Source of the DNA: Chrysomallon squamiferum
Lineage: Eukaryota > Animalia > Mollusca
Assembly (NCBI GenBank): GCA_012295275.1
Contig: CM022665.1
Location: 36,332,001 to 36,396,000 of the forward strand
Direction: 5' to 3'
DNA length: 64,000 nucleotides
In this document: positions 1-64,000 of the stretch, piece after piece
Layout of the letters: every line of letters starts with the position of its first letter
Numbering within the stretch: the stretch's first letter is position 1
Position numbers and translations under genes: made by a program
Notes under the pieces: generated by a model
What the model saw: only the letters and a program-made list of their open reading frames with translations
What the model was told of the DNA's origin: nothing
The model's database searches: none

Positions 1-114
1 TTATGATTAGGTACAACATATGATGCAATAATAAATTAATTTCAAAAATTGAAATAAGAACTACAACAATAATGATTTATAGGCTAGCAGAAATGATACA
101 AGTTAGGCGAAATA

Positions 115-178
115 ATGGCGGACAGTTCGGAACATGCAGAAAGGGCACGCGAGTTGATAAAAGTTGGCATTTTGACAG
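115..178 (+). CDS. GPHN: Gephyrin exon 1 ([21 protein letters not shown])
   Basis: ATG at 115; IKVGILT is the first strand of the G domain; donor G|GTCAGA at 179, phase 1. Confidence 0.9.
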
Positions 179-3038
179 GTCAGATCAATTTAATTTGTGA
201 ATGTCATAGCATTATACTTATCCCACTGGCACTTACCAGTGGGTTCATTTCAGCAGTAAGATAAAGAAGCAGACTGTGTGTTTTAATCATTTATTGTCAT
301 CAGTGTAAACATTGACATTGCTAGCGGAATTATACTGATAAAAAATGTTATGGGACACATTTCTAACGATTGATGCCTAGGTTTAATAAACGCAATTTGC
401 CCCCACCGTCCACCTCAGAATTTTTCATTATGAATTAATAAATCATGAAGAATGTAAAGGCTCACTTTTAATTTAGTTTTAATATCAACTTAATTAGATT
501 TTCCATTTGAGAAAATCTTTGTGAGTTTGGTCCATAGTTCCTTAGTTGATCGTATGATACGACACGTTCAGCATAATATTTTATATCACCTTTTTATTAT
601 TGTTCGTTTTTTTTTTTTTTTTTTTTTTTTTTTAGTATGACCGTTTTATTCATGCACTAATTAGCAATCAAAGCAAAAATTTTATACATTGAAATTCAAC
701 AAAACATACATCAATACATGTATTTTAAGTTAACATTATCAGCTTGTTATATTTTCAGTGAGTGATAGTTGCTACAGTGGTCAGGCTGAGGACAGAAGTG
801 GAAAAAACCTCAAGCAACTTATTGATGCAAAAGACCAAAATAAAATGTGAGAAAGAAAATAAGTATTTGATTTCATTAACATCAGATATCATGCCTTTTT
901 ACTGCTTACAATCTGCTCTTCCTAGATACTTGGGGCATTTCATGGTGTGAGTCACATTCAAAGGTTGAATGTTCAACAGTGGTATATTGAAAGCTATGAC
1001 TGGGTTTTCAGACAGTTTGTTTGTCCACATGACATAATTTTCATTTGCCTATAATCATTTTGTTTTATATTTTATCTTTTGGACAGTATGATATAAACTT
1101 TTTTTTATGTTATTCAAAAACAAAAGTAAAAGATGGTGATTACAATATTTTAATCAGTTCTAGTTAAATAGTAATATATGTTATTTTAATGGCAATGTAA
1201 TGATATAGTTTAAAACTTATCTTTAGATGTTATTATGTGCTGTATTTCAGAAACATATTTTTATGTCTGATAACTTTATCCAAAAGTGTAAGGAGGAATA
1301 CAGTATTTTGAAAAGCTAATGTCCAGTGGGAATACTGCTAAAAGAACTACCCCAAAAAAGATTATCAGAACTTGTGTAACAGTTTTTTCCTTTTTTCAGA
1401 ATACACGGGGAGGTGGTCGCTAGTGACATTGTTCCTGATGAACTCGACAAAATTAAGGTAAATATCTGAAATACAATTTAGATTAATTTAGAAAATAATT
1501 GATGATATAAGTAAATGATGAAAAATCTTCCATTTACATGAGAAAGAAGGGAATGTGGCAGCCTCCATTATGCAATCTTATCTATTTACATTATTTCATT
1601 TAAAAATTAATATCATTTTCTATTTCTTTTTTTTCATATATATATAAATTTACCTTGTTGTCTATGAATCATTTTGGTATCAAGATAATGATTAATATTC
1701 TATTGCCATGTAAAATAATATTCTGTTGATGTGTCATTATATTTGTGTAGGTGAAATTGGAGGAGTGGAGTGATAACTTGAAACTTGATGTAGTTCTCAC
1801 CACTGGGGGAACAGGCTTTTCTCCAAGGGATTTAACACCAGAGGTATTTGTATTTGCTGACAGCACATTATTTCTGTTGCTTTATAAAAACTATTATATA
1901 CATAAATATTATTATTATCATCATCAGACACAATATGCTAAAATGAAAACAGCAAAAAATACGAGTACATGTGTATATATCTAGATGTATGTGCTTGTTT
2001 GTATTTGTTTTTCACTTTATTAAATGTCATGGAAGTTCAAGCAAGTTAAAAATAAACTAAGTATCCAAATCAGAAATATGTAGATACATAAAATACTTGT
2101 ATACAGTGATATGAATGATAAATATTCAGAAATTTTTCATTACACAGATCATAATGAATCTGTTATAAGCTATATATTTTCTGGGTTTTTTTTCATAATG
2201 TTCAGTTGTTAACTATTATAATGTTGTTTCAGGCTACAAAAGAAGTCATTGAACGAGAAGCTCTGGGTATCACTATAGCTATGGTTGTGGGCTCTCTTCA
2301 AATCACATCACTGGCCATGTTGTCCAGGTATACTTTCAAAAATCTTGTTTAAAAATTATTTAAGTATCATATATTTTTAATTTTTGGTAAAAATTAAATG
2401 TCTGACAACAGCGTAATGCAAAGAAAATACTAGGTAGATGACTAAGAAATAGTTATAAAACAAATTTACATACAGAAATAATTTCTTGATAATTATTTCT
2501 TTTTCCTTTCTATTTTATTTTCTGTTACCTGGAGGTTAAAGCATTATTCTGATATATAAAATGTGTGTATATCTGCATGTTTACATGCATGCATGTTTGT
2601 GTTTTAAACCATATATATTCTCATCTTCTCTCTCTCAACCTCTCCATCTATCCCTGTGTGCTTCACTCTCTCACCACTTAATTATTTTGGAATTATGTTT
2701 AATTACAGTTTTGTTATTATAGGTTTTATATTTAATTTCAGATTAACTTGTGGAATAAGGAAAAGGACATTAATAATTAATTTACCTGGAAGCAAGAAAG
2801 GGTCAGAGGTCAGTTAATTTTGGAATACATCACTTAAAATATTCTTTATAGTATTTTTTCTTCATATAATCATAATTTGTTCTGGCCTCTTTATTAGTAT
2901 TTTTTATTTTTATTTATTAACATTTTATTTTTTTAAATTTACTGGGATTATTATTATGATTGTTATTAACATCGTTAGTTAATTTACTGTTAATGTTAAA
3001 ATTATTACTATTAATTATTATTACTGTTATTACTTTGC

Positions 3039-3075
<37 letters not shown>

Positions 3076-6000
3076 TTATCCATGCAGAAAGAAGTGAAAA
3101 AAATACATTACTAAATCTTTATTAAGAAATATAAAAATCAAATAATTAAAATAACAGTCATAATTGATATGTGTTAATATTTGTTTTTTTCCATGTGTGT
3201 TTTTTTAAAAGGAATGTTTCCGACTGGCTTTGCCAGGTATTCCTCATGCTGTAGATTTGTTGAAAGGACACAGTGACCATGTTAAATCAACTCACCAACT
3301 GCTGCAGTCTGAAGATGTACAGGTAAGAATTTTTATCATTGTTCTTTTTCTTCTACTTCCTCTTCTCCTTATTATTATTATAAAAAAAGAAAAAAAAGAA
3401 AATTGTTTTACTGTAAAGGTTAATGTGTTACATCATCTTTGTATTATGTGGTGATTCTTAATAACTGCAGTTTGTGATATTATTTTAAAAAAAAAAAAAA
3501 AAAATTCTTTCTTCCTAATTTAACAATAACTGATGTAGTGTAACTAGAAAAAGGTCCATATATATGTGAAGTAATAAATATCTCAGACAGTGTTGCTTCT
3601 GAATGACTGTTTTATTTGGTTTTGGCCATCCAGTGAATTTCATAATATAATAAAATCCATTTTTTGCTTTTGATATCTTCTTCAGAAGAAAAACATATCA
3701 ATAATGGTAGATTTGTATTTTGCAGAGGGCTTTTGTTTGGCCCTTACATATTATAATTATGCATATTTGTTTTAATTTGAAAAAGGTAGCCACTTCATTC
3801 ATAAAAACTTGTGTTGTGGAACAGGAGATAATTTGTGTTTATTTTTATGACAAATATATATACACGATAATCATTCCAAGTTGTAGACGTTACTGAATCT
3901 GATACATGATTTCAGATGTTAGTTTATAGTTTACAACAGTGTACAAGTATGGTCTTAAATCTCTTAGTACTTTCATAACCATTTTGATGGTGTATGGTAT
4001 ACTTTATTTGTAAAGATACTTTTTTCCCTTATGTACCTGCATGGTTTGAATTGGTGAATACCATTAATGTCACCTTATTACAGCTGAATGGTGGACAAGA
4101 AATTGTGACACAAAGCACTGATTCTTCAGATCACACTGATAAACAGGAATTTCATGACAGTATCACACAGAAAGAAGCTGGCTCTTTTAGTCTTCCTATT
4201 AAACCTGTACCAGTGTACAGAACCCAGGATGAGACTGGTAGTAACATTGTTGTGAAACATTCAACAAATCAGAATCAAAGCGAACATGCTGTTTTCAATT
4301 CCAAAACTAGTGATGTGTGCAAATTCTATTTGATGACAGATCCATCCAGTCAAAACCAGCATTATATTGTTGTCAACAATATTGTATGTAACAGAGATCA
4401 GGAACAAATAAATGTTGCTTCTGAGCTTGATTCATGTGATGATAACACTGCTGATGTAGAACCCACAGATGTTTCTGATCCACAAGCTGAATTTGAGCAT
4501 TTGTCCAGAAAACCTGTATTACAGAGAAATCAAACCAGTTTGTTGCCTTTAAACAGTGTAATCACTGCACAAAGCTCAAATGTAACTGAAAAAAGGAAAG
4601 CACAAAAAAGCACAGATATTTATGACTTTGAAGAAGCTTTGAACCAGGATGATTCCAGTCTGAACACAGATGGCAAGATAAGCAATTTATCAGGCTATAT
4701 TCTGAAAGCTAACATACACAAGAGCTCTTTTGAAGGAGAAGTCATTTTTGTTCCAGTTGGAACTGAACTTAAGCAGTTCTTAAAATCACATCCAAAAATT
4801 CGTGGCATATATCTGAACAAAGGAAAGCGTGATATAAAACGAGCTCTGGTTACTGTGAAGAGACAGGATGGTGCTGTTGATACAGGAAGCTGGAAGAGAG
4901 GGAAACAGGTTCATGAACGGAATCGATTTGATGACTGGTTTGAACTCACTGAGGAAGGAAGGAAGAAGAAGCTGGAAGTTGAGAAGAATGTTTCAAGAGA
5001 TGTGTATGTTGTCAATTGGTATGTGTGGTGCCCTGGGTATGGAAATTGTTTAAGAAGATGTGGATCATATGGACAGTGCAAGCCAGGTTAGTTCTTCAGT
5101 GATTTAATGGTAATTCAGTTTAAGTGACAAATGGCATTTGCTTTATAAAAGCAGTGAAAAAGAAGTTAATAGAACTTGTGGAAAGAATATAGATAATGAA
5201 TAGCAAAAGAAAACTTTTTCTCAGTTTTCTGTGAAAAAGAAAATATTTGTGATTTGTTGAGCTTAAATGTGATTAAATTCAGAAGTAATTATAAATATGA
5301 ACTCAGGGCAGGCATGAAATTTGGAACTAAATAGAAGAAAACCTATACAAAAAAAGTTCATCTGAACAATTCTATATACTTCTACTTGTTTATTTTATAT
5401 ATTATTGGTGACCAAACTTTACATCAAAAGCCTACATTAAAATATTAACATTGCCATTTGTTTTTGTTTCTTATGTACTTCTTGTATCATATGTCCTATT
5501 AAGACAGTTAAATATACTTTGCTCTTGCATGCTAATATTCACCATCTTTGAGCAAGTCATTGGCAAAGTTACAATCTCTGTCAAATATAAAGAAAAAGGA
5601 TCTATTGATTTATAATATCAAATGTCTGTTTGTTTCAGACTGTCCAGGAAAGAATCACAGGCAGGACAGACACAACTGCAGCTTTATGGTCAACCTCAAA
5701 CTGTATCTTAGCAACCTAAAAGAATGGCGAGTGCACCTCACTGGTTCTCATGTTCCACCTGAATCTGGTTGTGTGTGGAAACCACCCCCACCATACATTC
5801 AGCGACTTTCAGAAGACAAACGTGATGCCATTATTCTGCATTCCAAAGAGACGACAAGTTCTACAAAAATAATGGAGGTTCTGACAAGTGAGCCTGATGA
5901 TGAGATGGAAAAAGCAGCAATTTCCAAGCGTAAAATCAGCAGGTTTCTGTCAAGTATGAAAAAACGTAGAAAATATCATTCCTATGATTATAAAAAGACT

Positions 6001-8312
6001 GCCTCTGTTAGTGAGAAAATGTCTGGAGAAAGTGCATCAGTGTCTGGTGAATTGTCCAAAGATCAAGAAAAAGTTGAAGAAAGTAGAAATGATAACAGTA
6101 AAACTGAAAATTCAGTTTCTCAGACATTCAACCAAAGTACAGATTCAGCCTCATTTGGAACAGAACAAAATATATTAGATGTTAAAAGCAGATCTTTGGA
6201 TAAAAACCTTACTGTTATAAAATGTTTTAAGATAGTTGATGCTTCTGGTAAAGTTACATACTTTAAAACCGGTGATAAAGTGACCTGAGGTAGTAGATAC
6301 TAGACATAGAAAATTAATATAACTTCTGAATTTGAATGTGCCTCAGACAGAATAATCTCAGCTAATAAATGAAAACTGCAGTGGAAAAGTGTTGATATAA
6401 CAATATTTATAACATTTCTGATTACTTCAGACATGTGACACAGGACTTAAATTTTTTTTACATAAAATTGTATTTTTCTAAAATAAAACCATGACAATTT
6501 AAATTATTTTTGTAGAAAAGCTCACTATCTAGCAACAAAGAATCATATCATGCATTCTAAATTATTATTTTGCTTAATTCATGAAAAAAATGGTAAATCA
6601 ACCAGGGAACACTAAAAGTGCAACAAGATGAATGAAATTTTTTATTATCAGTATTTTTATGTAATTTTATATTTATTAATAATCTTATTCAGAAATGCAC
6701 AGCATATTTTTTGCAAATGGATGTGACAGAATATCTGCATGTTCACAAGTACAATAATTACTGTGATAATAATAGAGAAGAATGGAATAAAGAAATCTGT
6801 TTTCATTGATAACAGTGATACTACAGGTATCAGCATCAGAATTTAAAAATGGCAGATTTGATTGATTTGTATTATAGCGTTGCAGACAGTTGAATGCATT
6901 CTACTGATCTCATTGATTCATATATTTTTTCAAACAACTGAACATATATATTTTTTTCTCAATTTTCAAAATTAAATAATGGTTTATTATGTGTTAGTGA
7001 CCACATATATAATTACAGTGTATTATATATTTTATAAAATTTATTCCTTTATTATATTTATATATACTGAAATGGTCTTTGTGTACAACATTATTAATAA
7101 AATTTTAAATAATTATTCTTACAGTTTTTGTTTTGTTATTGTAACTGAAAATATTTTGTAGTTAAACATTGGTTTTACAAATATAATAAGAATACGAATT
7201 ACTTTCCATTATCATAGACTAATAGTTTGAGGTTTTATTAATGCTATAAAAATAAGCTTTAAAAAGCAAAGGTTTAATAATTAATATGACTTGTTATGCA
7301 TATTAAATGTAATTATTTTCCTTTTTATTCTTTTTTCTTCAGAAAAACAGTTAAATTTAATGCAAATAGTTGATAATTTTCATTGATTTATTTATTTATA
7401 AAATTACTACTACTACTATTATTATTATTATTTTAAATATATTTATTGGGACAAACACAGCAGTTCTAATAATTAATAATTGCTTCTGAGTCAGTATACA
7501 ACAAACTTCTTTTAACTTTTTGGAATTATATGAAGCAGAATTCTAGAAACTACATCTGAATATGTAATGATGCATCAGGAAAAAAACTTAATTATTGGTC
7601 ATAGATAATTACTTTGTTATACTGATGATTAATAATTATGTTAAATTCAATACTTAATCTAAAACATGGGAGAAAAGTTGTACAAAAACAAACTGGAGAA
7701 ACTGCACGAGTTAATATTTAACTTAAAATATATTACAGTACAGAGCATATTGTAAAAGAAAAACATAACATTTCTATCAAAGTATTTCATGCCACCACAA
7801 AATGTAACATGCATATCTCCAGTTCTTTGGATATTAATGTAATATCTCACAGTATCAGCTTTTAGAGTTTGGGAATGCATCCAGTCAACTTTGTCAGTCT
7901 TTTCTGTATAGGCAGGCATCCAGTATGTTTGTAATTTTGTTTTCTGTTTGAAATATTATTATCTGGACTTAGATATGTATTATACATAACTGTAAATTTC
8001 TTTATCTGGACTTAGCTGTGTGTATTATATATGACTTAAGTTTCATTATCTGCACTTAGCAATATGTATTGTACACAATTATAATTCAGTTAACAAGGTA
8101 CATTCTATGTGATTTAGTATTGTTAAATAAATGGAAATATGTATGCTTTTCAAAAATAATGTCCATCAATATATGTCCATCAATATATTAAATGAAATTT
8201 TCCCAGCCACATAATGTTTTATTGGTTTTTGTTTTTATCTTGGCCATATATACATACATATGAACAGGTATGCTTATAAGTAATATGCATGTAAACTTAG
8301 AAGATAAAATAG

Positions 8313-8371
<59 letters not shown>

Positions 8372-8888
8372 TATTTTATTATAATTTATTCAATTTTTTA
8401 AAACATTATATATATTATTATTATTTATTTTTTTCATTTATCATTTCTTATCATTTTTAATTTCCTTTCAGCATGGAGACAAGGATATTTTATCACATCC
8501 ACCACCCAGTCATCATTCTGATAACCTACCAGGACATCATGATCATCACCATCATCATCACCATCATCACCACACACACAGCAGTAGTAAGTATGATGTG
8601 ATTTATTTTATAATTATTACTATTAGAAATGTCTTTTGGACATTAACCTTAAATACATGAACTTCATTTTTTATTCTTGAAGCTGATATTTTTTTAAAGA
8701 ACATTATTCTTAACTTATTAATTTGTGAAATAACTTTACTTCTTTTTTGATAATGTTGATAATACAACTTTTCCAGCCTCAGTGTTTTGTATATCAGAAG
8801 TCTAAAAAAATATATATTTATTAATTTATATCCATTGTTTTATTTTATTTTTTTATTTTTTCTTATGTGTTTTTTATTTCTTTCTTTT

Positions 8889-8930
<42 letters not shown>

Positions 8931-11900
8931 ATTATTATTATTATTTTGCATATAAATATATTATGAAGGATTTGTCATATTTTCTATTATGAATATTAGA
9001 ACAAATGTATGAGATGATGTTTTAATGATAAATAGTAAGTCATTGTTAACCCTGACATATATATGAATATTATTACATTGTTCCCCTTTGATTTAATCTT
9101 AGTGATGTCTTGAACACAACTGTAAGGATATTCATAAACACATCTCAGCTAATACAGGTGTATTTGTCACAGATGTTGTGTGGAATATTTCAGAGAGTCG
9201 TTCTGTTCTTAAGATGACAGGTTTTATTTGCTTTCATTTGATTTTAATTTTTTTGTTATTTATTATTATTATTTGATTTATTTATTTTTTGTTTTGTTAA
9301 TACTAGTTATATCAAACCTGCAAGTATAAAACATCTGTCATAATTTTACATATTAAAATTTTATAGCTACAATTTTAATTTATTAGTGTCTTTTTTCACT
9401 TTCTTTTTTTATCAGGTCATGTTGATGCCAGTAAAGTTGCCAGGCGACCAAGAGAATCTCCATATCCAATGATTTCAGTGGAAGAAGCTTTGTCTATTGT
9501 TCTGGACAATGCAGCAGTGTTACAAGTGGAACAGGTAACTCTGAAAGGTAAGCTTGTCCTTAGCTTACTCAGTGTATACATGATGGTCAACCATGTATGT
9601 GTGACAGTGTCCTAAATCTGTGACAGATACTCATTGTTTTCTGTGATTGAAGGGTTTCCTATTTTTCATATGGTTTGTGTGTGAGTGTGTGTGCGTGTGC
9701 GTGCGTGTGTGTGTGTGTGTGTGTGCATGCATGAGAGAGAGAGCACGTGCATGTTTGTGTATGTGTGTTTAAGTGTAGGTATATGGGTTGGTGTGTGTGT
9801 GTGTGTTTGCATAATTTTTAACAGGAACAAAGGATTTTTTTTTTTTTTTAAATATTCTGCTAGAGACATGTAAGAATGTATACATGTATATTACTAAAGT
9901 TAACAAAATATTATTGCTGAAAAAGTTGCCAAATATCAGAAACAAAAATAGCGTCTATATAAAAATAAAAAATACATTTTCTTGTTCATTTGTTGTTGCT
10001 TTTTTAGAAGGTCTTGGCAGAAACCTGGCTGAGGATGTGTATGCCAAAGATCCCTTGCCACCATTTCCAGCTTCTATCAAAGATGGATATGCAGTGATAG
10101 GTGATTTATATTCTTTATATATGTATATTTATATATATATCCTTAGAATACTGAGTTACAAAATGTATTTATAAAACTATTCTGTTTAATGATAGGTGAT
10201 ACTAATAATTTTTATATCATCTGAACAGATTCTAATACTAGTAAGAAAATCAAGGTGGAAAAAGGCTAAAATTAAGTGAAACTTTCAGGGAGATAACTCT
10301 AACACACTTTGGGAAACTGAATAATACTTAACCTTTGTTTCTAACAATTGATTCATACAAAATAGATTGGTAAGACTGAGTGTTGGTGTTTTATCACATT
10401 AAAACTGCTGTTAAATATATCCAATAAAATTAAAAAATATTCAGAAAGTTTAACACAGACTTCAAGCTGAAATGACGTTTATTATAAAGAAGAAAAATAA
10501 AATTACTGATCAGCTTAAAACAGGTGAATATGCAGACTGTGTATATAATTACTGCATAATATTTATTGAAGTAAACAAGTGTGGGTTTTTGTGTGTGGTT
10601 TTTTTTGGCTTTATAGTGGTTAATATTAATTGCACTTGAAAATGGCAAAGTATAATAATAATCGAAAAATGAAGATGAAAGGCCAGATGTTGATTTCCTG
10701 TTGTTTCCTAAGATGGATCATTGCAGGGTTTCATTTTTCTATAGCTGTTGTTGTCTGATCATAAACTCCCAGTTTTATTAAATTATAGACTTATGGTACT
10801 CCAACTTGGGTTAAAAACAAAGTGAAAAATAAAATGATAAATAAATAAATAAATAAATAAATAATAAATAACTCTAAGATCTTAAAGGGAAAGCTGCCAG
10901 AGGGAGATTTGTTTTTAATATTTTTATTCACCATGTCTCTCTAACTGTATCAAATGTTGATATGTCACTGAAAAATAGGATTAAATAAGGATAGTCCATG
11001 AGTCATTTTAAAATAATGCAAAGATTTGTTATTAACTGATATAATTAAATTTTTGTGCCTTTTTTTAATGTAGAATATTATGTGTTACATAGATTTTGCT
11101 TTTTCTCTATATCTAGCAAACGAAACTTAGATATTAACTGAACATGGTCACAATATCAAGATGAAAATGTTAGCAATAAATAACTTTTCATTAACTGGGA
11201 AAATGTCAGAAAAAGAAATGTAAATAAATTAAATACAGACAGACGCACAGGGAGGCAGACAATAAGATAGGAATAAAGAGGGATTGATAGATAAACAAAT
11301 ATATATAAATAGACAGATAAATAGATAGATAGAGAGATAGATAAACAGACAGACAGAAAAAGTTTTACATAGGGATTGGTAGATACATAGGCATAGAGAG
11401 ACAGACAAAAGGAGAGATACATTTCCAGATTCTTCATGTTGTTGTTGATTGTTGTTTTACAGATCTGATGTCACAAATATCATGTCTCTCATTTATTAAT
11501 TAGTTTATCCTCCCACACTGTTTTTGAGATTTCTCTCAGTGTTAATATCGTCTTTAAACATTATCTAACTGGTAAGCCTTGAATCATGCCTCTCATAATA
11601 ACAAAGCTCATCCTCATGCTTCATTATTTTGTAATCTGCACCAACTCCCAGGTTAATTAATTGTCACATCTGTCACTTTGTGCACAATTATGATTGATAT
11701 AGGTATTATCATCTGTTGGTAATAGTATCTTAATTATTTGTTAATATTATTTTATTTTTCGTTTGCTTTTTTTTTTTTTTTTCCTTTTTTTTTTTTTTTA
11801 TATCTATCTTACTATCTGCCTGTTATCTACATTTACTTAATCTACATAGTAATAATAATAATAATAATAATTTGGTCCATGCTTTTTCTTCACTTGTTGT

Positions 11901-14900
11901 ATTCATCACAGAATTCTTGAGTTATTATAAAGCCATTAAATAGAAAGTAAAAGTAAAAATAAAATAATTTAAAAAAAATGGGCATAAGCTTTGGAGTAGA
12001 GTATTGTCCATGAAATATTTATTCCAGCCATCATATTCTATATAAAAATTGACAAAATAAATAAATTAATTAATTAACAACAATAGCAATAATTCAGAAA
12101 ATCAAAGGATCAAAGCAGAAATAAATTTTTAAAATCTAACATAAAGTTACATATTTTGAATACGTTTGCAGTTTTGGATGTGGGAGTGTGTATGTGAAAT
12201 CGGAGGCAGTGTTGTAATTTCGAAGGTGGAAATGGTGATATGTTGTGATTTTCCAGATGGGCTTTATAAGGGGTAAAGACAAGGTTATGTCATGCTTTTC
12301 AAGGTGGGAGTGATAAGGAGGATGGAGGAAGTGCTAATTTGGGATTTTCAAGGTGGGAGGAAGTGAGTTATGTTTTGCAAGCTCAGAGTATGTCTAAGAT
12401 GAGGTTGTGTTGTGTAATGAAATATAATGAATTAATTAATCTGATTGTGTGGGCATTGACAAAGAGCTAATAAGCTTCTACTTACGTTAAATGTACAAAA
12501 GTAATAAAGATTATTTCCTCATCATCTGTTAATTACTGCTTGGTATTTACGCTGATGTTAATTACTCCTTTTAATAACCTGCCATTTAAGTTTATTTAAT
12601 TTTTGCCTTCACATTTTACTATTTTAATTCATATTTTTGTATCACTCGTTTTTATTGTTATTCTTGTTGTTATCATTATAGTTCTTACTTTTATTATTTT
12701 ACTGTGGTCTTCATCATCATAATTGTCATTCTCATCATCATAGTTTTTATAAATGTTTTTTTTTTTTTTTTGGTAATTTATGACATTTTTCATCTTTCTT
12801 TCTTTTATGTTTTTTCACCTGTAACCTTTTTTATTTTATTTTTTTCTCTATTAGTATTAATTTTTAAAAGATAACATGACAGGTGAAAACTATGTATATA
12901 TAAACTTTTGTAATTAATTTTTTTTAGGAACAATATCACCAAATTAATTGCAAATAACTGTTATTATAATACAGTTTTATTGAGATGTGAAATCATATTT
13001 TGATTTATGTATGTACAAACTGAATCTTGTGCAGATACAAGAAAGGAAGAAAAGAAATATTTCTTTATGATAATGAGTGAAACAAAGAAACAATGAATAA
13101 AGGTTACTGAATACCAAAAAATATAAAAATGTAATAAAGAAAACAGTAAACTTATGGATAAACAGAAAATAATTAATTTACAGAAAGAAGAAAAAAACCA
13201 GTAAGCTTACGAATAAAAAGAAAACAGTAAGCATATGAATAAAAGGAAAACAGTAAGCTAATGAATAAAAAGAAAACAGTAAGCTTATGAATAAAAAGAA
13301 AACAGTAAGCTTATGAATAAAAAGAAAACTAAGCTTATGAATGAAGAAATGGTAAGTTTATGAATTAAAAGAAAACAGTAAGCTAATGAATAAAATGAAA
13401 ACAGTAAGCTTATGAATAAAAAAAACCCCAGTAAGCTTATGAATTAAAAAACTGGCAAAAATTGATGAATTTTAAGCATGAATAAAAATAAAAGAGTAAA
13501 ATTAAGAATAGAATTGGGTTACAAATAATGTTTTGTGTGTGAATGTAGATTTTTCTGTCATTTATGTCATCTCATTAGAAATTTGGGATTTATGCAAGTT
13601 AATTTACAGACTGATACATTACTTGTTTCATTTCAGCTTCGGATGGTAATGGTCTGAGAAAAGTGATGGGGGAATCTGCAGCAGGAGACATGGTAAGCAA
13701 AAAGTATTCCAGAGCTTATTTAACCAACATTCTTTTATTGCTTTGTCCAAGATGAACAGCAGGAGGCAATGGTAAATAATAATTCTGCTTTATCTCTGTC
13801 TGTATAAGCTGCATGTTTTATAGAAATTCAATATAAAAGATTAGGAACTGTCTTGTACCCAAAGCCAAGAATTCTAACCCTTATATGTAATAAATAAAAT
13901 AAAAGTGAATTTGTAAATAAAAGTTTTAATTCATAATGTGATTTTTATCCAAAGTTTATACCTATATTATACATGATCATATGTATGTCATTAAATTAAC
14001 TTTGTAGTAATGTTCAGTGCAATACCTGGGTTAGGACTTGTACATAGATAAATGCTGTATGTACTGAAAATGCTTTAACCTCAAGCATATGATGTGTTGT
14101 AATGTTTTTCATGTCACACTTTTGTTGAGCAAGGAAATATAGTAAAGTGTTTATGTGATAGTATTACAGTTGTAATAATAACAATAGTAATAAACATTAT
14201 CATAATTATGTTAATTATTATAATGAAACATGCCATAATACATTTGAGAGAAACAGCAGATGGTGATTAAAAAACAAAAGTTAAAAACAAAAAATTAATA
14301 AAGTTTGTAATACTGTTTAAAGATTTGCATTTTAATTTTTAGGAGGGAATTCTATACTTATATCACCAACAGGAAATCTAAAAAAAAAAAAAAAAAAAAA
14401 AATCATTAGTATATCAATATTTTGTTTCACATTTTGTATATTATGTTTTCTTTTTCATTTAGTTTATTTTTAAAATTCTGAAAATAGTATGTTTACTTAA
14501 CATACATAACCTTTCTTTTTTGTATTACTTTTTATGTATGTATTCTTGAATCAATACAATTTTATATATCTTTATTTAAAATTGTTAACATTCTTTAACT
14601 TATTTTTTACTTTAGTTATTTTTTAAGTTTTTTAAAAATATTTTTTTAATTTTCTTTATATTGTAAACTTTATTTTCTTAGATTTAAATATATATATATA
14701 TTTCTTCTTTTTTTAATATATATATATTTTTTTATTTTTTTAATATAATTTTTATTTTTATTTTTTTAAAGTTTATTTTTAAAGTATTTTCCTAGAAAGG
14801 TTTATGAACTGACATACATATCAGCATGTTTACTCTGCGATTTGATTTTGTTTAATGAAAGATTTTATTTAAAGATGTGCCACCTATCAACAAGTCCCAC

Positions 14901-17900
14901 ACGCTCTCCCCTTACTCTGGACCAGCCTATCAACGCACAGACAAATCGTTTCCAAGCAGATTATGAGATTCCTGGAATGCGCCATTTAACCACATTCATT
15001 TTGTTTATTGTAGCTCCCATTTCAAAGGGTCATGGGGGTAAAAGATATTTGATTTTACTCTTGTTGATAAGAGAATGGCTCATGCAGTTTCTTCCCTGAA
15101 AATGGTTATTTTCTGATTTACCAAACAAATTCTGTCTATTTTGATTTCTTATCTTGTGGATTGTGTGAGTGTTTTGCCCCAACTTACAAATCAGATTTGC
15201 CAGATAATATGTTTTTACCTCAAGCAGGGTCTTTTGTTTGCCCTTCTGAAATAAGCTCTGCACAAATAAACTTTCAAAGTTTTATTGGCATGTAAGCATA
15301 AGTAAGTAAAGAAATATGAGTGGTGCTGAAGTGAAGTGGGATATCTAGCTAAATGTCATTATTATTATTACTGCTGATGCTGCTGCCACTGAAAATTTAC
15401 ATCTTAGGATTCCATTAAAGTCCAAACTGTCACTTTCTCAAAGCCTTATGGTATTTTAGCAGAAAGCATAGACATTTATGAGGTATCTGTAGATGAAAAT
15501 ACTACTGTAAATGTACAGTGGATATGTGAATACAGAAATGGATATCCATATAAGAAAACAATAAAGTTCATGTAGCTTTGGGTGTGTAAAGAGGAAAGTG
15601 GTAATGCATAGGTGCCATGGGATTCATTTGTCTTCCTTGCCCACATCTGAATAAAATAAAATAAAAAAGTGATGTGACATGCATTAATTACATATAACTG
15701 GTACAGTTGACAATCGCTTGCATCATTTCATCTGTTAGAATTCTAAGCACAAACAACTCAAACTTGACACTAAGTTAATAATAGACTTCAGTTGATTACA
15801 CGAAGCAACTCAAAGTTGATTGTAAATGGCAACATACTAAAATCTGTTACTCAAAGTTGACACAGAATGAACAACACACTAAAAATCTCTTACTCAGAAT
15901 TAACAGTAAGTTAACAGTACACTAAAATATGTCACTCACATTCATTTTGACAATACGTGAATAACATACTGAAGTCTGTTACTCAAAGTTAATTGTGAGT
16001 GCACAGTACACTACATTTATTACTCAAAAATGAACAGTAACTAAAATCAATAACTCAAAGTTGACAGTAATTGAACAGTACACTAAAATGTTACTCATTG
16101 TTCATAATGAAAAGTACACTAGAATCTGTTTCTCATTCTGTATGTGGATTGAAATCAGCTTTACATATATCAGAAGATTTATGATCTGTATCTAGTTTAA
16201 AACACTCTGCACCATTTGTGTACTTAATAACACAAATATATGCATCATTTTAATCTAAATGTGTGGAGATATGGGTCTAATTTTATAGAAGATACCTCAT
16301 CTATCTTTATTGCGAAAGCTTCACTACTAGCCGCTCTGATAGAAATAAACACACCACACACACAGTTGTTAATCAAACTGCACTAAAACATCATATAATC
16401 AGCACATCATTTATTTTTGTCTTTCATTATGTTTACACAATGGACCCCTTGTAGCTGGGTACATCTTCCATGTGATAATAGGTTGAAGAGCTTGTTTGTA
16501 AAAGCATGTGTCCAGGCTGATATTATGTGTGTGTATTTTTAGGTACAAGAAACATACTAAAAGTGTATATATAACGTATGTGTGTGTGTGGATCTCCATA
16601 AAGATATAGATTTAGATACAGGTATACAGATGTAAATTTAGATATATATAGATACAAATATGTATACCGATGAGTTCTCATCATTATATGCATACACAGG
16701 GTACATACATACAGTGCTTAGAAATAGATCATAATTTGACTTTCTTGTAAAAATAATACTTATAGAATTTTAAATATACCCTTTTTTTTTAGTATCAAGC
16801 CTTTATGTTGTGATTAAAGTGTTAAATTTAATCTTTTGAATATTTTAAATGTATTATAATTTGTTTTTTATTTATTTTTTTATTTTTTTTATAATAGTAA
16901 TAATTATGATAAATTAAAAGGACATTGATGCTTACATAAAATGGGAAAAAATGTAAGACTACTTTCATTATTCACTGATAAAAGATAAAAGCTAAAAAAT
17001 GTATGTATGAACAATATATGGATAAAGAGTAAAGGTTTTAAAATGTTAATGAATAAATAAATGAATAATAAATAATAAGTAAAATTTTGTAAGAATACAT
17101 AACAAAAGAAAAATTAAAGCTTTTATAATGAATTAAAATGTGGAAAAATGTGTTTTGGAATGTCAATAAATGAATAATGAATAAAAGAAAGGAAAATGTT
17201 TACAATATTGGTGAATAGAAGGAAGAGTTTTTAAAATTTTAATAAATGAATAATGAATTAATAAGGGAGAAAGTTTAAAAAAACCTGAAGAAATAATAAG
17301 TGAATAAAAAAGGAAAATTTTAAAAGTTTGTCAGTGAATGACTAAATAAAATAAGAGATTTGAAAGTTTCCAGAAATTAACTTTAAAAAAAGGACAGATA
17401 CTTAAAAGTTAAATTATCTGAGGAAACAAGAAATTCTTTTTATTCTTTATATTCTTTGTATGTTTTGATAAAAATCTGAATCTCAGAATGGAATCAATGT
17501 ACTAATAATAGTTTTACACAAGACTGCATTACTTCATAAACATCACTGGATAAGAGTCCAGAGAGAAAAAGCATGAAAGAGTTTTAAAAAACAAAAACCT
17601 ACTTGATGTACATAAAAATAAAGTATACATAGACTGTTATCAATTTCTATCAAAAGCTACCAGGATTTGTTTGTCAGTAAATGCCATTAATGTTTTTGAT
17701 TAGGTAAATCATATATCAAACGTTATAAAAACAGGTAAATATAGAGAGTGTTGCAGCAACATTTAAAAAAATAAAAATAAATAAATAAATACATTTTTTA
17801 AAATTTATTTTTAATCTTAGAATGAAATAAGAAAATATACACATCAGAAAGAAAAAAGGAATTTCAAATAAAATGTGAAAACTACAAAAAAAAAATACAA

Positions 17901-20000
17901 AAATACACAAACAATGTTTACTAATATATTTTTTAGAATGTGACATTTGGAAAGTTTCAAGACATAAAAAACAGTGTATATGTATTTATATGTGTGTATA
18001 CATCTGTATAGATGTGTGTGTGGGTGGGTGGGTGGGTGTGTGTGGACTAGTGGGGGCTGTAAGAAAAGCTAAACAGAAATGTCTCCAGGAAAGATCCTAT
18101 CAGAATGTTTGTTAAAACATAGAAAGTAATGAGCCATTGCAAGTGATAACCAATGAATGTAAAATTTGTGATGCCTTCATGAGAACAAAGTGGCACTTTG
18201 TGTTTTTCTGGCAGTCCTCATTTGTAAAGAATGTGATGTAACAGTTGAGAAAATTCTTGCTTTAATGTTGTTTGGTTAACAACACTGGTGGTAATGTGTT
18301 TAACAACTAATACATTATTTTATGATGATTAGACATTTGTGGCATAAGGTTATTGTTACATAATATTTAAAAAGGGGATCTTAGTTACATACATGCATAT
18401 CTGTACACTCATGCATAAATACCACATAAACATACGCCCTCACGAATGTCAGTGCAGACTGTAGCTCAGTGTTAGAGTGCTCAACTGATTTATGGTTGGT
18501 CACAGGATAATCCTTCACAATAGATTCCAGCCATTTTTTCAAAACTAGTTTATCAGTAGCCAATCTGATGGATGCACATACAAACATTTCCTTGACATTA
18601 ATCTAGAAGTGGTAGATCATCAGTTTGCAACTTTTAGAACTTTGCTGTGACTTATATAAATTACTTCTTTCCTAACCAATATCCACATCCACATCTGATA
18701 GTGATGCCAGCTGATTGATCAAATACTATGATATATACTTTTCTTTCTATTGGAGTCATTTGATCTATTTACTGAAGACTGTCAATGAAGTCGAATATGA
18801 ATAGCTCTAAATACATTATAGCACATATATATTTGCAAGTGACAAGAGGTTTCCTCTCTTGCATCACGATACAAAAACAAAATGTTTGAATAATTGTGTT
18901 CTGAAAAATGAACTGATATAATAGTTATTTTTTCCTTCTTTAAATTTTTAACTTAACTCTCTTCTTATATATGCATAGACAGAGGTATATGTATATATTC
19001 GTGTGTGTGTGTGTGTGTGTGTGTGTGTTTATATGTCTGTCTGTTTTACCTTCTGTGTAAGTTTTGACATACACTTCAGCAATTAATACACAAACAGAAT
19101 TGACATCACAAACATATAATATAAAAGTGCACTTTAGTCTAACATTAAGTGAAATGTTTGTGTTTTTTTTGTTTTGTTTTTGTTTTAAAAAAAACAACTT
19201 CTCCATCTGTCATCAAATATGTTTTATGCTGTCTAACGAGATGTTTGATAAAAACACAGAGTTTTTATTTTTAAATATTTTTATCTTCGTAGTAATCTGG
19301 TTAGGGGAGGAATGTTATTAAACAAGTTAGCAGGATATGAAATCATTAAGTGTGTATGATATGATGGAAAAGCAAACAGTATTGACCCTGTTACTACTTA
19401 CAGGTGGTTTTCTTAACTTTTTTACACTTCATTACATTTACCACATAAATATTACATTCTTGTACTGGTTACTAGAAAAATATATGCTTGAATGAGGCAA
19501 CTAGGTACATGAACTTGTTAATTTATATAGAATGTGTTAATATATTGTACATTTTTATATAGAATGTAATTATATATTGTTCATTTTTATGTGGAATGTA
19601 TTTATATCTACATTTATATATAGAATACACTGATATTTTGTAGATTAATATGTAGAATATATTTATACATATATTTATAAATAAATGTGTTTATGTTTAT
19701 GATACGAGAGTTAAGTTGTGTCTGATGTTGAATGTTATGATTTATGATATTTACTAAATGACATTAAAATTCATATTAAATATGTATATTAAATTTCATC
19801 AAGAGGTTTTAGAATAATGTAAAATGTTTAGTGTTATATATTTTTACAATAAAGTCACAGATTACATTAATAATACTTTAATAGTAATATATATTTTTGA
19901 CTTGGTATAGAATACAAGTCTTGAATTTGAATATTATGATCTTATAAAGTAAATAATAACAGGGAAATAATCAGATTTTATAATATCTTAACAGGATTAC

Positions 20001-20043
<43 letters not shown>

Positions 20044-20168
20044 GACCAACTTTATTAATATCAAAGGTTTATGTCCAGTAACAAATAAAACAAATCATAT
20101 GAAATTATACTGATTGCATTTAAACTGTTGGTACCATTACAAAAACATTTTTACATTTGTATTTCTTT

Positions 20169-20215
<47 letters not shown>

Positions 20216-21513
20216 TATAACTGTTATATCAGAATGTCTATTGATGATATCATTTTGTTTTATAAATCAGTTTTTATTTCAGTGCAATTTCCTAGCAATC
20301 TAATAATAAACATAGGCCAATACATTCATTGTACACTTCTCTTTGAAAACTGAACACGGCATTATAAACTCTAAATGGATGTATAACAGATATATAATGT
20401 CATTTTAGTAATATATATTGTAGATTGAAATACAGTATACAATAAGATTTGAATGATAAAGACAACAACTTACTATGTTAGTAAATTAAATCTGTATAAT
20501 ACACATATAATGTTGTTTTAATAATGTATACTGTAGATTTAAATATAGTATACAATAAGATTTGAATGATAAAGACAACAACTTACTATGTTAGTAAATT
20601 AAATCTGTATAATACACATATAATGTTGTTTTTAATAATGTATACTGTATTTAAATAAATTAAATCTGATGAATATATTAATAAATTAAATCTGTAATAT
20701 ATACATAATGTTGTTTTAAAATAAAATAAAAAAAAAAATAAAAAAATATATATATAGTATACAGATTTGAATGATGAAACCTATGACTACAATACACAGA
20801 AAATATGCATAATACATACACAGTAAAGCATTTTTTGAAAAATATACATTAATGACTTTTTAAAACAGCACAACTGGAACTGTAATGTTAGGAAAACTAT
20901 GTGTTATCAGTGAAAGCTTAATATAATAAATATCTCATGTCTTTCTAAAAATATACATGAAGACTTTTAATATAGAATACAAGTTCTGAATGATGAACAC
21001 TACATCTACTATGTGTTCAGTAAATGAAAGCTATTTATAACTAAACTACAATGACAGCAAAGAGCCACAGTTTTGGAAATGAAAACAGATGGAGAATCTC
21101 ATAAACAACTGATGTCTTTTTGTAAATACTAAGGAATGGTCATAAAAATCTTATCTCATCACAAGTGATGGGTTGGGTTCCCATCATGGGTAAAATAGAT
21201 TTCCCACCCACCTATATGAACATTGATAGAAACATTTTTTTTTTTTTTTTTTTTTTTTTTGTTTGCCTTCAAGTGTTTAATAATTTATATGTCAACATTT
21301 ATAAAGATTCTTTTATCTTCTTGATTTGCTGTTTGTAAGATATATATTTCTATATATTAAATTATCTTATATTATATTATATTATTTTTTTTAATTATTT
21401 TTTATTTTAATTATTATTATTTTTATTATTATTATTTTATTATTATTATTAATATGATTATTACTATTATTATTATTATTACTACTACTACTATTTTATG
21501 ATTCAAAGTAAGG

Positions 21514-21566
<53 letters not shown>

Positions 21567-21934
21567 TCATGTGTGCATGCAAATGTATGTATATGTGAAA
21601 AGGTGTGTAAGTTCATACATGTAAATGTTTGTATCTGCTTACAGTATGATGTTGAATTGGTTTTACACAGGGTATTTTGTTGATGCAGTCCATTAAATAT
21701 CCATTAATCTATTTTATGTAATCAAAAAACACACATAAATTGTCATTACCTGGTTATATATCTTTTTAAGTCTTTTTATGTGGTTTTAGAAATTACATGC
21801 AAATGAATTTTAATCAATTTATTGCTGGAAAATATTTAATGTTTTTCAGTTAATGTAAAAAGTGTTATATTTCTAATTTATTTATAAGTCTGTGTAAATG
21901 TTATAATAAAATTATATTTTATGTCATGATCATA

Positions 21935-22011
<77 letters not shown>

Positions 22012-23084
22012 TTATGCAACAAAACTCATGAACACATAAATATATAATCCACAATGTGAAAAATACAAATTATTTTAAAACCCAACCATGAGAAGTTAAA
22101 AATATACAAGGAATCTCCTTTGGCATGTTTTCATTTTGCATATTTCTTAAGACCTGTTATTTTACTGCCATGGTTTATTATTAGCAAACGTTATCATCAC
22201 TTTCCATTTCACACACACACACACACTCACACAAACAAATTAAAAGCTACAAAATACAACAGCACTTCAAAATATATTCCTATTACTAAATACTTTTTTT
22301 ATCACTTCTTTGTTTTCCTTTTTCCTTCAGCCTGTAAAGGAGCTGACTTCAGGATTTTGTGTGAGGATAAACACAGGGGCTCCCATTCCACCTGGTGCTG
22401 ATGCTGTTGTCCAAGTTGAAGACACAGTCTTGGTCAAGGATGCTGATGATGGCAAAACAGAATTGGAAATCCGTATTGAAGTTCTGCCTAAAGTTGGCCA
22501 GGATATCAGGTTCAGCAAATAAACTTTTTGTTTTGTACAGTAGCTTTCTTAAAGTATACCTAGTAACACATAGTCTAAATACAATTTACAAACCTCCATG
22601 TCATTTGAATGTTTCAATAAATTGACACCAGACTTTATTAATAAAAGAGTTTTGTGATAAGCCCAGTGCACTGCAGTTTTACTATTCACATTTCTATATA
22701 CAACAAATTTGTGTCACCAAAATATATGAAAGTATAGAAAATATATTAAGCCTTTTGTTCAAACTCCCACAGCAATACCTTAATCTAACATACACACACT
22801 AATTTGTACAGCTATTCCACAAGTCTGTAATTACTATTGATGCATGAAGCACCATTATTCAAGACTTTTGCAATTTCATTCATACATATATATATATACA
22901 TACATACATGCATATACAACACTCCAATTCAAAATTTATATAACCTAAAATTACTCTTTTGAAACCTTTATATTTGTGCTCTTTAAATATTTCATTTTAT
23001 TTATTTTTTTATTTTTTTTATGACCATTTTTTTCCAGACCTTGAAATGCATATATAACAAAAATCCTTTTCAGTGTAACATCTT

Positions 23085-23122
<38 letters not shown>

Positions 23123-23750
23123 TTTTTTTTTTTAATTTTTCATATATTCTATTTTTTAATTTTTCATTACTTTGTTTCTGTACATTACCATTTTTACTCT
23201 GTTACTCCAAACTTGCAAACCCCCCACATACTGACATACACAAATCCCATTCAGTTTTTACATAACCTTCAAATTTATTACACTTTTAAATCCTTAATGT
23301 TCATGTTCATTATCATATTTTTTTCTCTCCCTCTTCATTTTGTTGTTTTGAACTGTTACCTATAGTTATTACATCTGTAGTTCTTGTTAGTGTTTTGCTT
23401 TCTTTTTTAACTTTATAGCAGGAAATGTAAAACATCCAATTAGTTCTGGCTCATATGACCTGTAGCTGAATGTGTTTCCAGAAACTATTCAGTGTGGAGA
23501 AAAATGAAAATATTATCACTGTAGAAGTAAAACATTATCTCTCAGTCATTCTCACTCCCTAACTCTTCTTATTTTCTTCTTTCTGGAGTTTTTTTTTCTT
23601 TTCTTTTTTTTGACTATCCCTTCTCTCTGTCTTTCTGACTTTCAGATTTGATTTTATTTCTGACTTTTACTCTAATTTTATTTCTCAACCTCTCATTTTC
23701 CTTCATTCTGTCTGTCATTCCTTTTCACTAATTTTCTGCCATTTTCTGTT

Positions 23751-23849
<99 letters not shown>

Positions 23850-26499
23850 GTTTCTCAGCACCCTTCTCTCTCACCTACATACTTAGTTATAAAGGTGAAA
23901 GACAAGATGGTTCTTTTCTTTGGTGTCTAAACAATTATTAACACCAGACAGCAACACACTTAATGTACAATAATGAATTATTTTAAGAAAAAGAAGCCAG
24001 AAATACCTTCTGACACACTTTGTAAGAGCAAGTGCACTGTGCATGTAATCAGATTATTATCACCAGCTTAATACACAAATATATAGATATACTAATATGA
24101 ATAAAATGCAGTAATTTCTTTCAAATGAAGTATTCATGAATGTTCACACATTTAATACTATTACTACTACTTCTACCACTCCTACAACTACTACTACTAC
24201 TACTACTTCTACTGTTACCTTTAGAACCACTATTTCTACTGCTCTTGTTGCTTCTGTTTCTCCTGTTATTATTAATATTGTTGTTGTTAATATCATCACT
24301 TTATTATTATCTGCATCATCGTTATCATCATTATATTTATCATTATTCCATTATTATCATGGTCATCATCTTCATAATTATTACTGTTACTATTCTGAAT
24401 AGGCCAAAAGGATCTGATATAGAGAGTGGTGAAAAGATTCTGTGTAAAGGACAAAAGCTGGGTCCCTCTGAGCTGGGTCTGCTAGCCACGGCGGGTGTGG
24501 TTTCAGTGTTGTGTGTCGGGCAGCCAGTTGTTGGTGTCATGTCTACAGGAAATGAGGTAATAACTCTCTTAGAAATAGAAACTATGTTTTCTGACTTTAA
24601 GTTTACGAAGTATAAGGTGTCTGTGTATGTGTGTGTGTGTATGTTTATAAACATTTAGTGCTTATTTTGTTTATTGCTTTTACCAGCCTTTGTTTAAAAT
24701 AAAGATGAGAAAGTAACAAGACTTAGATGATGCATGAAGGCTAACATTTTCCCATTTTTCATCTGATGTTATTTTATCCATAGAAATGTAAAAATATCCT
24801 AAAAGACTGAGGATTTTGAAATTATGCAATGATTTTGCATTTCTCTGTCAAAATGATACTTTAAAAAAATAAAAAAAAAAAAAAATAGAATAAGAAATAA
24901 TAATACAAAATTTATCATTAGCAGAGATTGTTGTTAATGGACAGATAAAACAATGATGTAGAAAATATGCCAGCACTTTTTTGTTGTTTTATTTTTTATT
25001 TTTTTATTTTTTGTGGGGAGGTATTATGTAATATACTATTTGTATATAATGGTTTCTAAAGTTCTTAAAAATGTATTTGTTTTTAGTGTACTGTATTCAT
25101 TATTATGTTTTATTTCTTCTTCTGTTTTTCTTTGTTTATTTCTTTTATTTTTACTTTCATTTATTTTTTCTTTCTTTTCTTTCTTTTTAACATTACTTTT
25201 TTCATTCTGACATTGTTTTATTTTTTTCCATCTCTTTCCAGTTTTCTACTATTTTTCTTCTGTTATTTCTTTTTTTTCATTCTTTTTATCTTTTTTCTTT
25301 CCCCCACAGAGACTAAAGTGTCAGAAAATGTCTTACATAATTTTTTATTTAAAAATTATTTATGAAAACTCTGAAAAGATTATCTTACATGAATATTTAT
25401 TTTTATCATGAATATTAGTTGGTTCAAATAATATTTACAAACATTAAACAAATATCAGTCAAAGAACTGGCCCAAAATCTTTATATTAAGGCCACTATCA
25501 ACATTTTATCTCCTGTTTATTTTACAAATAATAAATTACAATAATTACAACTTATTCCAACTATTCTGATAATGAAAGGAAAATAGGAGGAGGCAAAGAT
25601 AAGATGTTTAAAAAAAAAAAAAAAAATTAAAAATAGAAGTAGAAGAAAAAGAAAAAAGGAAAAAAAAGTGAAATTTTTGGAAAGTGTTTCTTGGAACCAT
25701 ATGTTGCATATAATAGCAAATGTTGGATAACATCCATGGACCTGTGATATGTACTTTTTGAAAAGTATTCTTTACTAAAAGTTATCCAGCAGTGGTTGTT
25801 GTTTTTTCACTATGTCAGTTTTAGAAACAGAAAATTTCTTAAAGTTATGCACATACATATGGCCTGTAACAATAATTTTCGGCTTACGTCAGTCTGATGT
25901 TATCCCAAAAATTCCTGTGATGACTTTAGTTGTAATGTTTTTTTTTACATTCACAGTTTGAAAATATATACATGCACATATGCACACACACACACACACA
26001 CATTAATATCATCAATAGCATCAGTATTTTAAAGGAATGTACATTGTTTTGTTTGAAAAAGTTGAAACAGAAAAGAAAAGAAAACATTTAATTAACATGG
26101 TGTTAGCTAGAACAAATTACAAAATTGAAAAAGACAAAACATGTTAAAAAGATATCAGTTGGGAAAAACAAACCTCTGGTTAAATCATTTTACATATTTT
26201 AGATTTGAATCCATATCTTGAAATATTTTCCATTAAATCTCCCACACTTTCACAAGTGAATGACTTTACAGTGGTATGATTAATATGGCAACACTTACGA
26301 ATTCTTCCATCACATTTAATATTAACAAATATGGATAATTGTTGTCATGTGCTGGAAGAAAAGGAAAGTTTTATTTTTAAGATCTCCTTTTTTTCTTTTT
26401 TATCTAGTTGTTATAGGTTAAGCAGCATAAATGTCATTTTGTACTCTTGAATGTTATGAAAGAATGTTGGAATGATGGAGAAGAGTAGGGAAAGGGGAA

Positions 26500-26583
<84 letters not shown>

Positions 26584-28699
26584 CACGTATGAGCAAGAGT
26601 GAGAGAAAGAAAAGGAATGTGAAGAAGAGAATATGATAACAGTAATAGAAAGAAAACTGTAAAAGAATTTTAAGAAGTAAAAGAGTTAGAAAAGAGAATG
26701 TGGTAAATAAAACTGAATGAATAAAAGAATTGTAATATGGAAAAAATTAAAGAATAAGAGAAAGATGAAAGAAGACAATGTAAATGAAGACAGTTGGTGA
26801 TCACATCTATGGTGTTTTAAAACATTTTGTTATTACAAAATCATGTATTGGATCCATATTATCTTGAAATAAATTAAAAGTGTTGATATATCAATAAATA
26901 ATTTTTTTATTCACTTAGATATCAGAAATAAATTACATTTATTTGTTGATTTATTCATTCATTCATTCGTACATTCATCTACAAACAATGCTGCCAATCC
27001 CATGTATTTTAGTACTGAAACAAATACAACATTAAGACACAGGAACTTCACAGAGCACATTGAATGAATTAAAACAACAGCTGAAACTTCCCAGTCTTGT
27101 ACCTCAGTGATGGACATAATGAGAAATAATGGGGGATGGAAGTCAGTGTCCTGCTGTTTGGGGAGGGTGGGAGTAGTGAAGAGATTTACAAACAAATTAT
27201 GACTGACATTAATTGACTTGACATAAGTGAGGAACAATTACAGTGATTGCACTTTTTCTTCAAATGTCAGCCACATGCAGGTGATTCTTAAAGACAATTG
27301 TTTGCACAGACCAGAGTAAATCTAATTTGTCAAAGACTAGCTCTGAGAACAGTTTCCCCCCTCCAAATGGGTTTAGTATTATTTCTTCAGCAGTTTGTTT
27401 CTCAAATCAGTCTGTTAGTGGGTGGAGGTTGGTGTTGGAGCTGGTTATGTCATTCACGTTGTGTCCCATCTGCTTATGTGATTAGTTAAAATGATAGCAT
27501 TAAACAAATTGTGATTTTTTTTTTTTCTGTTAGTTTTCAAACACCTGCATGGAAGCCTGTGAAGACTGCTTGACCTGTTGTGTCATTAGTACTTATTATT
27601 TCCAGTGATAAATTACCATAGAGTGGACATTCAGCTTCACTGAATATAGTGCAGTGTGTATTGCGTACTGTATTGTAATGATTATGTTAAAAGCCTTATG
27701 TATTACAACTCTTGTATTTTATAAGAGTCATATGTTAAAAGCCTCATGTGTCCAAGCCATGGGTGTTTAAGTCTTCATATGTTACAAGTCTTTATTATAA
27801 GTGTCATATGTTACAAGTCTTTATTATAAGTTATATGTTATGTCTTTATTATAAGTGTCATATGTTACAAGTCTTTATTATAAGTTATATGTTATAAGTC
27901 TTTATTATAAGTGTCATGTGTTACAAGTCTTTATTATAAGTGTCATGTTACAAGTCTTTATTATAAGTTATATGTTACAAGTCTTTATTATAAGTGTCAT
28001 ATGATACAATACTTTATTATAAGTGCCATATGTTACAAGCCTTTATAATAAGTGTCATGTTACAAGCCTTTATTATAAGTGTCATATGTTACAAGTCTTT
28101 ATTGTAAGTGCCATATATTAGTAGCCTTTATTGTAAGTGTCATATGTTACAAACCTTTATTATAAGTACCGTATGTTACAAGCCTTTATTGTGAGTGTGA
28201 TGATACAAGTCTTTATTATATTGTCATATGTTACAAGTCTTGATTATAACTCATATGCTACAAGCCTTATGTTATAAGCATCTGTGTTACAAGTTTCATC
28301 TGTTATAACCCTCATTTGTTATAAGCTTCATTTGATACATGCATCACGAGTTATTAACATTGTATAATACAGTTATTGTGTGTTTGTATATTACCAGCCT
28401 CTTTGTAGTACTTGTTTCATTAAAAGCCTTATGTATTACAAGCCTGATGTCGAGCAGTATTTTTGTTATGTGAGCATTCAAAAGTTCAATATAATATTTA
28501 TCCTTTTAAACATGTAACAGCCACATAAAACATAAATTGAATAAAGAAAAAAAAAAAATGTTTAGTAACTTTATATGAAAACCATTACATTTATTAATCT
28601 AAAAAATAATTGAAAAGATGTTCTAAGGACTTTCAGTTTGGTATTTTTAATTTTGTTTTTCCCTCTTCTAATGGTGATGAAGATGATGACTTTTATTAT

Positions 28700-28738
<39 letters not shown>

Positions 28739-30299
28739 ATTACTTTTAATACTGTCTGCATATTAGGAAACTGCAGGTTTATTTCATTTGATACAATATA
28801 GAAATGAATTATTACCAGTTAAAATTAATTGTAATATGAGATGATAAGAACCATCATTTATTTTGGAAAGGTATTTATTTCATTTACATCAATATTTCAG
28901 GTATGTGTGTATACATGTTGAAATTTCAGAAACATGCAGACACACACAACCACATGCCAAAATAACTAACAGAAACAAAATCTTAAAGACAAAGAAAAAG
29001 ATAGATATGTTTGTGTTTGACATCACCTGGGCAGTGATATATATTATATATATATGAGTGTGTGTGTTATTTACTTGCCTTACTGAAGCTAAATTAAACT
29101 GAAAACACATGTTAACATCATAATGACATACTGCTGTTTCCAGGTCAGCCATATTAAGAGGCTGTAGTGGTAGGTAGCCAACAGACTTGCCACAACCAAC
29201 AAAGATAACTGTTAAACTGGTATCATAAAACAATTTTCTAACCCAAAAATAAATAATATTAAATTATGAAAGGAGTGGTGGAAAGTGTGGTATGGAATCA
29301 ATTATACAGGGATGATGTCATTATTGAAACTGTATAATGCTGTTATAAAACAATCAGATGATGAGTAAAGGATATTTTATTTATTTATGTAGTTATTACT
29401 GTATTAGTTTACAGTTGTATGATGTCACATATATGGTTAAATGCCATGCATATAAGGAAAGTGGAAACTGATTACTGTCAAACTATGGGCTAATCATTTT
29501 TTATTTGTATGTGTCTGGAGGTGGGAGTGTGTGTGGATGTAGGTAATTTGTGGCCTGTCTCCATCAGAGAACTGTTAAAGCAGGTCTGTCATCAACAAAA
29601 TTTCTGACCTCACCAGGAGAATTCTGTCCAAGAGAGGTTTTGATTAGCTGCAAGAAATCCATTATATACACCTTCCCACACACAGCAAATCACATAAACC
29701 AGCCACCAGTCACTGACAGGAAAGGGAATTTATCTTAGTGGGTGCACCAAGGTTTGTTGATCTTGTGACCCTTCATGCCTCAGTCTTACACACTAACCAC
29801 TGAGCCACAACCTGCTTGACAATCTGATGATGTCATCACAGAGCAAGAGAACCATGACTTTACTGACGTTCCTGGAAGTCTTGTGCTGTTTATTGGTACT
29901 CACACTTATGTTAGCAGAACAAATAGTATACTTTTCACTTATATCATATTTACAGAGCTATAAACAAATGAAAATGTATCCAAGTTAAGAAAGTCTACTG
30001 CAAGACCAGCTGAAGTGTATAAGTGGTGTCATTTGAATCAGCTGCCCTCCACATGACACAGGGTCCTGGTTGGGCGGGTCAGGTAACACAGACAGTCACT
30101 TAAAACAGGTGTGACAACACTCACACTTTACACATACATTATTTACATTGAAATCACAAACACAGATTCCTCTCTCATATTTCCTCCAGCCAGTTCCTGT
30201 ATGTTTTCAATACTTCTCCAACACCAGGGAATATGAGTTAAATAACTCTAATAATATGGTCACCAGAGACCTATTTCTTTTATTATTAATAATATTAGT

Positions 30300-30341
<42 letters not shown>

Positions 30342-33300
30342 TATTCATTTATTATTTATTTTATTTTAGTTCATTTTATCTTGTTTGTTTTTTTGTTGTT
30401 GTTGTTGTTCTTCATCAGCATTATTGTGGACACAGTACTTGTACTTTGTTCTACACTTTCCCAAAATTCTGTGATGTCATGCAGTTATCTATTCGATTAT
30501 TACTGGTTCCTAATGCAAATGATTCTCCTAACAATAAGCAAATCATAAAACTATTTTACACCTTGTCAGTGATAGAATGACAATAGCTGCATTTATTCTC
30601 ACCTGAAATAAAAATATATATGTATTTGTTAAGGATTATGATATTTATAAATGAAAAAGTAAAAGAAACAAAGAATGAGAGAAAGTAGACTGAGAAAAGA
30701 ATGGAAAGAAAGGAATTTTTTAAGAGTGGAAAGATTTTGTTGACTGATTGGTATGAAGACTGCCAAGGCAAGATGAATTCCCTTCATGTTTCCTAGTGCC
30801 TCATAACTGATTTATCAAAAGCTGTGGTTTGTTGGTTGTAAAGATGGATTAAAAAAATTATTCTTTACCACTGATCAGAAAGAGATTTTTACTTACTGTT
30901 CTCCAAAGGACAAGAATACATTTTACAGTTTGTGTTTCTCAAAGCCATTTGTTACTCAGAAATGACAGTACAAAAATGATTCCAGTGAAACCTGTCTAGG
31001 TTCTCTGTAACAAAGTCTAGCAAATATGTCATCATGCTGACTTTACAATTCTGTGTTGCAATTACTTTTATTTGTTTGACAGCAAAGTCACCTTTTTCTT
31101 TAATTTCTTTTCTTTTTTCTTTCTTTCTTTCATTTTATTTCTTCTCTTATTTTATTCATTTATTATTTTTATTTATTTATTTCACTTTATTTATTTCATT
31201 TTATTTTGCTTTACATTATTTTCAGCTTGTGGAACCTGAGGAAGTGTTAACATCTGGTAAGATTCGTGACTGTAACAGGACAGTACTTCTCTCACAGCTG
31301 GAAGATCAAGGCATTGCCACAGTGGATTTGGGGATTGCTAGAGACAGGTGAATAATAAACGAGTTAACAAATTATATATCTAGCTTCATTTATACAGTAA
31401 AATAATATTTTAAAGGGAGTTTGTTTTTTCATTTCATTCTTTGTACACTGTTTATGAAACCAGTTTTTTGGTGTTGGCAGACACTGTTAAGATTTTAGAA
31501 AGAGAAAATACAGTGTAGGTATCGTATGTTATTAAAAATGATATTACAAGCAAATAAATTCATTTTATTTTTTTATTTGTATATAAGCATTTATATATTT
31601 ACTTGATTTTCTCTGTTTCTTTCTTTATTTTACATATTTATTTACTTGTATTTATTTACTTATTTACATGAATTTATTTTTTTATTTTCTTTAATTATTT
31701 TTATTTATTTATTTATAGCCCTGATGCTGTGCTGAAACATTTAACACATGCACTGTCTATTGCTGATATTGTTGTCACTACAGGTGGTGTTTCCATGGGA
31801 GACAAAGTAAGTATGTTGTTGACTGAGCAGTCATAGCATTACCTATGTAAACAAAATTAAATTTTAAAAAAATCTGTTCAATGCTAGTTTTGATTCTTTT
31901 AAATTTAAAAATTTAATGTTTCTGTGAAAATCTGATAGTTAAGCCTGCAAGCATTGTGGGCCAATTTTTAGGACAACAAAATGCCACTAAATGACTGCAT
32001 TAGATGTAAACCTATGATTTTATTAATTAATTCAGTGAGAATATCAGTGAAACTTGATTTTTATAAAGAACCACAAGTAAGTCCAGAAAAGCAGTTAGAA
32101 ACACACAAAGTATGCGACACATCTACAGTTAAGACAAACTGTTTTCAAACATAATTAAACTCTTTGTTCAGGATCTTCGATCCTTTTCTCATATTACTAT
32201 TAGAATTAATGTTAGATTAACTAAATACAAGGGTTCATATAGTTGTCATCAACTTTCTTAATTACCACTAGCAAAGAACCTGTGGAATGATCCTAGGACC
32301 TTCAAGTTTTAAGTCTGATGTTTCAATCCCCCATTATTAGTTCTGAGGAAGAGATGCACCAGAATGTAATGTTTTACCTTGAAAACTTAAAGCTGTTTGA
32401 ATTAGCCATTAAAATGGAACCAATTTCTCAATAAATTAGATTTTAATTTTTTATTTTTTATTTTGTGTTTACTTCACTTCTTACTTATAAAGACATACTA
32501 TTATTGTTATTATTATATTATTATTATTATTAATGTTGTTATAGTGGTAGCTGTTATTATGATTATGATTATGATTAAATATATTTCAAATCACGCCTAG
32601 CCTTGAAATGACATCCATTATTTTTCAGCTAAACAAAAAACTAGTCTTAATATTCCAGACATTGATGTCATGTCTTTGTTAATGTTTATCATATTGTCTT
32701 ACATGTACAAGTACAAGTACATGGCTATGTTCAGTAAAAGTTATAGATCTATGTCAGTTTTGTAATTGGTACAACATGTTCTTCTGACATTTCACTCTTT
32801 GTTGTTTTCATGAAAAATTTACATTACAAAGAAAAATGTCCAAAAGTTCTGATACTTATAGATTTACTAACAAAGTAATGTCACCGTAGAAGCTTTTTAA
32901 TCAGAAGTTTAAAAAAAAATAATAATAAATAAAAGTTTGATTTAGTCATTTACTTCAGACATTGTATTAAAAAAATGTTTTTTATTTTTTTATTTTTTAT
33001 TTGTTTTTTAATTAAAATATTACAGGACTATCTGAAACAGGTGTTGGAGACAGATTTGAAAGCTAAACTTCATTTTGCTCGAGTTTTTATGAAACCAGGG
33101 TAAGTCTTTTGTTTTTAGTACATTACCTTTGTTCTTGAAGTTATATCTAACATTACATATTCTAACCGTGTGTATTTATAACAATAATTTTCTGACTGTG
33201 ACTTTGTTTAAAACATGCCTTTAAAAACAGTTAGGCCTGATCAGCTTCTGCATACTTTTGTATTTGATATTTAAAACAATAGATAATTTGAAACATAAGC

Positions 33301-35301
33301 ATTTTTCATATCTCTTTATTTTATTATTGTATGTTAGTAATAAAGAATTAGGTTTAATCTCAAATAGGTTATTTTGGATTTTGTAGGTTTTTTTGTTTTT
33401 GACTCAATATTCATTTTTGGTATAAATTGTCAGCGACTTGAAAATATTGAGTTGTATATAATTACAGTATTATGTAATGACGGTTGTTATTTTTTAATTA
33501 TTGTTATTATTTATATTATTATTATTATTTTTTTATATTTAATTTTATTTTATTTTATTTAGTTTTTTTACTTATTTAAAATGAAAGATCTTTTAGGAAA
33601 CAGTATACATATAAAGTTATAAGTATCAAGAAAAGATGGATATTCATTAGAATTTTAAAATTATTATTCCCTTTTTTCATTTTAATGATAATAATAATAA
33701 TAATAATATCTGTATCTTTCATGTATACATAATAGCATACTTTAACTATTTAAAACCAAGATTTTATTTATTGCTGTTATTTTTAGATTATTTTCCAAGT
33801 CTTAAGTACAAATAACATTTCCAAATGTGTTAAAAGGTCATTACCATTAAACTAATTTAATTTATTATCAGTTCAAAATGCTACTTTTTATAATCAGTGT
33901 GACAAATCTAAAAAATTTAAAAAAACGACAACAAAAAAAATAAAACATATAAAAGAAACAGCAAACTTTTATTACCACTGATAAAACAATTCAATAAAAG
34001 CCAATAAGAGAAGACACAACAACAACATTGCTATTACACTTACACAATGGAGGACTTCATTCATTTAATAAAGAAGAAAATAAGATGGCAATAATGTTAT
34101 TTAACTCTGAGAGAAGATTATTTCAAAGTCAGCATTGCTAACCAAGGAGAAGAGCTCTGGGGAATGTTTGCCATTCAAGAAGCCGATGACATTTAGAAAA
34201 AGTCTCTCTGCTGGGAATTGAAACAAGGACATAATGGGCTGAGCGAAACAGAACTCAACAATAAATTTGTTTTTGCCCAAGCCATGTTTGGTCCTTCCAC
34301 ATTTAGCCTGGTGATCGTGGGCATGGGATTTGAAAATCAGCAGAAATTGGAATCCAATTAATGCAATGGGTTTGTGGGAACCTCTTCAGAGGTTGCCTGT
34401 GCCTCAGTGGGGAGTGGTGTTATGTGAGAGTAAGCATGCTGGGATAATGAATTGCTTGAGATTTCATCCCACGCGTTCCCAGACGAAGACATCTGTACAC
34501 TTAAAATGACAGTCTTCATTATCAGTGCTAATCTGTTTACCTGGAGTGGATTAGCTCACACAATAAGTCTTAGTGTTGTAGTGACTGTTATTTTATTGTC
34601 ACCATTCTTTTTTCCTTTTTCTTTTTTTTTTTTCATTTATATATATTTTTTTTTCATTTATATTTTTTTTATTTATTTATTTTTTTATTAATTATTATTA
34701 TTTTTTTTTTTTAATTATTATTATTTATAATACTTCTTTTTATTTATTTTCCAAATTGAGGTTATTATTCTAGCTGAAATAATTAAAAGTTGAAATATAT
34801 TAATTAAAATTTAAGATAAAGTAATTTAAAAAAAAAAGAAGTAATAAAAGATAATTATTAAATTATAATTTATAATGTAATAATTAGAATGTAATTGAAA
34901 GGTGAAATATATTAATATTTCTTATGATGAAGTAAATAAAAAATAAAAGAAACAATGTGATATCCTAAAATAAAGATTTTATTACTTTGACAGTCAGTAA
35001 CATAAAATAACTAATAATCAAATTACTTTTTTTTTTGTGCAATGTAAATTTAATACAATAAAATTATATAATTTATTCAAACTACACTTTAGTGTCACAT
35101 TACAGGACATACTGCTCTGTTTCACAGTCAAATCACAAACTGCTGTATTTCACAGATAGCATTTAAGTAATAGTTTTATGACAAATGAATAAATATTTTA
35201 TTATATTTAATTTCCATTATTTTATTGATTTCTATGTATTTTACCTAATTTTATTTAATCTTATACAATATGTATGTGTTTGTGAGTTTGTGTATGTGTG
35301 T

Positions 35302-35338
<37 letters not shown>

Positions 35339-36704
35339 GAATAAATAAGTGAATACATACTCATTAAACTACATTTTATTGTGTTAATCAGACAAACCAA
35401 ATATCAAACAGTGGAAACTAAAACTACATTTGTGTTCTACATGAGAAATTTAACCTCATTCATGCAGTAAACACAGTACACTGTTTTGATGGTTGTCAAT
35501 GAAATGTGGGCTATCTCTGTATATAATCCTCAATGATTCCTGCTTCTTCCACCATTGCCAACTCTATCAGTGTCTGACTAGTTCACTGTAAATATTAGTC
35601 TTGGGACATGGATCCCATTGAAGACAGCATGGGAGCAGTGCCCCCCAAGTAGCATGGCTGGTTTTTATTGATGGTGTCATTTTTGATAAAAATCAACATG
35701 TTGGTTATTCTTTGTGTTTGAAACTGATTTCAGTTGGGTGGTGGGTTGTAGGTTAGTGGTTGAGTATTAGCTTGAAGTGTGATTGGTCACAGGATCTGTT
35801 CTTCTCGGTGTCACTTTTGGGTTGTTTCCTTGTAGAGTTATTATGATTATTATTATTATTCCTTTGTGTATTTAATTACGTATCTTTGATTATGCAGTAA
35901 CTTGGAAAAGTCATTGATGTTTCTGTCATCTTACATATAAGAAGGATATGTAACATATATTCCAAACAACCATTTTTAACCTATTCTGCATAAACAGTCT
36001 CATACCAAGAGAATAACTGTCTCTTTTTCTGCACACTAGTGTTGTTGTTCTTTGTCTTATGCAAAATAAATAACTGTTAGAATTCTAAACAGTTACTATA
36101 AATGACCACTCTGTAGATTCATACAGCTGTCTGTACCCTTTCAGAATGTATTCCCTCTTGCTCTATTTATTAAGAGTGCACACAAAAAACAAACTGACTC
36201 TGTCCCAAGAGAACTGAATTCTAGACACACTTCCGTCTTGTTGAATCACAGTTGAAATCATTTATCATCTGTTCTACAGGAAGTTCAGATTTAATTCATG
36301 TTTAAGACACCACTGCTAACATCAGTGATACATAATTTGAACATGAAAGAAATTACTTTTGGTTAAGAAAAATTAGTATCGTGATCTGATAGCTTCAGTC
36401 AAGCACATGAGATTAGGGGAAAAAAATAGTTTTAAAATATATATTTTATAATACCTTGAAACAAATTATTTATAATATAGTGAACTGATAGTTCAGTTAA
36501 ATAAAAATAGCACATACTTTTTTTGAAAAAGAATAAATGAATATTTTTAAATTTATTATGTTATTACGTGTCAGACAAACTTAGTCTATGTTGTCTGTAT
36601 TTGAGAGTAAAGACCCATAATACCACAAAGTACAACTAATAGTCCAGACAGCGCGCCATAGTGGATTGATTTTGTTGCATGAAGACACACACACACACAC
36701 ACAC

Positions 36705-36757
<53 letters not shown>

Positions 36758-36816
36758 CTCTCTTTCTCAGAAACATACATATTCACTCATACACTGACAG
36801 ATAAGCACAAGTATAC

Positions 36817-36863
<47 letters not shown>

Positions 36864-39650
36864 ATAAAGCAGTATGTTACATAGATACATCTAGGTTTTA
36901 ATGAACAGATACAGAACTTTTCAAAACAAGACCTACATTGTTACCATTTTTGTGAATTCATCTGAGACTTGAAGACTTACCTACTGTCACAAACACTGAG
37001 AAACAGAAACAGATCAGTGATGTTTGTTTTCTGCAGGTGCTTCTGGGAAATCAGTATCAGGTGTTGTCCAGTCATTTAATTGTCAAAAGATCAACAAACT
37101 CAATGATTTTAACACCTAACAACATTAAAGAGATGTTTGAAAAATCTCTTCCCATTAACTTGGTCACCTATAAATACATTACTAGCCCTTGTGGTGACCA
37201 GAAATACTCTGATGACATTATCAAATGATGTATTGATGAAAATAGCCTTTAATTTACAAGTTGTTTGGTGCGGTGATAAAAGAGTGATATTACTGAGTGG
37301 TGCATCGGAGGAGTTTGTTATTAACAACATTTTAATATATGTCAATGCATGTTGTAAATGAACATTGCTAATCACAGGTGATATCACAGGTGTGTTGTGC
37401 ATGATCATGACGCTTTTATATCTCTTACATCTGTCTTGACATTTTAAAGTTTTCAGCTAGTAAATTACATAAGAGCCACAATAATGTTTGACATTTAAAT
37501 GTCTGAAGAACATTTATAAAAAAAATAATGAAAAATAAGAGAAAAAAGAAAAATAACATGTTTGGGATGGTAGTGTTTTTAATGGTTTGAAAACAAAAAG
37601 ATTTGTGCTTATTTACAAGGATTCAGAAAAAAAACATTAATGTTTGTTTAAGAACTTTTCTGATAACTTTTCAGACAGGAATTTAGTTGGATATTGGGTA
37701 AATGTTATTCTGTTTATGGTGATTTACAGAATATGTCATTGCTTTCACTTCCAGACAGTCATGAATTAAAAACCCAGAAGCCAAAGGATCATGTCTTATA
37801 ATTGTATAAATTGTATTTACTAAGCTAACAAGCACAGACTGCACAAGGCATGATATGTGATTTATGATATTATTTGCTTGTATAATACAGGGATTATTTG
37901 CTGATGTTTTATTTTATTATCAGTTTACATTTTTTTTAAATGAGTATTACATTTTGTCTTTTTATCATTGTGTGGAAAAAAAAAAAGTCCAATAATTAAC
38001 TTACGGTAAACTGATTTATATATATTGAAACATTTATACCTAGATGCTTCACTGAATCATTGCAAGACAATATTCTTTTAACAAATTAACAGTCAAAAAC
38101 AGAACTTGCACGCACACACTTAGCTTTGTCACCATTTATCTAAACAGCCATATCATAACTTGCACATACACCTAGCTCCACTGACTTTTTGTCTAAACAC
38201 CATATTATAACTGACAAATTTGGTGTTTGCATACCTCTGGTTCTAACAAAGTGTCAAATATGATGTCAGAAATAGCAGCTTCATATCCTAAATATATTCA
38301 CAGTTTGTGCTTGAGAATGTTCTGTTTATGTGAGAGAATACTGAGTGAATAGCAGGTGTTGATGATGATCCAAGCAGATGATGATGGTGATTCCATGCCC
38401 GTGCTTCATTCATAAATTAGAGATGTGTTTATCACATCTTGTAGTGTTACATTCTGATCTGATACACCAGTCATAAAGTTCTTTCATAAATAAATATGAA
38501 AAGAAAATACAGAAAAAAGAAGAAAAACTTTGTGTGTGTTTGTGCGTGTATGTAAGTTGCTAGGTTGTGTTAGATTTAGTTATGTTTAATGGAAATCATT
38601 AAGAAAGAGGGTGCTGTGTGTGTGTTATGATTTGTTACTATTTTTACTGGGGTTTTTTCATCTCAGTCTGACTTTTTCCTTTTCTATGATTCTCTCTCTC
38701 TGTCTCTCTGATTCTCTCTGTCTCTCTCTCTCACTCTCTCTCAAGTCTCACATTCTCATTTTTCCCAAACTTTACAAACAGAATATAGATAAACCCCCAA
38801 ATAAACTTAAAAACAAATCACCATATTCTGCCACATGTTAAATTAGTACTATTAAATCTTTAAACTAATCATCCGACACTTGATAGCATTGACTTACTTC
38901 TGGAAATATTTCTAAAATTCAGCCTCGCACCAAGTTCCATGCAGCTCTAAGCTTGGTGCACTCAAAGGAACTTTTGTGGTAAGGACAATTACGACATGCA
39001 CATGTTCGTTTTGGTGAAGTGAGAATAGTAAACAGGGTCTTATTGGCTTTCTGTGTAGTAAACAGAAGCCTGATGCGTGGTTTGTCTTACATACTGAGTA
39101 CACAGACAGTGACAAAACATACAAAATTAGTCCACTGAGTGCTGATGAGTCTGTGTGCTGTTAAGGTCAGATGAACAGACTGGTATCCAGGTTTCCTACA
39201 ACTAAGAAAACCTTGAACATCAGTACGTTTATAAATCACTGGAACACGTTCTGCTTTGCTTTCGTTTTTCCATCATTGGCTTTTAAGATAAAAATAAAAA
39301 ATATTTTTCTGTAAGAATACACACCTCCTTTCTTTGACTATCCTAAAGAAAGAAATTGAATGTGTTGCAGATACACAAATGAATGTTTACACAGGAATAT
39401 AATGTTTTATAATTATTGACCAATACATATTAATGCAAACAGAAGTAAATATTGTATAAAACAATTCCTGAACTAAGACAGCTTGAAATTTCAGTACATT
39501 GTTTTATGTATCTGTTGTATTGTTTCCAAATCTGATGATAGTTTTCATTGAATCTTTTCAAATATATACATGACTTTTTCTCTCAAGTGTATGCTGTTAT
39601 TTCTGTCCTTATCATAGCACACACACACACACACTCTCTCTCTCTCTCTC

Positions 39651-39681
<31 letters not shown>

Positions 39682-39684
39682 GTT

Positions 39685-39715
<31 letters not shown>

Positions 39716-42700
39716 GTCTGTCTGTTTCTCTCTCTCTCTATCTCTCTCTCTCTCTCTCTCCAACACCCAAACTCCAAGTCTACATCTCTCAAGACCTGTA
39801 TCTTTTACCCTAATTGTTATGAATGTTGATGTATGTAACATCATTTTTATTTCTCCCATTAAACATCTTTGCCAAAAATCACCTACCATCAATACAGTGG
39901 GTCTGTCATACAATGTGGAATTTTTTGTATTCCTGAGTTTCAGCAGTTGAACACTGTTAGTGAGTCTTGTTACACAACGCTGGACATTCAGAGTGTTTTA
40001 GGTATTGAACACTTTGATGAAAAACACCTGTTAAAAAACTCAGCACCCTGTCTGACAATCTGTGTAATGTTCTCTGACTAGAAGAGTCATTGTTTTACTC
40101 AGAAAAGATTATCACAAATATTCACCAACCCAGAATACTTAGACGTACAAGCCAAGACATACTTTGTGTTTAAGTCACTAATTAACTAATTTACTGACAT
40201 TATTTTCTTAATATTATGATGTCAGAGCTGACAAATTATGAATCAAAATTAGGGATTATTTGTTTTGTTTACAGGGATACTTAACTGAAATACATAATTA
40301 GGAATACTTTGTGTTTAAGTCACTAGTCACTGATTAATTAAGTAATTATTTTCTTAAATTCTAATGTCAGAACTGACAGATTATGAGTCAGTGATAGGGG
40401 TTGTGTTTTTGTTTACAGGGATACTTGATTGAAATATATAGAAATACTTGTTTTTCAGTCACCGACTAAGTGAATCAAAATTAGGTATTATGTTATTGTT
40501 TACAAGGATAATTATTCACCCAGATTCTTAACTGGAATATTTCAACAGAATATTTTGACATGCAAGCCAACACATAATTTGTTTCAGTCACTGACTAATT
40601 ATGTCATTGTTTTCTTAATATTCTGCATCATTGTTGGAATAGTTTTTATTCTTGTGCATTACAATGGTTAATTATGTATGATGGATGATTCAGACAAAGG
40701 AATATATAATCACTTTTCTGAGTCACAAATGATTCTATGATTGACATTTGTGTATATCTGTCATCATTATCAATTTATAGCAAATTAATTCTCAGCCATT
40801 TGCATAACGTAGGTTTTAAAAATTCCTTATTTATTTATGATGAGAATACTGAGTCACTTTATGAATCCCAAAAGAGAAATGAGTAACTAATATTTCTGAT
40901 CATTTTCAAACACCAGACAAACAAATTAGTCAGTATAGTAGATTATTCCATTTGTATAATTTACCTGCAAAACTGTATAAGAGAAAAATAAAGTATTCTA
41001 AAGGTTGGTCAAGAATGTTTCTAAAAGATATACATATCACTTCTTGTAAAATCTTCTTGTCATTTTAAACATATTGTAAATGTTTGTCATATGTTGTTGA
41101 ATAACTGTCTCAGTGTATTACTATAAAGTTTTGTTCTGTTCTGTTAGATATAATTTGTATATTAGTTATAATCTAGGTATATACGTTTATGTGATTATCT
41201 GCTAATAGCTGTAAATTTATATCTGTCTGTTTAATATGGACTTGAAAAAAAAAAAGCCAGATTTCACAGTACATTATGTGACAAAAAGTGAGCAAAAGTG
41301 AGTCAGAGATAACAATGTTCTCATCAAAGACAAAATAGTATACAACATTTCTCTGTAATCTTCAATATGAATGAAGAGTATGTCAAAAATGGTGAGACTG
41401 AAAGTTAAATTCAAAATGAGCCAAACAGAATGTTCTTATTCACTCATCAAAAATACAATATTATTCATCACTTTTGTAAAAGTTTATGTGAGTCCATAAT
41501 ATTTGTGTCATCATGAACTTATAGCAGATTACTTGAATACTTCTCATCCATTTGTATAAAACTTAGACAGTGAAAAAAACAACTAAAACAGAAAATGATA
41601 ACAGGTTATCAAGCATGTTTATGTAATCATTTGCTTTGCAGATTTCCTCAACCATTTGATACAAAATTAGATTTTAAAAAGAAAAGAAGAAAAAAGTCAT
41701 ATTCATTTATACGTAATAAAAAATAATTAATCTAAATAAAAGTCATGGATTCAGTGAGGTGATTCACATAATGATAAATCAGTATATTAATAGAAATTAA
41801 ACTAAAATAATATATAACAAAAAAACCTATATATATGAGTATACACAAATGTTTCTTTTATCATCTACTTAGATTGCTTCTCAATCATATCGCACAAATT
41901 TAGACTTGAAAAATAATACAACAGAGGGTTAGACAAGAATGTTTTCATCATCAGTTTATAATAAATTAGATCTTATCTCATCATGGACTTAAAACAACCA
42001 TAGATGTTTGTGAAACAATAATTATGAGCCTCCAGATTAATCAGTGATTCACTGGTGTGACTCACGTTTCTTAAATAAATCAGCATATGACATAATCAGT
42101 ATCTGTCACCTGTTATTTTAAAGACCTGGCTTTTTTTTTTTTTTTTGAGCTGTTGCACTGATGATCTTGGAATGAAAAATTAACACACAAATTAGTCAGA
42201 AGGTGACCAAGTCTGGGATGATTCAGAAAGTCAGAAGACATTGTCTGCAGCATTTAACAGAGAGAGAGTTTAATTCTTGTACCACTTTTCATTTATTGAT
42301 TTATTGTTGTTGTTGTTTTTTACATTGCCTTTTTTTTTTTTTCTCTTGTCTGTGTGTTTTTGTTTCTCTGCTGATAATCCATTATCCAAAATTCTTAAAA
42401 GCTTTGAAAACTGACTTTGGTATCTGTGTCTGTGTATGTGTGGCTATTTTTTTCTGTTTGTGCATGTTTGTGTGAGTGTGTGTGTGTGTGTATGTGTGTG
42501 TTTGTTTATCATCACTTACATAATTTTATATATGAATTTAATTTAATTTCTGTATTCTGTGAATTTTGTTTGATATTTTCCTATTTGTAGTCTCTGCCTG
42601 GAAATTTCAGAGAAGGCATAATTTATTTGTATTAAAATTATTTTTTTCTATCTTTAAGTATACTTATATTTTTGGTTTATGAACATGCATGCATGTGGAT

Positions 42701-44555
42701 GCTTATATATTTATGAGTTTTAGAAAATAAAAGACATTCTGTGTAAAATAATCTTTCTGTGTCAATTTTTATTTACTTAATCCAGTTTACTTTTTACCAA
42801 TTTGACACATCAAACAGCAAGTTTGGTTTCCCTCTTACAAAGCATTTGACATCCTACACATGTCGATAAACTTGATAAAACAGTAATCAAAAAAAAAAAA
42901 AAACGTTTTTTTTTTTTTTTTTTTTAATTACAGAAAAAGAAAAAAAGTATTTCTAAATAAACATTTCACTTTTCCACTCTTTCTGTATACAACTATACAG
43001 TGCAGTGGTACTTCCTGATGGTGTTCCAAACCAGTATAAGCGATTACTCCAGAGACAGGTGTAATAATAAAAATTGCCTGTGTGGTCTGTGTAAGAACTG
43101 TTTCTTTCTAAGATAAATGTTTGGACATGAGATAAATCTTTTTTAAAAAACACATTGCTAAACATCATTGAACAGACTCCAAGAGAATCATATAAAATTA
43201 TGGTTATCCTTCTAAAAGAAATTTTTAGTTTAATTTTTCTATGATACTTTTCTTTCAAATTTAAGGGCAGTCATGTTTTCAAATATTCCTCCATTGTTTT
43301 TAAATTTTAATTTCTTTTCTGTAATAAATTAGAATATATGTATAGGTATGCCTTTTTTTTTTTTCTCTCTGTTTTTCTCCAGTTTCTTCTTCTTTACTTT
43401 TTTCTTTTCTTTGTATTTGTATTTCTCATTGAGGTGGATATATCCCCCAAAAAGGCAGTATATACATACATGTATACACACATACAGAACACAAATATGT
43501 TGATTTACTACTAAACAAATTTTCATTTCCGTCTTCAAATATAGTATCTTTGTTTTACACTTCTATTTATTATTATTCTCATCCACCTTCATTTTCTTCT
43601 TTTTTCTTCTTATAATAAATATTCTTCTTCATCTCCTACTTTATTTTCTTCTTTTTATTTCACTTAATATCATTCTAATGCTCTGCCTCTACCTTTATTT
43701 TGGAGGAGGGTAAAGACCTAAAGAGAATATATAAAACTGAACATATAATTTATATTTTTCAATTTCTTACAGTTCTTGTTCTTTTCTTGTCTTTTCCTAC
43801 TAAAAATGTGAACAAAAAAAATAAACAAAAATAAAAACGAAATATATAAAAACTGAACATATATAAATTTTTTCTCTTTTCAAACTGTTTTTGTTCTTTC
43901 TTTTTTTTTCATACTAAAAATGAGGGGGAAAATTAAAAAAATAGACCTAAAGAGAATATATAAAACTGAACTTAGGATTCACCAGTCACTGAAGAGCAGT
44001 CAGTAATGACCATCACTCTATTTTGCTGATAGCACTTCTCTATTTGATCATTCAGCCGGCTACATCAATTACAGGCTCCATTTGTCATGCTTGTCCAAGA
44101 ATTTACCTGTGTATTCTCCACTCCACTGGAACCCTCATGTGAGATGGTCATGTGTTTTTCAAATAACTCAGCTGGCTGCCCAGACTGCCCAGTGGACACT
44201 TTTGATGAGGTCTGGACTACCGTTGCTGGTCATTCGCTTGGTGAGTGAAGGCTTGTTTACATGTTGACCACACAGACAGAAGCAATCCCTCATTGCCGGT
44301 CATCAAAGCTAACTGTTCAAAACTCATCTACTATTTTAATATGCTGCTTAGAAAAACTGTGAGAGGCATAATTAAGGATCTTTTTTCACTTTCTTTCCCA
44401 TTTGGTTTCCTTTTCTTTTTGAACAGATCTTTTGTTGTTTGAGAAATTGTTATTGTTACTGAAATTCATCCTTGAGTGGTGTCAATTTAAATTGTTTTCT
44501 CTGTGGTATGTGTGATATGTATGTATCTATGTGTGTATAGCTAGATAGACAGACA

Positions 44556-44633
<78 letters not shown>

Positions 44634-45550
44634 ATAACCAGTTATTTCTTTTTTATTTCAGTCCTAAATAACCCTAAATATATATGTAATGTAAAAAAGT
44701 AATTTATTGAAATAAATATAGTTCAGGTCAATGACCGGAAATACAGAAATGTATCTAGTCATCAAATCTTGCCATTATTTATAGTGATAGCAGGATAAAG
44801 ATAGACAGATAAATAGATAGATAGATAGATAGATAGATAGACATATATATTTATTTGATTTTTATTATAAATTATTATTTAATTTCATATTCTTTAAATT
44901 GTTCCATTCATTATTTTAACTTTTAATTAAAAAAAAAAAAAAAAAAAGAGAGTAATTTATTGCTGCAATGTTAATCTGACTGATGAACAAACAAAACTGT
45001 TAAAATAAATGTGATTTGCTAATAAGTGCATCTTCCATTCATTGTGTCTTGTAAATGAAAATTTATGCACCTTCTGAGTATAATTATGTGTTTGTACCTA
45101 GTTCACTTAATACACCAGATTAACAAACAAGTGTAAGTGCCAAACATCAAGCAAGAGGGGGGAGGTATCATAAAAACATCAAAAGAAAATACAAAAACGA
45201 TCATTTGTAACTTGCAGAACTTAAGTGCCAAGCTGCAGGTATGAGAGTGAAGGTTGTAAAACAGATTTTTTTTTTTCTGTATCTTTTTTTTTTTTTTTTT
45301 TTTTTTTTTTTCTCTGACAACTTGCAGACAGAGACTTGTATACCACTGAGTTTATTCATGTGGAAAAGATTTTATGATGAATTACTGGAGGTTGGAGAAG
45401 ATAAAGTTAACAAAAAGAAACTCACTCTTGACATCTGGTCACAATTTAACTAACCTACAGGTAATTTCAGAAAACTTGGTTCTCATGTGCTTGGTTTTAG
45501 TTTTGATATATGTACGTTAAACTTTTTACATTTAATTTTTAATTTATTTA

Positions 45551-45590
<40 letters not shown>

Positions 45591-45617
45591 TCTTTTGACA
45601 TTTCTTAACATTATTGT

Positions 45618-45691
<74 letters not shown>

Positions 45692-48020
45692 ATGTTGAAT
45701 ATAGATAGAGGATCTGAAATGATGATATATACATATATATTTGTAAGGCAATACAGTTTTGTTCAGCTAAAATCAACAAAAATAACAAAAAATAAAAACA
45801 AAAAAAAACCTCAGGATTTTCTTCCACTTTAAAACTGAGAGTGTTATTGCCATGTATGCTTACTCCACAAGATATTTTAGAGGGCATTAACATTTCACTA
45901 GGATTTAATTTCAGTCGATTCCTACAGGCTTTTTTTTTTTTTTTTTTTTTTTTTTTTTCTCTTTCTCTCAACAGATGAGTGAATAACACTATCATAATGT
46001 AGCTAATTTTCATTGTATATCCTCACTGTCTGCAACACTTGTACACTTGCACAAACACCGTTTACCTGTGTCCTGCCAGATGAAGCCATATGCTACCCCG
46101 GTTGAGGAATACATAAGCTATTAGAAATGTAACAGATTATGTACAGATCTCCTGCACACTTCTTGTATTCTTTTACATTTCTTGCTGCTGGCATTACAGC
46201 ACCCATCTGGCTCACAACATCATGTAACACGTATTGGGATTCAGGTAAAGATGTAATGGCTTTGTTTTGGGGTGGGTTTTTTTTTTTTTTTTTTGGTTCC
46301 AGCTCAGAGGTGTTTTCTGCTGGGTTAAGCCTCTGTTGAGTTTTGATGAAAAATAAAAAAGCTGTGGTATGTGGTGTGCAGTTTATGGGAAAGAGTGTAA
46401 CTGTTTGTAGCTATGCAAATGAAATAAAATGTGTTATATTCTTTTCAAAAAAAGAGTCAAAATAACATTGATAAAATAATTGACTAAGATCCTGAACATT
46501 AGCCAAATATATTAAACTTTATATCCTTTCTCTTTCTTTCTTTCTCTCTCTTTCTCCTTTTTCTTTCTCTCCTACCTTATTCTTTTTTTCTTTTTTCTCT
46601 CTTTTGTTTATGTGTTTAAGCTTATGTTTTGCCAAAAAAATAAGGTACTTTTAAAACTTTAATTTAAAATTACAGTTTACATTTAATTTCTTCTTGATTG
46701 ATAAACCAGACAGGAGAAAAAAATAGTTAAAAAAATAATAATAATAATAATAAAAACACAGCACTGAAGATTTTTCCTAATTCGACTGAGTTAGAGACAT
46801 GATATAATGAGAATGCTCATGGAGCAGCTTTGCTGGCTGTCTACATATTAACTATTAATAGCTGTCTTATTAATGAAGTGTATTTGTAGATAATATTGAA
46901 CACACACAAAGACTTTTGATCTTCCCATGTGCTCTGTAAATAATTATAATTTGTCTCCTCATATACAATATACTGTATTCTTTGTCTTATAGTATACAAT
47001 ATACTGTATATTTTTTGTTATAGTTTACAATATACTGTATACTTTTTATTATAGTATAAAATATATTGTATGGTTTTTGTTACAGTATACAATATATTGT
47101 ATACTTTTTTATATTATACAATATGCTGTATACTTTGTCTTGTAGTATATAAATTACTATTTTTACTTTTTGCTTGCAGTGTACAGTATATTTTTTTTGT
47201 ATTAAATAATGTGTAGTATGCTTTCTTTTTTATATGCAATGTCCAGTACACTTAAAACAAATAATGAACACATAGAAAATAAAGACCTGTGGCTTTTACA
47301 AAAGAGTGACTGCAAATTCACATACACAAACTCAAAAACAAAATGACAGAGATACTTACATACCACACACATCACATACAGACAGAATCAAACGCTCACA
47401 GAAAAATATATAAATGCATACCTAGAACTATTCATACCTATCTATCTAACATCATACTGACATTCATATATACAGTCCGTACAAAAAATATACAAACACG
47501 TGCACCCTCCTACATACAAACGTACACACACAAAATACTATCTGCTGCCTTTAACCTAAAAATACTTCTAATATACATGATGTTTAGTAAACACACACAA
47601 GCTTGGAACCAAGGCTGGAAATAAATTTATTGGACCAGCTTTATCATAAATTGTTACCTCTTTTAATACACTTTATCTTCTCATAGCACCATATGTGTTC
47701 CAAACAGATCTGTTTAACAGTGGAGCTATTTCATTTTTCTGTTATGAAATTTCATCTTTTTATCTAGGTGCTGAGCGATACGATGACCAAGTGCTCTCCA
47801 AAAATAAAGATGCTACAAATAGTTTAATGGCTGTGATAAAAGTGCTATCTTGTTTCGGGGAGAATTGGACCTTTACAAGCAGTTTTATTATAAATGATTA
47901 ATGTTTTATAGATGTGGTTTGTAATAATTTATAGGGAGTCAAAATTTTAAAATGATGTAACTTTATTTTTTGGTGGGTTGTTTAAGCTTACTATTAATAT
48001 TATTGTTACTATTATTAGTG

Positions 48021-48060
<40 letters not shown>

Positions 48061-51000
48061 CAGGAGCAACAGCAGCAGCAGTTAAAGTAGTGTAAGTAGT
48101 AATAGTAGTAGCAGTAGTAGTAGTAGTGGTGGTGGTGGTAGCAGTAGTAATAATAATAAGTATTATAATAGTATTACTGTAATTATAATACTATTATTAT
48201 TTCCTTATTTATTTATTTTTTTAAATAACTGTCTTTTACAAAATAGCCTATGGATTTATTTAAAACTATAATACATTGTCTGTTCTGTATCTATTTTCAT
48301 AAATTTATTAAACCACACAGTATCTTTAAAATTCTTCTTTTTTTTTTCTTTTTTTTTAACGTTTGTCTTCTATTTTCATTTTAATAACCGAATGTGTTTT
48401 GAACAAACCTTCCCACAGACAAGAAGATACATACCATGAACTTTCCAGTACAAAGCAGTTAGTAGAATGTCAGTAGAAGACTGGTTAGTAGAAAAAAGGG
48501 TTAATGATGTATCGCCTGTCTACACAGCCTTGAAATGTTAACATATAAAATGCATATCCCAGATGCTTTGACTCTGTGCCAGGAATAAATTTGTTTAAAA
48601 GAAAATGAAGCAGGCTGGAAGCAGATTCAGTTTATGACAAGAACTCAGATACATTGGTAACAGAGTGGGTTTTATGACAGGTATCACTGTAAACTGGTTG
48701 AATTTTTTTTCTTTTCTTTTTCTTTTTTATTTTTTTATATTTTTTATATATAATATATATTTTTTATTTTTTTTGACAAGTGATGCAAAATGATAAAAAC
48801 ATACAAGAGTTTATTATGACAGAATGTGCTGTGTGTAAAGATAACCACAGTTGGGTTTGGACTTGCAGAGTGTGGTATAACAAACTGGGTTTATGACAAG
48901 TAATTCAAGAGTAGGTCAGGTAAACTAGACTGGGTTTCTGACCAAAAAACTGGTTTTGATGAAAAAAAAATGAAAAAAAACAGGTTGATTATGACAAATA
49001 GTACTGTGTGTTGTTTTGTTATCCACTTAGGTTTTGATGTATTATAACAAACTGTGGACAGGACAGGTATTGCAGTAATAGACTTGAGTTGTAGACTTGA
49101 GTTTGTTTCATGAGATCAGGTTTGTGAGTAGGGCAGATTTATTTTTGTTTTTTTAAGTTCCCATCTGTGACTTTATTCTTGGTTGTGAAATGTGTAAACT
49201 TACAAAGGACTGGGTTTTTAACAAATGGTACTTAATACATTTTAAAGATTATCAGAGGGAATAAGTTACACAGGTTTTTCACTGTAGATTTTTATTTGTT
49301 AGATTGTGGACTGCATAAGTCATAAGAGGGTTACTGATTACTGAATAATATTTCTATAGTAAAATACGTAACACATTGGATTAGTGAAGGATATTACTGT
49401 ATTAAGCTGTAAAAGCTGAAAAAATGTTGGATTAGTGAATGGATAGATATAGTAGTCTATGTAAGCTGGTAAAAGACTGGATTAGTGAATGGATAATTAC
49501 AGTAATCTGTCTAAGCTGGTAGAAGACTGGATTAGTGAATAGATAGTTACAGTAATCTGTGTAAGCTTTTAAATGACTGGATTAATGAATGATACTTCTG
49601 TTGTAAAGTTAGGCAGGTTTTATAATTGGATTTATTATAGGTTATCAAGCATAATTTTACTCAGACTTCTTTATATGTAGACAAAAGACAGGTAGGTAGT
49701 TTGATTACAAGGTTAAAGCTAGACAGTATTGCTTCTAACTGATACAGATTTTGTCAGGTTGAAAGTTCTTCACTCAGTAACACTTTGTATTTGATAGTTC
49801 TTTCAAAACTGGGACACATGTAAGTTGGTAACACTGGGTATCTGACAGGTATTGATGTGGTAGATGAGGTCACCTGGTAGCAGTGACTGATGATGATGTA
49901 GCAGCTGAGGTCATATGTTAGCCTGGTGTATTCATTTCAGATAATGATGATGTCAGCAAGGTAAGCAAGTATCAGAACTATAATCTGCTACACTGGGTTT
50001 TTGAGTAATCAAATACATAAAACACAGTGTGTTTTTTTTTAACTAGTAGATAAAGATCATTGTAAGTTTATGTGACAGATAATATAAAGGACTTTCTTAG
50101 CTGATTAGATAATTAGGTTGTAGCTGATTATTTTAGTAGATTATATAAGCTAGTACTTTAATGGTTAACATATAACAAAAAATAATGCTGTGATATACTG
50201 TTTAAGAAAAAAGCTGTTAATTTATTGGTTTTGACAAGTAGTTTGTATTTGGCTGTGTAAGATGGTAAATCCTTTGATTTTAACCTGAAGTATATACTTA
50301 GTGTAGTAGCTTCTGGGCTTTTTAAGGTGGAAACACATCTGACTTTTGCCATGTAATGGGGTGTGTGACATGATAGTCAAATGTTTGTTTTGTTTGGGTT
50401 TTTTTGTCATGGGCTGTGAACATAGTTTTAACAAGTAGTGTGTATTAGGCTGTGTAAGCTGGTAACACATTGGTTTTAACAAGTAGTGTGTATTAGACTG
50501 TGTATGCTGGTAACACATTGGTTTTAACAAGTAGTGTGTATTAGGCTGTGTAAGCTGGTAACACATTGGTTTTAACAAGTAGTGTGTATTAGGCTGTGTA
50601 AGCTGGTAACACATTGGTTTTAACAAGTAGTGTGTATTAGGCTGTGTAAGCTGGTAACACATTGGTTTTAACAAGTAGTGTGTATTAGACTGTGTAAGCT
50701 GGTAACACATTGGTTTTAACAAGTAGTGTGTATTAGACTGTGTAAGCTGGTAACACATTGGTTTTAACAAGTAGTGTGTATTAGACTGTGTAAGCTGGTA
50801 ACACATTGGTTTTAACAAGTAGTGTGTATTAGGCTGTGTAAGCTGGTAACATTGGTTTTAACAAGTAGTGTGTATTAGACTGTGTAACAACATTGGTTTT
50901 AACAAGTAGTGTGTGTTAGGCTGTGTAAGCTGGTAACACATTGGTTTTAACAAGTAGTGTGTATTAGACTGTGTAAGCTGGTAACACATTGGTTTTAACA

Positions 51001-51308
51001 AGTAGTGTGTATTAGACTGTGTAAGCTGGTAACACATTGGTTTTAACAAGTAGTGTGTATTAGGCTGTGTAAGCTGGTAACACATTGGTTTTAACAAGTA
51101 GTGTGTATTAGACTGTGTAAGCTGGTAACACATTGGTTTTAACAAGTAGTATGTGTTAGGCTGTGTAAGCTGGTAACACATTGGTTTTAGTGTTGTAATG
51201 GTGTTTAAACAAACTGAGTATGTGGGACATCCTGACACACAAAGATCAGGTCAGACTGCCAGGTTTGGTTTTCTGAATGAGTCCAGCATGTTACACTGTT
51301 GATTCTCT

Positions 51309-51345
<37 letters not shown>

Positions 51346-51933
51346 CATTGTAAAATCTTCAACATATGACTGTTGTTTTTGTAGGTTTTTCTTTTCTTAA
51401 CACTGTTTTGTTCATTTCATTTCCTTTTATTTTCTCTCTCTCTCTCACACACTCTCACTCTCTGTCTCTCTATCTCTCTCTCCCTCTCTGTGTGTGTATG
51501 TGAATGTGTGTATCTGTATGTCTATGTATTTGTATGTAGATATATGAGAGAATTATGCTCTTGATTTGTTACTACATTGTTAAGTTTCATCTTTGCTTTT
51601 ACTTATAAAATGTTTAAAAATGTGCATTTTACTTATTGTCTGCAATTTTTTTTTTTTTTATTATTTCTTATAGGTATTATACAGAAACATATACATATTT
51701 ATTCTCAAAATATAAACTATATTCTTTATTACTAAAGTGTACATAGACTGAAACTCATCAAGATGGCATGTTCTGTTTAAGCAAAGCCATATTCAAGTCA
51801 TGCATATGCACTCGTGGGTAATCAAATGAACAGGTGCAACACACAAAAACTTTAATGTGATTCCAAGTTTGTTTTGACCCTCATCAAATTTAGCATTCCT
51901 TATGATATATTCAGCATGAATTTTTAATTATTG

Positions 51934-51964
<31 letters not shown>

Positions 51965-52678
51965 TTTATGTAGAAAAAAAAAAAATTCAATGCAAATATA
52001 AGTTTGATGTAACTTACATCAACTTTAGAAAACACTGGAAATCCCAGTTGTGTTTACTACTCTTAGATCATAGATAACAATCAAAATTCGTATATGTATG
52101 TATGGTGTGCATGTGTGCATATGTGTATGTATGTGTGTGTTTAAAATATGTGTTACACTGGAGTATGTTTCATAAAATGTAGGATATATTGTCTTTTTTT
52201 GAATATTTTTAAGAATCAAAAAAAAAATAAGACGAAGAAAAATCCCCATAAAATCAGGGTTTTTAAAAAATTAGAAGAAAAATATTACAAATAACCTGTA
52301 GTGAAGCATAATTAAATCTACCTTTCAACCAGGGATGTTATCATGTATTAATTTAAACAGTAAATGCAAAAAAAAAAAATATTTACAATTTGGCAAATTC
52401 AGGGAATTTGTTTACTTTTTTAAAGTTAAGCTAGGTATATATGCACGTTTTCAAGGTAACTTGTCAGATCAGAGTTCTGTATGTTGCAGGTAATAAAGAT
52501 TTTTTTGGAAACATCTTTGAAATCAGATAAAAGGAATGCTGAAAAGAATCAAGATAGCGTTTCATCTGGTGCAGTGTTACTTCAACCATAATTTAAACAA
52601 TAAAAAATAAAAATAAAAATACATCTGTAAAATAGAAACAAAACAACAACAAGGAGTTATTTTCTGTATAGATATTGT

Positions 52679-52709
<31 letters not shown>

Positions 52710-53130
52710 GTTTTAGTTGGTGTTGGGAACTTTTTAATGGCATTTTCTATACAGATATTGTTGTTTTTGAATTACTTAAGGAGATGTCATTGCAGTTTTA
52801 GTGGTATTTTGTCTTTTTTATGTATTTATTATGATCTAATATACAAAATATAATAAATATTTTTGTTACAGTATGGTGTTAAACATTTAACAATTTCTAA
52901 CCATTCAATGATGCAGACCTAACAGATGAAACTTTTCACCAAAGTTTGAGTCTTTTTTTTTTCTTTCTTTCTTTTTTTTTTTCTTCTTCTTCTTCTTATT
53001 ATTTTAGATTAGATATATCAGTCTAACATATCAGTGTATATAACACGTGAGAATTTTTATTTTACAGTCACAATACCTTTTAGTTATACAAGAAAAAGAG
53101 GGAATATATATACATACACTTAAATACATG

Positions 53131-53164
<34 letters not shown>

Positions 53165-55095
53165 AACTGCCCACCTATGATATACAGTACTTTAAAAAGA
53201 ACAAAAAACAGATAAGATTAAAGATATTTTAATCAAAGTTTTATTAGAAAGACATTCAGACTGCAGACTGTATTAGATATCCACACTTGTAAAATGAGAT
53301 TCATTTTGTAACCAAACATGCCTCCCACATGTGAAAATTTGTATTCACACTGCTGTGTGTAAATTTTGTCTTTGTGAGATATGCTTATTAATCTTGTAAA
53401 GTTTTAAAAAACACTCCCTCAAATAAATAATATTAACCTTTCAAAGTCTTCAAATTAACATAAGTTTGACAAGCATTTTCTGTAGTTGTGACATCAAGAA
53501 GAGTGACTTTTTGTTAAAAGTTGTTTATTTTTCCTCTTTTTTCCTTGAGGCTGTATAAGTAATAGATTAAATTTTCAATTATTTAGCTTGAAGGTCTCTT
53601 TTACAAAGTTGTATGAGATGAAAATGATAATGTTATTGATTATAAAAACATTATTTAACTTTGTTTTCCATGTTGATTTCTGATAACAATAATGATGACA
53701 GTGAATAATAATAATAACTTAAATAATAACAATGTTGATAATAATGGCAATGGCAACAATAACAATAATAATATAAAAGAACAATAATAATAATACTAGT
53801 AATAATAATAGCAACAAAAATGATAAATAAAAACAAAATAATATTAATAATAAAATAAAAAGTATTTGTAACAATAAAAATGTTTTGAAACATAATTTAA
53901 ACCAAAATACTGTCAAATACATCCGTCAATTAATATCAAAGGTATTTTTGCTTTTTGTTTATTTTTGATTAGTTTATTTATTTAATTTTTGTGTAATATT
54001 TTTATCATATCAATTTAATGCAGATTTATGTGTAATTCTTTTTCTTTCTTATTTTTTTCTTCTTTTCTTTCCAGAAAGCCTACAACATTTGCTACTGTGG
54101 ATGTTAAAGGTAAAAAGAAACTGTTCTTTGGTTTACCGGGGAATCCAGTATCTGCCATTGTCACTTGTAACTTGTACGTGATTCCAGCAGTGTGGAAAAT
54201 GTCTGGCAGCAGCAGAACAAGAAGGACTGTTTTGAAAGCCAGAGTGAGTAAACCAAATACTAACAGAATACAAATAACTTATAAATAATTCATAAAATCC
54301 ACAAAACCAAGACAGTTGCTTGCTTTTAAAAACTTTACTAATGTTGATGTATTTTTGCAGAACACAAATTTACTACCAGGACTAAATTTATAAGTCTATG
54401 TTGTTGTTAAACTCTTCAAATGGACACAATGTTTAAATTGTTTGCTACTTCTAGAGTTAATCACTACTTTAAAATCAGTAGAAATTTTCTAAAAAGATTC
54501 TTAATTTTAAACTCTTGAAAGGTGAGTATATATAAATAAAATTCATGTTCACTAACATTTTTTTTTCTTTTTATAAGCAATTATATAATTATTACAAGCA
54601 GCAATATTGCATGGAGGCTGCCGTTTTCTTTTGTAATTCATGCACTCTTGAAATCTTTTTTTACATGGAAATGTATTTGTTAATGTTAATTTTATCTTGC
54701 ATTTTTACTTTCATTATCAATAAGTAACTCATTGCTCTGTATATTCTACTGTTTGAATCTCTATGTCCATATTTCATTATCAGTAAATAAATCATTTAGA
54801 AACTTGCTGTACGCATGTTAACAAATAAGTCTTTGTTTTATTAATATTTAAATTATTTTAACAGGTTAGTCAAGACTTGAGACTGGATCCCAGACCCGAA
54901 TACCACCGAGCTGTCCTAACATGGAACAGTGAAGATGGTATCCCAGAAGCCATCAGTACAGGAAATCAGATCAGTAGCCGTCTGCTGAGTATGAGATCTT
55001 GTAATGCTTTGCTGATGTTGCCACCACGATGTGAGGAGAAGACACAGGTGAAGAAAGGCGATGTCATCAATGCCCTTGTTATTGGAGCTCTGTAA
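115..55095 (+). CDS. GPHN: Gephyrin, canonical G+E isoform, 18 exons, 662 aa: join(115-178,759-846,1400-1457,1751-1843,2233-2327,2742-2808,3212-3322,8472-8586,9416-9547,10008-10100,13637-13692,22331-22509,24403-24556,31226-31347,31719-31806,33026-33099,54075-54243,54865-55095)
   Basis: All introns are GT-AG with matching phases, and the exons sum to 1989 nt (663 codons including the stop). Hallmark motifs: [112 protein letters not shown]. Confidence 0.96.
759..846 (+). CDS. GPHN: Gephyrin exon 2 ([29 protein letters not shown])
   Basis: Acceptor ttttcag|, VSD...DRSG motif, donor gtgaga at 847. Confidence 0.93.
1400..1457 (+). CDS. GPHN: Gephyrin exon 3 ([19 protein letters not shown])
   Basis: Polypyrimidine tract plus cag; conserved IVPDE; donor gtaaat. 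Confidence 0.93.
1751..1843 (+). CDS. GPHN: Gephyrin exon 4 ([31 protein letters not shown])
   Basis: MogA signature TTGGTG..PRD.TPE; tag| acceptor and |gtattt donor. Confidence 0.97.
2233..2327 (+). CDS. GPHN: Gephyrin exon 5 ([32 protein letters not shown])
   Basis: ATKEVIERE...MLSR matches gephyrin; tttcag| acceptor and |gtatac donor. Confidence 0.95.
2742..2808 (+). CDS. GPHN: Gephyrin exon 6 ([22 protein letters not shown])
   Basis: [17 protein letters not shown] motif; phase 2 in, phase 0 out. Confidence 0.96.
3212..3322 (+). CDS. GPHN: Gephyrin exon 7, end of G domain ([37 protein letters not shown])
   Basis: [13 protein letters not shown] motif; strong phase-0 donor CAG|GTAAGA. Confidence 0.95.
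4084..5086 (+). CDS. Non-gephyrin coding exon A in intron 7 (putative alternative penultimate exon): disordered region with a YDF motif, then the first half of a Cys-rich domain
   Basis: 1003 nt open frame in very AT-rich DNA (part of ORF 3994-5091). The acceptor ttattacag|CTG is phase 0, matching the exon 7 donor. The donor CCAG|GTTAGT is phase 1. Confidence 0.85.
5639..6288 (+). CDS. Non-gephyrin coding exon B (putative alternative terminal exon): second half of the Cys/His domain, helical module, basic NLS-like KKRRK, stop TGA
   Basis: The acceptor tgtttgtttcag|AC is phase 1 and joins exon A to read ...[18 protein letters not shown]..., continuing the Cys pattern across the intron. The frame is open to TGA at 6286-6288. 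Confidence 0.85.
6364..6487 (+). promoter_or_regulatory. Candidate polyadenylation signals for the alternative (G-domain fusion) transcript
   Basis: AATAAA at 6364-6369 and 6482-6487 shortly after the exon B stop, and another at 8126-8131. AATAAA is common in AT-rich DNA, so the site actually used is unknown. Confidence 0.4.
8472..8586 (+). CDS. GPHN: Gephyrin exon 8, His-rich linker ([38 protein letters not shown])
   Basis: tttcctttcag| acceptor (phase 0) and |gtaagt donor (phase 1). This exon is needed to bridge the phases of exon 7 (0) and exon 9 (1). Confidence 0.88.
9416..9547 (+). CDS. GPHN: Gephyrin exon 9, start of E domain ([44 protein letters not shown])
   Basis: VARR.R.SP(F/Y)P motif; donor gtaagc. 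Confidence 0.95.
10008..10100 (+). CDS. GPHN: Gephyrin exon 10 ([31 protein letters not shown])
   Basis: MoeA motif PPFPAS.KDGYAV; NAGNAG acceptor tag|aag|. Confidence 0.96.
13140..13485. repeat. Minisatellite, ~26 bp unit (ATGAATAAAAAGAAAACAGTAAGCTT), roughly a dozen partly degenerate copies
   Basis: Direct tandem repeats visible; period 26 between 13261 and 13287. Confidence 0.9.
13637..13692 (+). CDS. GPHN: Gephyrin exon 11 ([19 protein letters not shown])
   Basis: A.DG.G.R...GES.AG matches gephyrin; tttcag| acceptor and |gtaagc donor. Confidence 0.92.
15755..16135. repeat. Degenerate ~42 bp tandem repeat (ACTCAAAGTTGACAGTAA...CACTAAAATCTGTT)
   Basis: Recurring actcaaagttg and acactaaaat words at roughly 40-45 bp spacing. 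Confidence 0.7.
20415..20650. repeat. Near-perfect 113 bp tandem duplication, with more degenerate copies continuing to ~21040
   Basis: aataagatttgaatgataaagacaacaacttactatg occurs at 20441 and 20554. Confidence 0.9.
21938..22007. repeat. (CT)n microsatellite
   Basis: Direct reading. Confidence 0.97.
22331..22509 (+). CDS. GPHN: Gephyrin exon 12 ([32 protein letters not shown]...GQDIR)
   Basis: [17 protein letters not shown] MoeA motif; phases consistent. Confidence 0.96.
23752..23845. repeat. (CT)n microsatellite
   Basis: Direct reading. Confidence 0.97.
24403..24556 (+). CDS. GPHN: Gephyrin exon 13 ([32 protein letters not shown]...VMSTGNE)
   Basis: GPSE.GLLAT.G and STGNE motifs; donor gtaata. 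Confidence 0.96.
26504..26582. repeat. (GA)n microsatellite
   Basis: Direct reading. Confidence 0.97.
27770..28330. repeat. Minisatellite, 27-29 bp unit (TCATATGTTACAAGTCTTTATTATAAGTG), ~18-20 copies, degenerate at both ends
   Basis: Period 29 between 27781 and 27810; visible tandem array. Confidence 0.93.
29635..29815 (-). mobile_element. Degenerate tRNA-derived SINE with a central domain resembling the mollusc Meta/MESC type
   Basis: The minus strand reads an A-box-like gtggctcagtggttag, a decayed B-box region gggtcacaagatcaa, then ...gtgtgtgggaaggtgtatataatggatttcttgcagctaatc. This resembles the Meta-SINE core as I recall it; it was not aligned computationally. Confidence 0.6.
31226..31347 (+). 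CDS. GPHN: Gephyrin exon 14 ([40 protein letters not shown])
   Basis: GKIRD.NR and LGI..D motifs. Confidence 0.95.
31719..31806 (+). CDS. GPHN: Gephyrin exon 15 ([30 protein letters not shown])
   Basis: GGVSMG motif; donor gtaagt. Confidence 0.95.
32277..32332 (-). mobile_element. tRNA-Lys-like relic (SINE head or tRNA pseudogene fragment)
   Basis: The minus strand gaaacatcagacttaaaacttgaaggtcctaggatcattccacaggttc resembles the eukaryotic tRNA-Lys segment gagcatcagacttttaatctgagggtccagggttcaagtccctgttc. It cannot fold into a full cloverleaf. Confidence 0.35.
33026..33099 (+). CDS. GPHN: Gephyrin exon 16 ([25 protein letters not shown])
   Basis: DYLKQVL...HF.RVFMKPG; donor gtaagt, phase 2. 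Confidence 0.96.
35737..35832 (+). mobile_element. Decayed tRNA-derived SINE head, apparently the same family as 29635-29815
   Basis: gggttgtaggttagtggttgag...ggtcacaggatct...ctcggtgtcac parallels the minus-strand copy at 29.8 kb (ggttgtggctcagtggttag...ggtcacaagatca...cttggtgcac). Confidence 0.5.
40130..40620. repeat. Degenerate ~145 bp local duplications
   Basis: atactttgtgtttaagtcacta near 40160 and 40305; ttttgtttacagggatactt recurs. Confidence 0.7.
43710..43972. repeat. Degenerate ~115 bp triplication
   Basis: (agacctaaagag)aatatataaaactgaac at about 43714, 43840 and 43943. Confidence 0.65.
44557..44629. repeat. (AC)n microsatellite
   Basis: Direct reading. Confidence 0.97.
45619..45689. 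repeat. (AG)n microsatellite
   Basis: Direct reading. Confidence 0.97.
46265..46402 (+). mobile_element. SINE central-domain relic
   Basis: aaaagctgtggtatgtggtgtgcagtttatgggaaagagtgta resembles the Meta-type core ...ggccgtggtatgtgct.tcctgtctgtgggaaagtgcat (from recall). Confidence 0.35.
46960..47190. repeat. Degenerate ~30 bp tandem repeat (AGTATACAATATACTGTATACTTTTTGTTAT)
   Basis: Recurring tatacaatatactgta word. Confidence 0.8.
49370..49590. repeat. ~50 bp tandem repeat (GGATTAGTGAATGGATA...CTGTGTAAGCTGGTAAAAGACT), ~4 copies
   Basis: ggattagtgaa recurs at roughly 50 bp spacing. Confidence 0.8.
50424..51189. repeat. Homogeneous 48 bp minisatellite (GTTTTAACAAGTAGTGTGTATTAG[G/A]CTGTGTAAGCTGGTAACACATTG), ~16 copies
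   Basis: Near-identical tandem units with no unique spacers, and two internal deletions near 50850 and 50887. Confidence 0.97.
54075..54243 (+). CDS. GPHN: Gephyrin exon 17 ([44 protein letters not shown]...LKAR)
   Basis: LPGNPVS motif; long polypyrimidine tract; the phase-2 acceptor matches exon 16 across a ~21 kb intron. Confidence 0.96.
54865..55095 (+). CDS. GPHN: Gephyrin exon 18, terminal ([15 protein letters not shown]...[24 protein letters not shown]...VIGAL*)
   Basis: DPRPEYHR and GNQ.SSRL.SM motifs; stop TAA at 55093-55095. Confidence 0.96.
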   Translation, partial: VSQDLRLDPRPEYHRAVLTWNSEDGIPEAISTGNQISSRLLSMRSCNALLMLPPRCEEKTQVKKGDVINALVIGAL

Positions 55096-55355
55096 TAAAG
55101 TGTGCACACGTTAATGTGTTGTGTGCATAATCACATCACTTTTTAAGCATTTTTAGAATTAATAAAAGAATAAAAAGGCAATGAACTGATAAGCAAGGAC
55201 AAAGTATTATAAAACCTTTTTAATATGCAGTATATACTGTGTTGTATATTCAGAAGAAAAGATCATAATTATGTCTTCTTATGTTGTGTGGTGGGTACAT
55301 ATATTCAGGAGAAAAATATTGTCTGTTCTAAGATAAAATTATAATGTAAAAATAA

Positions 55356-55356
<1 letters not shown>
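55094..55356 (+). promoter_or_regulatory. Candidate polyadenylation signals of canonical gephyrin
   Basis: AATAAA overlapping the stop (55094-55099), at 55161 and at 55351; the last is followed by a (TG)n tract. Confidence 0.4.
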
Positions 55357-55397
<41 letters not shown>

Positions 55398-56769
55398 TGT
55401 AAAGTAGAACATTCCAGAACTCTACATGCAAGGATATTTTAAGGATATTTTCACAGTAGAATCTTAATTTTTCAAACAAGAACCTTTTTGTGGTTGCTGA
55501 TATTGTAAAATGTGGTTACTGAATCTTCATTCAAAAAGTGAATGCAGTGAGTCAGTACATTTTCTCAAAATCCTTAGCCGCTGTGTAATCCTACTATTGT
55601 GCCTGTTTTCATATACATTTATTATGTTACATGTATATTATATATACCAAGTTTTTACTTTTTAATAATACATTTTATATACTTTACATTTTAACATTTA
55701 CAGATGTATGTAACTTAAAGATAATAATTTGTACGTGATATTTTAATGTCACTAATGGTTGCAGAGTGAGTTTCTTTACTTCTGTTATTACATATGTTTT
55801 AAATTGTTGTATAAATATTTGACAATCATTTACATTCGAGGACCACTTATCTATCAAACTAGGGTAGTTTTGTAGTTTTTATAAACTTTTATAGATTTTT
55901 CGTCATTTAGTATTTCTTTAAGAAATAAATATATATGTGTGTGTATGGTTTTGTTGTGTTCTGTTTTGTTCTTTATTTATTTATCCATTTATTTATTTTA
56001 TTTATTCTTTCTTTCATTCATTCATTCATTTGGTTTATATATATAATTTCCACATAGACTAATTCTTTCATTTTATTCCCATTAAATTGTTATTTTGTAT
56101 TAGTCCTTTGAACAGTTAAAATACCTGTCAACGTTTCTTTTAAACCATTTAGGTACATGCTGGTGTAATTTAAAATTTAATCAACTATTTTTTTTTTTTT
56201 TTTAAATAATTTTTAAAAAGAAGGAACAATATCACATTTGATTAGATCTAAGCTTTTGATCATTAATTAATTATTCTATTAAACTTTGAACACTGTCACT
56301 TCAGAATGACACAATTTTAATGTTTCTAAGAAATGTACGAAACAGTAGCCTAGAAATCGCTTACATGTGCAGAAACATGTATATATATATATAAAACAAG
56401 GAATTATATAATTTTCTATATGATTATTAATTCTGTACTGATCCATTCAGTTTTAAAATGTCTTATTTATTAATGATTGAGGAAAAGACACCGACAGTTA
56501 ACATTTGCACAACTGGGAATATCGGTTTTCTTTCTAAATGTTTGTTGTTCCGAGTAGTTCACTGGAAATGAAATGGCTTTTGACGCAACTGGTTGCAAAA
56601 TCGGTTCTTCATTTGGGTTGTTTCTCGATCCAGCCATGACAAGTGCTTCACTGATCACGGGAAGGTTCGTATATGAGACCCCTTTCTGCTAATCAAAACC
56701 GAGCATCCTATCGGGTTGCGGCCATGCATTTTTCTACGTGGTCTTTAACCGCCCCAGTATGACAGACAA

Positions 56770-57210
56770 CGTTTTTAATGGTGTTTGATTCATTAAATTT
56801 ATTACTCGTTTTTAATGTTATTTCAGATGATTTTTTAATGGATTTTTGTTTTTTTGTTTTTTTTTCCATGGCAAACTGTTATTGCTATTAATGTTATTTC
56901 AAAGATTTATAAATTGTTGCTTTTTAATGGTATTTTGGAGAGTTTGGATTATAAATCTATTATTGTTGTTTATAATGGCATTTCCGAGGATTTAATTTTT
57001 TTATTTATTACTCTTACTTTTATTGGTATTTCAAAGAGTTTGATTTTAAATTTATTATTATTGCCTTTAATGGTATTCCCGAGGGTTTGATTTTTACATT
57101 TATTACTCTGGATTTTAACTGGTATTTAAACATTTATTACTGCCGTTTTTAATGGTATTTCAGAGTGTTTGATTTTGAATTTTATTGTTGTTTTTAATCG
57201 TATTTCAGAA
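56770..57210. repeat. Degenerate ~45-50 bp tandem repeat (TTTTAATGGTATTTCAGAGTGTTTGATTTT...TTTATT)
   Basis: The ttttaatggtattt word recurs periodically. Confidence 0.7.
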
Positions 57211-59073
57211 TGTCTTGTAGCAACCTATAAACATCGGTGTCAGGAACTTTAAGGTCTGTTTAGTAACATAAGGACGTTCAGCTTTAGACCAGTACATCTG
57301 GCTTTTCACACAAACCATACGACCAAAATCTCTGGACCTCTTCCAGTAAGCACCGTCTTCCATTCATCTGTGTTTCCTGTCGATTTATATTTCCAGTGTT
57401 CTTAAAGCTTGTTTGGAAGGTTTCAGTTGAGTGGCAGTCCTCTTGAATAAAAAAGAAAGCAAAAAAGAAGAGAATATCCTCATCCATCAACGCGAATTCC
57501 AGTTTAGACATTTGCTTATTTTCCCTGCACCTATACACGTTACATCTGATTGGCATCCATTGCAAGCGATCGCTGAGCAAAACTCTAATTAGTTTTGAGT
57601 TTCAGGTTGCCACTTTCCAACATGGTTCATTCATAGTTTCATTCACAGATTTTTAGATACAGAACTCTTCAGGTGAAGTATGCTGGTCCAGGTCACCCTA
57701 AGTTATTTAATAATATAAATTAATTTTTATTAGATCCTTTGACAATATTACACAAGATTTTATTTTAATGCCGACATTTTGAAAGAACTGAACCTTGAAA
57801 TGGCAGAAAATTAATTCAATAACTGACGATTTTACTTCAGGAAATAACTAATCTAGCCATTAAACATTATATTACTAAAACATTTGCGGTGTTCAGAAGA
57901 TATATATATATTTTTTTTAAACTGATTACTTATTTACCTAGCTGGAAATTCGGAGATAAATCAGGCCTTTTCCCTATGTTATGCCAAGATTCAAAAAGCA
58001 TAACGTCACTAATAAAACTGAATTTAGATAACCAAATATGTCTTAAAATAGTCATTACTGGAAAACGATCTTGTTACATTTTCCTTTTTGTGTAATCCTT
58101 TATTGGCGATTTGGTTTATTCTCTTAAACTTTAAATCAGTGTAGATTTCAGTAAATGTTTCTGTTATGTAACAGTTTAGCTTTGTTTTAAAAAGGTACTT
58201 CCAAACTTTTTTTTTTTTTTATTATTTTTTTTTTTTTTTTTTTTTTTTATTTATTCAACGAGCCCAGTTCTGCCCAGAGAAAAGTCAACAACATCGCCAA
58301 GACGAAACGAGATTTTAGACTTTCATTCATTAATTTCATTCATCTTTAAGAAAGCAAAAGAAACACCTCAGTGTGTTAGTGCAGAGACGGGTCCAGTGTT
58401 TCAAAAAATGAAGGGGCATTATCGTGATGGATATTACTTTCAACATGAAATTAATTTCGTTATAGCGAAAAGCAAAAGAAATGAAAACTTCACGGAGAGG
58501 AAAACAAACCAATAAAAACAGCCAACAATAACAACAACAAAAACAACAACAGCAATAATAATGATAATAATAACAAACAGAGAGACTGCACTCCACCTAT
58601 ATCTAACTACGGCTGCAATATGCTAAAGTATCTCATTTGTCTTACCCATCAATCGTCATCTAGTCAAATTTCAATTACGTGCCAGCCACAAGTGTGTTGT
58701 TTAAATTCACAACACCCACACTATACGCAGAATAAACAGGAAACACAATGTTTTATCATCAGATTCTCTCTCTATTTTTAATATATGTGTATATACATGA
58801 AACGTAAGAAAGGTTTGTATTAATGTGTATTTCAGTTTGTAGATGTAACATGGACCATAATGTTATTCTGAAAACAACTCCGTTCTGTGAATGACGAATT
58901 TCAGACTGAAACGTAAACAAGAAACACGTAAGTGGAACATATCACTGCTCCGTGGCAACCTAGTAACAGTTTATTTTTCATTTTCTTGATAACCCGTTAT
59001 AGAGCTACATTATTAATAAATAAATATACACTGACGTTTTAGATGCATATATTTTTCGATACCTTAAACCATA

Positions 59074-59112
<39 letters not shown>

Positions 59113-59298
59113 ATATAATATAATATAATATAATAAAAATAAAATAAAATATAATATAATGAAATAAATTAAAATAAAATAAAATAAATAAAATGTACAA
59201 TAAAAATTTGTTGAGTAATGTATGTTTTGATTATGTGAACGACAAATACATCCTGTTTAACTGATACCGCAATATTTATTTAGTTATTTATATGTTTG

Positions 59299-59332
<34 letters not shown>

Positions 59333-59464
59333 TTTATCTACTTCACTTACTTACGTCTTCTTCCCACTCAGAAACCGTAAGTAAATGTTTTATCAAAAAG
59401 TCTAAAAACTCGAACAATTTTTAGCTAAACGATTTTCTTAAACCAAGTATTCATCATCTTTTAA

Positions 59465-59488
59465 TTTCTTCTTCTTCTTCTTCTTCTT

Positions 59489-59548
<60 letters not shown>

Positions 59549-59670
59549 GTTATTGTTATTATTAGTAGTAATAATAGTAGTAGCAGTAGCAGTGGTAGAC
59601 GTAACAGTAGTCGTAGTAGTACTGTTGTTGTTATTGGTGCTGCTGCTGCTGTTCTTCTTTTCTTCTTCAT
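59465..59670. repeat. Compound trinucleotide tract (CTT)n-(ATT)n-(AGT)n-(GCT)n
   Basis: Direct reading. Confidence 0.9.
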
Positions 59671-61388
59671 GTTATTGTTAATGTTGTCGCGGTTATTATT
59701 ATTATTACTGTATCTCTTTTTTCAACTTTTTTGCTGAACATCATTATCATCATCATCATCATCTCATCATTTCTCATTTTTAATGAACAATCTTTAATCT
59801 ACTTTGACGTTTATTTCAGCCATCTACAAACTGTTATCGTGAGACCGTCATCATTAACGCCAATCCAATTATCAGCAAACTTCTGGCAAATTTGCAAATT
59901 CGTCTACTCGACTGTTAAACAATACACTACCTGTTTCTCTGTTTTACAATGAATAAAAAAAATTAAATTAAAAAAACACATTTACACTCCAAAAAAACCA
60001 AAACCAAAAAAAATTAAAAATTAAAAAATAAAAAACACCGAAGAAGAAGAAAAAGAAAAGAAAAAAAAAATCCCAACAACCGAGCCGAGTAATTATCTGC
60101 AAGTTATTTGCCAAAAACATCTAAGACGAAGCAACTAAACAAATTACTGTCTTTATTGAGTTTTGATTGGGTGATCTACTAACGAAGCCATTGCCCCCGA
60201 GTTAAAGGTCTGTTTCGCAGACTAATGCTTCCCTTGTTCTCGTTTAGCGACTATTAAGAAATACCAAGCACTAGGCGAATCTATTACTGAAGTACATAGT
60301 TTGCGTCAGTGACAATCTCGCCTGTAGTTTGGGTCTTGATTTACTTGCACCTTTCAGGTTTTTTTGGTAGCGAAGACGGTCACACGCAGATGAAGGCGAA
60401 GGAGTTTTCTGTGGAGTTAATGTTTTCAGCACCTGGTACTGCTGTTTTGTATGTCTCCGTCGTATAACACTAATTACCGATTGAACAGAGTAAAACGCGT
60501 GTGGAAGATACATCGATATGCAGACGTTTTTGTTTACAAACATAAATTCGTACCTAGATATTCACATATATGGATACACCACACGTACACACACATACAT
60601 ATACATACACATGCAATAGCAAAATAAACACATAGCAAACATACACACATACATACATATTGATATATATGCAACCATATATACACACACTCGCATTTCC
60701 ATTATACACATGACGCTATGTACATGTATAATATATTTAGAATAATTATGAAATATCTAAATAAATTAATAAATAAAACGGTGTTTCTTTTTTCTTTTTT
60801 TTTTTTTTTTTTTGAAAATAAACGAAATAAAAAAAAGTGTTGCTCATTTTTATTAATTAAAAGAAAAAAGTAAAAACTAAACAGAAAAAAAAAAAAAAAA
60901 AAAAAACAACATGCACAAACAAAGAAAATAATAAAAGAAAATAAAAACGATTCAGAATAATTCAGTGTCAGATACAGACCCACATTTTAAAGTTCTCAGG
61001 ATATTAATATAATGTAATTAAACAGTGACCCATCAACACATACAAAACAACACGACCAAAAGAAAACTTCACAGTCAGCAACATCTATTTCATGCACTAA
61101 CAGTCTTTCTAATTTTACCTGTCAAAAGGCATTTATCCAACTGAAAATAATTTATGTAATAATATTAGTCAATACGGTTACTAAAAGCGATGGATGAAGA
61201 GAATGATTTTAACAAATATTAGAGAAGTTATCTTAGGTGGAGAAAATGTATTTGTTGAGCAATGCTGTTTATAAGTAAAACCATAAAACAGCGACATGCA
61301 AAGAACCAAAAACCAAAAACAAACAAAAACAAACAAAGAAACAAACAAAGACACATACAGACACGCACACACATATAAATACATATGG

Positions 61389-61419
<31 letters not shown>

Positions 61420-62380
61420 TGTGTTCACGAATACACATTTATTTTATTTTATAGTAAGTAGACGACTGCATTTCGGATAAGGTATTTTAAATCAGTTAAT
61501 TTTGTTTATTTATTTGTAATTCAGGATGTTCGAAACGTCAGAAATAGAGAGAAAATAATATATTTATGAAAAAAAAATAGTTTTCAGATTATATGGTCAA
61601 TACGATTCCTTTAAACCTTTAGTAACCTCTACAGAGTTTCCGTATCAGTTCTGACGTTTGAAAATCACCATTCTGACAGAAATTCACTCTTTCCCTTCGA
61701 TTTCGAACACCCTTAGTATGAAGAAGTCGTTTTGCGTGCTACAGTTTCAGAGTAGCTGTTAATTTATTATTTTCTTAAAGAAATACGAAGCCAATATTTA
61801 TAAGAAAAGTCAAATTTGTTTTAATATATTACTTTAGATAGGTGTCGAAATAATACCTAGAGCTAAACGGAACATTTATTGCTTTTTAATAAAGGTGTAA
61901 TTTAATTAGTTTCTTTCTGAAAGAAAAGGAGATGCTGCAAGGCTCAGTAACTGTCTTGGAAAAGTCATAATAATATCAAGTTTTCCCAAACGATCACGAG
62001 CGTACGAAAACAATGAGAAACAGCCGTGCGTGAACAACTCGAGTTCAGTGGACGCGTGCGCCGCGAAACCACGCTTCATGCTGAAAGCTGGCACTTTTCT
62101 CGCACAGTAAATATTTACAAATAGAACTGTAAAAACCATTCCTCGTCGTTGTTTCCCACTGAAAACACCGCTAAACAGAACGAGACGGGAGAAGAGCGGA
62201 TCAGCCGGCTGGCGAGCGACGGGTCCGATTTGGGCTGTTATCGTTAATGTCGTTAATGTTGTTACAGATGCGGTCGAGTCGTCTAAATCATTCCCATGAA
62301 AGTTTGATCTGTGAAGCGATTGCAGACACCTTGAGACAAATTATTTAATAACTCTAGTAAGGACATGATAGCTGAGCGAT

Positions 62381-62548
62381 TTTATATTGTACCAAGCTTG
62401 AATGTATAAAAATCTTATATCGTACCAGGAAAGACATGCTTGAATGTTTAAAAATCTTATATCGTACCACGAAAGACATGCTTGAATGTATAAAACTCTT
62501 ATATCGTACCACGAAAGACATGCTTGGAATTATAGCAATCTTAGATCA
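62381..62548. repeat. 42 bp tandem repeat, ~3.5 copies (ATGCTTGAATGTATAAAAATCTTATATCGTACCACGAAAGAC)
   Basis: The cttg word at 62397, 62439, 62481 and 62523 gives period 42. Confidence 0.92.
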
Positions 62549-64000
62549 TTGCTAAATGACATTTTTTCTGATTGAAATGATATTTTAATTTTGTAAATGT
62601 TCAGCAGTAAGAGATTTGTGCAACAATTTCAATCAGCAGTTTAATTTTACCTTCCCCGAGGACATTTAAGTTGTTATTGTAAATGAACTCACCTCATTTG
62701 AGCTTTCTGTCTCACTGCTCAGTTTATGATGACCTACCTCTTCAGTAAATAAATTCATTCTCCTTGTTTTTTCTTAATTATTGGATTTTTGTTTTTAATT
62801 CAATTTTTTTTTTATTCGTCAGAAATCATTTGCTAGCAAATTCTTTTTTGTTTGTTTCTTTTAGATTATTTCATTCTTTTCTTCGTCTTCTTCTTCTTCA
62901 TCTTCTGATTATTGTTGTTGTTGTTGTTGTTGTTATTATTATCATCATCATCATCATCATCATCAGTATTTTATTTTTTATTATTATTTTTTACTTTTAT
63001 TTATTTATTTATTTATTTATTGAATTTTTGCTATCAAATGGAATATAATCTGACCTTTTAAACGCTCGATGTATTTAAATGACATAAAAAATACTTATGA
63101 GATAACGGGAATCAAAGTTTTCTACCATAGCTGTAGCTCACATTTACTTATAAGGGAAATACATTAATAATTATAACAAAATTGCCGTGTTGGCATTAAA
63201 CTTTTCATTAAAATCTACACACAATATACGTATGATTTTAAAAAGCAAAGGTCAAGTAAAGATTTTTCATTTTTTTCAAAACAACAGATATAGAAACCGG
63301 TGTGACATATCATGTGTTTAATAAAAATTTAATACATCCAAAACAAATATTACTTTTAATGAATACTCATTCGTCGGAGATTTAGAAACACATACACACC
63401 TACACTGTAAGTAAACGAAACGCTAAGAAAACTGGCAATTCTTTTTAACTATAGGCGTTTCTCAATATTGATCTATCGGATTAACTCTTCGATTGCTTAT
63501 TACATCGCAGTGTGGGAGTAGCCGACAGCGTTTAATAATCACAAACACTAATCAGCTTTCAGCCTCACAGTTCTTGATTAATTATCTCAAATAAATGGCC
63601 CGCATCTCTTTTTACTTACGACGGAACAGAATATGAGGCACACGCCAGACGATAAATGTTTGAGCCTTTCTACAACGTTAGTCCAAGTTCTGGCCCAGAT
63701 ACTTGACCCTTTCAGAAAGAACCGGTTAGAGAACGACGTTACGATCGTCAAGGTTATGGGTTCCGTAACACAGACGAAGTTTCGACTAAGAAATGAAGTA
63801 ATTGGAAATGAAATGTAATGTACGGCTCCGTTCGATGATACGATCAGTTCACTTCGATGAACAGTGCTAGTGTATGGAACGTACTTGGTATTAAAGATTA
63901 CGCTATGAACGAGAATATAATTGCACGCCGATGAAGAGAGATATATATGGTACGCAGATAGAGAAAGATATGTATATAAAGACACACAGACGGACAGTGA

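What the first reader, a model, noticed from the sequence alone, without database searches (positions are those of the whole stretch)
115..6288. Hidden second product of gephyrin: G domain spliced to a putative DNA-binding C-terminus via alternative last exons
Seen: intron 7 begins right after the complete MogA-like G domain and holds two long open exons (4084-5086, 5639-6288). Their splice phases chain exactly: exon 7 donor phase 0, exon A acceptor phase 0, exon A donor phase 1, exon B acceptor phase 1, then TGA with AATAAA downstream. The product is 192 aa of gephyrin plus ~550 aa of unrelated sequence (742 aa), mutually exclusive with the E-domain isoform. There is no convincing independent start: the 30 codons upstream of the acceptor look intronic. 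Established: G domains form trimers and bind and adenylate molybdopterin, and the catalytic motifs (VPDE, GGTG..PRD, MLSR) are intact here. Inference: one locus encodes both a Moco enzyme and a trimeric nuclear factor that might sense MPT/MPT-AMP, or form heterotrimers with full-length gephyrin and relocalise it. This resembles shared-N-terminus, variable-zinc-finger loci such as mod(mdg4) and lola, but with a metabolic enzyme as the oligomerisation module. I know of no described case for gephyrin.
Basis: partly seen in the sequence, partly recalled or inferred. Interest (0 to 1): 0.92.

Follow-up and report, generated by a model that had tools for sequence, protein, structure and literature searches.

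The report
Gephyrin isoform with captured transposase module
An intron of this snail's gephyrin gene holds two expressed exons that derive from the front, likely DNA-binding part of a jumping-gene enzyme and are conserved from snails to lancelets; they likely join the enzyme's first domain to make a second protein, predicted to work in the nucleus and possibly to hold on to the chromosome-looping complex cohesin.

Summary
Real. Exons A and B sit in gephyrin intron 7 and are transcribed. The A-B splice is in RNA contigs of 3 of 3 runs laid (one study). The exon 7-A splice was not covered here.

The same G-domain + module protein is annotated in seven phyla, from molluscs to amphioxus (36 of 71 hits). 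It has a conserved phase-1 intron, forms one branch in the tree (97/95), and dN/dS is about 0.02 in the one measurable pair.

The module is the N-terminal region of a Mutator (MULE) transposase family: a WRKY-GCM1-like zinc finger plus a helix-turn-helix, with no catalytic core. This is an ancient host-transposase fusion. The scan reported it before in a sea urchin (e1-7882188); five paper searches found no description.

Two observations were not in that note as shown:
(1) Limpet copies keep the G domain but lose its active-site motifs.
(2) A published cohesin-binding F/YxF pattern lies just before the module in 10 of 40 orthologues (0.09 expected), including this one, placed as in CTCF.

DNA and cohesin binding are untested.

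The parts
115..3322 (+). Shared gephyrin exons 1-7 (115-178, 759-846, 1400-1457, 1751-1843, 2233-2327, 2742-2808, 3212-3322): complete G domain, 192 aa; exon 7 donor phase 0
   Evidence: all 22 marker positions match rat gephyrin except a conservative I at 113
4045..4083 (+). 13 codons upstream of the predicted acceptor that match Gigantopelta coding sequence; probable former exon start, with no AG before it here
   Evidence: score 26; 0 of 52,697 null 13-mers
4084..5086 (+). Exon A: poorly conserved linker, then the first half of the MULE-derived module; acceptor phase 0 (predicted), donor phase 1 (seen in RNA)
4618..4635 (+). IYDFEE (aa 371-376): match to the published cohesin CES-binding F/YxF pattern, about 38 aa before the conserved core
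4699..5751 (+). WRKY-GCM1-like zinc module (4699-5086 + 5639-5751): C-x5-C-x3-C-x5-C-x3-C ... H-x-C ... W ... G-x-H; the intron interrupts the Cys-rich insert
5639..6288 (+). Exon B, terminal coding exon: second half of the zinc module, three-helix HTH/Myb-like bundle (about 5803-5976) ending in KKRRK (5959-5973), variable tail, TGA
6289..6548 (+). 3' UTR of the alternative isoform (extends at least to 6548; AATAAA at 6364 and 6482, another at 6786)
   Evidence: (X1 contig 6187-6548, unspliced through the stop)
8472..55092 (+). Canonical route: His-rich exon 8 (8472-8586, phase-0 acceptor) and E-domain exons of full-length gephyrin

Best explanation
Exons A and B are the expressed, conserved N-terminal part of a Mutator-type transposase lodged in gephyrin intron 7, and they likely splice onto exons 1-7 to give a second protein that is predicted to bind DNA in the nucleus as a G-domain-held trimer. 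Shown: the exon chain; the A-B splice and read-through of the stop in RNA; homology to the N-terminus of MULE-type transposases with no catalytic core; the same G + module protein in seven phyla; purifying selection in one pair of loci. Inferred history: before protostomes and deuterostomes split, a MULE element inserted behind the G-domain exons. Its DNA-binding region was captured as alternative last exons and the catalytic part was lost. Inferred working: the G domain supplies three-fold oligomerisation (the role BTB or ZAD domains play in fly architectural proteins, recalled). The zinc finger plus HTH reads DNA, and KKRRK may import the protein into the nucleus. In many lineages an F/YxF motif before the DNA-binding unit would dock on cohesin's STAG-RAD21 surface, as CTCF's YDF does. 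I put that last step at about 0.4.
For: RNA joint 5086^5639 in 3 of 3 RNA runs. 36 of 71 hits carry PF00994 plus the module, in named molluscs, an annelid, a nemertean, a brachiopod, echinoderms, a hemichordate and amphioxus. P0036 encodes G + module as one 935-aa ORF on a 2,952-nt contig that clusters with mussel proteins, which implies a spliced transcript. 5 of 5 metagenome loci have the A|B intron at the same codon and phase; 4 of 5 show flanking gephyrin exons; 4 of 5 show a stop in exon B, the fifth running off its contig. L003 shows a phase-0 exon 7 donor and a phase-0 exon A acceptor. dN/dS is 0.019 for both core halves and 0.26 for the linker in L002 vs L003. The 39 gephyrin-type rows form one side of a branch at 97/95, next to two mollusc sequences, one with the start of a transposase core. 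P0157 passes the Pfam MULE cut-off (34.8 vs 27.6 bits); P0135 has module + D, D, CxxH, E motifs + SWIM. A profile of 13 such relatives matches the window only at profile positions 14-134 and 144-281. The model has pLDDT 94 and pTM 0.88; its nearest solved folds are HTH/Myb bundles, AFT2-DNA and WRKY18. Limpet G domains lose the active-site motifs but keep G134, S129-R130 and hydrophobic residues at 90, 113 and 128. The published F/YxF pattern hits 10 of 40 linkers vs 0.09 expected, once in the other 29,669 aa, and 0 of 24 transposase or other relatives.
Against: The exon 7-A splice is not shown in this species, and all RNA comes from one study as contigs. Three named models lack any G domain (Aplysia, Saccoglossus, Mytilus coruscus), and S. 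purpuratus has a second, G-less model. Four models read G-module-E. Fold matches are weak: no Foldseek E <= 0.001 and no Z >= 8; no Pfam family matches the module. 30 of 40 linkers miss the strict F/YxF pattern and 20 of 40 miss a looser one; it is absent in heterobranch snails, heterodont and unionid bivalves, L001-L005 and the unnamed degenerate group. The rows are related, so these are not independent counts. Limpets have Ser at position 168, recalled as a trimer contact, and the unnamed degenerate group lacks the L128-S129 segment. The transposase relatives were not shown to be mobile.
Confidence: 0.7

Rival explanations
1. One reading: the G domain in this isoform binds MPT or MPT-AMP and makes the protein a molybdenum-cofactor-sensing transcription factor.
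For: Active-site motifs are intact in the window and in 23 of 29 orthologous G domains aligned. A bacterial G-domain relative, MoaB2, modulates transcription (PMC11656743, abstract).
Against: Those exons are shared with the essential enzyme, so they must stay intact. In 6 of 29 rows (2 limpets, 4 unnamed) the module keeps a G domain with the active-site motifs eroded (also Patella vulgata). A variable linker of about 120-520 aa separates G from the module, which suits tethering better than allostery.
Confidence: 0.1
2. Exons A/B are an independent nested gene with its own promoter in intron 7, and the fused models are annotation merges.
For: No RNA over 4084-4210 or across the exon 7-A joint. 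In-frame ATG at 3994. G-less models in Aplysia, Saccoglossus, M. coruscus and S. purpuratus.
Against: 36 of 71 hits are fused. A single-ORF fused contig exists (P0036). Limpets keep a diverged G fused to the module. The codons from 3988 to 4044 have no likeness to Gigantopelta (0 of 19).
Confidence: 0.08
3. The isoform acts mainly on gephyrin itself: it joins G-domain trimers without an E domain and so dampens or relocates Moco synthesis or receptor clustering.
For: Identical G domains would co-assemble (inference). G-domain trimerisation is needed for gephyrin clustering, and a G-domain mutant acts dominant-negatively (PMC13470343, passages).
Against: This does not explain 42-74% identity of the 242-aa module across phyla or dN/dS of 0.02. 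It can coexist with the best explanation.
Confidence: 0.07
4. The exons are an internal cassette giving G-module-E gephyrin.
For: 4 of 36 fused models read through to E (Diadema x2, Liolophura marked low quality, Owenia).
Against: RNA here reads unspliced through the TGA. Exon B has a stop before the E exons in L001, L004 and L005. S. purpuratus has both a read-through model and a terminal model.
Confidence: 0.04
5. A recent or decaying transposon insertion with no function.
For: The module is homologous to transposases.
Against: Same intron, same gene, seven phyla, one branch, strong purifying selection. No inverted repeat of 12 or more bases flanks the exons in the stretches compared, and no catalytic core lies in the window.
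Confidence: 0.01

Closest known systems
Host-transposase fusion genes: CSB-PGBD3, SETMAR, KRABINER (bioRxiv 10.1101/2020.05.07.082677, passages)
   Same: A transposase region captured by alternative splicing onto upstream host exons; the DNA-binding domains are favoured.
   Different: The host part is a metabolic enzyme domain, not KRAB, SET or a chromatin domain. The fusion spans protostomes and deuterostomes. The parental enzyme exons are still kept in the same gene, whereas that paper reports that old fusions usually keep only the fusion transcript. The donor is a MULE; 'Mutator', 'MULE' and 'gephyrin' occur 0 times in that text.
Insert-type WRKY-GCM1 domains of MULE transposases and derived factors Aft2, Far1, GCM (PMC1702500, passages and section 10)
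   Same: An insert between the conserved cysteines, Trp in strand 4, and a position N-terminal to a MULE core and SWIM in the transposase relatives. The nearest beta-region fold is AFT2-DNA (Z 4.5, rmsd 4.1, 99 aligned).
   Different: A four-cysteine insert of its own pattern, only one conserved His after strand 4, and an extra N-terminal alpha/beta part; no Pfam model matches. No fusion to gephyrin appears in the passages read.
CTCF and SGO1 F/YxF binders of the cohesin STAG-RAD21 surface (PMC10279526, PMC10238091, bioRxiv 2025.01.26.634934, bioRxiv 2026.10.19.760054; passages)
   Same: A YDF-type motif in a disordered linker shortly before the DNA-binding unit. CTCF has YDF at 226-228 and a basic linker at 250-264 next to zinc finger 1; here the motif lies 31-67 aa before the core, often followed by a K/R-rich stretch.
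   Different: No homology to CTCF, a different DNA-binding fold, patchy motif presence, and binding untested. The motif alone does not confer loop anchoring in invertebrate CTCF.
Drosophila mod(mdg4)/lola (mod(mdg4) FLYWCH mentioned in PMC1702500; the rest recalled)
   Same: A shared oligomerising N-terminus with a transposase-related zinc finger as an alternative end.
   Different: One alternative end rather than many; an enzyme domain rather than BTB.

Membership tests
Host-transposase fusion by alternative splicing | Transposase-derived domain on exons distinct from host exons | tested here: met
Host-transposase fusion by alternative splicing | Transcript joining host and transposase exons | tested here: inconclusive
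   Not covered in this species; implied in a mussel by single-ORF contig P0036 and by 36 annotated models
Host-transposase fusion by alternative splicing | Orthologous position and purifying selection | tested here: met
   4 of 5 loci show gephyrin flanks; dN/dS 0.019 in the 1 of 15 pairs not near saturation; one branch at 97/95
Host-transposase fusion by alternative splicing | Splice acceptor supplied by the ancestral transposon | not testable with these tools
   Too old; no DNA-level likeness is expected
MULE transposase (relatives P0135, P0157) | DDE core with CxxH and C-terminal SWIM behind the N-terminal zinc module | tested here: met
   P0157 Pfam MULE above cut-off; P0135 below cut-off (E 9e-4) but with all motifs by my own patterns
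MULE transposase (relatives P0135, P0157) | Terminal inverted repeats, target duplications, many copies | not tested
   No DNA was fetched for these proteins
Active MULE transposase (the window's exons) | Catalytic DDE core | tested here: not met
   The transposase profile matches only positions 14-281 in the six frames of the window
WRKY-GCM1 zinc finger, insert type | Four-stranded sheet with Cys pair around an insert and Trp in strand 4 | tested here: met
   Alignment and model against PMC1702500
WRKY-GCM1 zinc finger, insert type | HxH (or HxC) ligands after strand 4 | tested here: not met
   Only G-x-H is conserved (38 of 39 rows); the H-x-C before strand 3 may supply the fourth ligand (inference)
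WRKY-GCM1 zinc finger, insert type | Clear structural match to a solved member | tested here: inconclusive
   WRKY18 TM(target) 0.60 at E 0.75; AFT2 Z 4.5; Atlas GCM, CaRF and FAR1 clusters at 0.85-0.89, leads only
Cohesin CES-binding F/YxF proteins | Match to the published pattern in a disordered, otherwise unconserved region | tested here: met
   Window IYDFEE; 10 of 40 orthologues vs 0.09 expected
Cohesin CES-binding F/YxF proteins | Motif-dependent binding to STAG-RAD21 | not testable with these tools
   No STAG or RAD21 sequence was on hand; needs a pull-down or ITC

The most novel reading that the evidence does not exclude
Many bilaterians make, from the gephyrin gene, a trimeric genome-organising protein: G-domain trimer + cohesin-docking YDF motif + transposase-derived DNA reader. 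It would be a CTCF-like loop anchor of independent origin in invertebrates, where CTCF does little loop anchoring. Its supply would be tied by splicing, and perhaps by mixed trimers, to the Moco enzyme and synaptic scaffold.
Probability: 0.3. Interest if true: 0.93.

Novelty: new variant of a known kind. Interest (0 to 1): 0.78.

Why it matters
It shows a transposase capture old enough to predate the protostome-deuterostome split. The fusion partner is a metabolic enzyme's oligomerising domain, and the fusion is still encoded as an alternative ending of an essential gene. Databases hide it under names such as 'uncharacterized protein', 'gephyrin-like' or 'molybdopterin molybdotransferase'. It names a candidate unstudied DNA-binding protein in molluscs, annelids, echinoderms and amphioxus. 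The F/YxF motif gives a cheap test of whether invertebrates have a non-CTCF cohesin anchor. It also means gephyrin knock-downs aimed at exons 1-7 in these animals would hit two unrelated functions.

Tried and rejected
No whole genome is held for this window, so copy number in this species is untested. Pfam on exons A/B and on 9 aligned members found nothing near a cut-off. A PDB sequence search with the module profile gave one chance hit. The first fold, from a 9-row alignment, was poor (pLDDT 49) and was not used. Foldseek gave no match at E <= 0.001, and GCM itself is not among the rows shown. The complex prediction of a limpet G-domain trimer was not available, so retention of the trimer rests on sequence only. 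A search for a third exon carrying the Gigantopelta C-terminal 75 aa in 6201-8471 found nothing (best score 34). No inverted repeats flank the exons. 14 of 15 dN/dS pairs, including all with the window, were at or near saturation and not used. The lack of RNA over 4084-4210 is not taken as evidence of absence. A search with the unnamed degenerate protein P0102 found only its 4 unnamed members. The original CTCF-cohesin structure paper is not held, so its pattern was taken from PMC10238091. No named vertebrate, arthropod, nematode or cnidarian is among the 71 hits. This is weak evidence of loss: 77 of 227 profile hits were not listed, most listed ones are unnamed, and cluster names were looked up for only 30 proteins. 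An FDF-type motif that binds the helicase DDX6 (recalled) is an alternative reading of the YDF motif and was not tested. Supplements of the papers read were not opened; the tables of PMC10027918 could list some of these proteins.
Full report
Observation. The window holds a whole gephyrin gene: G-domain exons 1-7 (115-3322), a His-rich exon 8 (8472-8586) and E-domain exons to about 55092. Exon 7's phase-0 donor fits both 4084 and 8472. By protein likeness and tree position the animal is a gastropod close to Gigantopelta aegis (G domain 80%, module 74% identical).

Expression. Five runs hold the stretch; I laid three RNA runs of one study and run X5 on 3800-6560. All 3 RNA runs show the 5086^5639 GT..AG joint. 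Their contigs cover parts of 4211-5086 and 5639-6548 and no intron, and two of the runs read through the TGA unspliced. X5 spans the stretch without the joint. No contig covers 4084-4210, so the exon 7-A joint and the exact acceptor remain unshown here. The 13 codons before 4084 match Gigantopelta coding sequence (score 26, 0 of 52,697 null 13-mers), and the match stops where the Gigantopelta protein reads DVQ, the same residues that end exon 7 here. The simplest reading is that the old acceptor at 4045 lost its AG and splicing moved 39 nt downstream (inference).

Conservation. A profile of the conserved core found 71 proteins of 439-2000 aa, 36 of them with the G-domain family PF00994. These 36 come from gastropods, bivalves, a chiton, Lineus, Owenia, Lingula, four echinoderm classes, Ptychodera and Branchiostoma, plus two unnamed contigs. 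Four of the 36 also carry E-domain families. Five named hits lack PF00994; two of these show a partial G. Thirty are unnamed ORFs. P0036 holds G + module in one ORF on a 2,952-nt contig and clusters with Mytilus proteins; since G exons are split by introns in the window, L003 and L005, this is best read as a spliced transcript. Five unnamed animal loci all have the A|B intron at the same codon in phase 1. L003 and L005 show exon 7 upstream with a phase-0 donor; L001, L004 and L005 show E exons downstream of a stop in exon B. 54 of 69 half-module ORFs also have Gly at the donor codon. In the one unsaturated pair (L002/L003) dN/dS is 0.019 for each core half and 0.26 for the linker.

Origin. The exhaustive profile search gave 227 hits, 150 listed. 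Among them are proteins from Diversispora, Gigaspora and unnamed contigs in which the module is the N-terminus of a longer protein with MULE features. P0157 passes the Pfam MULE cut-off, and P0135 has the D, D, CxxH and E motifs and a SWIM finger by my own patterns. This is the architecture that Babu et al. give for insert-type WRKY-GCM1 MULE transposases (PMC1702500, passages and section 10). A profile of 13 such relatives matches exons A and B over its first 281 positions and nothing else in the window, so the catalytic core is gone. These relatives were found with the module, so the match itself is circular; its extent is the result. In a 59-row tree, no row dropped, the 39 gephyrin-type rows form one side of a branch (97/95; 96% of 200 bootstrap trees). 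They sit beside two mollusc sequences, and the nine named deuterostome rows group at 98/86. Three of the 39 (Aplysia, Saccoglossus, L002) were labelled without a shown G context, and the root is assumed to lie among the transposases. A single capture before the protostome-deuterostome split is the inference.

Structure. The Gigantopelta module, folded with 140 rows, has pLDDT 94 and pTM 0.88: a beta-sheet region with a Cys-rich insert, then three helices. Matches are modest. The helices match Myb/SANT and transposase HTH domains (Z up to 6.2; Tc3 4.9, Mos1 4.9, SETMAR 4.4). The sheet matches AFT2-DNA (Z 4.5, rmsd 4.1, 99 residues) and WRKY18 (TM 0.60 of target, E 0.75). The Atlas points to GCM, CaRF, FAR1, AFT and MULE clusters at lead level. 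C-x3-C-x3-G-x-C-x3-C is kept in 38 of 39, H-x-C in 39 of 39 and G-x-H in 38 of 39 gephyrin rows; two zinc sites are inferred. DNA binding is inferred from origin and fold, not shown.

What the G domain is for. In 23 of 29 aligned orthologues the active-site motifs are intact, as they must be on shared exons. In Patella they are lost: S23, D24, D61, T88, G89, R93 and P145-S147 in rat numbering. The Lottia model lacks the N-terminal sites and loses the rest likewise. Both keep G134, S129-R130 and hydrophobic residues at 90, 113 and 128; 168 is Ser (Patella vulgata likewise). G134 is needed for trimerisation (PMC13470343, passages); the roles of the other positions are recalled. I infer that limpets split the isoform into its own gene, where catalysis decayed but the domain stayed. 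That favours oligomerisation over MPT sensing.

The F/YxF motif. The linker is unalignable across phyla except for one short motif, IYDFEE here (aa 371-376, 4618-4635). The published cohesin-CES pattern (PMC10238091, methods passage) matches 10 of 40 linkers within 110 aa of the core, against 0.09 expected from shuffles. It matches once in the other 29,669 aa and in 0 of 24 transposase or other relatives. The 10 span gastropods, bivalves, a nemertean, a brachiopod, hemichordates and amphioxus. A looser pattern of my own, made after seeing the motif, gives 20 of 40 against 2.2 and adds limpets, chiton, Owenia and six echinoderms. Half the rows lack even that. CTCF has YDF at 226-228, then a basic linker next to its first finger, and SGO1 uses the same pocket. 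The counts show conservation, not binding. Invertebrate CTCF keeps the motif without anchoring loops, so even binding would not prove an insulator role.

Comparison and novelty. It works like CSB-PGBD3, SETMAR and KRABINER (bioRxiv 2020.05.07.082677, passages) and passes the fusion tests that could be run, except direct sight of the joining splice here. It differs in age, in the enzyme partner, in keeping the parental exons and in the motif. Five searches listed no paper on it. 'Gephyrin' is absent from the main text of PMC10027918, and term searches in PMC13262936 showed no such isoform. Supplements were not opened and subscription papers are not covered. I had written mine before seeing it, and it is not independent support. 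A search of the notes for the cohesin wording found none.

Verdict. Real, conserved and not found in print: a new variant of a known kind. Confidence is 0.7 in the DNA-binding fusion isoform with G as oligomeriser, about 0.4 in cohesin docking, and 0.3 in the full CTCF-like reading. Interest 0.78.

Noticed in passing
P0180, P0187 (Biomphalaria): A relative of the same module is fused in front of tRNA pseudouridine synthase PUS3; it lies outside the gephyrin branch, so it may be a second enzyme-transposase fusion.
   Followed up: partly
P0152, P0191 (Branchiostoma lanceolatum): A Death-NACHT protein ends in a related module.
   Followed up: partly
P0173, P0175, P0170 (Octopus, Pomacea); P0138 (unnamed, two copies of the module): Proteins with a shortened module and no other recognised domain, possibly further domesticated factors.
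   Followed up: no
P0072, P0100, P0102, P0103 (unnamed contigs of 1.8-3.9 kb): Single-ORF proteins with a strongly degenerate G domain and a fast-evolving module, on a long branch inside the gephyrin group; lineage unknown.
   Followed up: partly
P0133, P0142, P0149: Short ORFs with the module near their start appear to break at the same codon as the A|B intron, suggesting that the intron came with the transposon (inference, no DNA seen).
   Followed up: partly
P0127 (Mytilus galloprovincialis VDH95965.1): Named 'gephyrin' by its source but is a module + start-of-transposase fragment with no G or E domain: a mis-annotation.
   Followed up: yes
window 6286-6288: The isoform stops about 75 aa earlier than in Gigantopelta and lacks a short C-terminal helix-like motif shared by Gigantopelta, Haliotis, limpets, Lingula and amphioxus.
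   Followed up: partly
window 8472-8586: Exon 8 of full-length gephyrin encodes a His-rich linker with a run of ten His; His-rich linkers also occur in Owenia, Liolophura and Diadema.
   Followed up: no
window 50222-51250: Tandem array of a unit of about 16 codons in the large gephyrin intron.
   Followed up: no

Follow-up and report, generated by a model that had tools for sequence, protein, structure and literature searches.

A gephyrin isoform that probably carries the DNA-binding end of a Mutator-type transposase in molluscs and other bilaterian animals

The gephyrin gene of Chrysomallon squamiferum contains, between its G and E domains, two exons that almost certainly derive from a Mutator-type (MULE) transposase, namely its DNA-binding end, as comparison with DDE-bearing transposases indicates. 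Our explanation of the locus, which we consider probable, is that this end was captured in a gephyrin intron and became a pair of alternative last exons, giving a gephyrin product that would bind DNA in the nucleus. The window (the whole stretch of 64,000 nucleotides that was analysed) is AT-rich animal DNA and, by tblastn, is occupied almost entirely by one gephyrin gene on the + strand. A sequence-only reading had recognised the finger in these exons as transposon-derived but overlooked the host. It placed the start at 5017, about 310 bases too far downstream; homologue alignment and a profile scan show a conserved domain of ~230 aa that begins at ~4705. The features are as follows.

115..3322, + strand: gephyrin G-domain exons (tblastn, GT-AG chain, motif census)
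115-178, 759-846, 1400-1457, 1751-1843, 2233-2327, 2742-2808 and 3212-3322, + strand: the individual G exons
4084..5086, + strand: alternative exon A, with a phase-0 acceptor, a polar linker of ~205 aa and then the N-terminal part of the captured domain
4618..4635, + strand: IYDFEE motif in the exon A linker, 38 aa ahead of the domain
4705..5086, + strand: captured domain, first half (helix, basic strand with the invariant G-K-R-x-x-K, long insert, strand leading to Cys1, then Cys2-Cys4)
5087..5638, + strand: intron of 552 nt, GT..AG, phase 1, separating Cys4 from Cys5
5639..6548, + strand: alternative terminal exon B (coding 5639-6288, stop 6286-6288)
5641..5751, + strand: captured domain, second half (Cys5, His, H-x-C, two strands with an invariant Trp, G-x-H)
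5803..5973, + strand: three-helix helix-turn-helix, ending in the basic patch KRK-x9-KKRRK
8472..55092, + strand: rest of gephyrin (His-rich linker exon from 8472, E-domain exons 9416-55092)

Exons A and B thus lie inside the gephyrin gene, in the interval between the G and E exons. The last G donor is in phase 0, and the G-domain motifs GGTG, D-x-TPEA and NLPG are all intact in the motif census. In a boundary search in which several boundaries were set by hand, the G exons and exons A and B join into one open GT-AG chain of 742 codons, and the splice form that omits exons A and B keeps its frame across the three exons tested. Exon B is transcribed 3' of its stop to at least 6548, with AATAAA at 6364 and 6482. 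The His-rich linker exon of the window (8472-8586) has two in-frame donors 3 bases apart (after 8583 and 8586), and His-rich gephyrin linkers are present in Owenia and a chiton too.

The captured domain recurs far beyond this animal, with homologue scores of E 1e-33 to 1e-117, far past chance; the nearest named relative, from the gastropod Gigantopelta aegis, is 76% identical. A gephyrin G domain lies N-terminal to it in 32 of the 36 long homologues examined (35 named and one from Logan); four of these 32 models continue into the E domain, and the other four of the 36 are without G. Named carriers of both domains include gastropods, bivalves and a chiton among molluscs, Owenia (annelid), Lineus (nemertean) and Lingula (brachiopod) among other spiralians, and three Branchiostoma records, sea urchins, sea stars, a brittle star and Ptychodera among deuterostomes, with Patiria likewise carrying both. 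In the window, as in amphioxus, sea urchins, Owenia and the chiton, the domain has gephyrin's G on one side and E on the other. For Branchiostoma lanceolatum and Strongylocentrotus, second annotations read G, captured domain and E through the same exons, which indicates that the locus position is common to deuterostomes. The full profile scan gave 226 matches at E <= 0.001; among the 150 of these 226 that were listed, mostly without a taxon name, no named match came from vertebrates, tunicates, arthropods, nematodes or cnidarians, which suggests that the domain was lost from those lineages.

We propose that exons A and B are spliced as alternative last exons, producing a protein of G domain plus captured domain that is predicted to be nuclear and to bind DNA. 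Gephyrin G domains form trimers, and the G part would supply oligomerisation such that three DNA-binding modules are displayed. A WRKY-GCM1-like sheet with two zinc ions, together with the helix-turn-helix, would read DNA; the basic tail behind it, presumably NLS-like, would provide nuclear entry; and a YDF-like motif in the linker would recruit a chromatin partner, most plausibly cohesin. The fusion might then act as a multivalent transcriptional or architectural factor after the manner of the BTB-FLYWCH mod(mdg4) isoforms. Judged from sequence, the G-fusion isoform is very likely real, and its predicted nuclear DNA-binding role is probable.

What the G domain contributes can be approached through copies in which it has decayed. 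The Patella and Lottia fusions (P0002, P0009, P0138, P0139) have lost GGTG, D-x-TPEA and NLPG but kept G and captured domain together, as might be expected if the fusion gene had been duplicated and stood alone next to a normal gephyrin, and four ENA/JGI proteins (P0144, P0146, P0148, P0149) have lost GGTG and D-x-TPEA and likewise kept both parts. Since the G fold is retained where catalysis has probably gone, a scaffold role is favoured. An alternative is that the isoform is a metabolite sensor, in which molybdopterin held in an intact G site controls DNA binding and ties gene expression to the status of the molybdenum cofactor. The isoform does, in most species, use gephyrin's own G exons, with catalytic motifs intact, and the closest solved folds include Aft2, an iron-responsive factor. 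However, the intact site is accounted for by the sharing of exons, the limpet and ENA/JGI copies kept the fusion after losing catalytic motifs, and a linker of 120-560 aa stands between G and the captured domain; we consider a sensor improbable. The four ENA/JGI proteins also stand out in other ways: a strongly degenerate G and a divergent domain share one uninterrupted ORF, the first His is absent, and they form a long, fully supported branch.

The captured domain itself would, in the scaffold reading, be the DNA-binding module that G presents. After splicing, exons A and B read C-x5-C-x3-C-x5-C-x3-C-x4-H-x4-H-x-C, followed by a WRVH..GSH strand, a helical module and a basic patch, as the sequence-only reading had described. 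It counted six Cys and four His: across 33 full-length rows, the six Cys and three of the His are kept in all 33, as are two Trp and G-K-R-x-x-K, but the fourth His, that of WRV-H, is kept in only nine. The domain is therefore better described as 6-Cys/3-His, and the core that it has in common with transposases as 6-Cys/2-His. Identity between phyla is 42-61%. The helical module resolves in fold searches as a helix-turn-helix, which is not recognisable in oyster copies (P0089, P0090, P0014 and P0065-P0068, including oyster-like records).

This pattern bears on the idea that the isoform works through protein contacts only, entering mixed G trimers to tune or relocate full-length gephyrin while the captured domain has ceased to bind DNA. 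Shared G exons would make mixed trimers likely, and the oysters' loss of the helix-turn-helix fits such a role. Retention of G-K-R-x-x-K and all nine ligands in 33 of 33 rows across the bilaterian tree argues against it, as does the strong divergence of the degenerate-G copies from gephyrin G, and we find it very unlikely.

A structure model of the first 179 residues, built from an 87-row alignment, reached pLDDT 84 (an earlier nine-sequence model reached 65, left the Cys region unmodelled and was uninformative in Foldseek). The sequence-only reading had named hits to GCM/WRKY/FAR1/CaRF folds as support, and the leading hits fell there at modest scores: WRKY33 (Z 4.2, rmsd 3.9, 79 of 79 residues aligned) and Aft2 (Z 4.1, rmsd 3.1, 76 aligned) head the list, though weakly, and GCM (PDB 1odh) is row 12 (Z 3.0, rmsd 4.5, 80 aligned). 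Seven of 50 rows are WRKY-GCM1 superfamily members, namely WRKY33, Aft2, WRKY1, GCM, two more WRKY chains and a NAC domain, and Foldseek ranks WRKY18 as most probable (prob 0.75, E 0.42, with a TM of 0.59 by target). These scores agree with a four-stranded core sheet but are below the level that stands alone, and two long inserts in the modelled domain may lower them. By features, the Atlas returned GCM, ALS2CR8/CaRF, ZSWIM3_N and FAR1 clusters at 0.84-0.89; by structure, with both modules in a poor model, it returned MULE/AFT proteins (TM 0.44-0.48). In the nine-sequence model, the C-terminal helices resemble the helix-turn-helix of Myb and of transposases (Z 5-6.6), an arrangement that is common. 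Row 9 of the Atlas list, a plant methylmalonate-semialdehyde dehydrogenase cluster with an AFT domain in 29% of its members, may be a parallel enzyme/MULE-type fusion.

In the model, strand 101-108 leads into Cys1 and strand 144-150 comes after Cys6, and both Cys are kept in 33 of 33 rows. The hallmarks of insert-containing WRKY-GCM1 domains are present, with a 31-residue insert between the core Cys, a strand-4 Trp in 33 of 33 rows and a helix (20-28) before strand 38-44, whereas strand 4 ends without the HxH or HxC dyad, HxH being the defining feature of WRKY-GCM1 zinc sites, and has a single His (G-x-H, 33/33) with a His upstream of it in 9/33. As in GCM, a second metal module, putative here, is inserted between two core Cys; unlike GCM, the captured domain has no Pfam GCM match and a different gene context, and the ligand spacing of GCM after the first three Cys differs from its own. 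Pfam gave no match to the captured domain in the window halves, 13 fusion proteins or nine full domains, in line with the earlier suggestion that the domain may be unnamed, and GCM, FAR1, FLYWCH, ALS2CR8 and AFT were not among the matches of the nine full domains at E <= 10 or of the window halves. PDB sequence searches with the domain profile and the transposase profile returned chance rows only.

The closest described relatives are the insert-containing WRKY-GCM1 domains of MULE transposases and of factors derived from them such as Aft/Rcs1, which, in the available text of Babu et al. (PMC1702500), share the helix before strand 1, the insert between core Cys and the strand-4 Trp, and in transposases lie N-terminal, before DDE and SWIM, as the captured domain does in its MULE relatives. 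Unlike them as described there, the captured domain has one His after strand 4 in place of HxH, and it departs from the families of that text in its H-x-C before strand 3, its insert with four Cys, a further ~55 aa inserted between strands 1 and 2, and its want of a Pfam match. By analogy with the layout in that text, Cys1, a His, Cys6 and a His would form the core zinc site, and Cys2-Cys5 the insert site. With the HxH dyad missing and no match in Pfam, we call the domain, on the model, WRKY-GCM1-like and unnamed, and not a member of a described family.

RNA data bear on whether the exons are used as proposed. The intron said to split the finger is removed exactly, all 552 nt, in RNA contigs of all four runs (all from one study), and inside the intron RNA depth is zero in the bins that lie clear of the exon edges. 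RNA contigs cover parts of 4211-5083 in exon A; cover starts at 4211, with none over 3950-4210, a gap that speaks neither for nor against the fusion, and the joint between the last G exon and exon A was not seen in the RNA of C. squamiferum. In relatives, host and transposase-derived domains appear to share one transcript, as seen in RefSeq isoform models and P0005, a full 935-aa fusion encoded on a 2,952-base Logan contig. This contig is most likely a transcript, as 2,952 bases for 935 aa leave no space for introns. Single-base differences in the C. squamiferum contigs, 5745 T>A (two runs), 5770 T>C (two) and 5852 C>T (one), are probably alleles.

Could exons A and B be an independent nested gene with its own promoter, the G fusion being an artefact of gene prediction? 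An in-frame ATG lies at 4333 within exon A, four of the 36 models are without G, and the G-to-A joint is absent from the RNA contigs, given where their cover starts. Against this, the phase-0 acceptor is in frame with G, 32 of 36 long homologues have the fusion in models of several annotation sources, one short Logan contig encodes it complete, and the separate degenerate-G genes keep the join, making such a nested gene very unlikely.

The fusion isoform, then, appears to be genuine, and its second half can be traced to a probable donor family. The sequence-only reading had attributed the finger to a Mutator-type transposase, which is borne out by MULE proteins in which the domain is N-terminal. 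In P0167 (836 aa), captured domain and helix-turn-helix occupy 12-229 (E 7e-26), and downstream come G-I-D, I-D-K-H and T-N-N-x-x-E, then a SWIM-type motif, C-x-C...C-x-H; P0170, P0196, P0174, P0197 and P0163 likewise have the domain ahead of MULE DDE motifs, the P0167 value being the best. Among the distant matches, at E 1e-15 to 1e-28, are proteins that open with the captured domain and continue past it. Of nine transposase-like proteins aligned, five match Pfam MULE (best 2.3e-8), a result that reading had named as support, and six a related RNaseH-like family; P0197, alone among the nine, exceeds the curated Pfam MULE cut-off (34.8 vs 27.6 bits). Named transposase-like relatives come from Mytilus galloprovincialis and from the arbuscular mycorrhizal fungi Diversispora and Gigaspora, in agreement with a remark in the earlier note that similar Cys patterns occur in such fungi. 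All nine transposase-like rows keep six ligands (three insert Cys, both of H-x-C and the final His), six of the seven displayed have Cys1 and Cys5, and the first His is absent. We infer two zinc ions from the eight ligands held in common with transposases.

P0167, P0170, P0196, P0166, P0174, P0197 and P0163 make up a MULE family of Glomeromycota and animals whose DNA-binding domain is without a Pfam family. One of these, the mussel transposase fragment P0163, carries the label 'gephyrin' in NCBI. Divergent copies of the domain also occur outside gephyrin, in P0187 (Branchiostoma Hypp167), P0198 (Octopus), P0172 and P0154, and are possibly separate domestications; among the non-gephyrin copies, one is C-terminal in a 1,909-aa protein and one is kept between two Octopus species.

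The fusion's spread across molluscs, an annelid, a nemertean, a brachiopod, amphioxus and echinoderms points to a single early-bilaterian capture. The internal intron is also widely held: among 95 further matches, 63 have only Cys1-Cys4, 29 only the His cluster onward, two both and one neither, so genomic ORFs break at the same place and the intron appears common to relatives. A tree of the domain from 31 rows splits deuterostomes from spiralians (support 92/84) and recovers genera and several orders, with gastropods and bivalves each unresolved. When 15 transposon or solo rows are added, 27 fused rows fall on one branch (94/85), apart from fungal-type transposases, and three partial or long-branch animal transposon or solo rows fall inside that branch in the free tree (two changes); constraining the 27 fused rows as a clade is not rejected (p-AU 0.62), which is no proof of a clade. 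Common host, position and intron are, in this comparison, a stronger argument for a single event than the tree. Together these observations make a single capture into the gephyrin G/E intron in an early bilaterian likely. Searches of the window bear out the earlier statement that neither a DDE domain nor terminal inverted repeats are visible: with seven transposase-like proteins in tblastn, the best match outside the DNA-binding part had E 0.9, and 3500-8280 held no terminal inverted repeats, only short AT-rich pairs, 12 in number and 16-28 nt long, none of them like a terminal repeat. Related transposase-like copies in mussel and other animals might speak for a transposon that inserted recently in a single lineage, or for a cluster of Cys and His that arose by chance, but such a reading is refuted by conservation across phyla with host and internal intron in common at 42-61% identity and by the lack of any DDE remnant or terminal repeats in the window, and we give it next to no credence.

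Between the G and captured domains, in a linker that otherwise cannot be aligned, a short motif recurs 31-67 aa ahead of the domain, for example as IYDFEE (the window), IYDFND (amphioxus), VYDFEE (Lingula) and VFEFDP (a brittle star). Because the transposases begin directly with the domain, linker and motif would have arisen after the capture. The pattern [YF][DEN]F occurs within 20-100 aa upstream of the domain in 18 of 35 linkers against 0.82 expected by shuffling, a figure to be read knowing that the looser patterns were picked after seeing the data and that related species among the 35 linkers are not independent. Among these linkers, those of heterobranch snails and several clams do not have the motif. 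Another regular expression, after Li et al. 2020 (14/35 vs 0.11 expected), was set aside in favour of a published consensus for strong cohesin binders, [Y/F]-[D/E]-F-[D/E]2-4, in the available text of PMC11789155. The consensus as given there fits two of 35 linkers, IYDFEE of the window among them. The likeness to the YDF and YEF motifs of CTCF and ANKRD11 described in that text lies in an aromatic-acid-Phe core with an acidic tail in a disordered region, to which YDFEE conforms; unlike those cases, the consensus fits few of the linkers, the protein is otherwise without likeness to CTCF, and cohesin binding is putative. From sequence the motif appears real, while cohesin as its partner is a guess, and a doubtful one. 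Somewhat more doubtful still is the wider proposition that the gephyrin locus also encodes a bilaterian-old, trimeric, cohesin-anchoring DNA-binding factor, combining a Mutator domain, a CTCF-like YDF motif born in the linker and an enzyme-domain scaffold, which molluscs, annelids, brachiopods, echinoderms, hemichordates and amphioxus would have retained and which would have disappeared from vertebrates and ecdysozoans.

Host-transposase fusion genes formed by alternative splicing were described by Cosby et al. (bioRxiv 10.1101/2020.05.07.082677). As in the cases of its main text, the gephyrin fusion would carry a transposase DNA-binding domain on its own exons, keep the host transcript and drop the catalytic domain; those cases are from tetrapods, younger than ~350 My and mostly joined to KRAB or other chromatin domains, whereas here the host is a metabolic enzyme and the carriers are both protostomes and deuterostomes. 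The words 'Mutator', 'MULE' and 'enzyme' are absent from that main text. A second parallel, in the available text of PMC1702500, is Drosophila mod(mdg4), where a constant N-terminal oligomerisation domain (BTB) is joined to alternative 3' exons with a WRKY-GCM1-fold finger (FLYWCH); gephyrin differs in having one terminal exon pair, an enzyme fold in place of BTB, an unrelated finger and no evidence of trans-splicing.

Our literature search, which lay outside subscription journals and the supplements of the Cosby preprint, found no prior description of a gephyrin-transposase fusion. In the accessible part of PMC13262936 splice variants are removed and such a fusion is not mentioned, and 'gephyrin' is absent from the text and five supplementary files of PMC10027918, a survey of transposon-derived factors in animals. 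Relative to known host-transposase fusions, what sets this one apart is the age, the enzyme-domain host and a MULE DNA-binding subtype outside every Pfam family.

The fusion would be one of the oldest captures of a transposase in which the steps remain legible, from host gene and intron to exon phase and donor family; for Pax, such steps are obscured according to the main text of Cosby et al. Many invertebrate phyla would have a second, unrecognised gephyrin product beside the well-studied enzyme and synaptic scaffold. The fusion also brings out an unnamed domain for which Pfam has no family, along with the MULE family that is its donor. The domain can also mislead annotation, as in the case of the mussel fragment P0163 named as 'gephyrin'. 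If the YDF motif binds cohesin, the fusion would be a candidate loop-anchoring factor besides CTCF, in animals whose 3D genome organisation has been little studied.
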